From contig NYXK01000186.1 in assembly GCA_002685535.1 (NCBI GenBank), positions 2,027 through 66,026 of the forward strand: 64,000 nucleotides of DNA, given 5' to 3'. Positions 1 through 64,000 of this stretch are shown in pieces; the first letter of the stretch is position 1, and every line of letters begins with the position of its first letter. The position numbers were made by a program, and so were the translations under genes. The stretch is from Deltaproteobacteria bacterium (GTDB taxonomy: Bacteria; SAR324; NAC60-12). The notes beneath the pieces are model-generated. The model did not search any database. It was not told the origin of the DNA and was given only the letters and a program-made list of their open reading frames with translations.

Positions 1-3000
1 TGAGACCCCGAAGGTACAATTCTGCCTATCAAAATGTGTCTTTCGATCAATGGACACGAGCTCGGAGGCGCAATGGCAATCACCTTCTCGTTTCGTGTTG
101 ATGGCGTCGGATGAGAACTCTTGGGATGCATGTGTAGATACTGAGATCATGCGCATATAGCCTGTTGCAGAGGAAATCCATTTTCTAACCGCGGCCTGAT
201 AACGACTGGGGGTGTGGAATGTAGAAAGATAAGAAGAATACCAAAAACTGGAGATATAATTGCGTTTATGGGTAAATGGCAACGGAGAACTTAGACCTGG
301 CCAGCGTCTTGGCTATGAGAGCGCCCGAAAGCTTGTGAATAAAAGACATTGTACACCTACGCTAGGAGAGAAAATGCGGATGAGAGAGAAGCCTTTAGCC
401 ACTGACAAATCAGAATGCTTAGCTCAAGCTGGGAATCGAGTCTGTACGCCGTGAAGCACTTGCTCTCCCAGATGACGGATTTTGGCGAAAATTCAAGGAC
501 GAAAACTTTACAGCCCACTTTCCCATCGAACTGCAAGAAATAAGACAAATGTGACTTGCCATCTCGGTCACCAACGGCCAAGAATATAGAATCAACTCAA
601 AACCGCTCCTCTTATCTGTCGAGCGGAGTTTCGCCCAGGCTTGCCCAGACAAACTAAGATAATGAAGCACCACGAAGCAAAACGCCACCATTCACACGCT
701 CAAGAATCCAGCAGGGCGAGAGCTTCCATTGGCTGCTTGTGCATAGTGGCGCGTCTAGGATAGTAAAGAACGCCATATGATAAAAGCATCGTCTCTGAAC
801 GCCATCGCGCTCATTCTGAGAAGCCATCTGGGTATTTGCCGAAGCTCATAACTCAAACATGAACGACAACGGAATGAGCTCTTTGCTGTACGTCCCGATT
901 CAATTGCCGGATAAAGGTGAAAGCAGATAGACGAGAGTTCCAGAGTATGTTGAAAATGGGGTACCCCGCCCCACGGAGAACTGTTATCGTAGACCTTGCT
1001 TCCCCGAACATCTTGGCGCTGCTTTCTACAGCATTGGCAGCCATAAACAGAAGGTGGTCATGGCGGAAAGGGAGAAAGCATCGTGAGCTTGACTTTCTAG
1101 GACCACTGGCCACGCAGTCGGAATACCCGTGGACTGGATCTTTCAAGTCCCTTGAAAAATGGAAAAAGCGCTGACAGATAAGGAGAGCTCACAATTTGCA
1201 TGGCCATATCCAAATGAGGACTCGAGCTCGGCCACTGAGGATGACGAATATCTGACAGCCCTGGGATATAAAGCTCTACAGATAAGGGTGTCTGTCTTTG
1301 TATGGCCATGTCGGGTTGCTTCCATGCTGGCGTCGGCCGACTGGCATCCAAGGAACATTTCCATTCGTTTCGCTTGAGAAGCCGCTCGACGCTCGTACAA
1401 AATCTCATAAATGGCTCTGTTCAAATCATGTATCTTGGTAAGGTTGATCCGGCCATCGCGGACTATAAGAGATATGCCTCTATGAGTCCTCGAGCCACTC
1501 GCGACTCGTCCACTCTCCCTGGTCTTATCCACGATATCTCCAGGGTCGATAGTATCCTGGACGAAGATGCAGATTTATGAATGCGGCAGGTGTTGTAGAA
1601 GCTCTCCCACTCAAGGCTATGGACTAATTCTCGATGAATGTTCTGGTCCACGATTGTTGACCCTGCTGGAGTAGATCCTTGCTTCAAAGACATTCCGATG
1701 AGATCCGAAAGAGTGGGATTGAAATTTGGTTTCCTCAAATTCCACATCTGACAGGGTCACTGCTCATATCGATGTATGGTCGAACATGTCTTCCATTCTC
1801 TTATCCAGCTCCATCTATATGAGATGTTTGTCAGCCATTCATCGAACTTCAGGAGTCTCACTTACGAATTCCTATCACAAGCTGACTTTTCAAAGGGCCC
1901 TCCCTCGCCAAGGGCACCCATCCGTCCATTGAACTGCCCAGCTCAAACCCAGCATCCCAGATGATGCATCGAAAATACTCTCGAGGCCTGTCAATGAAAA
2001 GGAGAGTTCTTCACAAATGATTAAGGAACGTGGAATGTCGAACGACGTTGTAGTCGGGAGCGAAAATTTGCGGTTCGGGACGACGGGATCGGGTTGCAGT
2101 TTTAGTTCGAGGTAGCCTGAAGGAGCCAGGCCCGAAGCACTGAGATGGGAATAACGTGCCGCTTCAGAGGGCACTGGTCAACACCAAAGATCAAACCACG
2201 TCACAGCCTCATCTTCTATCAATCGCTCATTTAGACTTCAACTGAAGAGGTCTCTTTTGAAAGAGGACTTCTAAGGAAAGAAGAGGCTGAAACCTTTGTC
2301 GTCCTTTGCGAGGCTTTCGTTGGTTAGTATCAACGGCTTCGCGAGCCAGCCATCAGCCTAGTGGCGTTGAAGAGGCTCAGCAAAGAGAATGGAAATGAAG
2401 ATCGAAGGGGGCGTCGAAGGAGAAGAAGAATTTAAAGGTGGCAGCACTTATGTTGTTTCTTGAATGCCCTTTCTATCGAGTCATCTGCCGTTCCTCCAAC
2501 ATTTCATACCGATGCTTGAAGAATAAGCTCGGTCAAGCTTTCGCCCGCCACTTCTTAGAACGTCGCATTCGTGTTTTCTTGAGGACTAGCTTATATTGTC
2601 AAGTACGACAGTATTCCGAGGATCGACATATTTCAATTGGAGTAGAAAGATATTACTTCGTTCTCCTTGGTGGCAGGATAAAGAAACAATGGTCATTTTG
2701 ATCGTCTTCGATGTTCTTTGCTGGTTTTTTTGCTGGAATAAAGTATTGGATAAAAGGAAAAGGCACAGAAGAACCATAGCCAACGACCTGGTAAAATCTG
2801 GAGAAAGAAATCACTTTCGATATTTCTATCTCTCAGTAGTCACATTCCGGGAAGCACCCTATCTTCGCATACCTATGCGAATGTTCGCGTTGTATACGCG
2901 GATCGGATTCAGCTGCTGCCTTCGCATGTAACCAAAAAGGGACCCTCTTTGAGGCGGTCCATCACAGTTGTAGAGCTGTATAATCTTGACCACTGCTACT

Positions 3001-6000
3001 CTCATTAGGCGACCACAAGCTTTCTGTAATAGGCTGACAAATCGTCAGCCTCGTCGCCTCGTGGCCCGGTTAAGATGGTACCCAGGACATCACAACATGT
3101 CCCTTTCTGGTTTTGAGAGCTCCTAGACTCAAGCAGTTTGTGTACATATCCTCTTCATGAAAATTCGCGAGCTTCATTCCATGCTTCTACAGCTCTACCA
3201 GTCCTTCTACAGTCTTCATGAATAAGAAGTCGTAAGCTCGCGGAGCTCTCAAAGCTTCCCCTCGCTTACCCCTCTTAGATAGAATTCGCCACTTCCCCAA
3301 CTTCCCCAAACCACAACGCATAACTCTCTTGCCCAAAACTCTTCAGATTCTCTCACCGGTCTCTCAGCTAGTAAGGCCTTCACTCGCCACAATTTCCAGC
3401 CCTATCGCCTCATTCCCTCTTCTTTTGTTGCACATCGCAGCTGCCAGTGGCAAATCCACAGATCCTACAAACGGCGCAGCTGCACCTGGTGCAGCAGCCA
3501 CGTCTTAGCTGCATAAGCTCCCCCCTGCGGGTTTTGGGGCCTAGACTCCTGACTTGAGTTGTGTGGAGGTGTAGGGCGGATAGCGCTGGACAACATGGGA
3601 GTTGTGTGGGTGTTTGTGATAGTTGTCTATGAGAGTGAGTCTTGAAGTCGGAGATTGGTATTTACCGCGACGAGACCAGAATGGTAGTGCTCTCCAAAAC
3701 CGTGGCTTTTGAAAAGGACTGGGGGTGGAGGTTCCCACAGAGGGGCGGACAACAGGTTCCTTAAGCACCGCAGCGGAAGCAAGCTGTTGGTCCAGAATTT
3801 CGACTTCAACAGCTGCAGAAAGACAAGTACGCTTAGAGAGAAAGAGGACAGCCAAACCCGAACACGTCTTGAAGATGACAGATATGAAGCCAATGTAAAT
3901 TTTCAGCATAGAAATGTTCATGCAGAGGCAAGGAAAGTCCGCGGACAAGAAGGCCACCGACACTTCTATGGTGGCACCATAACAGACTTGCAGTGGCTAC
4001 CTACTGCCTCAGACTATCCTTCAATCCAGGAAAGCAAGTCAGTAGACGTAAGTACAGTAGATCTCTCTCATCAATAAGATCAATATACGAAGTTGTCGAA
4101 ATTAGGCGTCTCGAGAGGATATTACGAAACCTTTCTACCTTACCGCTGATGGAAACGACATCGTCTGCAAAGCCTACTTTGAAAAGGCTTTTGAAAAGGC
4201 CCAGTCGGCTTTCTTCCATCGTGAAGCGCGTCTCCTTCCCCTCAGACCCCATTCTTGGGTAAATGCGATGAGACGTGGAATCTGACATCAGATCAGCAAG
4301 GAAATTGTGTTTCTGCATGTATGCAACATGCTATCTCGAAATTGGAGGTCTGATCGCTTGCTGACATGATATGAGATGGTTCGATTTATGATTCGCTCCT
4401 TGATGAAAGGCATGGAAGGTGGAGGGGTAAAGAAAATGGGTAATGTATGGCCACTTCTTGTAGCTTCGACCCCGAGAGGCGACAACAAAAGGATCTTGGA
4501 ACAAGCAAAAAGAAAGTCAGAGTCTGAAAGAAGAGCAGAAGTAGCCAATCTCCGCCATGAAGTCTCAGTCATAATTCCATCTTGGAACAGAATTGCCCCT
4601 GGAACTCTATTTTCTAGTAGGGGTCATTTCAGCATTTGGGCGGGAGATGTCTCCGAGGTGGACCTGTAAGCTACTGGTAGTTGCTATATGGTCTGGAAAG
4701 TAAAAAAGAGAACTTGAGGAGAGGGAAAGACGTCTCCAAAGGTTTTCAAATAGGGGCAGATTACACGTGCTCTTTCAATCGATAGCCTAGGTACTCATCC
4801 CAATTACGGAATAGATCTTGCCGTAGGGCCCGTAGGGCAGACAAGCCAGCCAGGTGCGCGCCCGGCCGGCGCAATCGCTACGAAAGGGTCCTTCCGTTAT
4901 CAACACTAACACGAGGGCAACACCGACGCCAACGCCAACGGGATGGGGAAGAGCCCGCACGCACTGACTTTCGGTGCCTGGCTGGGCTGTTCCTGTGCCA
5001 CTGGCTCGGGATACCGAGGTCTGTGAGGTGCGCTGATCTTGAACGTTTCGTTTTGGCGTGATATATTGAATTGAAATGTTCCTAAGACTTTTGCTTTGCT
5101 TTTATTAATATTGATGTTTGGTTCAATTGAGTTGAGACTTTCACGGATATCTCGGTATGCTAATCTGATATTTGAAGGGCCAGCCAGAGAAGAGCCGACG
5201 GGCCTGTCTCCTCCGCATTCGCTCCCTACCGAATCTGTACATAGGTACAGCAGAATGAAATTGTACTTTCATGCTCGCTGCACAAGAGGCGTTTTCTAGG
5301 CCGTTCGTTTGAGGTTTGGCACAATTGGCAGACCTTGGGATGGTGGATCATTTCGAGTAAGCTGCAGCCAGAGTGAGCGAATGCGACTTTATGCCGTGAT
5401 GAGCCTAGCTAGTCCTGGACCTTGCGGACCTTGCAGGTTGACCTGCAGATGTTGTGTTGGCGGGAAGGAGAAACGGCAGGTACGGCAGGAAGATAAAGGA
5501 GAGGGGAAATAAATAGAGAGAGGATAGATGGTGATGACTTCTGTTGGTAGAAGATTGATAAGGAGAGAGAGGCGATGACGGCTGGGCTTGAAATGAGGCT
5601 TGCTTGACGAATGTGCAAAGTTTCAAACTTTCGATCAGACAGAGAAATCAAGATGTTCCCTGAAGGTCTAGATTTTGTGAACGGTCTTGTTAACAATTGT
5701 TTCCGAAAGCAATGCCACAGGTAGATAGATAAAGCGCAGTTTATACTTTGATGGGCTCGAAGTCCGAAGCTGACGGAGAGGAACGGCATGGAGCGAACCG
5801 AAATCAGGTTATCAGATTGAACCTCGGAGACGAGGGAAAAGAGGCTTGAAGCTACTGAAGCTACTCTATCTACCGGCCGCTATTCAAAACGTTGGACTCG
5901 TTTCTCCTCGAAGCTTATTAGAGAATTAACTTTTGAGGACCCCGGAAATGGAAAGTCGTCGTCGTTTCTCGAATGCGGAGAAGAGAAGCGAGGAAGGAAG

Positions 6001-7958
6001 GTGGTTGTGATGTTTCGTACTTGTACCTGGAAGAGCACATATACCTTCCCTTTCAAGTGTTGATGCATCAATTCCGGGTTTGATCCTTGGATAGACAGGC
6101 ACAAGAACATTATGGGTGTGTGGATTTGTGGAACCAGATGAGATGCGATGCCAGGTGGATGCACAGACAAAAGGACCCTGGGAGATGATGGCCCTGCTAG
6201 GAACGGAACACAAGATCCAGATCCATACCTGGTAATTAATATTAATATCGCCGTATCTTTGTGTCTCTCGCGTACGTGTGCACTGTTGTAAGGCCATGTG
6301 GAAAGCATGGTTTGTTGTTTGCATGAACTGGTCCTAGCCAGGCCTGTGTCTGTTAATCAAACAACCCGTACCGCGATGATGCTCCTTTCTTGAACGCAAT
6401 TCAGGACTCGCGGCACCAAAGTAGAACAAGCACATGTCGGCCGATGAGTAAAAACGATATCATACGTCCAGTCTGCACCCATATCCTTATCTCTCGTCGC
6501 CATGCCATGCCATGCTTCTTGGTGGTAAGCGAATCCACTTGTATTGGAGCTTCACTTTATCCCCTGTCCCCTTGAAGCCGCTCGCTACGCTACTGCACAT
6601 CCGGGTTGCTTGCCGGGGTGGCTTAGGGTTGGAGTGAGACGACTGAGACTCTGGTCAGAAATGACCCCCAACTTTATCCTGAAGTCCAAACCGCATCAGG
6701 CGAAGTGAAGGCGTTGATATCGACTCTGAAGAAATGGGCGTGGGAGGTCTTGAATGCATTTTGGTTCCGTTGTATCTGTTCTCTTCGGCTCTAGCTTGTG
6801 TCGTTCTGTCCTGCTGGCAGTACCGTCAGGTTGGTATCGGATCAGCGGTGTTCGGTGATGCAGTAGCACTGGTGGCATGCTGGGTGTTGTGCTAGGCTGC
6901 AGAGAGCGGAGCGGAGGACAGCATAGGCTGGACTGGAGTGACAGCGGATCTCGACAGCGGCGGCAATGAGGTCTCGATGGCTGGAATTGAACTGGCCTGG
7001 CCCACCAGACAGGGCTCTCCAGCGAATAAATGCTTACTTCCCGGCCTTGATCACCGAGTCTGTCGCAAAGACTCCACCAATATCGCGGATCTGCCAATCC
7101 TATTATAGCCTGGTCCCTGTACTGGATACTTTACTTTGCTTTCACAGGCTGACTGCTGCTGCTTGCAGCACCGAAGACCGCGTGGGAAAATGCCCTGGCC
7201 TGTCCTGTCCCTTGTTCTGTTCTTCCCCATGAAAGTATCTTCTCCAGTCGGACCCAACCCAACCCTCTTCCACTCTTTCTTGTGTACGGACTTCTCTTCT
7301 TTAGAAACCGCCTGCACTTGACGGCTACCTAATATCAGAAAAACGACAATTAATAATTCCCTAATTCGCTCACTTTAAAAAGCAATTCTTGCCCTTCCTC
7401 ACTCGCTCTAGCTCAGCCGTCTCTTGGCCTAGAACTAATCCTCACCCCTCCATTTCATCCCCATCCCGCAAATACGATACGTCTTCTTTTCCACCGCCAA
7501 AACCGTTACAACCACAATTTGCTTGGCATAAGCAGTACATCTCCCCTATTTGCTTGAGGTTTGTAAATTTACTCATCTAAACATTGTTTGCTGTTACTAT
7601 TGTGGCTCGAGGAAACGTCGGCTAACTCTCGTTCTGGCTCGAAGCTGAACTCGTATCAACACAGCCTCGTCAAGAAAACCACAGCCCTACGACTCGAGTC
7701 TGCCCCACGGTCGTTCCTAACCACGTCAAACCACCTTTCAACGACTGCGATCGAGATCTCTTCTTTTGAAAACAATTAGCAGACCACTGGGCACTGGTTT
7801 TGCTTCTGTCTGCCTCCAAACAACTGTTATTACTTCCGGCGCACTTGAACTATCAAGTTCTCCGAGGGTCTTGCTTCTAGATCGACATTATCACCCTTCG
7901 AGCCGCACCTTCCCTACAACACATGTCCGATCTCTAAGGTCGCCAACACTCCACCAAG

Positions 7959-10580
7959 ATGTCTGGCAGGAGCGCATATGTGCGCAAGGAGAAGACAAAA
8001 ATTAAGACGGAGCGGGACACAGGCGGTGCAGTGAGTAACGATGGAGAGTCCGACAAACAACCCTCCGACAAGGCTCTGTCAATTGGCGACTTTCCTATGC
8101 CACAAGGCCGCCAGCCTCAGTACATGGTGGACGTTCCCTACAGAAGCCAGAACAATGAGATCTCTACAATCAGAACAAATGTTTCCGGTGGCTCGGACGA
8201 CCTTGCATATGCGCGTGTCCGCAAGCCGCAGGTTCCCGTCATTGATGTATCCGGCATTGAGAAGTCGTCATTCAGGACTAAGATGGACAAGCAAAGTGAG
8301 AAAATTCGAGGAGTTCTGACTTTTGGAGGCAAGAAGAAAAAGAAGACTGAAGAGCACCAAAATGATTACAGACCGACTACTGCTGCGACTTATCGTCATG
8401 ATGTTTCTGAGCTGGAGACGGGCGAATACATCCCTCCTGCAGTCCCTCGAAACAGAACACAGCAGTTTGGTGAGCCAGATTTCATGCGCCCTGCCCCACC
8501 AAATGGCAAGCTTCCTGCAATTCCTCAAGGACCACAATTAAAGCGATGGATGGGTAATGGAAGACCTCCGATGCCATGGAACAAGCTTCGAAAGGATCCA
8601 GAGCTTTGGGACCCCAATGGAGATACCCTCATCTTCTTTGGCCACGACACCCATCATGCCTCGAGACCACCACCTTCGTTCAGATTGTCCTCCCATGTTA
8701 TCGAGCAGACCGAGTCCAGATTCCTCATTACTTTACTCCGCGAGGGATCAATTGACGAGGGAAGCAATTTCAGCATGCCACCTTCTCCAATCAGCTCTCC
8801 TGGTATGCGAGCCCCTCATATGGCTCAAGGAGGCCGGCAACGTCACCCAACACCTCCAACATCAGAAGGCAGTATCTCTGGTGGATTTGATGGTCAAATA
8901 TCCTACGAAATCTACTTCCCAGCTCCAATGAATCAGTCCAAGACTGAAACAATTCGCCATCAGGTCACCACTCGAAATGTGTTCGCTCTACTGTATCAAA
9001 CCTCATTAGTTGGTCTGAATCTCTACCAGGCTCTGAGCGATCTACATGATCGTCTTGAGGTCTATATGCCAGATGAGATTGATGCAGCTGGTATGATTAT
9101 TGATTACATTGTTAACAAGGGAATTGATGATGTACGAGAGAACCCATCTGCTGCAGCTGCGCTGCTGGCGTGGAGTGAGAGTTCTTCTGTTCGATGGGAG
9201 GAAGGATGGAAGGAGGCATATGTTCACAGCGCGGGGATGTATCACCGTCTCGAGAGTGCTCCTGATTTCCGCTATGTCACACCGATCACCAGAGCACTTC
9301 TGGAGCGGGCTAGCTTAGAGGTTCAAGTCCGGATCAACAACTGCGAAAATCGCTTCGTCGACTTCGACTTTGGAGATATGTGGCCAATGATGAGTTCTCA
9401 GCCTCCACCTGCTCGAGCTGCCTTTGAGCGCCTGCGGAAGTTCTTCTTACTGCATTACCAGAGCACTTACGAGTCCTGGCCACCACGTCAACCCGAGGGA
9501 CACGAACAATGGCTCACTAGAGGTCTAGCACAGAAGTTGCAGAAGGATTTCGGATCGCTCTACGACTACTTGGTCAATCGAGAAGTTGCTTGGGATTGCT
9601 CAGAGGAAAGAAGTGGTCGAAAGTGGAATATCATGCATCCTACCAACAGAGGTTTTGAGGCTGATTCCCAAGACCTGCCTTTTACGGATATTCTCGTCGC
9701 CTTTGACAACCGTCACAAATTTCCACACATTCCACATCCATACCCACTAGTCCCAGAATCCCAGCCAGTACGAAACGAGTCGAAGGAGAACCTGTTCAAG
9801 TCGAACAAGAAGTCAAATAAGCCTGCTGAGGATAAGATGGCTGAGCGGAAGGCAGCTTTGGCATATACTGAATCAACCAACATCTACCTACTTGGGTCCG
9901 ACTTTGTCAACAACGATCTGGTTGATGCTTTTGTTAGATTTGAGAAGGGAGATCGAGCGGGTGATGTCGATCCATACGCAGCTCGTCGTGGTAGATGGGT
10001 CCTGATCTACGGAATCCTACAAACTCTGGCTTCGGTGTCCGTAGATACTCCCAATCTTCGTTACACGACGGAAGTCTCGTACCACCTGAATCCCCGTCTC
10101 CGAGGTACACCGCCATGGAAGGGAGCGAACCAGAACGTTCAAGAGGCAAGCCACGTCGGTTCCCACTGCTGGACTGTCCGTGATACATGGCAACCCGAGG
10201 CACCAGTCATGATTTCCCGCCGAGGTCAACACTCCCAATCAGTCCGCTCTTCAGCCCCATCCGCAGCATCCAGCGACGCTGGCTCCTCTACCATGCGGTC
10301 CCCAACCCTTCTCAATGCCAGTATCTCTACCAAATCCTCTGGACGCCGTAACAACACCCGCAAGGAGCCAGACGGTATCAGCTACAGCGGCTACGCACCA
10401 GGCATCGAGAAGCTAGACGAATGGCCAATCCGCGAAGAGAGCAGAGAGTATAGGGAGAGAGACGAGCGTCGGGAGTACGGCCACCGCGTTGGTCCGAAGA
10501 ATGACTATGTCATTCCGCCACAGAAGGGTGGTTACACGATCAAGGATTTCGATGAATATAGCTTCGGAGACCGTATTTGA
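7959..10580 (+). CDS. Conserved fungal protein of unknown function (873 aa, single exon)
   Basis: Uninterrupted 2,622-nt ORF starting at a true ATG (7959). Low-complexity Ser/Pro/basic N- and C-terminal parts flank an ordered-looking central region (e.g. RHQVTTRNVFALLYQTSLVGLNLYQALSDLHDRLEVYMPDEIDAAGMIIDYIV). I do not recognise a named domain. Confidence 0.75.
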   Translation: MSGRSAYVRKEKTKIKTERDTGGAVSNDGESDKQPSDKALSIGDFPMPQGRQPQYMVDVPYRSQNNEISTIRTNVSGGSDDLAYARVRKPQVPVIDVSGIEKSSFRTKMDKQSEKIRGVLTFGGKKKKKTEEHQNDYRPTTAATYRHDVSELETGEYIPPAVPRNRTQQFGEPDFMRPAPPNGKLPAIPQGPQLKRWMGNGRPPMPWNKLRKDPELWDPNGDTLIFFGHDTHHASRPPPSFRLSSHVIEQTESRFLITLLREGSIDEGSNFSMPPSPISSPGMRAPHMAQGGRQRHPTPPTSEGSISGGFDGQISYEIYFPAPMNQSKTETIRHQVTTRNVFALLYQTSLVGLNLYQALSDLHDRLEVYMPDEIDAAGMIIDYIVNKGIDDVRENPSAAAALLAWSESSSVRWEEGWKEAYVHSAGMYHRLESAPDFRYVTPITRALLERASLEVQVRINNCENRFVDFDFGDMWPMMSSQPPPARAAFERLRKFFLLHYQSTYESWPPRQPEGHEQWLTRGLAQKLQKDFGSLYDYLVNREVAWDCSEERSGRKWNIMHPTNRGFEADSQDLPFTDILVAFDNRHKFPHIPHPYPLVPESQPVRNESKENLFKSNKKSNKPAEDKMAERKAALAYTESTNIYLLGSDFVNNDLVDAFVRFEKGDRAGDVDPYAARRGRWVLIYGILQTLASVSVDTPNLRYTTEVSYHLNPRLRGTPPWKGANQNVQEASHVGSHCWTVRDTWQPEAPVMISRRGQHSQSVRSSAPSAASSDAGSSTMRSPTLLNASISTKSSGRRNNTRKEPDGISYSGYAPGIEKLDEWPIREESREYRERDERREYGHRVGPKNDYVIPPQKGGYTIKDFDEYSFGDRI

Positions 10581-11074
10581 TTGTATGTTTGTTATACTGT
10601 TTCACGATATTTTCGGTTCGATACCCATTCGGTTTGCTTTTTATCTTCCGGTTCTGTACTGCCGAGGGTGGTGCTTATGATTGATTGATTGATGGTTGCG
10701 CATATTGCATGCAGGGTTCATATGGGAGGAATTACAAGCATGCGAGGTTTACATGGAGGGTAATTGGAGGTACATATTTGATGAGTGGGGGAAATGAATA
10801 CTGCTGTGACGGATTTCAATGGCTACCACAGCCTGGGTCTCCCTTTCTTTCTGTTCAGGATCGTCGTCTCCTCTGCTAAGGTTCATTTCCTAAGCTGGAT
10901 GGAGTCGGCTTGGGGTCTTCTACTTGTTCATTTTTCTCACGGCATAGACAGTCAGTCCAGCGATCGAACAAGCGTGCGAGCAATTGAAGGTGCATAGGCA
11001 TAGCTTTTCTGTACCAGTCGTTGAGGCAGGGCAAGGAAAGGCATTACATGATGAGCGTGGCGCATGCATGTAGT

Positions 11075-11106
11075 GAGCGAGCGAGTGAGCGAGCGAGCGA
11101 GCGAGC
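11075..11106. repeat. (GAGC)n microsatellite with one interruption
   Basis: Direct reading: gagcgagcgagtgagcgagcgagcgagcgagc, in the intergenic region upstream of DPH2. Confidence 0.9.
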
Positions 11107-11445
11107 ACTTTTTACTAGGTTATTAAAAGGCCCTGGGACTTAATGAAAAAGATTTGTGAGCGACTCTGAGAGCTTCACACTACCGTGATTTCCTTCAACT
11201 AACGCTTTATTGACGAGGAGAGAAAGGGCCCAGACGAGCTTCAATCACTCTGACGAATCACAGCCCTCACAAAAAGAAGCACTTCACCGCCTTGGCAGAA
11301 AAAAGATTACCCCTCCATGGCCAACCTCGAATTCGAATTTGATGATTGCCTCTCTTCTCCATGCTCCTGGATCTTTTGACACAAAAGCACCTGTATTCCA
11401 TGACATCCTAATAACCATCTCGCACTGTATAAATCCTACTACACC

Positions 11446-13239
11446 ATGACTTCCGCACCAACGCAGGCGCCCGTCCTCTCCACCCCCGAATCGCACATCT
11501 TCGAAGACCCCACACCCGCCTCGTTCTCCACCTCGTCCTTCACACAAACATACAATGAAGAAGAATTTAGACACGTTTTCGAGATTGAGAGAACGGTGAG
11601 GGAGGTCAAGCGGGGTGGATATAGAAGGGTTGCGCTGCAATTCCCCGATGGGATGCTAGGTGTCGCTGGGAGGGTCGTGGGAGAGCTGGAGAGGGGGTGC
11701 GAAAGGTGGAAGGAAGAGGATGGTGATGATAGGGAGGACAACGAAGAGAGTGGAAAGACAGAAGGACTGGAAACTGACTTCAATGCCTTGTCGACTTCAG
11801 AAGCTAAAGACTCGAAAATTGTAACGGCGAACGGCAACGCTTCACAACCAAGAGAAGGGAAGAGGGAGAGAATACGCTTCTATATCCTGGCAGACACGTC
11901 CTATGGCTCCTGTTGCGTTGACGAAATAGCAGCCGAGCATGTCGCTGCCGATGCGGTCATCCATTACGGCCGGTCATGCCTCTCACCCACGACTCGCCTC
12001 CCGGTGATCTATATCTACACATCTCAAACTCTCTCGCTCCCACTCGCCATATCCTCTTTCATACAAACGTTTCCGGATCGAGAAGAGAAGGTCTTGTTGA
12101 TGGCAGACATTACATTTCAGATACACATCCCGAAAATAGTAGCGGCGCTAAGGGAGGAAGGGTATACGAACCTCGCTGCACCGGAAGTAGTCAGGGATCC
12201 AGCGAGCGTGGTGCCAAATCGATTAGTCGAGGAGACTGTCAGGGAGAACTTGAGCGAGTATAAACTCTGGCATGTATCAGAGCCGCCGAAAGCGCTTCTC
12301 TTGACTCTTGCGAGTCGAGTGAAGGAGATGTACATCTACCCTACGCATGGTTCACAAACCTCTACCACAACAGACGGACCAACTCCTCAAGCCGTCCTCG
12401 CAAATACCTCTATGCTCCTCCGTCGCCGCTATGCTCTCCTAACAACCCTTTCCACAGCCCCCATCCTCGGTATTCTCATCAACACTCTCTCGGTGTCGGA
12501 TCATCTCTCTGCACTCTCCTCTCTCCGCGAGCTCATCGCCCGCGCAGGCAAGAAAAGCTATACTTTCGTCGTGGGCAAAGTAAATGCAGCTAAGCTTGCG
12601 AACTTCAGCGAGATTGGCGGGTGGGTGGTGGTCGGATGCTGGGAGAGCAGCCTGATTGAGGGTGGCGAGTTCTATAAGGGTGTAGTGACGCCCTTCGAAC
12701 TTGGTGTTGCGTTAGCTGGGCAGGGACGGGGATGGGATGGGAGTTGGAGGGGTGATTTTGGAGGTTTGCCCGATCCGTCTAGCATGAAAGAGGATTCTGA
12801 GAAAGATAGTCTGGAAGAGGCAGAAATGAATGGAGACGGCGCCAATGGAGAGCAACAAGGTGGCGTTGATGATGATTCTGAATCAGAGTCAGAACCACCA
12901 GTTTACGATCTCCGCACTGGACGCTATATCTCAAATTCGCGGCCAATGCGCACTTCTACCACTGCCAGTTCTCATCCACCATCCTCAGCTTCCAATCAAG
13001 ACTCCAATAGTCCCACAGCCCAGCCAGAGAAGTCCAGATCCCTGATTAAAAGGGCACAGGGCGATCTAGCAACCATCAACGGTACGCTCAGTCCCGGCGC
13101 CGAATACCTCCGCACGCAACGGACGTGGACGGGTTTGGGAAGTGACTTTGCGGAGACGGAGGCACCGGATACGATTGAAGAGGGGAGAAGTGGTGTCGCG
13201 AGGGGGTATGTCGTTGGTGAGGATGGGGAGAGGAGGTGA
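11446..13239 (+). CDS. DPH2: Diphthamide biosynthesis protein 2 (2-(3-amino-3-carboxypropyl)histidine synthase subunit 2)
   Basis: Single 597-aa ORF from a true ATG. It carries the DPH2 signature blocks YRRVALQFPDGML and ILADTSYGSCCVDEIAAEHVAADAVIHYGRSCLS (compare yeast Dph2 LADTAYSACCVDEVAAEH). The acidic/low-complexity C-terminal tail is typical of fungal orthologues. Confidence 0.9.
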   Translation: MTSAPTQAPVLSTPESHIFEDPTPASFSTSSFTQTYNEEEFRHVFEIERTVREVKRGGYRRVALQFPDGMLGVAGRVVGELERGCERWKEEDGDDREDNEESGKTEGLETDFNALSTSEAKDSKIVTANGNASQPREGKRERIRFYILADTSYGSCCVDEIAAEHVAADAVIHYGRSCLSPTTRLPVIYIYTSQTLSLPLAISSFIQTFPDREEKVLLMADITFQIHIPKIVAALREEGYTNLAAPEVVRDPASVVPNRLVEETVRENLSEYKLWHVSEPPKALLLTLASRVKEMYIYPTHGSQTSTTTDGPTPQAVLANTSMLLRRRYALLTTLSTAPILGILINTLSVSDHLSALSSLRELIARAGKKSYTFVVGKVNAAKLANFSEIGGWVVVGCWESSLIEGGEFYKGVVTPFELGVALAGQGRGWDGSWRGDFGGLPDPSSMKEDSEKDSLEEAEMNGDGANGEQQGGVDDDSESESEPPVYDLRTGRYISNSRPMRTSTTASSHPPSSASNQDSNSPTAQPEKSRSLIKRAQGDLATINGTLSPGAEYLRTQRTWTGLGSDFAETEAPDTIEEGRSGVARGYVVGEDGERR

Positions 13240-13947
13240 TGAGGATGCGGTAGAGATGAGTTACAGGGAGGAAGGAAGAATGTGAGATTTCTTGAGAAGC
13301 AGAAAGGCGGCAATATGATACCCAGATAATTAAAAGAGGAATCTGATTTGAAGTTTTTGAAGTTTGACTTATGCAAATCAGTCTTGATTATTGGATTTAT
13401 TGCGAGGTCAAAGCGTGCTGCGAAGTCGTGCTTTCTCCGCGCTTTACTACCTTTCCGATTCGCCACAACTTTTACTGCTCTCGGATGGAGAAGTAAGTAT
13501 GCTCGTACCCAGCCCAAAATATTGGCTTTGAGCAAATTGTGGAGATGATAATGTATAGACGAGTATAGTATTGGCCTCTGCGATCTGCTCGACGAAAATA
13601 TCCTAATCCGAACGAGGAGCGAGCAGAAGCATTTAGGAACTCACGGACTTGGCACTGGACGATGATTGGTATATGTATTCTTTTGAAACACTACTATCAA
13701 AGTGATTGGTTTCATCCTTTCCAAACAAAGACGATTGACCAGTATTCCAAGACATGAACTAGACGGTGAATCACATAGTACAAGGCACGTCTGATCTTAG
13801 CTTGGGACGAGATTGAGCTAAGCGAGAACGCACCTCGAGCTTCAAAATATTTCCTCGAATCAATATTTCTTCCTCCTTACTACAGTTCTAGTTCGATAAC
13901 AGATCGCTCTTTCACGCCTCTGCAAGACTACACCTTCTTGCCAAGTC

Positions 13948-14944
13948 ATGGATTTCACACAGACAGACATCCCACAAAGCGTTCTTGCTCGTCCAATCTT
14001 GGTTCCTAGACTTCGAGCAACCTCGATCTCCTATCTTGAAAGAGCTCGGCTTCCCCATGACAAGTTCATGGGATTGCAAGCTGTGAGTTGGTCACTGACG
14101 CTGCTAAAATACCTACTGCCAACGTAATAATTAATCAAAGATCGCCAAACAAAAGGAAGAAGAAAACCACAAGAGAACCTTCAGTCTTTCTCAAGCTTCC
14201 ACCTGAGCTGCGAGACACTATTTGGGAATGGTACGCTTTGCTGTTCCCCCGGATTGTGGACCCCGCTATGTCCCCTTGGAAGTAAGTAAAAGACTTAATT
14301 ACAAATTATTTATTTTAGAACAGTGAAGTGACTGCGACAGTATCACTGGCCATGGAAAGAATGAAGACCTGGCTTTGTTGGATATCAACAAGCAGACCAG
14401 AGCCGAAACATTCTCCCTGCATGGCTATCATCTCCTTGATCACCCATTGCACACCCTCGCTTGTCTTTACAACCCAAGCATCGATATCCTCCTACTGAAT
14501 GAGACCAACGTCCGAGCGAACTACTTCGATGAAGATCTGGTCTGCGAAATGCTTGAGCAGGCTAGAGTCATTGACAAGGTCAAATTCGTGGTCTTGGAAG
14601 CACCTTGGCACCGAAGAAGCGCTTGGATGGCGACAGTCAAGAAGCACATCAACCTGGAAGTCGTGCTCGTCATCGTAGAGACCTGTGATAGCCGCGGAGA
14701 GGTCGAGATGGTACAACTTGAACCATTCGGAGCGACTGATGGCAAGAACTTCAGGTATCAGCTCTTGATGGCAAACACAAAGTATACTCGGGCGTGGGAG
14801 AGGAACAACAAGCCGATCTCGATTTACCGTGCCGAGCTGGAGCAGGAAGCTACGAGAGTCGTCGACATCGACGATCCAGGAACGGAGGGGGTTTACCGAG
14901 TTGTACCAACGGCGCTTTTGGCTAGGCATGTTTGGATCGACTAA
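13948..14944 (+). CDS. 2EXR-domain family protein (paralog 1 of a tandem array)
   Basis: 2EXR motif FLKLPPELRDTIWEWYALLFPRIV lies in exon 14141..14281. A GTGAGT donor at 14083 pairs with the acceptor ending at 14140. A second intron (14282..14328, or ..14340, GTAAGT donor) joins in phase to the 14375..14944 ORF, which contains LLDINKQTRAETF...LYNPSIDILLL. The start is ambiguous: ATG 14057 is in phase with the GTGAGT donor, whereas the longer upstream ATG 13948 only works with a weak GTTCAT donor at 14064. Confidence 0.7.
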
Positions 14945-15664
14945 ATCGATATCCTGGATGAACTTTTGGCTCATGGAGGTTGGAACTTAGCATTGGTAGT
15001 TTTTGGAGTCTTTCACCTCGTCCGATTTATAGAAATACCTGGCGACGGCATTTTAATATGATCGAATTTCGAGAAGAGGAATATCAATACAAGTGCTACA
15101 TAGCAGATGACAGAGATATCTCTGAGACATACAAAGGCGTGCTGTACCACTTTCCGCAGCTTAAAATTTCCCAGCCAGCAAGAGCCTTTTTCAATTCTCA
15201 ATGTTCTATTTTTGACATGACCGTTTGGATATCTAATTTGCAAAGGTATGCATTCGCATCTGCGTATGGGAGCAATTTGATAAATCATCACAAACTTTCA
15301 TTGGAAGCTTTTTACGGATCTTTGGTTCTGGTCTACGAATACAATTAGACATGGGGATATCCACGGGAGATACTTCCAGTTTCCTATGGCTGGACAAACA
15401 GTTAAGTGGTGGAGACTTGATTGTGACGGTAGGTAAATGTTATACAAGGAGTTCGGGTGTCGCTACAAGCTGGGATATTCGCTCCTTCCTTGAGTCTGGA
15501 CTAGCCCCACTTCGGCACATCTTGAACATGTCCATGCCATGAAGTCTCTGGAGAACTTCAAGAAAAAAAACATTACCCTCTGCAGGCATATTTAAAGTGT
15601 CGCTTCTCAGCTGACTTGTACAATTCACATATAATTCCCCAACAAGACTTGGAGGACGTTTACC

Positions 15665-17054
15665 ATGGCATCAGGTGCACAAAACATCCTCATTTCCGGA
15701 TCACCACCTGCTGTTCCTCTTTCGACTTGCGCAAAGAGGCTCCTTGAGATGGTTGTAGATTGCAACCCGGACTCAAGAGCAGACCCGAGTCCGAACAGTC
15801 CTGCATACAGGATCGATGAAATGGTCAGACGCCCATGACAGATCGCTTCGCTTTGCTGATAGCTCGTCTAGATCGGTGGGCTTGCTGCACGCCGAGACGC
15901 TCGAGTTGCAACGGATGGGTATACTTTGTAAGGACGTATCATAGTAAAACCGTCTGAAACAATCACTTATTTTGTTATAGTCGGACTTGGTACTCAGCCC
16001 CCAGGAGTTCCCACTCTTCCAGAGATTGCCCACGGAGCTGAGCGATAAGATCTGGAATTTTGCGGCTACGAACCAACCACACAGGGTCGAGATCGAACGT
16101 GGGTCTTTTCCTGTCTTCTGCAAAACAACCTGGGCTGCCTCTACTAGAATAGTGATTGCCCCGCTTCAAAGCGATAAATGACCTCAATCGCCTTGTGTAG
16201 ACAATGCAATCACCGATCGATTCAACACAGTCACATTATACGAACGCAACCCGACAATTATCCTCCGTCATGTTTGTAAACAACTTCGAGACATGCCTCC
16301 CAAGGTGCTAGGCTATTCAGTGTTATAATTCAAGTCACCAGCCTACGGCAAGAGCTATTCATATTGGTTCCATCCCGATATAGATATGCTCAATATCTCG
16401 CGTACTTACGAGAGCGACACTCCAAGGGCGTTACCAGAGAGTTCTCAGCATACCATGTCGATTATCAATACGCTGAAGAAGGAAGAAGTCTTAGACGGGA
16501 TCAAATATCTTGCGATGAATGAGAGAATTGTATGTAAGGTAAGAAAGTCTGAACTTCAAATTTCTCCTACATTGAGCAGTGATGAAATTCCTCGGCATTT
16601 CCGAAACACAGATGCTGATCGGTTTTAGATATCTTGGCGTTTGCTTTCACCGACAAGCTTCGAACCGGCTCGTTCTCATTGGCACCTGAACTTACATAAC
16701 GGCGATCTGAATGCTGCAAAACCCCTCGTGCATGGGCAGATCAATGCTCCGGACCTTCGTGAGCGGACATGAATCGTCTCCAAATTCCCTAACCTCGAGC
16801 TTCTTCTATCCATCAACACCTGCTGCCGGCATCCTGCTCACCTCTCGATGGACTTGAAGGATATGCCTGTAGAATTTGAGAGATGTCTACCAGATCGTCC
16901 ACGAGAGTATGATGACGGCCACCTCTGCAAATCGAGGTGCTACAGGGTTTACAACTACATAATTACTCAAGCTCTTCGAGAGAATGAAACAACCTCACAT
17001 ATTCTCATGGTTCATGATGCCCGTCGAAACAGCGCCACTAGTGGCAAACTCTAG
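15665..17054 (+). pseudogene. 2EXR-domain family paralog 2, interrupted by in-frame stop codons (pseudogene, or rescued by 3n introns)
   Basis: One reading frame (position mod 3 = 0) carries the family motifs FPLFQRLPTELSDKIWNF, ILRHVCKQLRD, YWFHPDIDMLNIS and FPNLELLLSIN from 15981 to 17054. That frame contains TGA 16179, TAA 16326, TAG 16626 and TGA 16768. Plausible 3n introns could remove three of them (16099..16200, 16305..16352, 16530..16628). None removes 16768. The 5' exon (ATG 15665, donor 15824?) is uncertain. Confidence 0.5.
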
Positions 17055-17757
17055 AAAGGAGGCTGGTAAGCATGGTGATTCGGCTTGGGTGGATAACAGC
17101 AGCAGATCAATCATAGTCATTTGTACCGGTTCCAGTGTAGGGAAACATATACTCTTCATGTCTACAAATCCCGCTGGCGACTTGCTCAGTCTGCGTTCTC
17201 TGCGTTCTGTTCGTTGGATGCAAGTGGTCTGGTTTGCATGGAATGCCCAGAGGGTATGACGTTATGAGGATATATTTTACTGGGGACAATGCTCTCGCAC
17301 ACAAGCTTCTCTGATCCAACAGTCGAATAGTAGCAGAGTATACTTGGCTTCTGTTCGTGCTATACGACTTTGCTTTGTGATTTTCCTTTACGGTCCATAT
17401 TGACAGACATCCTAAAGCAGTGATTTAACCGAGGGTGGGGCAACATAAACAAGCTGAAGGCGAAATTTCAGTCAATGTTGTTTCGAGAAACAGAAGAGCC
17501 TACTAGCGGCCTCTCATGAACTGATCGTGCATGATCTGCTGTGAGACATGATCGGGATCAAATTAATGCGAAGCTCAGCTCCAAGGCAAGAGTTCAGTCG
17601 CACCTGCAGAATTGGGAATCGGCACTAGCAACTCTTTTCGCTATTTCAACGATGACCTTCTTCCACTGGTACTGAAGCTCTTTATCTTTACTCACCATCA
17701 GGATTTATTTCCGTAATCGACATAGTATCAATACACAATTCAGTACACAAATTAAGT

Positions 17758-18509
17758 ATGAATCCGACGCACCAAGCATCACCCAAAAAGTACGACGGAC
17801 CCGTCGCCACCACCCTCCACAAGTTCGACCAACTTCCTGACTTGGTCCAACACATGATATGGGCGATTTTCCTGGCGGAGGAAGAAGAACACCAACCTAG
17901 ATGCTTATTACCACTATCCTCGTACAATCCCCCAATCGTCTTGGAGATTTACCTGGACCGGCTGGCGCAGGCCAGACGCCTCTATGCCGAGTTTCGAATC
18001 GAAGGTATCTGGAAGAACGACTACAGCTTGTTCATCAGGCCACATCACAACGTTCTCAACTTTTCGGAATGGCAGCATCTAGGTCGTTTCCGGACTGCAA
18101 TCATCTTCGCCATGCAGGCGCCAATCTACGCAAGAACCTGAAGAAGATAATGTTCACTCCAAGCTGGGTCGGCAAGAAAACTGTAACGCGGCAAAAGCTT
18201 TATTCTGGGGCTTTCGATTTCTGTAATTTCTTGGAAAGGATCGGAGAACTACCTTCGCTAGAATGCATCGATATCGTAGTAGAGGGGGTGTCACAAGGCG
18301 GCCTTTGGTATGACGGCAGTGGATTCGCTGTGCTCCCAACGAATATTGACGGACGCAAAACCGGGTACCAAATCGGAGATGTAACGTACATGGTCTACCA
18401 CTTCATACTGCAACACAACTTCGTGAGTTGGGGTGAGAAAGTACCTAAATTGCGTTGTGTGAAGGTTATTCTCCCCCGGTCGCGATATTACGAGGCGTGG
18501 GCGAGCTGA
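17758..18509 (+). CDS. 2EXR-like family paralog 3 (internal structure ambiguous)
   Basis: True ATG at 17758, with motif FDQLPDLVQHMIWAIFL. Two overlapping ORFs (17758..18141 and 17901..18509) must be joined. A 71-nt intron 18005..18075 (AAG|GTATCT ... GGCAG|) closes the frame. The alternatives are a frameshift or an implausibly short 35-nt intron (18083..18117). Confidence 0.6.
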
Positions 18510-18729
18510 AGTAGGGAGGATGAAGCCATGTCAAGTAAATACCAGTTAATATCCGGGATTACTTGGAAGAAACTGAGGTAGCGCTGCCATTGGGATGTAT
18601 CGATATCACGGTATCAGTCATCGTGGAGCATTGTCAGGCAGACAGTCAGCAATACACATGTTGTGATTTTGATGGAAGTGGATCGAAATGCAGTACAATC
18701 GCGGTTCAGATCGTTAGCATGGGGCTTAT

Positions 18730-19646
18730 TCACTGCCAAACAATATTATTACGTGAGTCTTTATTAAGTTGACGAAAGCCGATGAGTGCATCTTTCCTTT
18801 GCTGCCAGTTGCGTCCTCCGTGGCCTACATTTGTGAATACAAGTTCACAGGCCCTACTTTTCTCTGCTGAAGAAGAGCTTGAACTACCCACCTCATAAAT
18901 ACTCATAATCCCAATCGCCAACACGGTCTCCGGCTCAAACGCCGTTCTCCTCCTCCCCAATGCTACTTGTTTCGCCATCAACGCATTCTGGTACATTTCC
19001 AAACCCTTTCTCCTCATCACCACATCACCCGTCATCTGCGAACACCTCGTATAGCACAACGCCGCGATGATACTCGCCATCGGACTCCACGTCCCTGTAT
19101 ACGAACCCATAAAACTCCACATGTAGTATCGAGCTGGTGCGGAATGTTCGGGTGCGCGGGATGAGAGGTACCATTCTGGGAGGCAGTATTTGACTGCTAG
19201 GTTGAGGATGAGGGAACGGTTGGTGGAGTCGCCGGTTAGGAGTATGGGGGTTTGAAGGGCCTGATGCATTCGATATCAGACGTAAGTCTCATACGTATCA
19301 TAGGTCGATTTTAAAGCTCTTACGTCGTCAATTGTTCTCCTACTCCATACTAACTGAGATCTGTGCGGATTCCCCGTCCCCCCTCCGTCCCCTCGCAGCA
19401 GCTTCCTCCGTCTGATCACAAAACCATATATGGACTTGATCTTGATACCGACATTCAAGTCCCCTCTTCAAACATTTCGCACACGTTGGCTTTCCCTCGT
19501 CACATTTGAAAATTTGTAAGCAACGCGATATACAAGAACATGAATTCAACATTAAATCGCTGTCAACTCACCTTAATCTTCCTCCTCCTCCAGCTCTCAC
19601 ATCCAGTTGACGGTCGACCGTTAACCCTTCTATCTAGCTGCGCCAT
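18730..19646 (-). CDS. Zn(2)-Cys(6)-type fungal transcription factor, short and apparently degenerate
   Basis: ORF 19340..19552 encodes ...KCDEGKPTCAKCLKRGLECRYQ, the second half of a binuclear zinc cluster. An upstream exon from ATG 19646 encodes MAQLDRRVNGRPSTGCESWRRRKIK followed by GTGAGT (donor at 19571). ORF 18730..19269 has the pattern of a fungal-specific TF middle region (GLEMYQNALMAKQVALGRRRTAFEPETVLAIGIMSIYEV). The problems with this model are listed in the findings. Confidence 0.55.
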
Positions 19647-20520
19647 CAGGATAGGAATTCAGGAATCCGTCCCCAAATGATCGTGCATCTCTTCAGTCGT
19701 TTGTGTGAACAGAAAGAAAAACTCCCGAAACACGAAATGAGATGACCTCTAAACTCCGCGATCAGCCAAAACGCGCTTCTTCACGTACATTTACATCTAG
19801 TGCACTCCCGAACTGGCGTAACTGAACTGACCTAATCCACAGGGCTGAAAGGGCTATCGAAATCTGAAACCTTGCGCCAGGTTGAAAAGGGAAAGATGGT
19901 ACAGACGGTTCCTGAGCCGGTGGTAATATGTGCGTGAAATGGACTCGGGAATTGACATGGAACTTATGATTGGCTCCAAGAAATACCGGCGGCTCACTAG
20001 TTGAATAGCTTAAGCATTCGGCACTTAACCATTCCAGGAGCAGTAACCCGGCTGGGAAAAGCGTCGTTAGCGTTAATTTCAGCTGACTCCACCCGAAAGC
20101 GGCTCCCAAGTGATAATAAGTCAACATGCAGTACATATACTTCTACTGTAATCAATCGAATAGTCTGAAGTGGTGAGAAGTGATACGGATTCAGAGAGCA
20201 AAGCAATGAGAATGAATTACTAGTAACTACGGCTACGAAAAAATCCGCAACTGATTAAGTCTGAATACATGCAGAAAAAAGGGAGAGAAGAAGCAAGATC
20301 AAATCAAGTTCGCCCGTTCGTCTTTCAAACATACTCCGTTGTTCATGAACAACTCCAGGATCACAAGTGAGCAGCACAAATACTCCGAAAGGACAGACAA
20401 GCGACAGTTCCAGTTAAGTCAAGCACACTTCCGCGCCACATAACGCCACGCAAGAACGCGAGTATTCTCTACTTCTTTCCCAGCCTCTGAGTATTACCCC
20501 ACGGGCGACGCCCCTTCCTG

Positions 20521-23500
20521 CTACTCGTCACGAGTCATCTTCCTCGACCTAACTACCCTGCTCGGGGTACTGCTTGGTTCCCCTTGGCCATCACCAGTAC
20601 TCCCATCACTCATCCTCATCTTCTTCGCCTCCCTCTTGCTAGGACTCCTGCCTATGCTAGCAAGCCCATCACCAGCAGACATCATATCATCAGCCTCATC
20701 CACCGTCGCCTTGTTCCGCTTGTCACCCGTTCTGGCACTACGAGTCTGGCGAGGTGCAGGTGCAGGTAGCGTCTTGAATCCTGGAGCAGGAGGAGAAGGC
20801 GCGAAACCAGCTTGTGTGGCGTTACTGACATTTGTACTTCCAGTCAAAGGACCTGCTGGACCAGCAACAACGGTACCACTGCTTGAGGCGAAAGTGTTGC
20901 TTCCAGATGATCCGCCAGCACCACCACTGGCCGCAAAAGCCTTCTTCCTAGCATCCAACTCAGCAGTCGCTTGTCCAAGCTTAACAGTAGCCTCCGACCT
21001 CCTCCTCTCCTCTTTCTTCTCTGCTTCTTCAAGCTTTTGATCAGCTTCTTCGGCTTTAGATCTCGCTTCAACGACATCTTCTGGAAGGAGGAAGTCTTCA
21101 TAATCAGGGTATTGTTCTTCCAAGGTAGCGAGTTTAGCGCGGAGGGTTATGGTCTCGCTACGAAGGGCGCGGATGTAGTCGTCGGCGGATTTGCTTGTGT
21201 GCTTTTCTTTGGCTTGTATTACACTACTGAATGTCAGCGTTTGTTCATTGTCCATAGGATATCGTCATCATCAACGATGAGAAAGAAAAGGTACTTACCC
21301 AAGCAGATTGCTAGCCTCAAAGATAGCATCCCGTTCTTGCTCTTCGGTCTCTCTCTGCTCGCGAGTTCTTCGCGGACGTGGCTGAGCTTGTGTTTCCACT
21401 CGCTGGATCTGCGTCACTGCATTCGCAGCAGTCTCAGCCAGCTTCTGTAGCGAGGCATGAGCTTTTCGGAAATCGGGGAGACGTCTTTTGAACTCGGCGA
21501 GTGCGGCGTTCAGAGCAGTGCTATGATAGTCTGAGCCATCAAATACCATGGCTGTTGAGGTATTTTGGAACGAGCCTGTCTGCGGGACGAGACCAGTATG
21601 TGTTTGGAAGTGGTCTCGAATTGATTTTCGAGATCGAGTTCCGAGCCTGAAGCCACAACCTGGAATGGGACAAATACCCATATCTTGTATCTCTGTTATT
21701 CTACCATTGTCGGCTAGGTCGTTTGCGTGCCATCTCAAGTGTGCGCCGATGGTTTCCGAGGAAGTCGTTTCTCTGAAGCTGCGACCGCAGCCTGGAAGTG
21801 GACATGTGCCCCAGTCAGATACTGTAGCGTGTGTAAGAAAGTCTACTCCTGCGCCTGCTAGTTCCTGATACTGGTCCATCATATGGTCGCTGGCAGTAGC
21901 TTTCCTTTTCTCTCGTCTTGACAGTTTCTGTTCACGAGCTAGTACCGCTTGCTCTCGGGCTCTGACCTCGTTCTGACGATATATAATATCGGCATGGTCG
22001 GCGGCGTTCTTAAGCCTTTGCGAATCCACAGCTAAGTCATGTTAGTCTAGGACAGACATTGGAAAATAGACGTAATGTCAACATACCTTGCGACAATCCA
22101 TGATATGCCGCTGCAGAAGAAGGCTCTCGACGATAACAATCAGCATTATGAGAAGCCAGCCCAAAGACTGACATGCTCGCAAGATGTTTTCCGCAACGTT
22201 TGCAATATTTCCCTGAACCGCCGCTGGGGATTCGGCAGCGCTTGAAGTGTGCTTGCTGATCATTAAGGCTCAGGAGAGCGAGATTGAGTCCGCATCGGAT
22301 ACAGAAATACCCGTCGCCACATGACCTATGCTCCTTGCGCTTTTCGGAATCTGCTGTTCGTTGTCTGCCGCAACTTTCGCACATGATTGGATCTGGAGCT
22401 CCATGCTTTTTGGCTGGTGTCTTGCGAGTGCAGATACGACCATGATGAGCTTTCTCGGCAGGCGTGCATGCTAGCACATCGAAGCCGCAACGATCGCAGA
22501 ACTTCAGTGCCCCCGGAACGTGACTGGCGATGTGAGTTGTAACGTTTTCTGCTAAGCTGCCTCTCAGATCAAGGTCGCAGACCGGACATCTCGTATCATC
22601 CCAGAAATGTTTGATATCGTCGCTTTCTCTCTTGGTGAAATCTGACATGAGATGCTGTTTCTTCTGTGCAATGGTGAAGAGAGCCCAATTTTCTTCACAC
22701 ATAGGACAGTGGCCGATAGAGCTGAGCAGATCCATGTGGCCTTTGTAATGTGCCATCTTGGCATCGTTGTCATATGCTTTGAAGGTTTCTGAACAGATCG
22801 GGCAGCCAAATTCCCTCTCGAGGACATGATTCAGGAGTTTGCGATTCTCTTTGCGAAGCTCGAGGATATCAGTGGGTGTGAGGTGCTGGGTAAATACTGT
22901 GGGCATGCTTGGTCCTACGGTGATTGCAAGCTCTAAGTTGTCTCCATAGAGTGGCGCCGCGGGTGCGAAGCCTGGCTCGACGACAGATTGATCTTGGGTC
23001 CAAGACCTTTGTTGCAACTGATTTTGAGCTGTACGTTTGAGCATCCAGGCATCGAATTTGGGAATTTCGGATGTTCTGAAGATAGGAGGCTTTGCGCCAG
23101 GTATATCGCGGACTTTGTAAGAAGGCTGTGTCACAGGCGGTGGCCCATCAATCACTTCAGAATTATGGGTCTCATTGTCTGGACGATCGTGAAAAAAGCG
23201 AACCCGAGATTTGGCGTGTTTTGATACTTTAGGACCAGTCTTTGGGAGACAGTAACTAGGCTGTTTGCTTTGGTGGGAGTCATACATGCCCCATGGATCG
23301 CTGGAATCGCGAACTAGGTAGAATTAGACAATTCTGAGAAAACATGAGCTTTGTGTCACTTACTGCATTGGATTCCATCGTTACGCATCACAGTCAGTTG
23401 GTTGTTGTGGAAATAGTCGAATATGTCTTGGCGCCACTCATCTTCAGTTGTGGAACTGTTTACAACGAATCGCTGATTTCGCTTAGCGACGATTATCTCA

Positions 23501-26500
23501 AAGTTCTCTGTGTACTTCTCAACGTCGCCGGCAGATAGCGATGAAAATGCGGTCCGGAAAGATTGCAGGGTTGCATCCTTCGTGGAATCCCACTGAAACG
23601 TCATTTGCCTTTGGTCTTCAGTCAAGTCCATGTCTGTTGAATCGCTGGCAAGGTGCTCGGTAACGGTGAAATGCTTCCACTCAGGTCGGAACCAAATGCA
23701 ACTTGCCGAATTGATGACATCCTCTTCCTCAATCCATGACTCTAATTCGGCGGCTGTATCGCTGCTGTGAGCATAGTCGAATAGGCGAGATGCAGCATCT
23801 ATTTCTCTGGCCGCGTATGAGATCCAAACTCTGAATTGATCCGGCAACGACAATGCAGGGTTATCAGTGTCATCGTAGTCCAGAAGTACTGCTCTCGAAA
23901 GTTCTCGAATTGCTCTAGCAAGGCCCGCAAAGTCTCCATGCTGAAAAGTGCTGTATCTCTCCGTGCCAGCAAGGCGAATACCTACTTCTGCAGAGTGTGA
24001 GCCTTGAGGGGGCACACCCTCACACACCGCAATTTCATCCGCGTTGTAGCTGTCAATATGCTTGTTGACGGAATTGTAGAACTCCTCTGTGATTTGCACT
24101 CCATCCCAGCCCAGGTGTGCGTTCAGCAGTATGACGTCTTGAGTCGGCCGACGTATACCACCAGGATAGTGCACCTTCATGGCTGACAAGAATCCATCCT
24201 GGATTTGGTTCATGCCATACCGACCATAACGCGGAGTTGGTAGTTTCCAATACGACTCCTTGTCTTTGCCCCTTAGTACAAGGCAGTCTCGAACATTTTT
24301 TGAGGGTGTAAGATCTTTTGTGGAGATCTTGTTGCACTTGCGAACGAACACAGGCCATGGATACTCAGCGTTTCCGGGGATGTCCTTGATATGCTTGTCA
24401 AATTGTTCGGTGTATCTGTCCCATAGTATTTCGATGACTGTCGGCGGGCTCGTATGATGCAAGTCAACAGTAAAGGACCAACCTTTGCCGCCCCTCTGTA
24501 GGCCAAGAAGCCAACGAGCACCTGCTTGGAAAGACTCGGCACTTTTCTCCACCATGATCTTTCCTCCATATCCATAGATATACGCAGATTGTGTAGCAGG
24601 AACAGAGCTTGTAGTGTAGGGAAATGTCTGGTTCTTTGGGTCGAATCCCTGTATACCTTGGCCTAGCATGGGTCTAAAAGGAGGGTGCATATCTGGCGAC
24701 GGGAAAGTGGGTGACGGTTTGAAGGGAAGAACGTTGAACGCCGTGAAGGTCGAGACTGGATTCTCGTTGGAGGGTCGAACGACAATGTTCCAATCGGCTT
24801 CGCCGCGGAAAAGGCGAGGCTTGATGTCCTCCTCGAATTTCTTCTCCAACGAAGCCTTTGTGATCTGTACCGTGTGGCTAAAATCAAGAGCTCGAGTTGC
24901 GCTATTAACGCGGTTCAGCTGATTTGAATAAAGATCAACAGCGAACTCCCAATCAGAATTGTGATCAATCCCTAGAAGTCTCAAGGCTCGATTGCCAAAA
25001 CTTTGGCTTATGGGCTTGATTTCACGACCCTCTTTGTTCCGATAGATTGTTGCAATTTCTCGTGGTTTCCTAGCCTGTGGCGGAGCCGTGACCTGCGAGG
25101 CTGATCGGGGTCTACTACTTGGAGGCCAATGACTAGGTGGCTGTGTGATAGTCTCGTGGACAACGACAGTCCAACCTGTCTGTTGGAAAATACGCTTTTG
25201 AATAGCCATGTACTGCCGCAAATTTGCTGTCAAGGGATAAAGTATTGAATGGTCGAGCGGTGCCCCTGACCCACCAATTGGTTTGTCTAGCTGGTTCGAA
25301 TACAAGCTCACGGTCTTTGATCTTGCACCACCTGGCAACAATGTTTTGAGGGAGTCGGTAAACGATTTCGCGTTGTTCTCGAAATGTTGTGATGATTCGT
25401 TTGGGTATGCGAAGACTATGCCCATTGACGTTTCCGCTTGTTCAGATTGCAGTGGATCAACCTGCGTTGGCGTTGCTGATGGTAAATATGTTGCATCCTT
25501 GTGTCTTAAAGGACGTGATGCTGGTAGTCTTCCCAAATTCAGCACATCAGTGTTGTGGGGGCCTCGTGCCGGAATGCTGAATGGACCGGTAAACTTTTCG
25601 CCATTCATCCGAAGATGGTAATAGTCCACAGAAAAGGCCCAGTTTTCGTCAGAAATTCTGTCCCTCAGATAGGAGTCCCATGTCTTGTCGAAGTCTCCTT
25701 TGGAAATAATGAAGCTTCTCACGAAAGGCTTATTCGGTGTCCTCTTGTATCGCTCCGAATTTTCGAATTGGTCCACAACGATGGTCCACTCCGAGTCAGG
25801 GTGCAGATCAAGAGCCTCGAATGCAGCTTTGCGGAACTCATCTGCGGAAACTTCGTCGTCAACGGCTTTGAGCTTGATACTCGCGCCATATCGACTGAAT
25901 AGATACCGCTGAGAGTTTCCGCCTCCGCCACGCAGTTGGAGTGGGGATCCAGTTGGTTGTATGGACATCCGAGCGTATTGATCACGAGCAACGCTGCCGT
26001 GCTGGGTTTCCATTTGCTCGAGTTGTCTAGGTGTTGGCACAGTCGGCTGAACCATGTTTTGAGTCTTTGGTTTAGGCCCTATTTTGCATCAGCGGGGTAT
26101 CAGACAACTGAATTTTAAGAGCAGGGCTTACTACGGAGCATTGGAAAACCATAACTTCTCTCATGGTAGCAATCGAGAAACTCGAGTGGTTTCTCTGACC
26201 AGAAAATCCTCTGAACCCTCGGGATATCCAGCTCGTCGTCTTCGGGATCATCGCCTTCATCCCTGCCGCAGTTCGTCACGTTCGCATAAGTCGCTGGTTC
26301 GATGGGTAAGCCGAAGTGTAACATGGCCAGCTTTGTAGCGAGATTATCGTAGGTATTACTGAAGCGGCCCTCCGCTCCTAGAGCCTCCTTGTAGGGAAAT
26401 GTGTTCTCTTTTTGAAGTTCCAACCGAAGGTCCTGGTTGTGACCGGGTGGTAAAAGCAGTAACTCTTGAAAGCTGTCTTTCTGAAACCCAAGATTTCGGA

Positions 26501-26909
26501 AGACATCCAATAAGCCCATTTTCTCACTCTGGAGCATTCTCACGATTTCTGCTCGCTTTTCGATCCATGCTTGATCGGTTTCTTCGATATCGGGATCAAA
26601 CGGATCGTTCGTAACTTCAGCGGTACGCAAAATCCTCTTGATGTCTGCAACTGCGCTGGCCGCGTCCATAAAATTGGCCGTCCTTCGTTGCTGCTCTGCG
26701 CGCTCCTCTGCGGTTGGAGGCGGAGGAGACGGCGTCGGGCTCCCTACATACCTCCCGGGGTCATATACTGGCTCTGATGATGCGAACGGGTTCCAAATAC
26801 TTCGTCTCGATCTTTGTGTGGGTCTTTGGTGATCGACATCATGCCCAGCATCTCGTTTCTTGCTTCTCCAACGATCTCCGTAACCATCAAATGGAGAAGT
26901 TCCCGCCAT
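20521..26909 (-). CDS. Giant (2,052 aa) repeat-containing multi-zinc-finger protein of unknown function
   Basis: Five ORFs join with closing phases. Exons are 26909..26132, 26078..23364, 23313..22087, 22031..21299 and 21226..20521. Introns are 26079..26131 (GTAAGC..TAG, 53 nt), 23314..23363 (GTAAGT..TAG, 50 nt), 22032..22086 (GTATGT, CTAAC branch, TAG, 55 nt) and 21227..21298 (GTAAGT, CTGAC branch, CAG, 72 nt). Each donor overlaps or directly precedes the stop that ends the upstream ORF. Total CDS is 6,159 nt. The first true ATG is at 26909 (MAGTSPFDGY). Confidence 0.8.
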
Positions 26910-28457
26910 GATCGGCAATGATGGTGAAATGAGAAAAGACAGGATTTGTTGACAGAAGAGACACGGACGGGGGAGAAGAGAAGAAGGGAAACAATGCACA
27001 ACCGTTCTTTGAGCCGAGTCGAAATGGATTACATTCCAGAGACAATTGAAACGGGATAGCTAGCGAACTTGGGGGAAAAGAACAAAGAAATCCATCGATG
27101 GGCTCGTACACTTGTAAGACAGCTGAAAGCGAGAACAATTCGGGTATTTCGACTTCAGAATAGCCGAAAGCGGTTTTAGACATTTTGTACTGCGATGCTT
27201 GCAGTTCCTCACCTCCATAATGTAGTAATTCCGAAGCAGGTGGTTGCGAGCTGCCCCATTCCACATCGAAGTGAGGGATGGTTGCGGGATGGGTGTGCAC
27301 ACGGTAGCTGTGATGCATCTTCGACTGCCTGTTTGAGGATTGTGGGAGTTACTCTACTTTCGTGTATGAGTTGATGCATGGTTTTCGGTAGTTGTACTAG
27401 GCCCGATTGTTATTGAAGAAGGGGATCGATGTCTGTCGGTGTTGAAAGAAACAGAAGTCAAGACAGGACGGTCCTTCACCCGAGGCCGGAGTGTTGCATT
27501 ACAGGTGGGGCTCCCGTGACTCGCTTCATCTGCCCCTGTCAGATGGCCAGCCAGCCAGCCCTGGAAATCCAAATCCTTCCCGTACCTTACCTACCTCACG
27601 TCTCCTGCCCTTCTTTTCTACAACACACTTACCTCTCATAAATATGTGGCAGTCAATTTCACGACGACTATCCAGTACCTGCATTAAAAACGCTGAGAAT
27701 CAGCATCTACGTCACGTCAACTATCTTTAATTGTGCCGTGTTCCACCTCAATGGGCCGACTGGCTTCTCGCCGTTCACTTCTTAGGCATGGCGACGGCCA
27801 CGTGAAGCAGGACTCGGTTACCAGAATGGGATCTTACGAGATTCCCAGTCCTAGTCTGCGGTCTCTTCTGCAACCCTGCCGCGGTGCGGCGTTCAATCAA
27901 GCATTACTGCACCCCGATTGCTTCAGTGGAGGAGTTCGAGTCGTCGTATGCGGGGTAATGTACTCTGCATACATCCAGAAGTCATCGTATGTCTCTCTTG
28001 AGAGACGAGATGCAGTCATTTTGGTCCACTGTCTGAATATGCGCACCGGTACTAGTGAAACCCCCAAGTAGTAACCAAATCACGCAGTTGTCTTCTCCCT
28101 ATTCAGTCTGCTACTTGCTCTTCGATAGCCAAGTATGTTTCATCAAGAGTGAGGCACAGTGGCCATCACAGGACGAAATCCTCAGATGCTCCGGCTCTGT
28201 TCTCTCGTAAGTACCCAAATTCTCGCGAATGATTGCATAAGCTGGTTTTCATTTCGTATCGAATCTCCAATTGGATCTGTCTGCATGCTGCAGGTCGGGT
28301 CGAATTTGATATTGTGCTCAGGCATGCTCGCAAATCGGTTGCACTACCAAAGTTTTGGTAGTACATGCAATCATGATTATCGCACACAGTTCCCAGTATA
28401 AGAGAATCTATATCTCCCTCCTCCCAGAGTCTAATGAACCCTTTCAACTAATATCCG

Positions 28458-30495
28458 ATGCAACTTCTCAACATGTTTAGATTTCTGGTCTTCATCGCTG
28501 TCTCCCTTTATCCATTCATAACCCTCGCCTCTCCTCAGACCTTCACCAAAATCGTGCAATGCCTAACCACATCCGGCATCCCACAAGCCCATCCCGGCAC
28601 GTCCTCTTTCAGCCAGCTCATCATCCCCCTCAACCTCCGTCTAAACTACACACCCATCGCCCTTGCTCTCCCCACCACAGTTCCTCAAGTTCAAGCTGCA
28701 GTCAAATGCGCCGCCAAGTTAGGCGTGAAAGTCAACCCGCGATCAGGCGGCCACAGCTATGCATCTCATAGCATTGGAGGTGAAGATGGGCATCTCGTGA
28801 TTGATTTGAAGTATTTCAGAGAAACCGTTCTGGACAGCAAGACGAATGTTGCAACTGTTGGACCGGGTGCTAGATTAGGAAATGTGGCTGTGGCACTTTA
28901 CGAGCAGGGTGGGCGGGCAATGGCTCACGGAATCTGTCCTGGGTGAGTACAGATAATTCCCTTCCTCTGCCTTCTCACAGAGCAGAAGTACGAAGCAAAA
29001 AAAACAATTTGTTGACATCGCCCCTACAGCGTCGGCGTCGGCGGGCATGTCCTCCACGGCGGTCAAGGTTACAGCACCCACACCCACGGTCTCTTCCTGG
29101 ATTTCCTCCTCTCGACCGAGATCGTACTCGCCGACGGATCCCTCGTGACAGCCTCCAGCACCCAAAACAGCGAACTTTTCTGGGCTCTTCGCGGCGCAGG
29201 CATGTCTTTTGGAATCGTCACATCTTTCAAATTCCGCACCATCGCTGCTCCGGCCGAGAATGTCATCTTCTACTACCCGTATCTCTGGAATCAAGCGCAA
29301 GCTCGTGCTGGTTGGGAAGCATGGCAGGAGTACTGTGGTGGGTCTACTGACCCGATCATCCCGCGAGAAATGAATATTCGCTGGGTAGTGGTGAACTATG
29401 CGAGTGGGTATATGATTTTCTTGCTAGAGGGGGCATATCATGGATCTCAAGCGGACTTCCTGGTGGCGATCAAACCGCTTTTGAGTGCGTTGGAGATGGT
29501 GGGGGGTCTGCAAGCTGACATTAGAGGGACTGGACCGCATAGTCTGGGTTGGTTGGATTCACTGCTTTATGCGAATAACAATGATTTGTTTGATGCTCAG
29601 GGAACTGGTGAGACTCTGGAGAGTCCTCTGAATTATACTGCTGTAAGTTGGTCTCAACCTCTCCTGATAGTTGCTTCTATCCGCTCTTACGGAATACTAC
29701 TGACTCACAAACTACTAGCATTCGACATTCGTGAGTTCACCTGACATGTGCATCTAATCGATGCGAAGCAAAAAGATGATAGCTAATGAAAGGCAAACAG
29801 TTCACCAAAAGCCTAATGACAGACAACCTCTCACCAGTCGGAATCGATGCCTTCATCAATCAACTCTACACAACCGGTCCCACCAGTCCAGCCGTATGTT
29901 TTCCATTTTGTCCAGTCAACCCTCTTCCCTCTCCCCCTCCCATCTGACTCCTGCCTTAACTTCATCCACCTCATCCTTGCTTCTCCTTCTACTTACCCCC
30001 TCAACATCCTTTCTAACTCTCATTCTCACAGGGCTGGTATTTCATAATCTACACCCAAGGGGGCCCCACCTCCGCCGTCCCCCTCACGCCCTCCTCAACA
30101 ACATCCTACGCCCACCGCTCCTCCCTCTACGAATGGCAACTCGTAGCCCAAGTCGCCGCGCCACCATTCCCAGATGCCGGGATACAATGGCTGAATGATT
30201 TCGTTGGTGCGATTTTAGATGTTGAGGAGGGGGCGGGAGAGAAGAAACTGGGTATGTATTACAATTATGCGGATCCGAGTTTGGGGAGAGTGGAGGCGGG
30301 GGGACGATATGTGAGTTTAATTTCTTCTTACTATATTTTTACTTCTGGTTGATTTGTCGGGTTCGAGGTATTGGGATTCTGAGTGAAGAGCTGATACATG
30401 TGATGTCGTAGTGGCTACAGAACTACCCACGCCTAAAAGCCATCAAAAAGAAAGTCGATCCGAGATCTGTGTTTACGAATCCACAGACGGTATAA
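28458..30495 (+). CDS. Secreted FAD-linked oxidoreductase, berberine-bridge-enzyme-like (VAO/PCMH family)
   Basis: Signal-peptide-like N-terminus (MQLLNMFRFLVFIAVSLYPFITLASP). FAD-binding blocks are PRSGGHSYASHSIGG and, across the first intron, CPG|VGVGGHVLHGGQGY. The BBE-type C-terminus reads YYNYADPSL...WLQNYPRLKAIKKKVDPRSVFTNPQTV. Exons are 28458..28942, 29030..29642, 29719..29730, 29801..29893, 30032..30310 and 30412..30495. Phases close, giving 521 aa. Confidence 0.9.
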
Positions 30496-30651
30496 ATTAC
30501 TTCGTGGAATATCATATCCCATTACTGGAGTATGCAGCTCATGTCACCTATGTGAACAAAGAACCAATTATGGGTATCTATATCGCAACTCCAAACAGTC
30601 CATTCGTTATAAGTGCTCCTTCCAAGCCCAAGATCTACATGCGATCCAAAT

Positions 30652-31047
30652 TCATTCATTTCCTCCAAATCTTCCGCGTTCTTCTCTTAGCTTCGCCATT
30701 CGGCACTTCTCCATCAGATACCACGTTGTTATTCCCGACGGGTTTGCGGCTTTCCGCTGTTCTGATATCTCGGCACGGGTTAGTCATGATCGAGCTCAGT
30801 GGTTCGAAATCATACCTTTGCTTTTGGGATGGATAAACCGTACACTGGTCATTGCTGGAAGCAGATGGCTGCTGGCAAGAAGGAGCTTCTTTTCATCGGA
30901 GAAATTCCAATGGGAGTCTGGCACGAGACAGGACGTGTCATGGCGAGAGATCGACTCGTTATGGGCTGACCAGTTGGAGTGTACCTGGGATCTTGAGACG
31001 ACCTTCACGTTCTTAGGACCAGTGTACAGGTATTTTAAGGATTGCAA
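30652..31047 (-). other. Possible 3' part of a spliced gene of unknown function, convergent with the FAD oxidase
   Basis: ORF 30796..31047 (- strand) ends at a GTATGA donor (30815). A 54-nt intron with a GACTAAC branch and CAG acceptor (30762..30815) continues in frame to a stop at 30652 (...KSKEQRKAANPSGITTWYLMEKCRMAKLREERGRFGGNE). I found no start codon or recognisable domain. Confidence 0.3.
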
Positions 31048-31847
31048 AGTAGGTCTGAATCTTGCAGTTCGTTTTCAGAATCACGGCTTCGGTCATTAGA
31101 TGATCAGGGAGCCCGGTGTCATCCTGGATCAGTCGCCACATGCGAGCCAAAGTCACCTTTGGGTGGAAGAGTTGCAAAGCCAGTAATCTTTTACAAAACA
31201 GAGCTACGTGGAGGGACTTAGGATGGTGTTGCCAGAATCATTGCTACATGATCTGACGTTAGCGAGGAAACTGACTGTAGAAAAAGTATGATCGCAAGAT
31301 CTTCTTGACAAACATTTCAGGGGGAGCGGATGATTCAAGAAGCTGGTTGTAGCATTCCTGCGCGAATATAACCTAAACTAGGAAACAGATGTGCGAATTC
31401 CAGGAAGTAAGCTTCAAGTTACAGTAGACTGCCTCCAGATCCCGAGCCCAATAATGCAATGGGTTAGTTACAGTTCACAACAAGCGAGGAAGCGAAGGCG
31501 ACACTGTTTACATCGGAAATTCACCCTTATGAACACGGATTCGTTCAAGACTCAAATGGTAGATTGACATTAGAAATCGCCAGATTAAACAGATGCGCAT
31601 TAACATACAACAACGAACTCGAAATCCAAATGTTTCCGGATATCAACTTTATAGAAATGCCATCCTACCAGATCTTGTTCACAGAACCATCTTTCTCATT
31701 CATCACTCAGCCCAGGAAGGGCCTGCTTAGGCCAAAATTTCCAATTCCGTCTCTATTGTTGGAGCAAAAGTCAAAAGTCAGCAAAGGTAGGGAGAGAGAA
31801 GATTATAAAAATCGAGCTCACGTACAACTCGGGTGATCCGCAGACAC

Positions 31848-32599
31848 TCAACTTCCACAAGAGACTCTCATCTGCATATTGTATGCTTTCTTCATACTTC
31901 TCAATGGACCTCGGTGCCCTGCTGCGTTAGGGTCCGCCTCGTAGTACCAATCTTTGAACTCTTCAATCCTCGCTTTTGCTTCCTCTTTTGGAAGACTTGA
32001 TTTGGCTATAGTCTTTTCCCAGTCTATGACCTCACCCCATGGACCGGTTGAGGTCTCCACCTTGATACCGTCCAGTTCATTTAGCGATCCCCACATGAAA
32101 TTTGACAGCTCGAAGAACGACGTGATTTGGCGAGCATGAGAGCCTCGTCTGCTCGGTCACTCTCATCTTTCACCGTTTTCAATTCATCCTTGGTCAGTTT
32201 CGTTTTGATGTTGTTGACCATCCAACCCAGATCGCTGATCATTCTCGTGAAAGACCCTTGCCCTTTGATTACTTGCTCGGAGTCAAAACTGTCGGTCATT
32301 CCTATGTCTAACAAGCGCTGAGCCGTCTCCCGGATCGGCGGGAAGCGGTTCTCCTCGTCCGGCAGTATGTCTAGATGGGAGAAATCTGTTGTATCGATTG
32401 CTGCCATGACGTCTTTAAATCTCGCGTCCGAGGGACAATCGAGTAATATAGATCGAGAAGCGTCGGGACGGACGCTTGCGAGCTTGACGTCCAACAAGAA
32501 TGCATAGTATATCCACATACGTTCAAAGCCGTTAGCTAACCCGTCTGCAGATGCAAGTGTCGTCAAGAATAGGACACCGAAAACGATTGGGATCCTCAT
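31848..32599 (-). CDS. Small secreted protein of unknown function, with a frame discontinuity
   Basis: True ATG at 32599 followed by a signal-peptide-like MRIPIVFGVLFLTTLASA. ORF 32081..32599 and ORF 31848..32096 overlap in different frames, and I found no usable GT-AG solution. The downstream frame reads as good coding sequence (FFELSNFMWGSLNELDGIKVETSTGPWGEVIDWEKTIAKSSLPKEEAKARIEEFKDWYYEADPNAAGH). Confidence 0.5.
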
Positions 32600-33155
32600 A
32601 GTCGGACTAGCAATGAATGGTTAGACCGTTCGAAAGGAAGACCACACGACGGTTCATGACTGGATGCAATTTCTGGAATTCAAGTGCTGGATGTCAGGAC
32701 TTACATGGCTTCATGTGACAAAGCAACACCACAGTATTTCCAACATGTACCTCTGGATTCGCGAGACGAGCTTTGACCAGATTTTCCAATGCCTTCTCGC
32801 TAGTTGAGGAAGTATAACTTAAGCAGATCAGCTCCAATGAAGCAGAAGCCTTCTCCGTCGAAAGCTTCCTTGTCATGCTTGGGGAGACGCCGAGTGGTAT
32901 GCAACACTAGCTTCCTATGACCCAGCCCCTGAGCCGCAGATCACAGTAGTACTCTGAACCAACTCGAATCGTTCGCCAAGCTGAAGATATTCCCCGAGAC
33001 ATACCGCACGATACCCATCCCTGTCGACTTACAACCAAACCGATCTTCCTCTTTGATACTTCCGAAAGCACAGCAAGCATGCTGGGAGCCGATGCAGCTA
33101 GCGTGCCTCACCAATCTCCACCAGAACTTCCCGTCGTCCACCGACCCAAAGTTCG

Positions 33156-33815
33156 CTAAATCCCTCCACGATTGACTCGAATTTGCTCCCTCCGAACTCT
33201 CATAATGGCCTCATAGTTATGAATGTTCATTTCCCACTGGGTCCCTTTCTGTACAATACGAATCTCGGGGCACACATACCCAGGCATATCCTTAAAGTTC
33301 ACAATCAAGAGTCTCCGCATGGAACCTATCAGGTTCGCCCGGGCATAGAGAGACTCGGCGGATATTATTTCTAGTCTGGAGAGATTCGCCATGTCCGTAA
33401 ATTCGCCGCGGCACTCCCCATGGAAGTATTCCGCGCTCATACTCTCGACTATCATTTGACGCACGCGGGATTTGTCGAGCTGGCTGAGCTTGCAAAGATC
33501 CCACTCGGTGATATTAATAGTATCGAACTGGAAATTTGTCCACGTCAAGCGCGGATTCGACCCGTTTGTGAATGCAACCACGAAGAATGAGAGAGCTTCC
33601 AAGCGGGCTTCTCGGCAGGTGTGGAGAACAGACGGGACTGGATTGGAAGCGTGAAAGTATTGGAGTGGCCGCGTGAAACTTGTAGGATGATCAGAGCGAA
33701 TGATGAGATTCCTGGGCTCCATGGAAGTGAGGTGTGCTCTCCAGATCTGGATGCGTATCTCTTGCGGCAGGCGCGAGAAGGAGTGAAAGGTGTTCAGGGG
33801 GATGGGGGCTGACAT
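33156..33815 (-). CDS. 2EXR-domain family protein (single exon, 219 aa)
   Basis: The first true ATG at 33815 gives MSAPIPLNTFHSFSRLPQEIRIQIWRAHL, followed by VLHTCREARLEALSFF and FQFDTINI, matching the 2EXR family pattern. The leading 'M' in the track at 33872 is a TTG. Confidence 0.75.
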   Translation of the reverse strand: MSAPIPLNTFHSFSRLPQEIRIQIWRAHLTSMEPRNLIIRSDHPTSFTRPLQYFHASNPVPSVLHTCREARLEALSFFVVAFTNGSNPRLTWTNFQFDTINITEWDLCKLSQLDKSRVRQMIVESMSAEYFHGECRGEFTDMANLSRLEIISAESLYARANLIGSMRRLLIVNFKDMPGYVCPEIRIVQKGTQWEMNIHNYEAIMRVRREQIRVNRGGI

Positions 33816-34746
33816 CGGGTGAGCAGCGGTATAATCGTAATATTGTGGGTGAAAAGAAGGGCTTAATTTCAATCAGAAAGATTGCGATGATAAGTCGTGC
33901 GGACTCTGTAGATCCGGGATGAAGTTGTTGTTGACGGGAGAAGACAGATCAAGTTTTCCAGGTCTCCAATCATGAAGTTGTAGCACACCTGCAGTACCTT
34001 GAAGCGCCCTCGCCTAGCTAGGCAGGTCGCTAACACTGCCAAGTGTCTAGGATGCCGGTCCCGCAGTCATCTTAGGGTAATTTTAGCGAAGCACGTACGA
34101 CAAACTTCTTCCTGCCTGAGAGTACTCGTATCTTTCACTCTTACCAATCTTCAAGATTAACCCCAGGTAGGTATCCAGAAGCCAAAATGCAAAATCTTCA
34201 TTACCTTCAATCGTTCCAGACGATTTTGGTGCCATTCTCGGCGATACCACTCTAACTACGTCTGGGCAGAGGATCAAATTCTGTGACTGGGCCTATCTCC
34301 GCGCAGCTCAGCATTTTTCTGCCTCAACCTACCTTTAGAGAAGCTTACTCGATTAGCATACCGAAGCAGAGGACCAAATGTAGGGAACGGCGGTAAAGAT
34401 AGGTACGATCAAAAGGGGCAGATTGCATTGCTGCTCTATCCATTGACGTTTGGAACACGGAAATGCGACATGAGCGTTGCCCCCCTGAGAAATATGAGTC
34501 TAGAATATGCAAGTCGGCAACATACCTATGGTATCCCGGCGTACAGGTTCTCCAGTTCTTCGATCTTCAAGCTTGCCGATTGAGGTCCATCTTAGCAGGT
34601 GACTCGAGAAGAAGTTAGCCAGAAATGAGCACAGTCTGATGACAGTCATCAACGCGGTCTCGTGAAGTTTTCCGCTTTATGTTTTCCAAAGTCTCACTAC
34701 TTAGAGATCCTGACTCAATCGTACACGACGTACGAAACCTGTGAAC

Positions 34747-37700
34747 ATGATCCGCCACTGGGACTCCCAACAGTCGCTCTTTTTGACATGTATTCTACTT
34801 GCTTTTGCCTTTCTTGCGAATTCTTCTCATGTACACCACTCTCACCCAAACCAACATAGCCAGCACGAAGAACCGGTTCACCGACCACATTTTAGTAGTC
34901 ATGTCGAGAGAGGACCTCTCGAGATGGTTGGGGAGCTTCTCAGCAATTCCTCCCAGAAATCGACAAGTTGGCTTCTCATTCACATCTTCCGAGGTTAAGA
35001 AAGCTAATCCGCCAACAGTAATACCTTGGGGATCAGAAATGGACATCGTATCCTTCGTTGATAATTTTGTCGGTGGCTGGCTTCGAGATACAAGGCCCAA
35101 CTCAACTCAAGCTGAAATCTCCGATATATTAGCAACAGCAAACCGTGTCAAGCAAGCTTTCCTCGATCCAGACTCCGTATCCTCTCTGATGCCCCCCTCA
35201 ATCACAAGCCCTCCACTGAAGAGCACCGCCAGCTACTTCCACCGCTCTACTCTGAACTCAACCATGACAAACTTAGGTTTCACCAATTCTTCATTGGAAG
35301 AAGCAAGAGCCATTGTTCGCTTGGCCCAAAAAGAAGCCAACGCGAGAAACAAGGATCGGATTGGCAACCCACGCGTGAACAACTACTACGGGAAGGAAAG
35401 TAGCAAGCTTGCGCTCAAGTCTCGGGCTAATGATGCTCAACTACTTGCAATCAACGCCACTGTCGCAGCCGCAGCCGCATTGGTGGCAGAAGCTGATGCG
35501 GCACATTCGAACACAACCGAAAAAGACTACTCTATCCCGATCGAAATCAGTCGCAATGAGCAGCGCAATCTTGAGAAGCGGGCAGGCTCGTACTGGTTAG
35601 AAAATATGAACCATGTCGGGCGAATTCCATTCGGCGGTCCGGATAACGACAACTACCCCGTCTTCCGCAATGTCAAAGACTATGGAGCAGTTGGTAATGG
35701 GAAAGTTGATGACACTGCTGCCATCAACAGAGCAATGACTGATGGAAACCGATGTGGTGCAAAATGTGGGGCTTCTTCTATTAAAGGAGCAGTCGTTTAT
35801 TTCCCAGCTGGCAAGTTTTCACGTCGAGACCCTACCTCATCTATTCTAACCAACAGCTAGGACAATATCTCATTAGCAGTACAATTGAGATGTACTATCA
35901 TACCCAGATGATTGGAGATGTGCGTGTCTCCGTGCGCTGCTCCTTCCCTAGCTAACAATGAGCAGGCAACCCAGCGGCCCATATTGTTGGCAGCAAAGTC
36001 TTTCGTTGGTCTAGGTCCGTAGCAAGCCGAATCCGATCAATTTGATCGTTTTGATGCTGATGATTAGCAGGTCTTCTCTCGTCCGACCACTACACAGGAA
36101 ATGATGGGGGAGCAGAAGAGTGGTATATAAACCAGGTATGAACGAAAGGCTCTATTTGTCTGCCTGAAATGCCGCTTACTGCTCAAAGAACAACTTCTAT
36201 CGACAAGTCCGTAATTTCATTATTGATTTGAGAGATGCAGACATGGTGGACATTGCAGGAATCCATTGGCAAGTGGCACAAGCCACCAGTATCCAAGATG
36301 TATCTTTCTTTGGGTCCAACACAGCTGGCAAGTCGCATATGGGTATATGTAAGCCATCTTAGTCTAGATGGAAGTAGAGGAGCTACTGACATCCCTCCTC
36401 TAGTTGCCGAGAACGGGAGCGGTGGCTTCATGTCGGATCTGACATTTATTGGCGGTGCAATCGGCATGCGATGTAAGAATATTCACTACCTGAAACTTCT
36501 TTGTGTTGATTCTGACTCCAAACACAGGTGGGAACCAGCAATTTACCACACGCAAGTTCGTGTTCTTCCAATGCAAAACTGCAATCGATATGCTCTGGGA
36601 CTGGGGATGGACCTGGAAATCCCTCTATATCTACGGAGCGGACATCGGCATCAAAATGAGCGGCGACTACATAGGTGGCTCTATATTACTTCTCGACTCA
36701 TTCATGTTCTCGACCAATGTCGGAATATCTATCAGCACGCCTCAGGGTAGCTCTGGCACTCAGGAGCAGTTCTCTGTTACACTCGACAACTTGTACCTCG
36801 AGAAAGTCACAACACTCATCGTTGATAAGCCTGCCAGTCTCAGTGTTGCAGGTGGCTCCAGAACAATCGATTCCTGGGTTCTTGGCAAGGTGTACGATGA
36901 AAGCAGTAGTACCTACGGAAAATGGTCTGGCGGCGGACCTGTGTTCCCACTTCATCCTAAAACTGCGTCTCTCACAGATGGAACAGGAGCTTACTTGGAA
37001 CGCTCGAAGCCACAATATGCTGATATTCCTGCTGCGACTTTTATCAATGCCAAAATCACTCTCAAAGGTAAATGAGACACTTTTCATGATCCAGATTTTG
37101 CTCACACAAGTAGGGGATGGCGTTTACGATGATACCTTCGGCTTGAATCTCCTTCTTTCTGTCGCCGCAGGTGCGAACCGCCCTCTCTTCATTCCCATGG
37201 GATCATATATTGTGACAGATACAATAAAGGCAAGCCCCTAAACCAGTTATGTCTTTGGCCCAGTGTATCCAGCTAATGCAAGTAGATCCCACTTGGGAGC
37301 CGAGTAGTTGGTGAGTGCTGGTCCCAAATAGTAGCGCAAGGAACTGTAAGTTCTCCCTCCAGGTCCATAATTGCCGTTCCTTGAAGCTTATCAACATCAA
37401 GGCGTTCACGTTCGTGGACGAACCGCACGTCATGGTCCAAGTTGGGGACGAAGGAGATGCTGGAGTCGTAGAAATTCAGGACTTGTTGTTTACCAGTACG
37501 GCGCCGTCTGCGGGTGACATTTTGATGGAGTGGAATGTTGCACAAACAACGCCGGGCTCAGCGGCCATGTGGGGTAAGAAATGGTGCAGTCAGCCTGAAC
37601 TTTAACTCACGAAACCACAGATAGCCACTTCCGGATCGGTGGAGCGAAGGGATCCAAACTTCAGAGGGAAGACTGCCCGAAGCTAACAGGCAGTGTGAAT

Positions 37701-40023
37701 GGAAGGTGTGTTGCTGGGAGTATGCTTCTTCATTTGACCGCTCGGTCATCAGCCTACATGGAAAATATCTGGGCCTGGGTCTCCGATCACGATATTGATA
37801 GTTCAGAAGATCAGACCCAGATCGACGTATATGTGGCGCGAGGTCAGTCTCGTTCTACTGTCGACAGACTCAATACTTATGCACTTGTCTAGGGGTTCTT
37901 ATTGAAAGTCAAGGGCCGACGTGGCTGTACGGCACATCATCCGAGCATTGTGTGCTCTACCAATATCAACTTTATAATGCCAGAAACACTTTCCTTGGAA
38001 TGGTATACTGCCTTTCAAAATCACTTCTGACAAACAAAAGGCTAATATTCTTTTCAGATACAAACTGAGAGTCCCTACTATCTTCCGGCACCTCAGGCAC
38101 CCGCGCCATTCGCATCGACTGTAAGCTCCGCCGACTCTTTTCTACCTCCTTTCTCAGCTTCAAGTATACTGACCTGGACCTCATGATGACTAGGTTGGGT
38201 TGTTCAATGGCGACCCCGACTTCTCGGATTGCAATGCTGTCACCTCGCCTCATTGTGCAGTTTCGTGGGGACTGAGAGTTGTGGGTTCAGACAACATCCA
38301 CATCTTCGGGGCTGGGCTTTACAACGTTAGTCTATTTCATTATACTCTATCTTTGCTTTTTTCACCTACTTGCTTGCAAGAATGCTGCAATGTTACCCCC
38401 CGACGACTAGTTGTGTCTCACATTTAGCAGTGGTTCCAAGCATATATTCAGCCATGCGTAGACTCGCAAGACTGTGCGCAGCGAGTAGCTCAAGTACTCG
38501 GAAGCAGTGTATGGCTTTACAATCTATACACTATCGGAACAGTGGAAATGATTAACACAATCTCTGGAGCTCCGGTCATAGCTAAGGACAACACAAATAA
38601 GAAAGAGCACCCCTTCACGTCTATTGTCAATGCATGGCTTTTGTCCACTTCCTCCAGGTAAGGTAGCACTTTCATATCACTAGATGACTCTGCTAACCTG
38701 AGGCCAGTGACACAAATGGAGACGATGAGCCATACGAAGACGATCCGCCCTGCACTGGGATATACAGAAACATCACACAAGTCATGGCTGCGGTTGCAAA
38801 CATCCCAGATCATTGTGTCGACAAATATCTGGTGGATGCCCAGATCGCAACGATCAACGATTCGCTTGACAAATATACCGAAACGATTTCCAAAGGCTAT
38901 GACAGCAAGTTCAAGATATACGCCGAGCACATCAAGGAACTTGTTCCACTACAGCTCATAGCCTACATGGCAGGAGCCCAAGCTTCTGGGTTTTTCACCT
39001 GTACTACCACCGAATATCAGCTCTGCTGCGGCAGTACATGTTGCCCGGCTGAAGACCACTGCATATGCCCAGCTGTCCCTTGCAATCCCAGCCAAGATTG
39101 CCAGAAGGGTCTTCAGACGAAGACTGTAAACTGTCCTACCTCGATCCCCCTTGCAACAGACCAAGCTCCTGTCGACAAGATCGCGTACACCTGTACTAAT
39201 ATCGACGGTTTCAAGGCCGATGTCGCGCAGAAGTATGGCATCGACCCTTCCTGGATCGTTTTCGGAGACTATACTGCTCGAATCAACGGGGGATGCTGGC
39301 AATCTAATTGCGATGCAATACAGTCGAGAGTGATTTGGTCCGGTTTTCCAGTCCCTGCTGCTTCTTTCTCAGTACCAGACCCCAAAGATCTCATCAGTGG
39401 CACTTATGATAACACGAGAAATCTGGCAGCCCAATTAACTGGAAAAGAGGAGTGGATAGACGATAACTACGAGGGACTTATGCTGTCTGACCTGGTTGAC
39501 GCATCATCCGTTCCCGCTCTCATGTGAGTTGCCATTGCTGTTTTGAAACTCTTTCCCATTCTTTTAAGTCCTACGTATTCAGAGCTAATTCATCACTCCG
39601 TAACTCAGGACTTACTCTGCGGTAACAAGCATGGACAAAGTGGTGGAAATAGCCAAGGAAATAACAGCAGCCCAAAGAAAGGAGATGATCTTGAACTTCA
39701 TCATGGGTGTCTTGATGTTAATACCAGGCGTTGGCCAAATCGCGGACGCAGCGGGCATGGCAGCGCTGCGCAGTTTCATCAACCTCATAGGAGATATTGG
39801 CAATGCTGCATTGACCATTCACGGAATCGTCGAAGATCCCTCGAGTGCGATTTTCAATCTCTTCGGGGCTTTGATAGGTGGCAGGGGATCCGGAAAGTCG
39901 TTCACCGACGCTGCTGGAGCCCGTCGTGGAATGACGAGCAAGGAACTTGATTCTTTGACGCCTATCAGAGGGGATCTGACCAGGATTTCCAACGTACGAA
40001 CCCTCTGTCTGGCGAAAAAGTAG
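34747..40023 (+). CDS. Glycoside hydrolase family 55 exo/endo-beta-1,3-glucanase fused to a cysteine-rich and hydrophobic glycine-zipper C-terminal extension (about 1,417 aa)
   Basis: GH55 signature blocks appear in order: SYWLENMNHVGRIPFG, VFRNVKDYGAVGNGKVDDTAAINRAM, VVYFPAG|QYLISSTIEMYYHTQMIGD, WYINQ|NNFYRQVRNFIIDL, ENGSGGFMSDLTFIGG, KGDGVYDDT, WDSHFRIGGAKGSKLQ, ENIWAWVSDHDID, SSEHCVLYQYQL and IQTESPYY. Exons are 34829 (or 34747)..35810, 35861..35919, 35966..36014, 36071..36135, 36189..36342, 36404..36472, 36528..37067, 37114..37229, 37286..37345, 37402..37573, 37621..37842, 37893..38002, 38058..38120, 38194..38325, 38428..38657, 38708..39523 and 39609..40023. All phases close. The 5' end is unresolved (see findings). 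Confidence 0.85.
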
Positions 40024-41248
40024 ACGTAGAGGAGGTCATGTAAATCTAATTGGCAACGATAGAATGAGTGCATGAATAAGTCAAACGGTGTTGAAAGTCC
40101 GTTTCACAGTGCGAATCAGTTTGGTCTTTCCTAGTCTGTTTCAAACAAGAACTCACATGATGATTTCAATATTCTTACACTGCGTGTCCGATCAACTCAG
40201 TCTGATGGAGGAAGAACGCAGACATTCTACCTCAGCATGGGCATGTTTACAAGCTCGGAGAATGTGCCATAGAATTTGGCGTTGCCACTGCAGTTGAAGT
40301 TTGATGGTGCCTCCTGGCCACTGGAATATCCAGAGTCGTTCTTAATGGAGCTTTCGTGATTTTTCACTGCCTGACGCCCAAAACGGAAGCCCGATATGTC
40401 TTACGGAGGCAAGGCGACTTGCAGTCACTACAGGACAGGAACAAAGGCTTGGCCCTGCTGGAGCCCAGCAATATTGGGATCCAAGATTCTTATAAGTCTC
40501 TGTGCCGCAAAGCTGCGGCAGACTGGGTCATCTCCCTCCGAATATTTTCAGGTTACAATAATTTGACAGCATTGCTGCTTTTACGCATCCATCAGGCGGA
40601 TCGTGCAGGTTTGAGCCATGCAGAATTGGTGGCGGGTACCGGGGTGGGATGCCGTGTTCCGCATGCAGTGGTATATCTATAAAAATTTCGGCAATCTTGA
40701 TAGGCCTACCAGCCCTTTGAGGAAGGTGTATCGAAACAAAAGTGCCAAGGTAAACATAAAGCCAGAATGAAATGAGAGCCAAGACATTTCAAGCATTTGC
40801 TTGTTGGAAAATTGGCAAGCTTAATCTCACCCCTTATCACAAGCGTACACGATGAGCAGTAAGTTTGGCTGTTCCTTAAGCGCTCGGTGAGAATTCGTAT
40901 AACAAAGTCCGGGTCTGGGAAATTTGGTGGCTCTATTTAGACGTATATCCGCATTACCATTCATCAACTTCTGCATGTGGACATGCGATCATGCAGGGCA
41001 AACAATCACATCCGTACTCGTATGATTGACGGCATGTACTGATGTATTCGACGGATCTAGGCCTCCCCTATCATTGTCTTCGAATGAGTAAGAGAGCTGG
41101 ACAGTCTGCCAGTTTTACGGTAGTGTGTCCACTCCCAACAATCTCCATTGCCAAACGCTGACTTTTTTCGGACCAAAGTCCTGCTACAATTTGCAAGACC
41201 TCCACACGCTGTACCTTACTTGATTTTTTATTTACACAGCAAGAAAAG

Positions 41249-43120
41249 ATGATCTCGTCCATGATGTGCTCGTTGTGTGCTTTTCTCTGGATACTTCCTA
41301 CGGTCGTTTTTGGAGGTACACAGCCCAATATGCCATACGTATGTATCCTGTTAGACTTCCGTGGCTCTGCTGCTTCCGAACAGACCGTGAAGTTCAGAGC
41401 TCACGTGCAGTCAATTGAGCAAAAGGCTTCTGTGCCCTCCAATGTCCTAGCTTCTTTCAATGCCACTATAGACATTTTACTAACATTGTTACCTACCATA
41501 GGACAGTACAACGACAAAATATTGTACTTGGTGGTACGATAATTACGAAGGATACAGCTGTGAAGCAATCAGGTCCAGCTTTCTTATTAGTATGGCAGAC
41601 ATGATGCTTTGGAACCCATCTATCACCAGCACCTGTGGGAACTGGAAAGAGCGTTCTTACTGTGTCGAGGTCCATGGTATGCCAACAAGTACCTCAACCA
41701 TCAAACCCACTACAACCAGCACCACATCTAGCACCTCTTCCACTATAGCAACGAGCACGGTAAAACCGCAGTGGTCACCGCTTGGATGTTATTTGGACTC
41801 TACACCACCGACTCTATCAGAGCGGACAAATATCGTGGGTGGAGACAGTGTGATGACGATCGAGGGATGTCAGACTGCTTGTTATTCCAGTGGTTTGATA
41901 TATGCTGGCGTTGAAGCAAAGTCACAATGCTGGTGTGGGGATTATGTTGGAAACGAACTAGCAAACTCAACTGATTGCAATATGCCTTGTGCAGGTAATC
42001 CAGCTCAGATCTGTGGTGGTACCGGGCGCATCAACATATACAAAGGAGTGAACCCAAGTACCAGTACTTCTACATCCACAACATCTTCAGCGACAAAGTC
42101 ATCTAGCACCAGTACTCCGACTTCCACGTCCCCTGTCAGTTTTGATGGATCGTGCGGTCCCTCCTCTCTGCAGAAGGCTACCTGCGCTGGCAGTGCTTTT
42201 GGAAACTGCTGTTCGACATCCGGGCAATGTGGATGGACTCCATCATTTTGTGCGCCGGTTGTTTGCCAAAAGGGCTTTGGTACATGCGACGTTACCGATC
42301 CAATCAGTCCTGATGGGAAATGTGGTGCAGCATCGACCATTGGGGCGACATGCGCTGGTAGTAGTAAGTTCTTTGAGTTCATCAGCTTCCTCCGCTCCAG
42401 TTTCGGAAGGCTTAAGATCTTCTCTCCTTAATTATGTATCCTCCCCACGTTCTAAGGAACGTTCTCGCCTCCTGAATGGGCTGTCTAAACACCAAACTTA
42501 AAATGGCAACGCTAACTATGTGCTGCATACAAGCTTTCGGCCAGTGCTGTTCTGTCAGGGGCAATTGTGGCACTACACTTGACTATTGCGGTACGCCGAA
42601 TGGGTGCCAGACCAAATTCGGTTCCTGTACTCCTGTGAGTACGGATGGGAAATGCGGCTCAGCATCTTCTACGAAAGCATCCTGTGCTGGCAGTACATTT
42701 GGCCAGTGCTGTTCCACAAAGGGAAATTGTGGCGATTCTGCTGAGTTCTGCGCCGTCGCAAATGCGTGTCAGCCTTTGTTTGGAAAGTGTACACCTGTCA
42801 GTACGGATGGCAAGTGTGGCTCAGCATCAACCACGAATGCATCTTGTATCGGCAGTACGTTCGGCAACTGCTGCTCAGTGAAGGGAAATTGTGGGAGCAC
42901 TGCTGCTTTCTGTGCTGTTGCTAATCTATGCCAACCTACCTTTGGCACTTGTCACCCTACGAGTACCGATGGAAAGTGCGGAGCAGCCTCAGCTTCGAAC
43001 GCATCGTGTATTGGTAGCAGCCCTGGGAGCTGCTGCTCAGTGAAAGGGAATTGTGGAAGCACTGCTGCCTTTTGTGCTCTGTCTAATTTATGCCAACCTA
43101 TCTTTGGCACATGTACCTAA
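41249..43120 (+). CDS. Secreted carbohydrate-binding protein: LysM - Ser/Thr linker - WSC - five CBM18 (hevein-like chitin-binding) modules (512 aa)
   Basis: Signal peptide MISSMMCSLCAFLWILPTVVFG. LysM-like block YSCEAIRSSFLISMADMMLWNPSITSTCGNWKERSYCV. WSC block GCYLDS...TIEGCQTACYSSGLIYAGVEAKSQCWCGD...CNMPCAGNPAQICGG. Five 8-Cys units follow of type DGKCG...SCAGSTFGQCCSxxGxCGxxxxFCxxxxCQxxFGxC. Exons are 41249..41338, 41502..42363 and 42534..43120 (donors GTATGT and GTAAGT, branch sites CTAAC and GCTAAC). The second junction restores the repeat consensus CAGS|TFGQCCS. Confidence 0.85.
42632..43117 (+). repeat. Three tandem 162-nt coding repeats (CBM18 units 3-5)
   Basis: Three consecutive 54-codon units (42632..42793, 42794..42955, 42956..43117), each reading P[VT]STDGKCG..ASC.GS..G.CCS.KGNCG....FCA..N.CQP.FG.C. 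They are clearly related at the nucleotide level but carry many substitutions. Confidence 0.85.
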
Positions 43121-44128
43121 AGAGCGTTTCACCTTCTTTGCTGTAAATATGTTTCATGGACGTACTATACTCAGGAACCAAGTCCGGGAGATTTACCTTC
43201 CCAGCCGCGATATCTTTAAAGATGACCCTAAGGTAGAATCATCTAACGGATGGGACAAAGACTGGAAGACAGGCAGGGGTGCTGCTTCGCTCTGATGAGT
43301 GCGAGGCTTAGCTGTGAGGCACCCGGATGAGATTGCGGGGGATGGGAAGTATGGAGATTGACGTCAGGTCTGTGAAGTTTACTTTGGTCCCGTTTTATGG
43401 AAAGAATCGAGCTAAACTACAATCAGGCGCTGGTCGGAATTTAAGGCTGAATCCTTACAGTCGCGAGGTCATCTTCATCTCTTCCTTCTTACCCTCACTC
43501 TTTTGCTCATCTACGCTCCCAGCCCAATTTCTTCTCTACTCTTCCATTTACCTCGCACTGACTCAGATCATGTAATCGAATCAATTGACTGCAAAAAGAA
43601 TTTCTAAGATGTTACAACCAATAGTTGTGATACTTTTGTAACACCACCATAGATCTTAGATAGTAAGTCTTCATGAGAGTCGAGATTGAAGCAACGAAGG
43701 AAAAAGAAAGGGAAAGCGTGATGTTTCAAAGTCTCATTGATTTTTAATTTGAAAAGTTGCTATTTTATATGCTCATTGTAAATTCTCATGGATGGTATCG
43801 TTACAACTCTCCCCAAACAGCCTCTTTCAACACCCAGATTCGAAGATTGGACATCGGCAGTGACCTTCATTGAACTCCCGTCCCTAAGCTATACAATAAT
43901 CGGATAAAATCTTGCTCATCTCCTACCCCACACACACTGCTACCTCCACCCCATGAGAACAGACAAATGCCTCGCCATAAATACTTGGTTACCTCCCCTC
44001 AATATCATCCGACAAAGTAAATTTTTGGAGAAACGGTTAATCAGCTTCCCAGAACCGTTACAAGAGGTGGATCCACCATATCCATTGCTCACTCATCCGC
44101 CCACCCACTCACAAGCACACCATCCACC

Positions 44129-45497
44129 TCACGCTGCACCATTCGCCCTCCTAGCAACCTCCGCCCCCAACGCGCCCTTCATCCCCACCCTCCTCTTATA
44201 CATCCCCATCCTACTCCTCACCTCCCCCTCCCCTCTCTTCTCCGGCTGCCCAACCGCCGGATCAAAAATCGTACCCGGACCAAAATCCGGCTTGCCACCT
44301 AACGTGCCAAAAACATCCCCAATATAATTCTTCGGCTTAACACCCTTCTCAAAAGTCTTCTTCCAGCCACTCAATATCCCCTTAATAATCGGTGTACCAG
44401 CAAGATAGATATTCTCCACCGCTGGCTCGAAGGCGCCTTGATTGGAGTAGAAGAGGTTGAATTCCGGGCTTGCGCCAGGATATGGTCGGTCGAAGTCCGA
44501 GGCGGTGCGCATGATGATGATACGTGCGAAATCAATGGTCTTGTGCACGGCGAAGCGGATCATGGCTTCGAGGGTAGCGTTGTCTTCTTGGGCTGTCATG
44601 CAGTAGACGCCTGAACCATTGGTGAACAAGCTTGTGGTATTTTCGAATGCTTCGCCGAGGAGAGTGCCGGAATAGTAGACGTCTGAGGTGGCGGTGTCGC
44701 ATTTGATGATTCCGGGACTCTTGGATGCGGCAGAGTAGATCTTGGTGTGGTTGCCCACGGCGTATAAGGCGCGGTAGGCCACGGCCTCAGAGGTGTCGTT
44801 TAACTTCGCTGTGCTGGCGAATTTGGCGGCGATGTCGCGGAGGGCTTCGTTCACTTCGAAGACTTCGGTGCCGTAGATGCTTTGGGGGTACATGTCTGGT
44901 GAGGTTGAACCTTGGGGGATATAGCCGGTACTGTAGTTGGATGGGATTTCGCGGGCGTCGAACTCGTATTGGAGGGCGACTTGAACGGCATATTTGGAGA
45001 ATGCAACGTCAGCGATAGTACCGTGTTTTGGATTGATACCAGCGATACCTCCGATCAGGAAATATGTCTTTCTGAGATCGAAGAGAGGCGAAGCCATAAG
45101 TGCCGTGATGGTTGTGGCAGCATTGATCTCAGATTCGCCGGTGGTGAGTTGGCATACAGAACCATCCTTCAGACAATGCACATCTGGGAAAAGAGGCGAG
45201 AAGCCTGGAATGGTGATGTTTTGTGCGAGTAAGTCACCAATTGATCCATTGGTATTGGCATTTGTATACCAGATGTCTGCTTCTGGCGAGAACTGTCTTG
45301 AATTAGAAAATGCTGTGGTGGCGGGGTTGAGAATCTACCATAGAAATGATGAACACTTTCGGTGTGATGATATCGGCATTTTTGTAAATGACAGTCACTT
45401 CTCTTGACTCAAGCGATTGCTCAGCCCGTCTTTCTATAACTGGTGAAGCAGAGACCAGAGCTCCGACCAATAAGCTGGCCAAAAAGTTGACTCTCAT
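44129..45497 (-). CDS. Purine nucleoside permease (NUP family)
   Basis: Signal-like N-terminus MRVNFLASLLVGALVSA, then PKVFIISM|FSPEADIWY across a 46-nt intron (45293..45338). NUP-family blocks follow: LTTGESEINAATTITALMASPLFDLRKTYFLIGGIAGINP, YCMTAQEDNATLEAM and IIMRTASDFDRP. Exons are 45497..45339 and 45292..44129 (440 aa). Confidence 0.88.
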
Positions 45498-46080
45498 GAT
45501 GGCGAACGTATATAGAAATCAAACGACCGCTTATGGATGACAACCGCCAGACTGCGAATTCTGACGACCTGGGCTGAGTGAGTTCTGATCGAAAGGATGA
45601 ACGAAGAAGAAGGAAAGAAGAAAATAACAAGAAGAAATAGACCTGTAGAAGCTCAAGATAAGCTTCTCGAAGAAAAGAAAGTGGAGACAAAACAATCTGC
45701 CGGTATCTTATCATGACAAGCCAGGGACTGCGAGGTGAGGTAATCCGATGAAGAAACGGGTCTCGTTCGACCCAAGCGGAGACCTACATGTGCTCTTTAT
45801 CTGGATGCGGCAACGATTAACCTGCATTGCACTTGCAATTGAGCTCGGAGGTAGTACTTGCAGTTTCGTACACTAATGCGGGCAGGAAGTGGCTTAATCC
45901 TTGTCGGGTAAGCACTCATTTCTCACTTGTTACTCAGTCCCGATCTTCAGCCTCATTGCCTCTCCCGCCTTGACTAAAGTACTGAGGTCCTCCTTGCGAA
46001 AGAAAAAGAATCACCAGCCAAATGCTCAATAAGAATGAGTTTCGCCGAAATCCTCGACCGCTTTCCAAAATCAATGTATC

Positions 46081-46104
46081 AGCTTGTCAGCTTGTCAGCT
46101 TGTA
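46081..46104. repeat. 3 x 8-nt tandem repeat (AGCTTGTC)
   Basis: Direct reading: agcttgtc agcttgtc agcttgta, intergenic. Confidence 0.9.
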
Positions 46105-48248
46105 AACGTTAGATCGGTCCCTCGTTCCTTCTGCACAGTCAACCCGAGGTACCTTTGACAAAGTCATTTCCAGCAAAGCTGGATCGACTAAATTGGCGGA
46201 GACTCGCGCTGGCCCCGTTATCCGGGACTTCTCACTCGTGCGATACCTGCACGTTGCCGGTTGGATCCCACCTCAACGACGCTGGCCGTTCGTCTAACGA
46301 GGTCGCACGGCAGGTAGAGCCTCCTGCTGGGACCGACCCGGATGAGATGAAATGGGGAACTAAACCAAGATGACTGAGCTGGGCGGTATGACGACCGTTC
46401 CTGATGTGGATGCAGCCAGGCTTGCTGCATGCATAGATACAAGCATTGGTTCTGGGACCAGCTCCCGGAGAATGAGAGAGCCCCACGACCACAGCAGGTC
46501 GAGTGCAGCAGCTGTGTTGTGGAAGGCGTTGTGCATTGTAATGCAGTCAGATGATACGTTGTACTCTTCTGGCTTCATCGCATTTGCAGGACTCACCCAA
46601 GAGGTGTACTGGCATCTTTCTTCTGCTCTCCTCGGCGCTCAGGAGCTCCATCTTTCATCTCAACAAGCTTTTCCAGATAAGACGGGCCCCATTCATCCCC
46701 GCTGCTTAGCGCGTGGCGACGGGACATGTACATCCAAAGATGGGATGGATGTAGAGTCGAAGACGCGAGATCAACGGGCCGCAGATAAGAGATGATGACA
46801 ACAAACGGAAACTAGCGACGTTCACGGCAGACACCGAACAAACGAACGATGGCGGGATGATCGAAGTCTTCGAGAAGAAAAGCTAAGCAGCCGCGCCAAG
46901 CCGGCTTTGGTCTTCGCACCCGAGATTCCCTGTCTGGCTTCAAAGCTTGTCTGTCCACTGATCCACTTCGCTATCAACAGTCAATCAATGGAGGGGAAGG
47001 GTTTAGGTGATGGATTCTGTCAGCAATACAATCAGCATTTTGTTTGAACATCATCAACGAAGCCTCGCGACCCTCGTCATCGTTCTTAGATAACGGGAGA
47101 ACATGCATGGAAGTAGAGTCCAGGGTTTGCCCCCATAAATCCAAACATCTGAAAATCAAGACCCCAAGGTCTTCGACTACAAACACGCCGGCGTTCCCGT
47201 ACGACTAACTATATCGATTCGATACATCTAGGACTGGAATGGCACCGTAAAATCAACTAACACCCAAAGAGCAAGTATATCGTTACACGAGTTTGCTGAC
47301 AAAGTACGCCGTGGTACTCGCTCCGAGTTAACTAGCAGCGGGAGACAGGTCTCTCAATATCTGTTTCCCTCACAATGATTCCTTACTCTCCATTATTCTC
47401 TTGCAAAGCCTTGGGACACGCAGCGACGCCTTCCTACTAAGGCGATCGGTCTCAACGTTACTTCAATACACCTCCCCTCCCCCCGGAGGACGACCACGTG
47501 TGACCCTTGTTGTATTCTCTTACCCGCACAGTACATCTGGGTTTCGATCGATACACAATTCGCCGTTCTGTCCTTGCAATCTCCATCTAGAACCTTGCCA
47601 ACGTTTATCAGTCAACATCAATATTCAGGACGCTTTACGGCCAATATCTGGACTAACGAAAGTCACCCAGCACCCGAGCTAACAAAATCCATGTCTCTGC
47701 CCTCTCTGCCCTCTCTCTCTTCCTCTACCTGCTCACAAGCAACAACCCACTCCTCCGATCTTCAGTTCACCCGTACTACTTATCGTCTCTTAGCCACAAC
47801 CAATTAATATATCATCCCATCTCGGGACCCTTTACCACTCAGCTCAGCTCGTGACCCCCAAAATTCTCAATGCTCGGCTTCGAAAATCTTCAGAACGAAC
47901 CACTTCCATCTCTGCCTATTGGATTCCTTCCATTGTCTCGTCCCAAGAACACACTCGAACACTTCCTAAACCGCATCTACATTCTCATCCACATGTACAC
48001 ACCCAGAACTATCTCTCCCCTGCATACTCATGCACGTCCCCGTACATGATCTCGCATCTCTTCCCCGAGTCACCGAGTCCACAACCAGGTACCGTGTGAC
48101 TCGAAACCACGGCACAACGTTGCCTGTTTACATGTACACCTCAGTCCTACCATTCCATTTCCAGTTCCCCGGTTTCCTTGCATGTGTAGCTCAAGCCACT
48201 TTTTACTTTCATCTTCTTTGAGTCTACCGGTAATACTTTTCTCCCCCT

Positions 48249-48277
48249 ATCACATCACATCACATCACATCACATCT
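48249..48277. repeat. (ATCAC)n pentanucleotide microsatellite
   Basis: Direct reading: atcacatcacatcacatcacatcacatc, about 450 nt downstream of the kinase stop codon. Confidence 0.9.
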
Positions 48278-48723
48278 CGCTCGATAGCCTACATTACTAG
48301 TAGCTTTCGAGATTTCATAGCTACCTACAGTAATAGAGGGGATGGATGAAACATGAACATTCAAAAACCAGAATCTGCAAAAAGAAATGGATATATTCAA
48401 CGTCCACGGAATGTGGACTGAAGTAATTTTTGAAAAATGTACCGCCTGAACCGGAACCACTATACGCCCGCGCGCCGACTCCCTGGGTATTGAATGAATG
48501 GTTAACAAGAAAAGTAATCGCCTGCCTACCTGCCTCCCACCTATTAACCTGCTTCCCTCATGCAACGAATAAACAAGAAAGGAGAGAGAAAAAGAACAGA
48601 AAAACACTCCCGAAACCATAAATGCAATCATAAAGACCTCCCATCCCAATCCCAATCCACTGCAACCAGTAAAAAAAGAAACACAAGGAAAATAATAAAG
48701 CGAGAACCTCAGTGCTCACTTTC

Positions 48724-51013
48724 TCACTCCGTCCACCCCCAGTTCATATCCCTCACGCACAACCCCCCACCAAACCTCATCGTAACCACCAGAACCACAA
48801 AATGCGCAACAAACAATCCCACCCTCACCCATCCCGCATCAAGCCCAGCCGCCAGTTCAAACGAAGCCAAGAGAATCAGCGGCCACATCACCACATCCCT
48901 CGTAACGAGCGGCGCACAAGGCTTAATGACGCTCACGACCTTGGCGAAGAAAATCGCTAGCCGGAGAAAGAGGTGTAACGTATGTCGATTCTGGTGAGCC
49001 CATTCCTCGGCGTAGTGTTTGTAGATTGAGAATTGGTGCTTGAGGCGTGACATTGGCGTTGAGGGCGGCGGCATCAATAGCGGCGTTCTTGGGTTCATTG
49101 ACGGGGATTCGTTTCGATGGAAGTCATTTCGCTGGGGACTTGGCGTGCGGGAGTGGGAATGCGATTTAGCTTCAAGAACTAGTTGGGAACTTGGTGAGGG
49201 AGTTGGCGACGTCTCAGAAGCATCTTCGATGTATGCGCCCGATCGTACGCGTTTGCTGGGTTCTGTGTTCCATGAGATGGGGAGTTTGAAGTCGAATGGG
49301 AGAGAAATACCGTTAACTGGTGTACCTGGTGGCATTGGAGAATCGAATGATTGGATAATCCGGCCACCAAGTCCTGCGTTGCTGCCATTTCTTGTCCTTG
49401 ATGGAGCTTCAAGCCCTTTCTCCGTGCGAATTGCTGTGAGAATATCGTTTGCGCTTGGTCTCTCGTTTGGATCGAGTGCAAGCAGACGCTTCAAGAACTC
49501 ATACAGCTGGTTTGGCAGCTCGGGTCTTTCTCGTCGCTCGTCGACAAATCCAGACCATCCACTGATCTCTGCCCTCAGCATATCCATGTCTTCGAACTCT
49601 TCCTGGATGCTGTCTGCACTCTTGTATGGGAGACGTCCAAAGCACATGAAGTAGAGGATCATACCTAGACTGAAGATGTCAGACTTGGTAGTAAAGTTTC
49701 CATATCGTCCAAACTGGTCCTGTCTCAAGACCTCTGGAGCACAATATGATATCGTTCCTGTCGAGCCTGTGGACTTCCGCACCACGTTCTCGGCTTGGAC
49801 TTCTCCAAAGTCACTAATCAGACACCTGACATCGTTACCATCCTTGTGCAATAAGCAGTTGCTTGGTTTCAGGTCTCGGTGGATGTAATTTGATGCATGG
49901 AGATGTGCCAGTCCAGACGTGATATCCTTGAAGAATGAATATATCTCTTCAAAGGTCAATTTCCGCTGGGAAGATCTCAGATCAGGTCGGTCCATCTGTC
50001 CTCGAGATCTCCTTCGCATCTGTTCTTTCAGTTGTTCCTTGACACTTTTGACAGCAGGAGAAGGACCAATGATGTAGTGAAGGAGATCTCCAGAGTTACA
50101 ATACTGTTGTAATATGAAAGCGCAAGGGACGGATGGACTGAATCGGTTGAGCTTTACATCTTCCAGCCAGACGTGACGATATGACACTAGATTTGGATGC
50201 GATAGGCCTTGCAGAAGTTGTACCTCGATGAGAACTATGTTTGTTAGTGTGGTCCGCGCGCATCCTCAAGGAAAGTACCTTTTTCAAGCCAGGCATGGTC
50301 GTCTCCAACAGGCACTCTTTTGCAAGCAAATTGACCTATTAGGGTCAGCACTTCTGCGCAAATATCTCCCATCTCCCAGTATGCATACCCAAAGAAACGC
50401 TGTCCAGCTCATGGCGGACCAGCAGTACCACACCCTTCCCACCTCGTCCGAGTTCCTTCTCCTCTGTAAAGAATCGCTTGAAATAATTCGGACTGAAAGC
50501 TTCCTTCTTGATACTATGGCCAGTCTGAGGTGCCGGCGCACTTGTCACAAATTCCGCATCTGACACTGATCCTCCAGTACTACTTGCTGCAGACGGAAAC
50601 GCTGGTTGGACAAGTCTTCGAATCGGACTTGATGGTGGATTATGTTCTTCTCCTCCGTCGTGTGCAGACTGTAGCATGCGAAAGTATTCAGGACTAATGA
50701 AAGGGGATGATCGGTGGGGAGACGATTGTCTGTCTGGGGATGAAGCTCGGAACGATCGGTGGCATGTTGGGCATTCGGATGAGAAGGAGGGGGACGAGGA
50801 GGGGGATGCCCCGCGCAGGATTAACTGTCTTGTCTGCGGATCGCGAATGACAATGGCATCGTCATGGCGGCTAGAATAAAGCAATCAGTATTGATTTCCA
50901 TGAAGTATATTCATTGGGCACCTGGGAGCGGAAAGGTTGTGTTGCGAATGTACTCGGGTTGCTCACAGTACGATCTCCCGACTATCGCGAGAAGAGTATG
51001 GGACAAGGGACAT
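48724..51013 (-). CDS. IKS1: Serine/threonine protein kinase, IKS1-like
   Basis: Kinase subdomains are present: LGRGGKGVV, HRDLKPSNCLL, DFGE, TISYCAPE and DIFSLGMILY. The pre-kinase block FSPNYFKRFFTEEKELGRGG and the N-terminus MSLVPY...IVLRHDDAIVIRD fit my recollection of IKS1 orthologues. Exons are 51013..50967, 50870..50389, 50335..50279 and 50234..48724 (introns of 96, 53 and 44 nt). Phases close, giving 698 aa. Confidence 0.85.
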
Positions 51014-51667
51014 GTTGATTGCGGAAGCAGTGGTCAAAGAAACATGATGAAGATTCTGATCCTACATACCCAGCTGTGGGGATATGAGGGTTTAGGATAT
51101 TTGTTTTGTTTGCCAGTTCAATTAATGCGGGTGTTGCTGGTTGCAGTCGTCGTCAGTCATAGATTGGATGTTTGTTTTGTTGGAGCAAGCAAGGAGCAGC
51201 ATGTCGGATCGAGAGTCAGTGCTGCTCCACTGAAATTCAAGGTCGAGCTTTCCCCACAGTCCTTGTCAGCATGTTTGTTCAGGTTAGCCGGGCGAATCCC
51301 AAGCTAAGCCACGCTGGGAAGGGCGAAGGCTTACTGTACTGTACCGCACCGTACCGAGGAGCTAAGTACGTCAACTCGACCTCCTTCCAGGCTGCCAGCC
51401 TTGATCCTCTTTCGTCCTCTATATATTTTCCCTTCTCCTTGTCTTCTCTCTTATTGTTCCCTTACTTCATATGGAATGAGTTCAACTCGCTTGGAAGATA
51501 AAAGCACACAACAAGCCCCATACGTCTGACCCCATTGTACTTAAAATCAAGGTCTTGCTCTGACCAGGCCTGGAAGCTCCGACTTGGGAGACTTGGAATT
51601 TATACTGAATTTTGATGCCACCTGCTTCAAACCCAACAGCGCCTGCTCCTCGCCAACATAAGAGAAA

Positions 51668-52576
51668 ATGCCTTCAAAATCACGTCGCAAAGCGACCAAG
51701 TCCCGGCAGTCCAACGACTCGAAACCCAAGGTCTCCAGACCTCGCAGACAAGGCTTGAGATCAAGTGCGCGACCCGCCCCAGATGTAGGTGATGACATTC
51801 ATACAGTAGAGCCTGTACGATCACCCAGAATCGGATTTCTTTCCGTGCCCATAGAGGTTCGCTCTATGATCTATTATCTGTTGCTCGCCAAGGATGATAA
51901 GGTCTCCATTGAATCTGACTTCGTGAGGAATCCTCATCTCCCGAGCGTCACCAACCACATAACTTCTATCGTCCGCGTCAACAAACAGATCAGTGATGAA
52001 GCTCTCCCGATACTCTATTCCTCGCAGGTTTTCCGAATTGGCAACGGATTCCGGTCCCGGCATCCTGATGATGATGCTCTAAAAATGTTCATCAAAACAG
52101 TACGGCCTCACCTCATCGCTTCCATTACATCGCTAGACTTCAATGCTTCGCTAGACATGGGATTAGCTTGGTTCTTACCCGGTTTCGGTCTTCCTCCTCT
52201 GTTTTCAGGTAACCTCGCTTATGCTTCAAGCTTTCGATCAATGTGCCAGCAAATTCTCAAGAATATGACAGGGCTCAAATCCGTAACTATTAGCTTTGGA
52301 GCATGGGGGAGATCGATAAATGCACTCCGAATGTTTAGTAGGACAGCGACAGTCTCCGGCTTTGCGGCTTCGATCCGGTTGCTTATGAAGCTTCCCAGGT
52401 TGAATCAGATAGAACTTGTTGATTGCAACATCCTTGGGTTTCAACTACTACTTGATAAATTGGTCTCTGGAGGGCCAGGCTTACCAGGAACTGGCAGCTG
52501 TACTGTCGTGCCGATATCAGTCTCAGACGGCCATCCTGGAGGTCTCTTGATGACAACTTATCTTCTGTCGTGGTGA
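51668..52576 (+). CDS. Hypothetical protein with an F-box-like / 2EXR-related N-terminal motif (302 aa, single exon)
   Basis: True ATG at 51668. A basic N-terminus is followed by FLSVPIEVRSMIYYLLL ... VRVNKQISDEALPILYSSQVFRI, the pattern of small fungal F-box-like families related to 2EXR. I recognise no other domain. Confidence 0.55.
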   Translation: MPSKSRRKATKSRQSNDSKPKVSRPRRQGLRSSARPAPDVGDDIHTVEPVRSPRIGFLSVPIEVRSMIYYLLLAKDDKVSIESDFVRNPHLPSVTNHITSIVRVNKQISDEALPILYSSQVFRIGNGFRSRHPDDDALKMFIKTVRPHLIASITSLDFNASLDMGLAWFLPGFGLPPLFSGNLAYASSFRSMCQQILKNMTGLKSVTISFGAWGRSINALRMFSRTATVSGFAASIRLLMKLPRLNQIELVDCNILGFQLLLDKLVSGGPGLPGTGSCTVVPISVSDGHPGGLLMTTYLLSW

Positions 52577-53404
52577 AAAGGAAGAGACTTTCGGTTTCAT
52601 TCTTTTCTTTTGGGCATGTATTATAGGTACCCCATATTTGTCCTCTGTATACTCACCTCAATTCACTGATCGAACCGTTGTACAGTATTTCGGCGATGCG
52701 CTTCGTCTCCTTGGATTTTGGAGGTTCTGCTATTCCATACCACACATCCAATGATGTTACCTATTGTAGTAGCGCTCGTCATCGCCCTCCAGGGCTTTCT
52801 TCGCCACTTTCACCAAGGTTCTTTCGAACATGACGGCAAGAGGGAGTTGTATCTGACTGTTATCGTTTTCGGACTCGCTGTCGCTCCCACTTCTCGGAAA
52901 TCGGCTTGGTGTTGGGCGATAAAAGATCAAACGTCCACGTGGTGCACCCACCAGATTATCGCTAGCCACTTGCAAAGCACTTCAGCGCAGTTCCGCTTCG
53001 AAATATGTCGTGATGACTTCATCTTCCGGAACCCATATCTTCCACTTGAGCCTCATTCCTCATCGTCAAGGAGCATTCTCGATAAGATCCTTTTTGCAGA
53101 CTTGCGGTCACAATCGCTTGAGAAGTGATCTGCGAAGTCAAGGAAGTCAACCAAGACTCGACAAGACTGTTCTCATCGTGCATTCAAAACGCCTATCAAG
53201 CCAATGCCAATGTAGTCTGGTGGCTCACATTCGACGGTGAGAAATGCAGAATTGAATCTTCATTTGCGAGCTACACCTACTACATCCACATCATCACACA
53301 ACACCTGGTATAATTCCAATCCTCAAGCCCCAGTCCCCTGCCTCGGCCGTCCCAACCACAGAAGTACTCCTACTCAAACACCTTTCTCAACCCAAACACA
53401 ACCT

Positions 53405-55541
53405 CTACTCGCCCTTAACCTCCTTCGCCTCCTCATGATGCAATACATCCTTCTTCTCATCCGGCGTCTCCGCCCTCGCATCACCATGTCCACTTGGAAG
53501 GGAAGCCCTCAACAACGCATCCAACCCAATCTCCCTATTAATCTCCGCCATGCGTTCAAAGTCCGCTTGTGCGGTGCCCTCGCTGCCGAAAATCACGTCC
53601 ATCTCTTCGAGCGTGAGACGTTTGGTTTCCGGAACGAAGAACCAGATGAATGCGGCGCCGATGAGCGTTAGGAAGCCGAAGAGGAGGTACGTGCCGTAGG
53701 AGATGCCGGCGATCATGTCGGGTGTGACCTGTCGCGTGTTAGCTGTCTATGTTACAGGCAGGATGCGATCGAAGGGGAGGGGGAGGGAAGTGGACGAGTG
53801 GATTAAATGGGATGAAAACACGTACTTGACCAACGATAAAGTTATTCATCCAATTCGAGCTCGCACCTAATGCAATACCATACGGACGATTCGACAGCGG
53901 CCAGATCTCAGCGACGATGATCCACGCGCATGGTCCCCAACTGTATCCGAAATGCACGATGAAGAGCCAGACCATGACTACGGCAGCCCAGCCTGCGGCT
54001 TTGTGCTCGGGCCAGCTGTCGCGGTAGCTGGCTACGATGGCGGCGATGATGATGTGGCAGCTTGCCATTCCGATTGCGCCAACGGTGAGGATGGGTTTGC
54101 GGCCGATGCGGTCGATGTAGAGAACGGTGGGAATGGTGGCGATGAACATGACAATACCGACGACGCCGGTTGCGAGGAGGGAAATTGTGTTGCCGGTGAG
54201 ACCGAGACTCTTGAAGATGGTGGGTGCGTAGCTGGAGGACAAGATGTTAGCGAGAGCTCGAGTATGGGTTCTTACACGACGTTGTCTCGGAACACATCCA
54301 CGAGTGAACCATGTCCCGGGAGGCAGAACTCGAGACGGGAGACAAGAGACATGATGTACTCACTATAGAATTGCGTTGATACCAGTCCACTGCTGAAAGA
54401 ACATCGTGACTGTGGCGACGATGACTCGCTTGAACATAGCTCTGGTGCGGAACAGGGAGCCAATGGCAACGAATTGCAGCTTGAAGGTGTTCCAGGTAGT
54501 GAGCTCGCGCAGGTGTGGCCAGTGCTCTGCGACAGTTCGCTTCTCGAAGAGAGATTGGGCTTTGATCTCGAGGAACTCGAGTTCGACGAGTTCGTGGTCT
54601 GATGGGAGGTCTCGGAGGGTTGCAAGAACCTTGCGGGCTTCATCTTCACGCTATTCGAGAGTCAGCACAGGCGTAATACGTGAGCAAGAAAGAGACACGA
54701 TCTCGGAAGTTTCAAGGACTGGGCGGAAAGGCATGAAACGGGATGAGAGAATTGAGACTGTACTTACATTATGGTGAACCAGCCAACGAGGCGAAAATGG
54801 CATAAACAAGATTCCGCCGAACAAGACAACCGCTGGGAACAGCTGGAGACAAATTGGAACCAGCCAGGCCGCATCGCTCTGAGTTGAACCTGTACCCCCG
54901 ATGTAGTTGGTACCGTAGTTGATCCAGAAAGAGATCATGATTCCGAAGCAAATGGCGAGTTGCTGAAGAGCAATAAGAGACCCTCTCACTTCGGGAGGAG
55001 CGACTTCAGCGTTATACATCGGTACGATCATAGACAATGAGCCAACACCCATACCCGTAACGAATCTGCCGCCCAGGATTGCGTTGTGTCCGGCAGTAAT
55101 CGAGGTTGCTTGGATGACAACGCCAATGATGAAGACACCGGTGGCGATGAGAATGCCGTATTTTCGCGAAGCTGCCTCTGCCATGAAACCAGAGAGAAGT
55201 GCTCCGAGCCAAGCACCGAGTTCCAGAATGGAAGTCAACCATCCTTTCTTGGTTTGATGTTGTGGCAGGTCTGAAGCATAGACTCCCATGTGTTTCTTGA
55301 AGGCAGACATGACGAGAATTCCGGAGAAGACTCCCTGGTTGTATCCTTCATTGCATTAGTCAAGCCGTTATATATGATATAGGTGCTTACCATAAAGCAA
55401 TCCTCCAATACAAGCAAACATAGCAATCATGAAAACTCTGCTATTCTTAATCAGAGCAGCAGGTCCACTCGAGCCCATCAGGGCTTGGCGACGGAGCAGA
55501 GCCGCATCATAGATACCAGCTGGACCCGCGGCAGCAACCAT
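53405..55541 (-). CDS. MFS sugar transporter (sugar porter family)
   Basis: Sugar-porter blocks are present: GYNQGVFSG, GRFVTGMGVGSLSMIVPMYNAEVAPPEVRG, PRWLVHHN, FFQQWTGINAILYYAPTIF, DRIGRKP, WGPCAWIIVAEIWP and PETKRLTLEEMD. Exons are 55541..55391, 55345..54768, 54650..54364, 54231..53826 and 53728..53405 (introns of 45, 117, 132 and 97 nt). Phases close, giving 581 aa. Confidence 0.9.
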
Positions 55542-58038
55542 CTTTTGATGTTTTGGTAGAAGCTTGACTTCTCAAATGGCAAAACAATTTCGATATTTCA
55601 ACACGAGGAAAAGTTTATGCAGAAGCTGCAAAAAGACTTGGGAGAAATCATCGTGCGGGCAGCTCAGGCAATATAAGATCGAGTGACTGAGGAGACATGC
55701 ATCTGCATGGGGAGCTTACAGCTTGACAGCTCCGGGTAAATGAATGCTTGGGTAAAAGAGACAGCGCGGGGATGGTCAATTCCCATTTCTGACATATGTA
55801 GGGTAATCATTGCATAGCGTGGTAATGGAACATGTAGTACTTGCTTGCAAGTATATGACGCGAGGCAATAATCCTTGAAGTGGCCGGGGGAGCCTACGGA
55901 GCGACTACCGACGAGGTATCTGAGGATCTAGCCTCGAAGTTGGATAAATGGAGAATAATACGGTACTTGACGGGTGCAATTTGTATAGATTGAGTCAGCA
56001 TGCTGGGGGATCTGCGAGACGATTGCCCCAATCGACGTCGTGGAGATGCTGGAGTCTCCGCATCTCGTTCTGTTGGGGTTGACCAACCAGACATTCAGGC
56101 TGATTAGGTATCGCCGTCTCGGTGCTATTTCTATAAGCGACACTCTGTGATTGATTCGAGCATCATGTACGTTATCGAGGATCCTTTGTCCCGAGAAGTT
56201 GTTCGAGCAATAGGAGTGCACCGATGAGGCTTCGAAACGGGGCGTTGGCCGAGTCTGGGCTGGCTTGGAAAGTTGTGGTGTGGATGATGTCTGGAGAAGC
56301 TTGTGGCTTTTGGTGGTGGGTTTCTGCCGACAGCCGAGACCAAAGCTTGTATACGGCTCACGTGATGCTTGGTCTGAGAATCAAATTCAAGCAAGATTTC
56401 CTGGCCGCTTAAGATGATGGAGCTAAGTGATTCACATTGAAATTGCATCTTTGCAGCTGACTTGACATTGGTGTCGAAAATCTACTTTCGCGCAAGGTGT
56501 TTTGATGAGGCCGAATGAACTGGGTTCGCTTAGACTACTGGGCCCCAAACATGGGCGCTCAAAGTCTGCAGCTGTCAGCTCATGTCAAAACAGGCCATGG
56601 ATCTGATTCCAGCTTCTGTGCTTCCAAAAACTTAAGCTTCAGTCCGATTGCGGTCCCCTGCTAGCTCATCCCCTCGAGTGATTCTGGCTGGAATACCTGA
56701 GATATGAGGCTGCAAACTTCTTCCCTCCATCGACGAACAAAGCAATGTGAGTCCTCCACCCATCGTCTTCGCGGCTACTCGAACATCAGAATATTTCGAA
56801 ACGATCCTCAGACGCAGCAAAATGCAGACTCACAGCCTCATATATGCTATATCCTCGCCCACACCTCTCTCATCAGCACGTGAGCTAAGCGCCGAAGGAT
56901 CGTCCGTGTCATCCCAACTTTCTTAAGCGAGAATATAATTAGACGCCCTCCATCTTCGCCATCTCCGCCATCTCCAACAAAGCCAACCAGGAGCTCTGCC
57001 GCTCGCCAGCAGGAGATTTGCATGTTTCGACAGACGATTGACGAATCTTCGATGGGGGGCGAAACGTAAGGAGATGGGATGAGAACTGGTGGGAATGGTC
57101 AGCCTTACCAGGCTCGGACTCGATCGTGCCCCCTTGTCTCTGCGGCTACCTACCCGCCCCCAGGTACTGGCATTACTCTCTGCCTCCCCTCTACCTGACC
57201 TATTTTTGACGGCGCCTCATTACGCCTCACCCGTGTCCTGGGATGTTGAGTAGCCAACCCAGTCTACAGTATCCAGCTTGCTTTTACCGCCGACTAAGTA
57301 ATAAGCCTACGCGCCGACAACAAGACCTTCCCTCCTTTCCGTCAGATCTACCTCCCAAATCATTCAACCGCCTCCAGACCCTCTCAGCCAATATGAGTGG
57401 CCGCCGTGCTACCAACAGCTCTTTCTCGAGACTCCATGTAACTCCCGCGCCTACTCAGTCGCGACTGGGGGTTTCAGTCTTTCAACCCCCTCCGGCCATC
57501 CAAGTGACATGTCTGGGTGGACACACTGTACCACCTATCTAAAAGCAGGCGGGTTTCGTTTCATCTCCTCTTCTACGCGGGTACCAGGGTCTCAAATTAG
57601 GTCATTTTCGCGCGGATAGACTCCACCAGGCGTCAAATGAGGCTATAAACATCTTTGTTACCGCCCCATCGTCGTCTCCTCTGCTGCATCATGTTTCGCA
57701 GCAGGATTGTATAAAGAACGGCCATCCAGTCCCCTCTAACAGGCCTTCCGATCTTCTTGCTTCTCTCTTCAGAGCCACTCAATCTGTTATTCTATTTCAT
57801 TTCATTTTTGTCCTCCCTGTCGTCCTCTCATACACAAAAAAGATACCCCTCGATGCGAATTTTCCTATCGTCGTTTCATATCTCCATCTCCTCTCGTTAC
57901 CACCTCATTCGTTTGACCAGTTCCTCCTGGCGAGGCCATCTTAATTCCTAATCCGAATTCATTCATCTTTACTATCAAGAAGATATACCCACTTCTCTAC
58001 AGCACACCACGTCAGATCTCCACCTTCGTTCACCAGAG

Positions 58039-59245
58039 ATGCCAAAAGGTCACCGCTCTGTCAGAAGCCAAGGTTATTACCGCCTCAGTCCAGTCACTAC
58101 CCCAACCACAATACCCACACAATACGCACCTATCTCCACACGCCAGACAATCCCCAACTCATACTACAACACACCACAAGGGCCTCTCACCAGCACCTCC
58201 AACATGTCACAACAATCATACCAACAAGGCCCAGCCAACTACTCCAACGGTGGCCCGGTCCAACTCCCCATGAACCAACAGTACACCCAGATGCCTCCAG
58301 CACCGGTCTCCATCCGTCCCTCAAGTGGCGCCTGGACACCTTCAGATGACCAGACACTCATGGCTGCCCGCGCACAAGGCATGAACTGGGCTCCAATCCA
58401 ACAGATGTACTTCCCAAGCAAGACACCGAACGCCTGTCGTAAGAGACACGAGCGATTGATGGAGCGTCGGAGTGCAGATGACTGGGACGGCTTGAAGCTA
58501 GAGAACCTAGCGAAGAACTACATGGGTATGAGGCGCGAGATCTGGTCAGCTCTTGCGGCACAGACAGGGGAGAAGTGGAACGTGGTTGAGCAAAAGGTAT
58601 GTTTCTTTACTTTCCATTTCTTTCCTCTTTCATCCACCACAGCCAGAATGCAAGAAAGTAATAACTCAACTGACACCTACTCAAAAGTGCATGTCCCAAG
58701 GTCTCAAGAACCTCCAAACAGCCGCCCGCTCCTGCGCCCGCCGCGAGCGCATGCTCGACCCCAATTCGTCCTCCGCCAACCACTCACACTCTCAATCTCA
58801 GGGCAGCTACAACGGTTTCGAAAGCACCGACGACTCAGGGTACGCGGACGAGCACGATCATGATCCTGATCTTGATCGGGATCACGATCATGACCATGAC
58901 CACGATCTCGAGGCCGAGTACGATGCTGACGGTAACTCAGACCGGTCTTCCACAAACGGGGTGTATAGCCACCACTCGCACTCCTCGCACAGCAACGGCA
59001 TGAATGTGAATATGAACGGGAATGGAGGCGGACATTATCAAACACACGGCCACAGTCATAGTAATGGGAGTAATGGGAGTCTTGGGGGCGGTCTTGCGGG
59101 GATGGGAGGAATGGTCGGCGGTGGGATGGGTGGGTACGCGATGCATCCGAGTCAGCATCATGGACATGGACATGGGCATCAGGGTCGCTTGCCGAGTATG
59201 AGTATGGGCATTGGAGCGATAATAGAGAATTATGAGAAGAGATGA
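58039..59245 (+). CDS. Myb/SANT-like DNA-binding protein with a His/Asp/Gly-rich C-terminus (371 aa)
   Basis: Myb-like repeat WTPSDDQTLMAARAQGMNWAPIQQMYFPSKTPNACRKRHERLMERR, then a second degenerate repeat WDGLKLENLAKNYMGMRREIWSALAAQTGEKWNVVEQK|CMSQGLKNL spanning a 91-nt intron (58597..58687, GTATGT..CTGAC..AAG). Exons are 58039..58596 and 58688..59245. Confidence 0.8.
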
Positions 59246-59867
59246 GACTGGAGATAGGGATAAGACTGTCGCTTTCGTTGCATACGTTCTTTACTGCGGC
59301 AGCAGGCATGGAAAAGGGATAGAAGGAGGCGTATGGCGCAAGCGAGTGGTATTTTGTTGCGATTTTTTGCTCATTTGTGCGTTCGTTCGTTCGTCCTCAT
59401 TGGATTTTTGCTCATCTGCTTTCATTGTTTTCTGTCGTTTGTTTTTGTTTTTAAGCTTCGGCAACGACTTTCGTTTTTGTTTCAGGGTCCAAAAGATCAG
59501 ATGGGAGGCTGAGATGAGATTGAGTATTTACCAGACTTCACGAGATATGAAATTTTCCTTTCTTTTCATTTCTGTAGAGTAGCATTGTATCAATAGTATA
59601 GCCAGGCATGTGGCAGCCAACCAGAACATTATTAGTATCTCAATGGCAAATAGCAAATTGTTCTCACTAAGTACCATGAGATGTGCAGCATATGCTACTG
59701 AACTTGGAATTGAGAGATGTGGTATAGTACAAAGGCACTCGTTCGTCCTTCCTTACTTCCTGCGTTCGATGACCGCCCATGCTATTTCTACAAACACCCG
59801 ACAATTGCTGCCCATACAGTCTAGATCTATTCCAACATCTCAAATCCCACTTCACCACACCACATTC

Positions 59868-61415
59868 TCATCTCCCCGGCAGAGTAATAGCAGCCCTCCT
59901 AGCCTCAGGGCTGACTTGTCCCTCCCTGGCACTCAGCACAGCCTCCTCCTCATCCTCCTCCAGATAATCTTCTTCATCCTCATCTAAATCTGGGACACCC
60001 ATAACAGCTCTCCACACACGCTGCCACATGCCCTTCTTCTCAGCAAGAGCCAAGATCATCACCACTGGCAAATGCCACACACTAGCCCAGAACAGACTCC
60101 TCGCACTCCCCTTCTGACCCTCAAGCCTCCAGAACTGTACGGCCCCTCTCAGCAGCCAAATATTCGCTGGTGCGCTCGCGACTGCGAAACTCCACTCCGT
60201 CACATTGTAGTAGCAAAGCCCAATGCAGATCGGGAAGAAGAGCAACGAGTATCTCAGCGCGACTCTAGCATTTCGCGCCGGATTTACCCAAGCTAGCATT
60301 TTGTAGCCTGCATTCTTATATTCGTCACGGATAGACCAGGAGAGCGGCATGAAGTGTGCAAATTGCCATGCAATCAGTAGAGCAGCCAGCAGCCACCCTC
60401 CAGCATTCTGTTCACCTAGCAAGAGCTCTCTCCAGTCCCCGTGGGTTGCAGATTGCCCTGCTGCTGCTGCCCACCCCATCAAGGGAGGAATCCCACCAAC
60501 AATTGCGCCGAACCAGGTATTGATTACGCTGATACGTTTCAAAGGCGTGTAGACTCCTGCGTAGATGGCTATATTCAGCGCTCCTAGGAAGGAGACGGTC
60601 GGATTGACACCAAAGTATAAAGCTGTCGTTCCACCGATACCCGCGAGAATTGCGAAAAGTGCTGCTCCGCGAGTGGATATTAAACCTCGTACCAATGGTC
60701 GATTCCTTGTTCGAGCCATTAAGGCATCCCATTTCGGCTCGTAGAGCATGTTCAAGGTATTTGCGGAAGCGGCGCACAGGGCCGTGCCTGTCGTGAGGAA
60801 AAGTAAGGTGAGTGGCGAGAGGGATGGCGTATCGGTCGCAGATGGAAGAAGGAGTTCGGGAACGGGATATAGAGAGTATGAAGCGCATGCTGTGAGGACG
60901 ACGAGGACGGAGAGGCGGGGTTTCGAGAGGGAGAGGAGGACGGGGATCAGTCGTCGTATCGAATTCGAGGGGGCATTGGCAGCAGACGTCGAGAGATTCG
61001 AAGAAGCATTCGCTGGCAAGACAAGATCTGCTTCTTTGGCTGCGCGACGGGCAGCTTGCCGTCGTCTGTGGGGGAGATCGTGTGTGGATGTCGGTGGAGG
61101 GGCAGTGGTCGAGGGGGATTTCGAGGCCTCATTTTCTGCAGCAATTGAATTCGATTCCGATATAGAGGCAGTCAGTGCTCCTCTCTTCGTACTCAATCGA
61201 GCCCTTTCCAACAAAGCATTTCCAGAAAAGTATTCTGCTCGAAGTCTTGTCGTCGTTCCGGCCGCTGCCAGCGCAGCTTTAACATTCGATTTCTGTGAGA
61301 ATTGCCTGGTCACGGCGCGCCGTGCAGGCTTTGCTGTCGAGAGCAGACATGATAGACATACGGTGCTGAGGCCATTGGATCGAAAGGCACTCACTGGAGG
61401 AGACCGTATAATCAT
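59868..61415 (-). CDS. COX10: Protoheme IX farnesyltransferase (heme O synthase), mitochondrial
   Basis: UbiA-prenyltransferase / COX10 blocks are present: LSKPRLSVLVVLT, ASANTLNMLYEPKWDALMARTRNRPLVRG, YTPLKRISVINTWFGAIVGGIPPLMGWAAA and multiple TM segments. The first true ATG in frame is 61415 (MIIRSPPVSAFRSNG, presequence-like). The track start at 61523 is a TTG. Confidence 0.9.
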   Translation of the reverse strand: MIIRSPPVSAFRSNGLSTVCLSCLLSTAKPARRAVTRQFSQKSNVKAALAAAGTTTRLRAEYFSGNALLERARLSTKRGALTASISESNSIAAENEASKSPSTTAPPPTSTHDLPHRRRQAARRAAKEADLVLPANASSNLSTSAANAPSNSIRRLIPVLLSLSKPRLSVLVVLTACASYSLYPVPELLLPSATDTPSLSPLTLLFLTTGTALCAASANTLNMLYEPKWDALMARTRNRPLVRGLISTRGAALFAILAGIGGTTALYFGVNPTVSFLGALNIAIYAGVYTPLKRISVINTWFGAIVGGIPPLMGWAAAAGQSATHGDWRELLLGEQNAGGWLLAALLIAWQFAHFMPLSWSIRDEYKNAGYKMLAWVNPARNARVALRYSLLFFPICIGLCYYNVTEWSFAVASAPANIWLLRGAVQFWRLEGQKGSARSLFWASVWHLPVVMILALAEKKGMWQRVWRAVMGVPDLDEDEEDYLEEDEEEAVLSAREGQVSPEARRAAITLPGR

Positions 61416-62437
61416 AGCTTGTTGCTGGTGTTGAGCGGCATTAGCAATGTTATCGACATGGACGTGTTTTTGGCTGAAGGTCCTCGCCTCGCATGATGGT
61501 CTCGGGATTTGCCGATGGTCCAATCAAAACGTCTGGATTCATGACTGAGTAGATACATCTTCACATCACTCTTCTCAACTTTTTTATGTCTTGATTCAAC
61601 ATTGTATTCAAGAATAGCGACACAAAAAGCTCTTCCCAAGCACTGTTTATAATATTCCGCAGGTCTTGTTCATTTAAACAGCCATCACGTTTATCGCACC
61701 TGACTTGGTGCCTCGGCAGACGTTTCTGATTACTATCTCGCTTGTTTTTCTCCTTCGGCCGTACCACCAGCACCCATCGCATTCGTTTGGTCAACAAGGT
61801 CTTTCACCAAGCCACAAACACAGACAACCACAGATGATTTGACTTTGGAAGGACTCTAGGCATCGCTTTTAGCTTCTTACGCCGAGTCGCGAATCGCTTC
61901 CCGCATCTGAAAGTTCAGATGGGGTTTCGCTTGCCTGCTTCGAGAAAGTCATGCAAGCCCATACGTAGAAGCTCATGATGCCATGGCCCTTTAAAACCCC
62001 GTCTTCTGCTGGGTCTAAGTCGGTGTCTCTTCACACCGATTCTTTGGTCATGTCCTTGGACAAAAGTTTATTTACTCATCTTCCTCCGTGGAGCCCCCCC
62101 CTCTGCCATGCCTTCTCCGGAGCCGACCAAACTGTCGGCACAGTGGTTGGCTCGTAATGTTGGGAGAACAGCGGGGACGGAAACGGGATATTTCTTCCTT
62201 GCGTGCGCGTTCAGAGTCATTGACGTTGTTATATTAGGGTGGCCATGGTATTTCTCTGAAGTTCTGGTTCTTGTCTCAGATTCTCACGCAGCTGTTGATC
62301 GACATATTCCTCCAGTTTTCGACACTCAGTATTTGACATTCTACATTGCACTATAGCATTTGCTCTAGATTTCTGCATCACACAAATAAGCATTCAATTT
62401 ACACACTACTTTGCCTGTTATTACCGTGGTCGACAAC

Positions 62438-64000
62438 ATGCCAGACAAGGACCTCGAAGAAGGGGTGATCCCGTCAAGGAACTCAACATCGTCCGATGCA
62501 GCTACCAAAGAAGGGGACGAAACAGATTCCCCCGCATCTGGAAGTGATGTCGATGCAGCAGAATCCTCTTCCAAGATAGAATGGGATTCCCCGGAAGACA
62601 GTGGAGATCCGCACAATTGGGCTTTCTCTAAGAAAGCTCTCCACACGGCGATACCCGCGCTGTACGGCTTCACTGTGTGAGTATCCTTGTATCATTTCTC
62701 CTTTGCCCGACTAATGTTCTATAGTACCGTCGCGACCTCAGCCTATACACCAGCGATACCGATCATCATGCAGAAATTCCAAGTTGAACGAGAAGTCGCC
62801 GTCCTTCCTCTATCTATGTATACTTTCGGCTTCGTGCTTGGTCCATTGGTCGCTGCTCCAATGTCGGAAATTTATGGCCGCAGAATTGTGTATTGGGTTA
62901 CAATGCCTCTCTTAATGATATTCATTGCTATCTCTGGATCAGCAAACAACATCACTACCCTCACTGTGATGCGTCTCCTCGCTGGAATTGGTGGTTCGGG
63001 GGCACTGGCAATTGGTGCTGGTATGTTGATGTTGCTTCATCTCCGTTCGCATCTCTAACAATCACAGGAACTATCTCAGACATCTGGGATCGCAAGCATG
63101 CAGGCAGAGCAGCTCTGTCCTTTGTGATGGCACCATTCCTCGGTCCAGCACTTGGTCCGCTCATCGGGGCATACATCATTGACCAATACAATAACAACTG
63201 GCGATTTACACAATGGGTGATTCTGTTCATCGCAGCTCCTATATTCCTCATATCGCTTGTCATGCAAGAGACAATGAAAAGTAGAATCTTGTATCTGCGC
63301 GCAAAGAAAGTCACAGGCAAGGCTTCTCGTCAAGAAGGCGACACCCATCTCCTGTTACGCAAACTAGGCGCGGGACTTTTTCGACCATTCCACATGATGC
63401 TATTGGAAGTACGCACTCTCCTCCCTCATATGCTTCTTCACGAACCCAAATTCCAAGCCCGTACTGACTCACTTCCCAGCCTCTCGTATCATTCCTCAGC
63501 ATCTACACCGGCTTCTCCTTCGCCATGATGTTCTCCTTCTTCGGCTCCTACAACTACGTCTTCCAATCTGTCTACGGCTTCAACCAAAAAGAAATCGGCC
63601 TCACTTTCCTTGGTATCCTAGTCGGGTTCCTGTTCGCAGTAATGTCATTCGGTATTTTTGACGCCACACTGTACACGAAAGCCTCGATCAAGGCAAACCA
63701 TAATCCAGCTCCTGAGCACCGATTGTATGCTGCAATGTTGGGTTCTATCATGTTACCAATTGGGCTGTTTTGGTTCGCTTGGGCTCCTGGGAAAGATGTG
63801 CATTGGATTGTGCCGGTGCTTGCTGGTGTCCCATTTGGGTGGGGATCGCTGGCTATTTTTGTATGTCGTTCTTACAACCATATCCCGCTTGCCATATCTT
63901 CATCAACATCATTGACAACAACACCCCGCTAACTCTTTACAGATCTCTGCAACTACCTATCTCGTCGACGTCTACCAAGCTACGAATGGGGCCTCCGCTG
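62438..64000 (+). CDS. MFS transporter, DHA1-type drug/polyamine:H+ antiporter (3' end outside the window)
   Basis: Characteristic blocks: PHNWAFSKKALHTA, LPLSMYTFGFVLGPLVAAPMSEIYGRR, MRLLAGIGGSGALAIGAG|TISDIW and FVMAPFLGPALGPLIGAY. Exons are 62438..62676, 62725..63020, 63068..63408, 63480..63860 and 63943..>64000 (introns of 48, 47, 71 and 82 nt). Phases close. Confidence 0.85.

Follow-up and report, generated by a model that had tools for sequence, protein, structure and literature searches.

Here we report that five long open reading frames (ORFs) on the minus strand of the 64,000-nucleotide stretch of DNA that we analysed (the window) are the exons of one real gene. On balance, we favour the view that its product is a non-enzymatic, probably nuclear adaptor or scaffold of a Cadophora-like helotialean fungus, and that it belongs to a small, uncharacterised family found in Leotiomycetes and some Sordariomycetes. 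By sequence, two of its domain families are new: an N-domain, and a ~90-residue module with a predicted beta-grasp fold.

Splicing of the minus-strand segments 26909-26132, 26078-23364, 23313-22087, 22031-21299 and 21226-20521 yielded a coding sequence of 6,159 nt with a single stop at its end, and hence a protein of 2,052 residues. The gene is organized as follows (ZF, zinc finger).

20521-26909, minus strand: whole gene, ATG to stop; five exons, four introns, 2,052 residues (2,051 with the distal intron 4 acceptor)
26132-26909, minus strand: exon 1; residues 1-259 plus 1 nt; N-tail and most of the N-domain
26079-26131, minus strand: intron 1; 53 nt, GTAAGC...CTGAT...TAG, phase 1; position and donor as in Cadophora
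23364-26078, minus strand: exon 2; residues 260-1164; disordered linker carrying LRGG, followed by the seven-module tandem array
23314-23363, minus strand: intron 2; 50 nt, GTAAGT...CTAAT...TAG, phase 1; position and donor as in Cadophora
22087-23313, minus strand: exon 3; residues 1165-1573; disordered linker, conserved pre-finger segment, ZF1-ZF7
22032-22086, minus strand: intron 3; 55 nt, GTATGT...CTAAC...TAG, phase 1; position and donor as in Cadophora
21299-22031, minus strand: exon 4; residues 1574-1817; charged helical segment, ZF8, ZF9 and the first part of the coiled coil
21227-21298, minus strand: intron 4; 72 nt, GTAAGT...CTGAC...CAG, phase 2
21224-21298, minus strand: intron 4 in its 75-nt form; alternative in-frame TAG acceptor, 3 nt on, corresponding to that of Cadophora
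20521-21226, minus strand: exon 5; residues 1818-2052 and stop; remainder of the coiled coil and basic tail

The splicing reproduced the intron lengths, phases and donors of the original prediction, which had joined the five ORFs into one gene. Its statement that each ORF ends exactly at a donor holds for the donors and not for the literal ORF ends, as the ORFs run on into the introns and meet their stop codons there after 4-50 nt; the difference is one of wording. All four acceptors are YAG, each with a CTRAY branch-point match 7-12 nt upstream. The acceptor of intron 4 is a tandem CAG-TAG, of which the second AG aligns with the Cadophora acceptor; both are in frame, and the product may thus comprise either 2,052 or 2,051 residues (the latter reading ...LLG-VIQ...). 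Three full-length homologues, used as tblastn queries, matched all five exons, with breaks at the predicted junctions, and the annotated orthologue of Cadophora sp. DSE1049 has four introns (53, 51, 56 and 76 nt) at the same positions and with identical donor hexamers. Homologues in more than 10 genomes are annotated as single proteins of ~2,000 residues that cover all five ORFs. No C-terminal exon is missing; the acidic tail of most homologues is absent from the 2,052-residue protein. It is plausible that the gene is the largest in the window, in which two large ORFs also lie on the plus strand at 7959-13239.

The coding sequence is under purifying selection, with a dN/dS of 0.20 overall against the Cadophora orthologue. 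Values of 0.07-0.20 in the predicted folded units compare with 0.3-0.5 in the linkers, and the pattern of selection therefore tracks the AlphaFold domain boundaries. The GC content is uniform across the locus, which is syntenic with that of Cadophora and flanked by FAD/BBE and Zn_clus genes. Prokaryote-style gene callers have split an identical TARA scaffold into separate ORFs, as would be expected of separate genes; however, the single-protein homologues, the intron positions, donors and phases shared with an independently annotated orthologue, and the canonical donor, branch point and acceptor of every intron argue against that arrangement. A decaying pseudogene or transposon-derived locus with coincidental splicing is likewise at odds with a dN/dS this low over the whole length, with the uniform GC and with the synteny. 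Both alternatives are effectively refuted, and we regard them as extremely improbable.

The family to which the protein belongs is small, fast-evolving and uncharacterised. Exon 1 is matched by 107 of 1.84 billion representative sequences, and the named members extend across the Leotiomycetes into a few Sordariomycetes. Pfam searches found no family above threshold in the query, in 18 family members or in six distant members, the only sub-threshold signal being zf-Di19, and PDB sequence searches with the whole protein, the N-domain and the repeat module gave no match. The protein had been described as lacking a recognisable enzymatic domain and as unassignable to any characterised family, and these searches, which gave no full-length match to such a family, agree with both statements. 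The proposed succession of repeat region, zinc fingers, coiled coil and basic tail also holds.

The N-terminal part comprises a Pro-rich, slightly basic N-tail (residues 1-94), the N-domain and a disordered linker.

26133-26627, minus strand: N-domain; residues 95-260 (residue 260 completed in exon 2); signature domain of the family
25924-25941, minus strand: LQLRGG motif; residues 306-311; pattern identical to the C-terminal tail of ubiquitin, NEDD8 and ISG15

The description of the N-terminal region as acidic thus applies to residues 95-260 only, which carry a net charge of −14 and evolve with a dN/dS of 0.16. No Pfam family or PDB sequence matches the N-domain, which lacks an invariant Cys/His pair and is unrelated to the modules by profile; a cryptic catalytic function there is conceivable. 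The L-x-[LM]-R-G-G motif, invariant in 18 of 18 close and 17 of 17 distant members, always follows the N-domain in a disordered linker that is not conserved elsewhere; distant members have one to three copies. Coleophoma has the ubiquitin tail itself (LRLRGG), and Colletotrichum the NEDD8 tail (LALRGG). Residues 261-314 have a pLDDT below 50 in the AlphaFold model, with no beta-grasp domain predicted directly N-terminal to the Gly-Gly.

Downstream of the motif, exon 2 encodes seven modules (D1-D7).

25621-25908, minus strand: D1; residues 317-412; ββαββαβ, predicted beta-grasp-like
25153-25422, minus strand: D2; residues 479-568
24772-25053, minus strand: D3; residues 602-695; most constrained module, dN/dS 0.07
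24340-24588, minus strand: D4; residues 757-839
24019-24285, minus strand: D5; residues 858-946; predicted secondary-structure order as in D1-D4, no detectable sequence similarity to them
23680-23988, minus strand: D6; residues 957-1059; shared predicted topology, no detectable sequence similarity to D1-D4
23383-23673, minus strand: D7; residues 1062-1158; shared predicted topology, weak profile similarity to D1-D4 (E 7e-4)

The ~900-residue repeat region noticed at the outset is real. Repeats were not detected by BLASTP self-comparison; profile comparison by hhalign related D1-D4 to one another (E 1e-13 to 1e-16), and AlphaFold predicted seven ~90-residue units with the same ββαββαβ order, a pLDDT mostly of 80-90 and flexible linkers between them. 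The prediction alignments comprised only 18 sequences and pTM was low (0.47 and 0.34); confidence is limited to the local folds. The modules share the signature F..AAL.LLGL, W.F.VD and DW.IVVR, and the array expands and contracts within the family, with between 0 and 7 detectable copies. In a Foldseek search of the PDB, nearly all of the top 50 neighbours of the modules were ubiquitin-like beta-grasp domains, including those of the multi-ubiquitin protein, talin F0F1, the USP7 UBLs, FAT10, Ring1B RAWUL, SAP18, and PB1 and Ras-binding domains. TM-scores reached 0.62 for single-domain targets and the best E value, 8.4e-3, was not significant, the query having been the whole 904-residue model, which dilutes the scores. 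From the predicted topology and these consistent, weak matches, we infer that the modules are ubiquitin-like beta-grasp domains. Pfam assigns none of them to the UBL, PB1 or RA families, and a pooled module profile found nothing in the PDB below an E value of 0.097.

Proteins with tandem UBLs (the USP7 C-terminal UBLs, FAT10/ISG15, the bacterial multi-ubiquitin protein and talin F0-F1) likewise consist of repeated ~90-residue ββαββ(α)β units and linkers. Together with PB1 and Ras-binding domains they are the consistent top structural neighbours of the modules, and we adopt their role as interaction modules as a model here, although none of them shares sequence similarity with the modules and the Foldseek E values fall short of significance. 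Like PB1 and Ras-binding domains, the modules include a full second helix, in addition to their own sequence signature. No catalytic domain is attached to them.

Exons 3 and 4 encode the pre-finger segment and the zinc fingers.

22805-23056, minus strand: pre-finger segment; residues 1251-1334; strongest constraint in the protein, with dN/dS 0.03 and 94% identity to Cadophora
22136-22804, minus strand: finger array ZF1-ZF7; residues 1335-1557; nearly all zinc ligands invariant
21727-21804, minus strand: ZF8; residues 1650-1675; Cx4C C2H2, Cadophora clade only
21598-21672, minus strand: ZF9; residues 1694-1718; Cx4C C2H2, kept in most of the family

AlphaFold places a low-confidence stretch between two helices in the pre-finger segment, which is therefore probably a binding element. 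The fingers that had been predicted as an array are present, but as nine Cys/His fingers rather than one uniform array: ZF1 and ZF3 are C2H2, ZF4-ZF7 are C2HC, and ZF2 has C2H plus an Asp that is His in distant members. Each is predicted to form a hairpin and a helix (a single ββα unit, pLDDT 70-87). Finger 1 aligns with both UBZ1 and UBZ2 of TAX1BP1 (CP.C...F..YD......H...H; full-sequence E 1.1e-5, with an i-Evalue of ~0.1 for each finger alone). The zf-Di19 model (PF05605) scores 16.4 bits (E 0.011) at residues 1332-1375, below its gathering cut-off of 27.5 bits; it reaches E < 0.01 in six of the 18 members (best 1.4e-6) and 21.3 bits in one distant member, and a Claussenomyces homologue has a precomputed PF05605 match.

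In the WRNIP1/RAD18 group of UBZ fingers, ubiquitin is contacted by a P-V beta-loop and an Asp at His+2, and in the FAAP20/Pol eta group by an Asp at His-2, L/F at His+1, Ala at His+2 and a Leu after the last ligand (PMC4370504). The C-P-[IMLV]-C beta-loop of the former is kept in ZF1-3; C-P-x-C is also common in ordinary C2H2 fingers. ZF3 keeps three of the four contact positions of the latter (I/M/L, Ala and V/I, in an H-[ILM]-A...[VI] helix face), with the Ala present in 17 of the 18 members. The fingers resemble UBZs (TAX1BP1/NDP52, WRNIP1/RAD18, FAAP20/Pol eta) as single ββα units with CCHH or CCHC ligands, but by both contact schemes every one of them lacks the defining Asp that hydrogen-bonds ubiquitin in the two structurally defined groups. 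Moreover, UBZ proteins have one or two fingers, whereas seven stand in a row here, and in ZF4-7 the stretch from the Cys pair to the His is longer by two residues and the beta-loops are charged. The Di19 double zinc finger accounts for the only Pfam signal, at ZF1-ZF2, whereas the remaining architecture of plant Di19 proteins is unrelated to that of the 2,052-residue protein. Taken together, these sequence features suggest UBZ/Di19-like fingers, not classical DNA-binding C2H2 fingers.

The C-terminal part consists of a coiled-coil region and a basic tail.

20980-21489, minus strand: Glu/Lys-rich coiled-coil region; residues 1755-1900; spans intron 4; heptad score up to 0.95
20524-20964, minus strand: basic tail; residues 1906-2052; Ser/Thr/Gly-rich, net charge +7
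20614-20637, minus strand: conserved NLS-like KREAKKMR; residues 2015-2022

Both elements had been anticipated. The heptad periodicity of hydrophobic residues, scored by a home-made measure, is strong in the coiled-coil region, a charged helix poor in Pro and Gly, compared with values of at most 0.55 in the folded regions, and the region has weak profile matches to Rad50 coiled coils. Conserved basic clusters (KKR, KRNK and KREAKKMR) suggest, as short motifs, that the protein is probably nuclear. An AT-hook has an R-G-R-P core with basic residues on either side. The AT-hook-like GRPRK, present in most homologues, has degenerated here and is lost in the Cadophora clade: the query reads VVRSRKM where many more-distant homologues have [VRA]GRP[RK][KG].

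A sequence-specific C2H2 transcription factor, in which the finger array reads DNA and the remainder is a regulatory or activation region, is an unlikely though not negligible alternative. Several homologues are labelled 'C2H2-type domain-containing protein' in UniProt, ZF8 and ZF9 fit the classical Cx4C-x12-15-H-x3-H pattern, the tail is basic here and bears an AT-hook in relatives, and DNA binding is described for plant proteins with Di19-type fingers. In the Foldseek search, the finger model had DNA-binding arrays (ZBTB24, CTCF, TFIIIA and WT1) as its top neighbours, but these matches are not significant (E of at least 0.085), and the best sequence match is to protein-binding and ubiquitin-binding fingers. 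The zf-C2H2 signal is below the Pfam threshold in the query and most members: no zf-C2H2-type model is found in the query, and zf-C2H2_6 in one of the 18 members (E 2.7e-4). The classical C-x2-4-C-x12-H-x3-5-H ligand pattern occurs only in ZF1, ZF3, ZF8 and ZF9, and C2HC fingers make up four of the core seven. The spacing is irregular (26-40 residues; 32, 40, 30, 39, 26 and 33 between first cysteines) as against the regular ~28-residue period of classical arrays, without TGEKP-type linkers, and ~85% of the protein is not finger.

A different question is whether the protein acts through LRGG as a ubiquitin-tail mimic or as a precursor; a deubiquitinase (DUB) or a ubiquitin-like-modifier protease would then recognise the motif and either cleave after the Gly-Gly or be docked or inhibited by it as a pseudo-substrate. 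We judge this quite unlikely. Cleavage would split the N-domain (residues 1-311) from the module and finger body, as in SDE2 or ubiquitin-fusion precursors. The invariance of the motif, often in two or three copies, the exact ubiquitin and NEDD8 tails of two members, and the co-occurrence of ubiquitin-like predicted folds and UBZ-like fingers in the same protein favour this possibility, as does the reading of the Leu, Arg and Gly-Gly positions of the ubiquitin tail by DUBs, by which SDE2 is processed (PMC13572447). However, SDE2 cleavage requires an upstream UBL (PMC13572447), whereas the 54 exon-2 residues up to and including the motif are disordered in the model and the preceding N-domain does not resemble the modules by profile. 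SDE2 and ubiquitin fusions share with this protein an internal ubiquitin-tail motif ending in Gly-Gly and followed by a functional body, but they have a beta-grasp domain immediately upstream of the Gly-Gly, whereas here the beta-grasp-like modules lie downstream; here the motif can also be duplicated, and several copies favour a binding motif over one site of processing. Another possibility for a lone RGG is arginine methylation or contact with RNA.

These results support the initial reading of a candidate nuclear scaffold, with a function that we infer. In the adaptor or scaffold model, the seven modules would be strung like beads and serve protein-protein interaction, and the fingers would be UBZ/Di19-type binders of ubiquitin or ubiquitin-like domains, or of some other partner, protein or nucleic acid, rather than a DNA array that reads sequence. 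The coiled coil would pair two chains, and the basic clusters would drive nuclear import, with the AT-hook also touching DNA in most relatives. Because N-domain, LRGG and finger array are the invariant parts, they would carry the core function, and the module array, with its 0 to 7 detectable copies, may be an expandable spacer or platform.

The predicted module fold, the UBZ-like fingers and the invariant LRGG are three independent hints at ubiquitin-type recognition, and the protein, most likely a multivalent adaptor, is possibly tied to ubiquitin signalling. It is doubtful, but conceivable, that the family belongs to ubiquitin or ubiquitin-like signalling in fungi as a part not recognised before, displaying one or more copies of LRGG on a disordered linker. 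Cleavage there by a DUB would free the N-domain and activate the body, in an SDE2-like manner without an upstream UBL; alternatively, a DUB would be recruited or titrated by the motif. The fingers would bind modules of their own or the partner chain, giving a multivalent assembly.

SLX4 and TAX1BP1 are large non-enzymatic adaptors of genome maintenance and autophagy with UBZ fingers and a coiled coil. The protein is comparable to such adaptors in size and logic, with long disordered linkers, C2HC/C2H2 UBZ-type fingers, a coiled coil and no catalytic domain, but no homology was detected outside a single finger and they have neither the N-domain nor the modules; the resemblance is a lead only.

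The gene is among the largest of its neighbourhood and clearly under selection. Its relatives, likewise without a name or known function, occur in plant pathogens (Rhynchosporium, Oculimacula, Diplocarpon, Sclerotinia, Monilinia, Colletotrichum and Fusarium), in the root endophytes Cadophora and Phialocephala, and in the bat-pathogen genus Pseudogymnoascus. If the LRGG motif is not linked to DUBs, the gene would still be a solid, though ordinary, entry into an unstudied family of fungal scaffolds; should LRGG prove to be a genuine site of DUB action or docking, it would represent an unusual case of ubiquitin-tail mimicry outside the ubiquitin fold.

The five open reading frames (ORFs) of 294, 899, 416, 244 and 244 aa, found together on the minus strand, are exons of one gene, as originally predicted. 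Once spliced, they form a continuous coding sequence (CDS) of 6,159 nt, in which the sole stop codon is terminal, encoding a protein of 2,052 aa.

Exons, with window coordinates, defined by splicing:
26909–26132, minus strand, exon 1
26078–23364, minus strand, exon 2
23313–22087, minus strand, exon 3
22031–21299, minus strand, exon 4
21226–20521, minus strand, exon 5

The four introns (53, 50, 55 and 72 nt; phases 1, 1, 1 and 2) exactly reproduce the lengths and phases proposed initially. Their donors are GTAAGC, GTAAGT, GTATGT and GTAAGT, and each ends in a YAG acceptor with a CTRAY branch-point match 7–12 nt before it. The accompanying statement that the ORFs end exactly at the donors is right in substance and inexact in wording, as the ORF stops come a few bases into the introns. 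In a tblastn search, three homologues of ~2,100 aa aligned to each of the five exons, and the alignments broke where junctions were predicted. The Cadophora sp. DSE1049 locus, when spliced, gives exactly its annotated protein with four introns (53, 51, 56 and 76 nt), which share their positions and all four donor hexamers with those described here, and dN/dS against this orthologue is 0.20 overall (Nei–Gojobori). Gene callers run on an environmental scaffold, TARA_SAMEA4397091_METAG-scaffold_333 (ENA ERZ2783021), break the gene into separate prokaryote-style ORFs; the canonical splice signals, the tblastn matches, the Cadophora introns and the dN/dS effectively exclude both separate genes and a pseudogene.

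The acceptor of intron 4 is a NAGNAG tandem (CAG/TAG; window 21224–21229, minus strand) with both AGs in frame, and the alternative products differ by one Ser codon. The proximal AG lies just 7 nt from the branch A, and the distal AG, which is used in the Cadophora orthologue, would give a 75-nt intron and a protein of 2,051 aa. Two lines of evidence, the acceptor in Cadophora and the gap-free alignment of the protein, point to the distal AG. The same three homologues had no tblastn match downstream of the stop, and a search for a C-terminal exon encoding their acidic EDDGFEDVEE tail found none; the acidic C-terminal extension of most homologues is truly absent from this gene.

Window positions 20323–28433 are identical to the TARA scaffold except for assembly-gap artefacts at 25566–25573 and 22465–22507, indicating that the source is a Cadophora-like helotialean fungus found in a Tara metagenome. 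Within-species polymorphism was sought in this 99.4%-identical scaffold, and the sole differences were N-gap artefacts. Gene order on both sides matches that around the Cadophora orthologue, which further supports the gene model.

Flanking genes, with window coordinates:
27756–30317 (ORF 28458–28946), plus strand, FAD_binding_4/BBE-type oxidoreductase gene upstream, divergently transcribed (Pfam E 1.4e-16)
19451–19507, minus strand, Zn2Cys6-type motif (KCDEGKPTCAKCLKRGLEC) of the next gene downstream, syntenic with the Zn_clus gene after the Cadophora orthologue

The DNA-level alignment of the downstream gene to its Cadophora counterpart is only partial, so this gene is perhaps shorter or rearranged here. 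Positions 44119–46976 are homologous to a purine nucleoside permease (NUP) gene that in Cadophora sits ~4 kb upstream of the orthologue; here the distance is ~17 kb, so a local rearrangement or insertion has taken place. Long plus-strand ORFs at 7959–10580 (873 aa) and 11446–13239 (597 aa) are candidate exons of a further large gene, which bears on the earlier claim that the present gene is the largest in the window.

The original prediction could assign the protein to no known family, and database searches agree. The only Pfam match of the query was sub-threshold (zf-Di19, E 0.011, 16.4 bits against a cut-off of 27.5 bits); 18 family members gave nothing better, and neither did six distant members, which had no extra domain hinting at a pathway. 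Sequence searches of the PDB with the whole protein, the N-domain (aa 95–260) profile and a pooled module profile returned nothing useful, and searches of the literature turned up no publication on the family. A word-indexed search yielded 17 homologues, Helotiales throughout, each labelled "hypothetical", and a full-family profile search added only a Fusarium zealandicum protein and an identical ENA fragment. The Fusarium protein has the N-domain and, by eye, the same general layout, although it is very diverged. The N-domain profile matched 132 proteins, mostly unnamed metagenome ORFs of 170–320 aa that are probably exon-1 fragments, and an exhaustive HMMER search of exon 1 against 1.84 billion representatives recovered 107 proteins and no more. 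Long named members occur in Leotiomycetes (Sclerotinia, Stromatinia, Monilinia, Hymenoscyphus, Phlyctema, Coleophoma, Amylocarpus, Bisporella, Chlorociboria, Scytalidium and Pseudogymnoascus) and Sordariomycetes (four Colletotrichum species and the Fusarium protein), and none is characterised. Two Colletotrichum homologues (P0184 and P0186) bear the names 'Reticulocyte-binding protein-like protein' and 'Protein piccolo', which lack Pfam support and appear to be automated labels arising from low-complexity similarity.

The N-domain is present in every family member (dN/dS 0.16) and contains no invariant Cys or His; we therefore rejected its reading as a cysteine protease cutting at LRGG, as His198, Cys247 and His249 are all variable. 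The motif itself, LQLRGG (aa 306–311), has invariant R309 and G310 and nearly invariant G311 and G313, and sits in a linker that is disordered in the AlphaFold model. All 17 distant members examined carry [LVM]-x-[LM]-R-G-G downstream of the N-domain, frequently in two or three copies (LRLRGG in Coleophoma, LALRGG in Colletotrichum). LRGG is the tail sequence of ubiquitin, NEDD8 and ISG15, and deubiquitinases read the Leu, Arg and Gly-Gly of ubiquitin-type tails (PMC13572447).

AlphaFold models cover exons 2 and 3, which hold the LRGG linker, the repeat region, the pre-finger segment and the first seven zinc fingers. The exon 2 model (18-sequence alignment; mean pLDDT 70.8, 80–90 within units) predicts seven ββαββαβ units (D1–D7) at aa 317–1158, separated by disordered linkers. 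BLASTP self-comparison detected no repeats, so profile comparison was needed: hhalign of family sub-alignments showed D1–D4 to be mutually homologous (E 1e-13 to 1e-16), bearing out the repeat region proposed earlier. The dN/dS values are 0.07–0.20 for the modules and 0.3–0.5 for the linkers. Foldseek found no PDB match to the exon 2 model at E ≤ 1e-3; its top 50 PDB neighbours are nearly all ubiquitin-like beta-grasp folds (target TM-score ≤0.62), and a viral library returned noise only. Seven modules are detectable in Cadophora, Oculimacula, Rhynchosporium, Diplocarpon and Phialocephala; Sclerotinia and Stromatinia have five that can be detected, and Hymenoscyphus, Bisporella, Pseudogymnoascus and Colletotrichum none.

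The strongest constraint in the protein (dN/dS 0.03) falls on a pre-finger segment (aa 1251–1334), modelled as a low-confidence stretch with a helix on either side. It precedes seven Cys/His fingers (ZF1–ZF7, aa 1335–1557) with nearly invariant ligands, each predicted by AlphaFold to form a hairpin and a helix. ZF8 is confined to the Cadophora clade and ZF9 is widespread. An extra C2H2 finger (CHLCRTTFDGYGRQDIVDHF) in the Cadophora members P0001 and P0002 is absent from this gene (family alignment A1, columns ~2140–2200; query aa ~1640–1650). The array edge is undergoing finger gain and loss. A profile of the fingers hits UBZ1 and UBZ2 of TAX1BP1 (E 1.1e-5), and ZF1–ZF3 keep the C-P-[IMLV]-C loop. 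Scored against the ubiquitin-contact residues described for UBZ fingers (PMC4370504), ZF3 keeps three of the four FAAP20/Pol eta positions, and the key UBZ Asp is missing from the fingers. Foldseek gave no significant match to the finger model, its best-ranked hits being multi-finger arrays. A coiled coil follows at aa 1755–1900; profile matches to Rad50_zn_hook and Peptidase M23 were put down to coiled-coil composition. The Ser/Thr/Gly-rich basic tail carries a conserved KREAKKMR.

The gene is real, and both it and its relatives are already in databases as hypothetical proteins; the sequence families are undescribed and the folds are of known kinds. Its function we infer, with structural matches that are sub-significant. 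The initial observation and the cautious view of a candidate nuclear scaffold or regulator are both upheld. A single gene, purifying selection, the lack of an enzymatic signature and small folded units laid out like beads on a string best fit a non-catalytic multivalent adaptor, and three conserved basic clusters and an ancestral AT-hook suggest a nuclear location. The main rival is a classical DNA-reading C2H2 factor. ZF1 and ZF3 are C2H2, as is ZF2 in distant members, and a GRPRK AT-hook occurs in many more-distant homologues; ZF4–ZF7 are C2HC, the array is irregularly spaced, TGEKP linkers are absent and the AT-hook has degenerated in this gene. Three weak, independent signals (beta-grasp-like modules, UBZ-like fingers and the ubiquitin-tail motif) make ubiquitin-type recognition a lead, not a classification. 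The core activity should reside in the three invariant parts, namely the N-domain, LRGG and the finger array; the module array behaves like a platform that can expand. The conserved LRGG motif is the gene's most unusual feature.

Follow-up and report, generated by a model that had tools for sequence, protein, structure and literature searches.

A GH55 glucanase joined to a killer-toxin-type tail beside a Tox-P1 gamma-toxin homologue looks like a glucanase-headed variant of the zymocin-like toxin clusters

Zymocin-type toxins have been described as chitinase-delivered ribonucleases. The locus considered here lies within a 64-kb stretch of DNA (hereafter, the window), in which GH55-type exons are followed by a long cysteine-rich tail. 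This raises the question of whether head and tail form one protein and, if so, whether such a protein could be a toxin carrier with a glucanase in place of a chitinase.

The gene model comprises 18 exons encoding 1428 aa (Table 1), and its domain order is a predicted signal peptide, a pro-region, the GH55 beta-1,3-glucanase, an acidic linker, a Cys-rich PF26794 domain, and a helical, hydrophobic C-terminal region containing a near-terminal cysteine. When mapped by seed chaining onto the Cadophora malorum protein KAG4417015.1, the window protein exhibited 19 mismatches over 1348 aa (98.6% identity) with zero stops or frameshifts. Exon 1 and its intron, which has a weak GTTGGC donor, were placed by reference to a related locus (L004) and the Rhexocercosporidium model and are the least certain part of the gene. 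For the interruption at 34994, the 52-nt intron 34967-35018 used in the Rhexocercosporidium model was preferred over an intron of 25 nt or a genuine frameshift. The signal-peptide region, encoded by this inferred exon 1, has a KD peak of 1.84 at residue 20 and an n-h-c layout by eye, and the pro-region ends in LEKR, a Kex2-type site. Two introns of the gene are of the GC-AG type.

The final GH55-type exon can be read directly to its end (...NAWLLSTSS at 38657), where AG is followed by a GTAAGG donor in phase 2. Both this intron and the next had been claimed in an earlier note on the sequence to join their exons in frame, which is now substantiated by direct reading, by intronless homologues that read through the second junction (...SVPAL[LM]T..AV.SM.KVV), by comparison among lineages, and by the GenBank models of Cadophora malorum and Rhexocercosporidium, in which the junctions of both introns are identical to those of the window. 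The GTGAGT donor at 39524 overlaps the TGA of the exon A open reading frame. Splicing yields a tail of 410 aa in which all segments quoted in the earlier note are present.

Table 1. Features of the locus, in window coordinates
Feature	Position	Strand	Basis or detail
Putative Tox-P1-type gamma-toxin gene, pseudogene or truncated	31848..32599	-	Tox-P1 HMM E=8e-13
2EXR-family gene, between the toxin and GH55-tail genes	33156..33815	-	PF20150 E=3.5e-16
GH55-tail gene, whole	34747..40023	+	mapped on C. malorum KAG4417015.1
Exons 1-6	34747-34966, 35019-35810, 35861-35919, 35966-36014, 36071-36135, 36189-36348	+	
Exons 7-12	36404-36472, 36528-37067, 37114-37229, 37286-37345, 37402-37573, 37621-37842	+	
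Exons 13-18	37893-38002, 38058-38120, 38194-38325, 38431-38657, 38708-39523, 39609-40023	+	
Predicted signal peptide, MIRHWDSQQSLFLTCILLAFAFLANS	34747..34824	+	by eye; resembles N-terminus of L004 orthologue
Pro-region and complete GH55 catalytic region, 15 exons	35019..38657	+	PF12708 and structure matches
Phase-2 intron joining GH55 to tail	38658..38707	+	50 nt, GCTAAC, CAG
Tail exon A: acidic linker (38708-38752), then long helices and Cys-rich beta core	38708..39523	+	PF26794 LysM11_ab
Second intron, phase 2	39524..39608	+	85 nt, GTGAGT donor, GCTAAT, CAG
Tail exon B: helical region	39609..40023	+	stop TAG 40021-40023
Secreted carbohydrate-binding protein gene, WSC and at least 5 chitin-binding type 1 repeats	41502..43120	+	WSC E=1e-17, Chitin_bind_1 E=3.5e-16

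Judged by its homologies, the head is a full-length GH55 beta-1,3-glucanase. It matches the structures 5m5z (757 aa; E=1e-182, chain residues 5-745) and 3eqn (758 aa; E=2e-169, residues 25-755) as well as PF12708 in two stretches (E=1e-83), and the domain is free of frameshifts and stops. Since the alignments reach to 3-12 residues from the C-termini of both structures and finish ~6-18 residues before the junction, the tail is extra to the GH55 fold, in agreement with the earlier view that ordinary GH55 enzymes stop before it. A Pfam scan detected neither GH18 nor LysM within the protein, and only the tail is common with the C-II chitinase family.

The front part of the tail is covered by PF26794 (LysM11_ab) in the precomputed annotation of the exon A open reading frame, whereas a Pfam scan with an older release that predates this family returned nothing useful (DUF4143, E=0.29). 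There are 16 cysteines in the tail and 15 in exon A. All three hydrophobic or amphipathic segments reported previously are present in exon B, but they are not equivalent: one is transmembrane-like (39682-39765, MILNFIMGVLMLIPGVGQIADAAGMAAL; KD peak 1.92), whereas the other two are Gly/Ala-rich amphipathic segments of weaker hydropathy. Exon B also encodes an RR pair (R378/R379) that is nearly invariant in the family and, at position -5 of the protein, Cys1424 (codon 40006-40008); among 131 members of the tail family, 111 have a cysteine in their final 12 residues. An AF2 model of the tail (pLDDT 74.9) has helices in the exon B region, and a Foldseek search of this model against the PDB yielded only nonspecific matches to helical bundles and GPCRs (best E=0.22) and no structural analogue.

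An exhaustive profile search with the tail recovered 1110 cluster representatives at E<=1e-3, overturning the picture of a small stand-alone tail family given by two word-indexed protein searches (14 hits each, none of them a fused or GH18-bearing protein). Among the 150 best hits having a long N-terminal part, 46 carry a GH18 head, and the top hits also include GH71 (8), GDSL/FG-GAP (8), and GH55 (7) heads. The profile matches GH18-headed proteins across positions ~3-400, with E-values down to 1e-129, and in one locus (L012) GH18 exons are spliced to the tail. The resemblance proposed in the earlier note, between this tail and that of subgroup-C "killer toxin-like" GH18 chitinases, is thus a full-length profile homology; the chitinases concerned are the C-II group. 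The accompanying idea of a head swap was borne out as well and extends further than proposed, since the tail also follows GH71 and GDSL/FG-GAP heads. A phase-2 intron flanks the tail in both GH55 and GH18 contexts, which provides a simple route for head swapping. The NJ tree of the tails is rough, with long branches, and there is a hint that heads may have been swapped more than once. Many database entries of the tail family are mis-split or labeled "hypothetical", and in at least one case a neighboring gene model has absorbed the toxin gene.

Beyond what the earlier note had reported, a Tox-P1 gamma-toxin homologue, whose toxicity is putative, lies 2 kb upstream of the GH55-tail gene. It was recognized with an HMM built from 13 published Tox-P1 gamma-toxins, which matches the intact C. 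malorum copy at E=3e-16. The window copy carries a real 1-nt deletion between 32116 and 32115 and has lost the C-terminal third, and an identical truncated open reading frame occurs in 85 blocks of public assemblies. With the deletion repaired, the protein is 250 aa and ends ...RVSCGS, as does the intact C. malorum orthologue. Predicted signal-peptide cleavage between ...TLASA and DGLANGFER would place a Glu at mature position 8. The same HMM detects homologues beside the GH55-tail genes of L004 (2e-26), L008 (3e-28), Arthrobotrys (1e-10), and Colletotrichum (1.6e-12), such that a Tox-P1 gene is found within ~2-3 kb of a GH55-tail gene in five lineages of three fungal classes, the window/C. 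malorum lineage included. A signal peptide is present in every one of these homologues, Glu-8 was identified in the copies of window/C. malorum and Arthrobotrys, and the terminal Cys in those of C. malorum, L004, and L008. There was no Tox-P1 match near L006 or L007, one of which is frameshifted and the other a pseudogene.

Two other neighbors recur. L008 and L004 likewise have a linked 2EXR gene, and in L018 one is ~6 kb away, although the connection of this gene to the toxin system is uncertain. As an immunity candidate it was rejected, having no match to an HMM built from 8 published immunity proteins; this HMM likewise identified no linked immunity gene in the 64-kb window or any compared locus (best E 0.56). 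The WSC gene, whose first exon probably starts near 41249, is also located 3' of the tail gene in L008 and L010. Its product has an N-terminal LysM-like stretch, noted by eye only.

Based upon these features, we consider it probable that the 1428-aa protein, predicted to be secreted, serves a zymocin-like killer toxin as its carrier (alpha/beta-type) subunit, in which a GH55 exo-beta-1,3-glucanase head replaces the LysM+GH18 chitinase. Presumably, both the GH55-tail protein and the toxin would enter the secretory pathway, where the C-terminal Cys of the toxin could become disulfide-bonded to Cys1424 of the tail. Outside the cell, the GH55 head would bind and cut the beta-1,3-glucan of a competitor's wall, after which the Cys-rich domain and hydrophobic helical end might engage the membrane and aid ribonuclease entry, as proposed for the zymocin beta subunit. 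This membrane step is conjecture, as no solved structure resembles the tail. Several observations count against a carrier role: the toxin gene copy of the window has a frameshift that is found again in many assemblies, L006 and L007 have no Tox-P1 match nearby, no immunity homologue was found at any locus, a retained intron would give a GH55 of normal length, and the transmembrane-like segment might do no more than tether the enzyme to the membrane of its producer. Furthermore, the only KR/RR sites are residues 260 and 1396, so that no such site lies where the head meets the tail, which weakens the likeness to alpha/beta processing. In this particular strain, where the toxin gene is frameshifted, the carrier could be vestigial, or it could function on its own in lysing walls or acting on membranes.

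Two alternatives accept a single gene and assign its product a different function. In one, the tail is a C-terminal anchor that holds the glucanase at the producer's surface for wall remodeling, with no toxin delivery. The hydrophobicity of its one transmembrane-grade segment would suit such a role, as would the TM element drawn on some chitinase cartoons (bioRxiv 10.1101/2024.10.25.620242), the missing immunity gene, and a GH55-tail gene that is intact beside a broken toxin gene. However, a conserved module of 410 residues and 16 cysteines far exceeds the needs of an anchor, the terminal Cys is widely conserved, Tox-P1 genes are adjacent in three fungal classes, and the homologous region of zymocin is secreted according to the literature, all of which make this unlikely. 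Equally unlikely, in our estimation, is a lone antifungal effector whose glucanase opens the wall while its Gly/Ala-rich amphipathic helices damage the membrane, the toxin gene being linked but not physically coupled. Retention of the carrier after toxin loss in this strain agrees with this possibility, as does the existence of C-II chitinases without a toxin neighbor (bioRxiv 10.1101/2024.10.25.620242), but the terminal cysteines matched in both partners and the tight linkage of their genes favor a complex, and the Foldseek search revealed no fold similarity to known pore formers.

The carrier reading and both of these alternatives take the GH55 exons and the tail to form a single gene, a claim made in the earlier note that comparison across lineages and the Cadophora malorum and Rhexocercosporidium models now uphold. 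Comparison was required to exclude a two-gene arrangement because the unspliced GH55 frame meets a TAA (38659-38661) right behind the GH55 domain; this immediate stop does not demonstrate regulated alternative splicing, as a GTAA donor in phase 2 yields TAA anyway. The arrangement, consisting of an ordinary GH55 gene ending at this TAA and an independent tail gene starting from ATG 38784, would fit the Halenospora varia annotation and the output of prokaryote-style gene callers, both of which give the tail as a separate protein, but we regard it as highly improbable: this ATG, the first in frame in the tail, is unconserved and lies 3' of conserved Cys and hydrophobic positions, a Cys-rich domain of extracellular type would be left without its own signal peptide, in-frame stops mark the Halenospora copy as a pseudogene, the junction retains the window's position, phase 2, and reading frame in L004, L006, L008, L010, and L011 at ~50% sequence divergence, and eukaryotic gene models fuse both parts in at least eight species. 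In L004 and L006 the first ATG falls inside the domain, and the "M" of L011 is a GTG. The corresponding introns of the six further lineages are 48-73 nt; for the Halenospora pseudogene (L007), the reading at this position covered the phase-2 donor only. Fused proteins are encoded by Zarea fungicola, Lecanicillium saksenae, Arthrobotrys entomopaga, Colletotrichum chrysophilum, Xylaria acuta, and Microdochium bolleyi. GenBank labels such fused models "hypothetical protein" (KAG4417015.1) or "exo-1,3-beta-D-glucanase" (KAH7363931.1).

It is quite possible, though we advance it tentatively, that what zymocin-type systems conserve across filamentous fungi is not the chitinase but the ~400-residue tail, as a module for carrying the toxin and getting it into the victim. 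The head would then be a cassette (chitinase, beta-1,3-glucanase, alpha-1,3-glucanase, or esterase/FG-GAP) exchanged by exon shuffling at the phase-2 intron to suit the polymer in the victim's wall, and GH55-headed Tox-P1 systems would form a separate, widespread class, present in Leotiomycetes, Sordariomycetes, and Orbiliomycetes but overlooked by chitinase-seeded searches. The pairing of this tail and toxin family with a beta-1,3-glucanase, together with the occurrence of the tail behind GH71 and esterase heads, separates two jobs, as the head need only open or bind a wall polymer, whereas the constant tail should carry and import the toxin. This provides a defined ~400-residue module, carried by ~1100 database cluster representatives, for studying how the toxin is bound and passes the membrane. 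GH18-based searches would then undercount zymocin-like systems, and engineered antifungals could in principle be retargeted via head exchange.

The earlier note knew of no description of a GH55 enzyme combined with such a tail. We likewise encountered no mention of GH55 heads on killer-toxin tails within the literature searched, but fused models were already in GenBank, albeit unremarked, part of the tail was already a Pfam family, and non-chitinase heads had been noted once. That study, by Heneghan, Salzberg, and Wolfe (bioRxiv 10.1101/2024.10.25.620242), identified C-II chitinases as alpha/beta-subunit homologues in zymocin-like toxin clusters and mentions a single GH71 locus and a single "XynB-like" chimera as the only non-chitinase cases, with GH55 unmentioned.

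Compared to ordinary fungal GH55 exo-beta-1,3-glucanases (PcLam55A 3EQN, CtLam55 5M5Z, and Trichoderma BGN13.1), the window protein is similar in its complete GH55 double beta-helix, predicted signal peptide, and Kex2-type pro-region, but differs in its ~410 added C-terminal residues and toxin-gene neighborhood. The GH71- and GDSL/FG-GAP-headed proteins (e.g., Aspergillus bombycis XP_022386813.1 and Neonectria punicea KAK7414551.1) share the same tail and the same head-linker-tail layout, whereas their heads are an alpha-1,3-glucanase or an SGNH esterase with FG-GAP repeats. The K. lactis zymocin alpha/beta precursor (pGKL1 ORF2) and its gamma-toxin follow the same proposed logic of a secreted wall-polysaccharide hydrolase, a hydrophobic C-terminal part, and a disulfide-linked ribonuclease, the likeness to the yeast precursor being drawn via bioRxiv 10.1101/2024.10.25.620242. 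However, zymocin is encoded by a cytoplasmic linear plasmid, whereas the window gene is nuclear, has 17 introns, employs a different hydrolase family, and lacks a dibasic alpha/beta processing site between head and tail.

[quoted passage not shown] The window system differs in its GH55 head, as opposed to LysM/CBM18+GH18, with chitin-binding modules in a separate neighboring gene, and in having no detected immunity homologue, although many published clusters have no immunity gene either (bioRxiv 10.1101/2024.10.25.620242). It also differs in its host, a member of the Leotiomycetes (Cadophora), and thus extends zymocin-like clusters to a class for which none had been reported (bioRxiv 10.1101/2024.10.25.620242). 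Both share a full-length tail with a near-terminal Cys, an adjacent Tox-P1-family gene with a signal peptide, Glu-8, and terminal Cys, nuclear intron-bearing genes, and a neighboring carbohydrate-binding-module gene. The locus therefore looks like a glucanase-headed variant of the known zymocin-like toxin cluster, its wall-cutting head having apparently been swapped from chitinase to glucanase.

The GH55-tail gene encodes one secreted-type GH55 protein bearing a C-terminal tail of the kind found in C-II LysM+GH18 killer-toxin-like chitinases, a Tox-P1 (gamma-toxin family) gene is linked to it, and the two products possess matched terminal cysteines. The earlier note had joined the last GH55-type exon to the tail through two in-frame introns, and reading the window yielded the same junctions as well as every segment quoted there. 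This exon ends ...NAWLLSTSS in phase 2 at an AG/GTAAGG donor, and a 50-nt intron (GCTAAC branch, CAG acceptor) leads in frame to the first tail exon, whose TGA is overlapped by the GTGAGT donor of a second, 85-nt intron; the frame then continues to a TAG, giving a spliced tail of 410 residues. Without splicing, the GH55 frame runs into a TAA, and two separate genes were therefore a live alternative. Sequence comparison settles this question in favor of a single predicted gene, as the two-gene alternative is contradicted by a conserved phase-2 in-frame junction, the lack of a conserved start and fused public models. Firstly, in six further lineages (L004/L005, L006, L007 from Halenospora varia, L008/L009, L010 and L011), the closest relatives of the tail ORF come immediately 3' of GH55 exons and share their strand. 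In L004, L006, L008, L010 and L011, a GTAA donor closes the GH55 part in phase 2, and an intron of 48-73 nt, its branch CTAAC or CTGAC, leads in frame to an acidic linker, which precedes a conserved C-T-x-x-[YF] stretch; in the Halenospora pseudogene, the donor alone was read, and it is phase 2 at the same position. Secondly, no conserved tail start codon was found among the window, L004, L006 and L011: the first ATG of the window tail ORF is downstream of conserved residues, those of L004 and L006 are within the tail domain, and what reads as "M" in the L011 protein is encoded by GTG. Thirdly, the 90%-identity cluster of the window ORF also includes two full eukaryotic gene models, KAG4417015.1 of Cadophora malorum (1348 aa) and KAH7363931.1 of Rhexocercosporidium sp. 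(1402 aa, named exo-1,3-beta-D-glucanase), which carry exactly the two proposed junctions, both reading ...LLSTSS/SDTNGDDEPYEDDPPC... at the first and ...SVPALM/TYSAVTSMDKVV... at the second.

Mapped onto KAG4417015.1, the gene in the window is undisrupted and differs at 19 of 1348 residues; the window therefore derives from a Cadophora strain. A predicted first exon that encodes a putative signal peptide extends the model to 18 exons and 1428 aa. GC-AG boundaries were accepted for two GH55-gene introns, because the public protein models are otherwise not reproduced. The chains 5m5z (E=1e-182) and 3eqn (E=2e-169) align with the GH55 part to 3-12 residues from their own C-termini, the alignments stopping ~6-18 residues ahead of the tail junction, and the GH55 part is complete. 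The orthologous Halenospora locus (GCA_020726485.1) is degraded, its AT-rich sequence being broken by frameshifts and by TGA and TAA codons in frame, hence the two 'partial' gene models there; this decay looks like RIP. L006 has a one-base frameshift inside its last GH55 exon, and the Tox-P1 HMM found no toxin match among the six-frame ORFs of its contig; this copy may be decaying.

Coordinates of features in the window and the comparison loci (L numbers)
Locus	Feature	Position	Strand	Detail
Window	Toxin gene	31848-32599	-	1-nt deletion between 32116 and 32115
Window	Tox-P1 match	32084-32620	-	E=8e-13
L014 (C. malorum orthologue)	Tox-P1 match	6807-7577	-	E=3e-16
L004	Tox-P1 match	561-1343	+	E=2e-26
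L008	Tox-P1 match	3-830	-	E=3e-28
L013 (Arthrobotrys entomopaga)	Tox-P1 match	5801-6724	-	E=1e-10
L018 (Colletotrichum chrysophilum)	Tox-P1 match	7494-8414	-	E=1.6e-12
L014	Fused toxin/2EXR model	6804-8679		417 aa
Window	2EXR gene	33156-33815	-	
L008	2EXR gene	1541-2254		
L004	2EXR gene	~8450-9194		
L018	2EXR gene	20302-21060		
Window	Predicted upstream exon ATG	34747	+	
Window	GC-AG intron	35811-35860	+	GCAAGT
Window	GC-AG intron	37230-37285	+	GCAAGC
Window	MAG protein ORFs	36503-37075; 38784-39527		MAD86870.1; MAD86873.1
Window	Last GH55-type exon, end	38657	+	
Window	First intron	38658-38707	+	TAA at 38659-38661
Window	First tail exon	38708-39523	+	first ATG of ORF 38784
Window	Second intron	39524-39608	+	donor at 39524
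Window	Second tail exon	39609-40023	+	TAG at 40021-40023
Window	Arg-Arg	39925-39930	+	tail residues 378-379
Window	WSC gene	~41249-43120	+	
L008	WSC gene	9045-10607		
L010	WSC gene	6173-6992		
L007	Degraded locus	6440-7170		
L006	Frameshift	6600-6650		
L012	Phase-2 intron region before tail, obvious acceptor out of frame	2380-2580		

Word-indexed searches with the tail returned only 14 relatives, all with precomputed Pfam PF26794 ("LysM11_ab"); an exhaustive profile search returned 1110 cluster representatives (E<=1e-3). Among the best 150 of these, proteins with a long N-terminal part had GH18 heads in 46 cases, often with a LysM region, which bears out the earlier note's comparison with the tail that follows GH18 in killer-toxin-like chitinases. 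Other heads were GH71 alpha-1,3-glucanase (8), GDSL esterase and/or FG-GAP repeats (8) and GH55 (7), the GH55-headed proteins including those of Zarea fungicola, A. entomopaga, C. chrysophilum, Xylaria acuta and Microdochium bolleyi. In a rough NJ tree, GH55-, GH71- and FG-GAP-linked tails are interspersed among GH18-linked tails, a hint that heads were swapped repeatedly. The GH18 locus L012 likewise has GH18 exons, a phase-2 intron, and then the acidic linker and tail; its obvious acceptor is one base out of frame with the tail, which suggests that another acceptor is used or that the assembly contains an error.

The window tail contains 16 cysteines and lacks its own signal peptide. Of 131 proteins in which the tail extends to the C-terminus, 111 have a Cys among their final 12 residues, that of the window being at -5. 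A nearly invariant Arg-Arg, 32 residues from the C-terminus, is the sole dibasic site of the tail; Kex2 cleavage there, if it occurs, would set free a 31-residue Cys-bearing peptide. The AlphaFold model (pLDDT 74.9) has long helices, a Cys-rich beta core and a helical C-terminal third with one transmembrane-grade hydrophobic segment, and a PDB structure search with it found nothing similar.

In filamentous fungi, C-II chitinases and zymocin-like gamma-toxins are encoded together in nuclear clusters, a near-C-terminal Cys of the chitinase pairing with a near-C-terminal Cys of the toxin, and such clusters were explicitly not found in Leotiomycetes, which include Cadophora (Heneghan, Salzberg and Wolfe, bioRxiv 10.1101/2024.10.25.620242). 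An HMM built from 13 of their Tox-P1 sequences was searched against six-frame ORFs of the window and all loci, and every match lies a few kb or less from its GH55-tail gene. The Cadophora toxin protein begins with a signal peptide, MRIPIVFGVLFLTTLASA, that ends before DGLANGFER, placing Glu at mature position 8, and terminates in ...RVSCGS. In the C. malorum public annotation (GCA_017365405.1), the toxin and 2EXR ORFs are merged into one gene model, which hides the toxin in the proteome. By analogy with zymocin, carrier and toxin would form a disulfide-linked complex, the glucanase head would dock on and open the beta-1,3-glucan of a target wall, and the tail would mediate a membrane step. Relative to C. 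malorum, the window toxin gene is frameshifted by a 1-nt deletion. Exact copies of the truncated 172-aa ORF are present in 85 blocks of public assemblies, so that the frameshift is a genuine feature of this strain lineage and no sequencing error. The neighboring GH55-tail gene is intact, and a broken toxin beside an intact carrier would also suit a self-anchored wall-remodelling enzyme or a stand-alone lytic effector; set beside the linked toxin gene and matched cysteines, the former seems unlikely and the latter is similarly doubtful.

No match to an HMM made from eight published immunity proteins was found in the window or any of the loci. A 2EXR-family (PF20150) gene, which does not match those proteins either, accompanies the toxin and GH55-tail genes in several lineages, in varying gene order. 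The gene 3' of the GH55-tail gene encodes WSC and at least five chitin-binding type 1 repeats, plus an N-terminal stretch that is LysM-like by eye, with no Pfam confirmation, and may provide in trans the wall-binding modules that are present in cis in C-II chitinases. In L008 and L010, the tail gene likewise has a WSC gene next to it on the 3' side. Two window ORFs, identical to parts of the fungal gene, are deposited as 'Deltaproteobacteria bacterium' MAG proteins, and many metagenome assemblies, those of Tara Oceans among them, contain the locus. The window represents fungal sequence assigned in error to a bacterial MAG, and the source Cadophora strain is either very widespread or contaminating.

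The earlier note knew of no description of the combination. This holds for the literature searched, where the GH55 head is without mention, and fails for the databases, which already contain fused models of the gene as well as a portion of the tail. The type of system is likewise already known, and the real interest for fungal-toxin workers is that the tail is picked out as its constant functional core.
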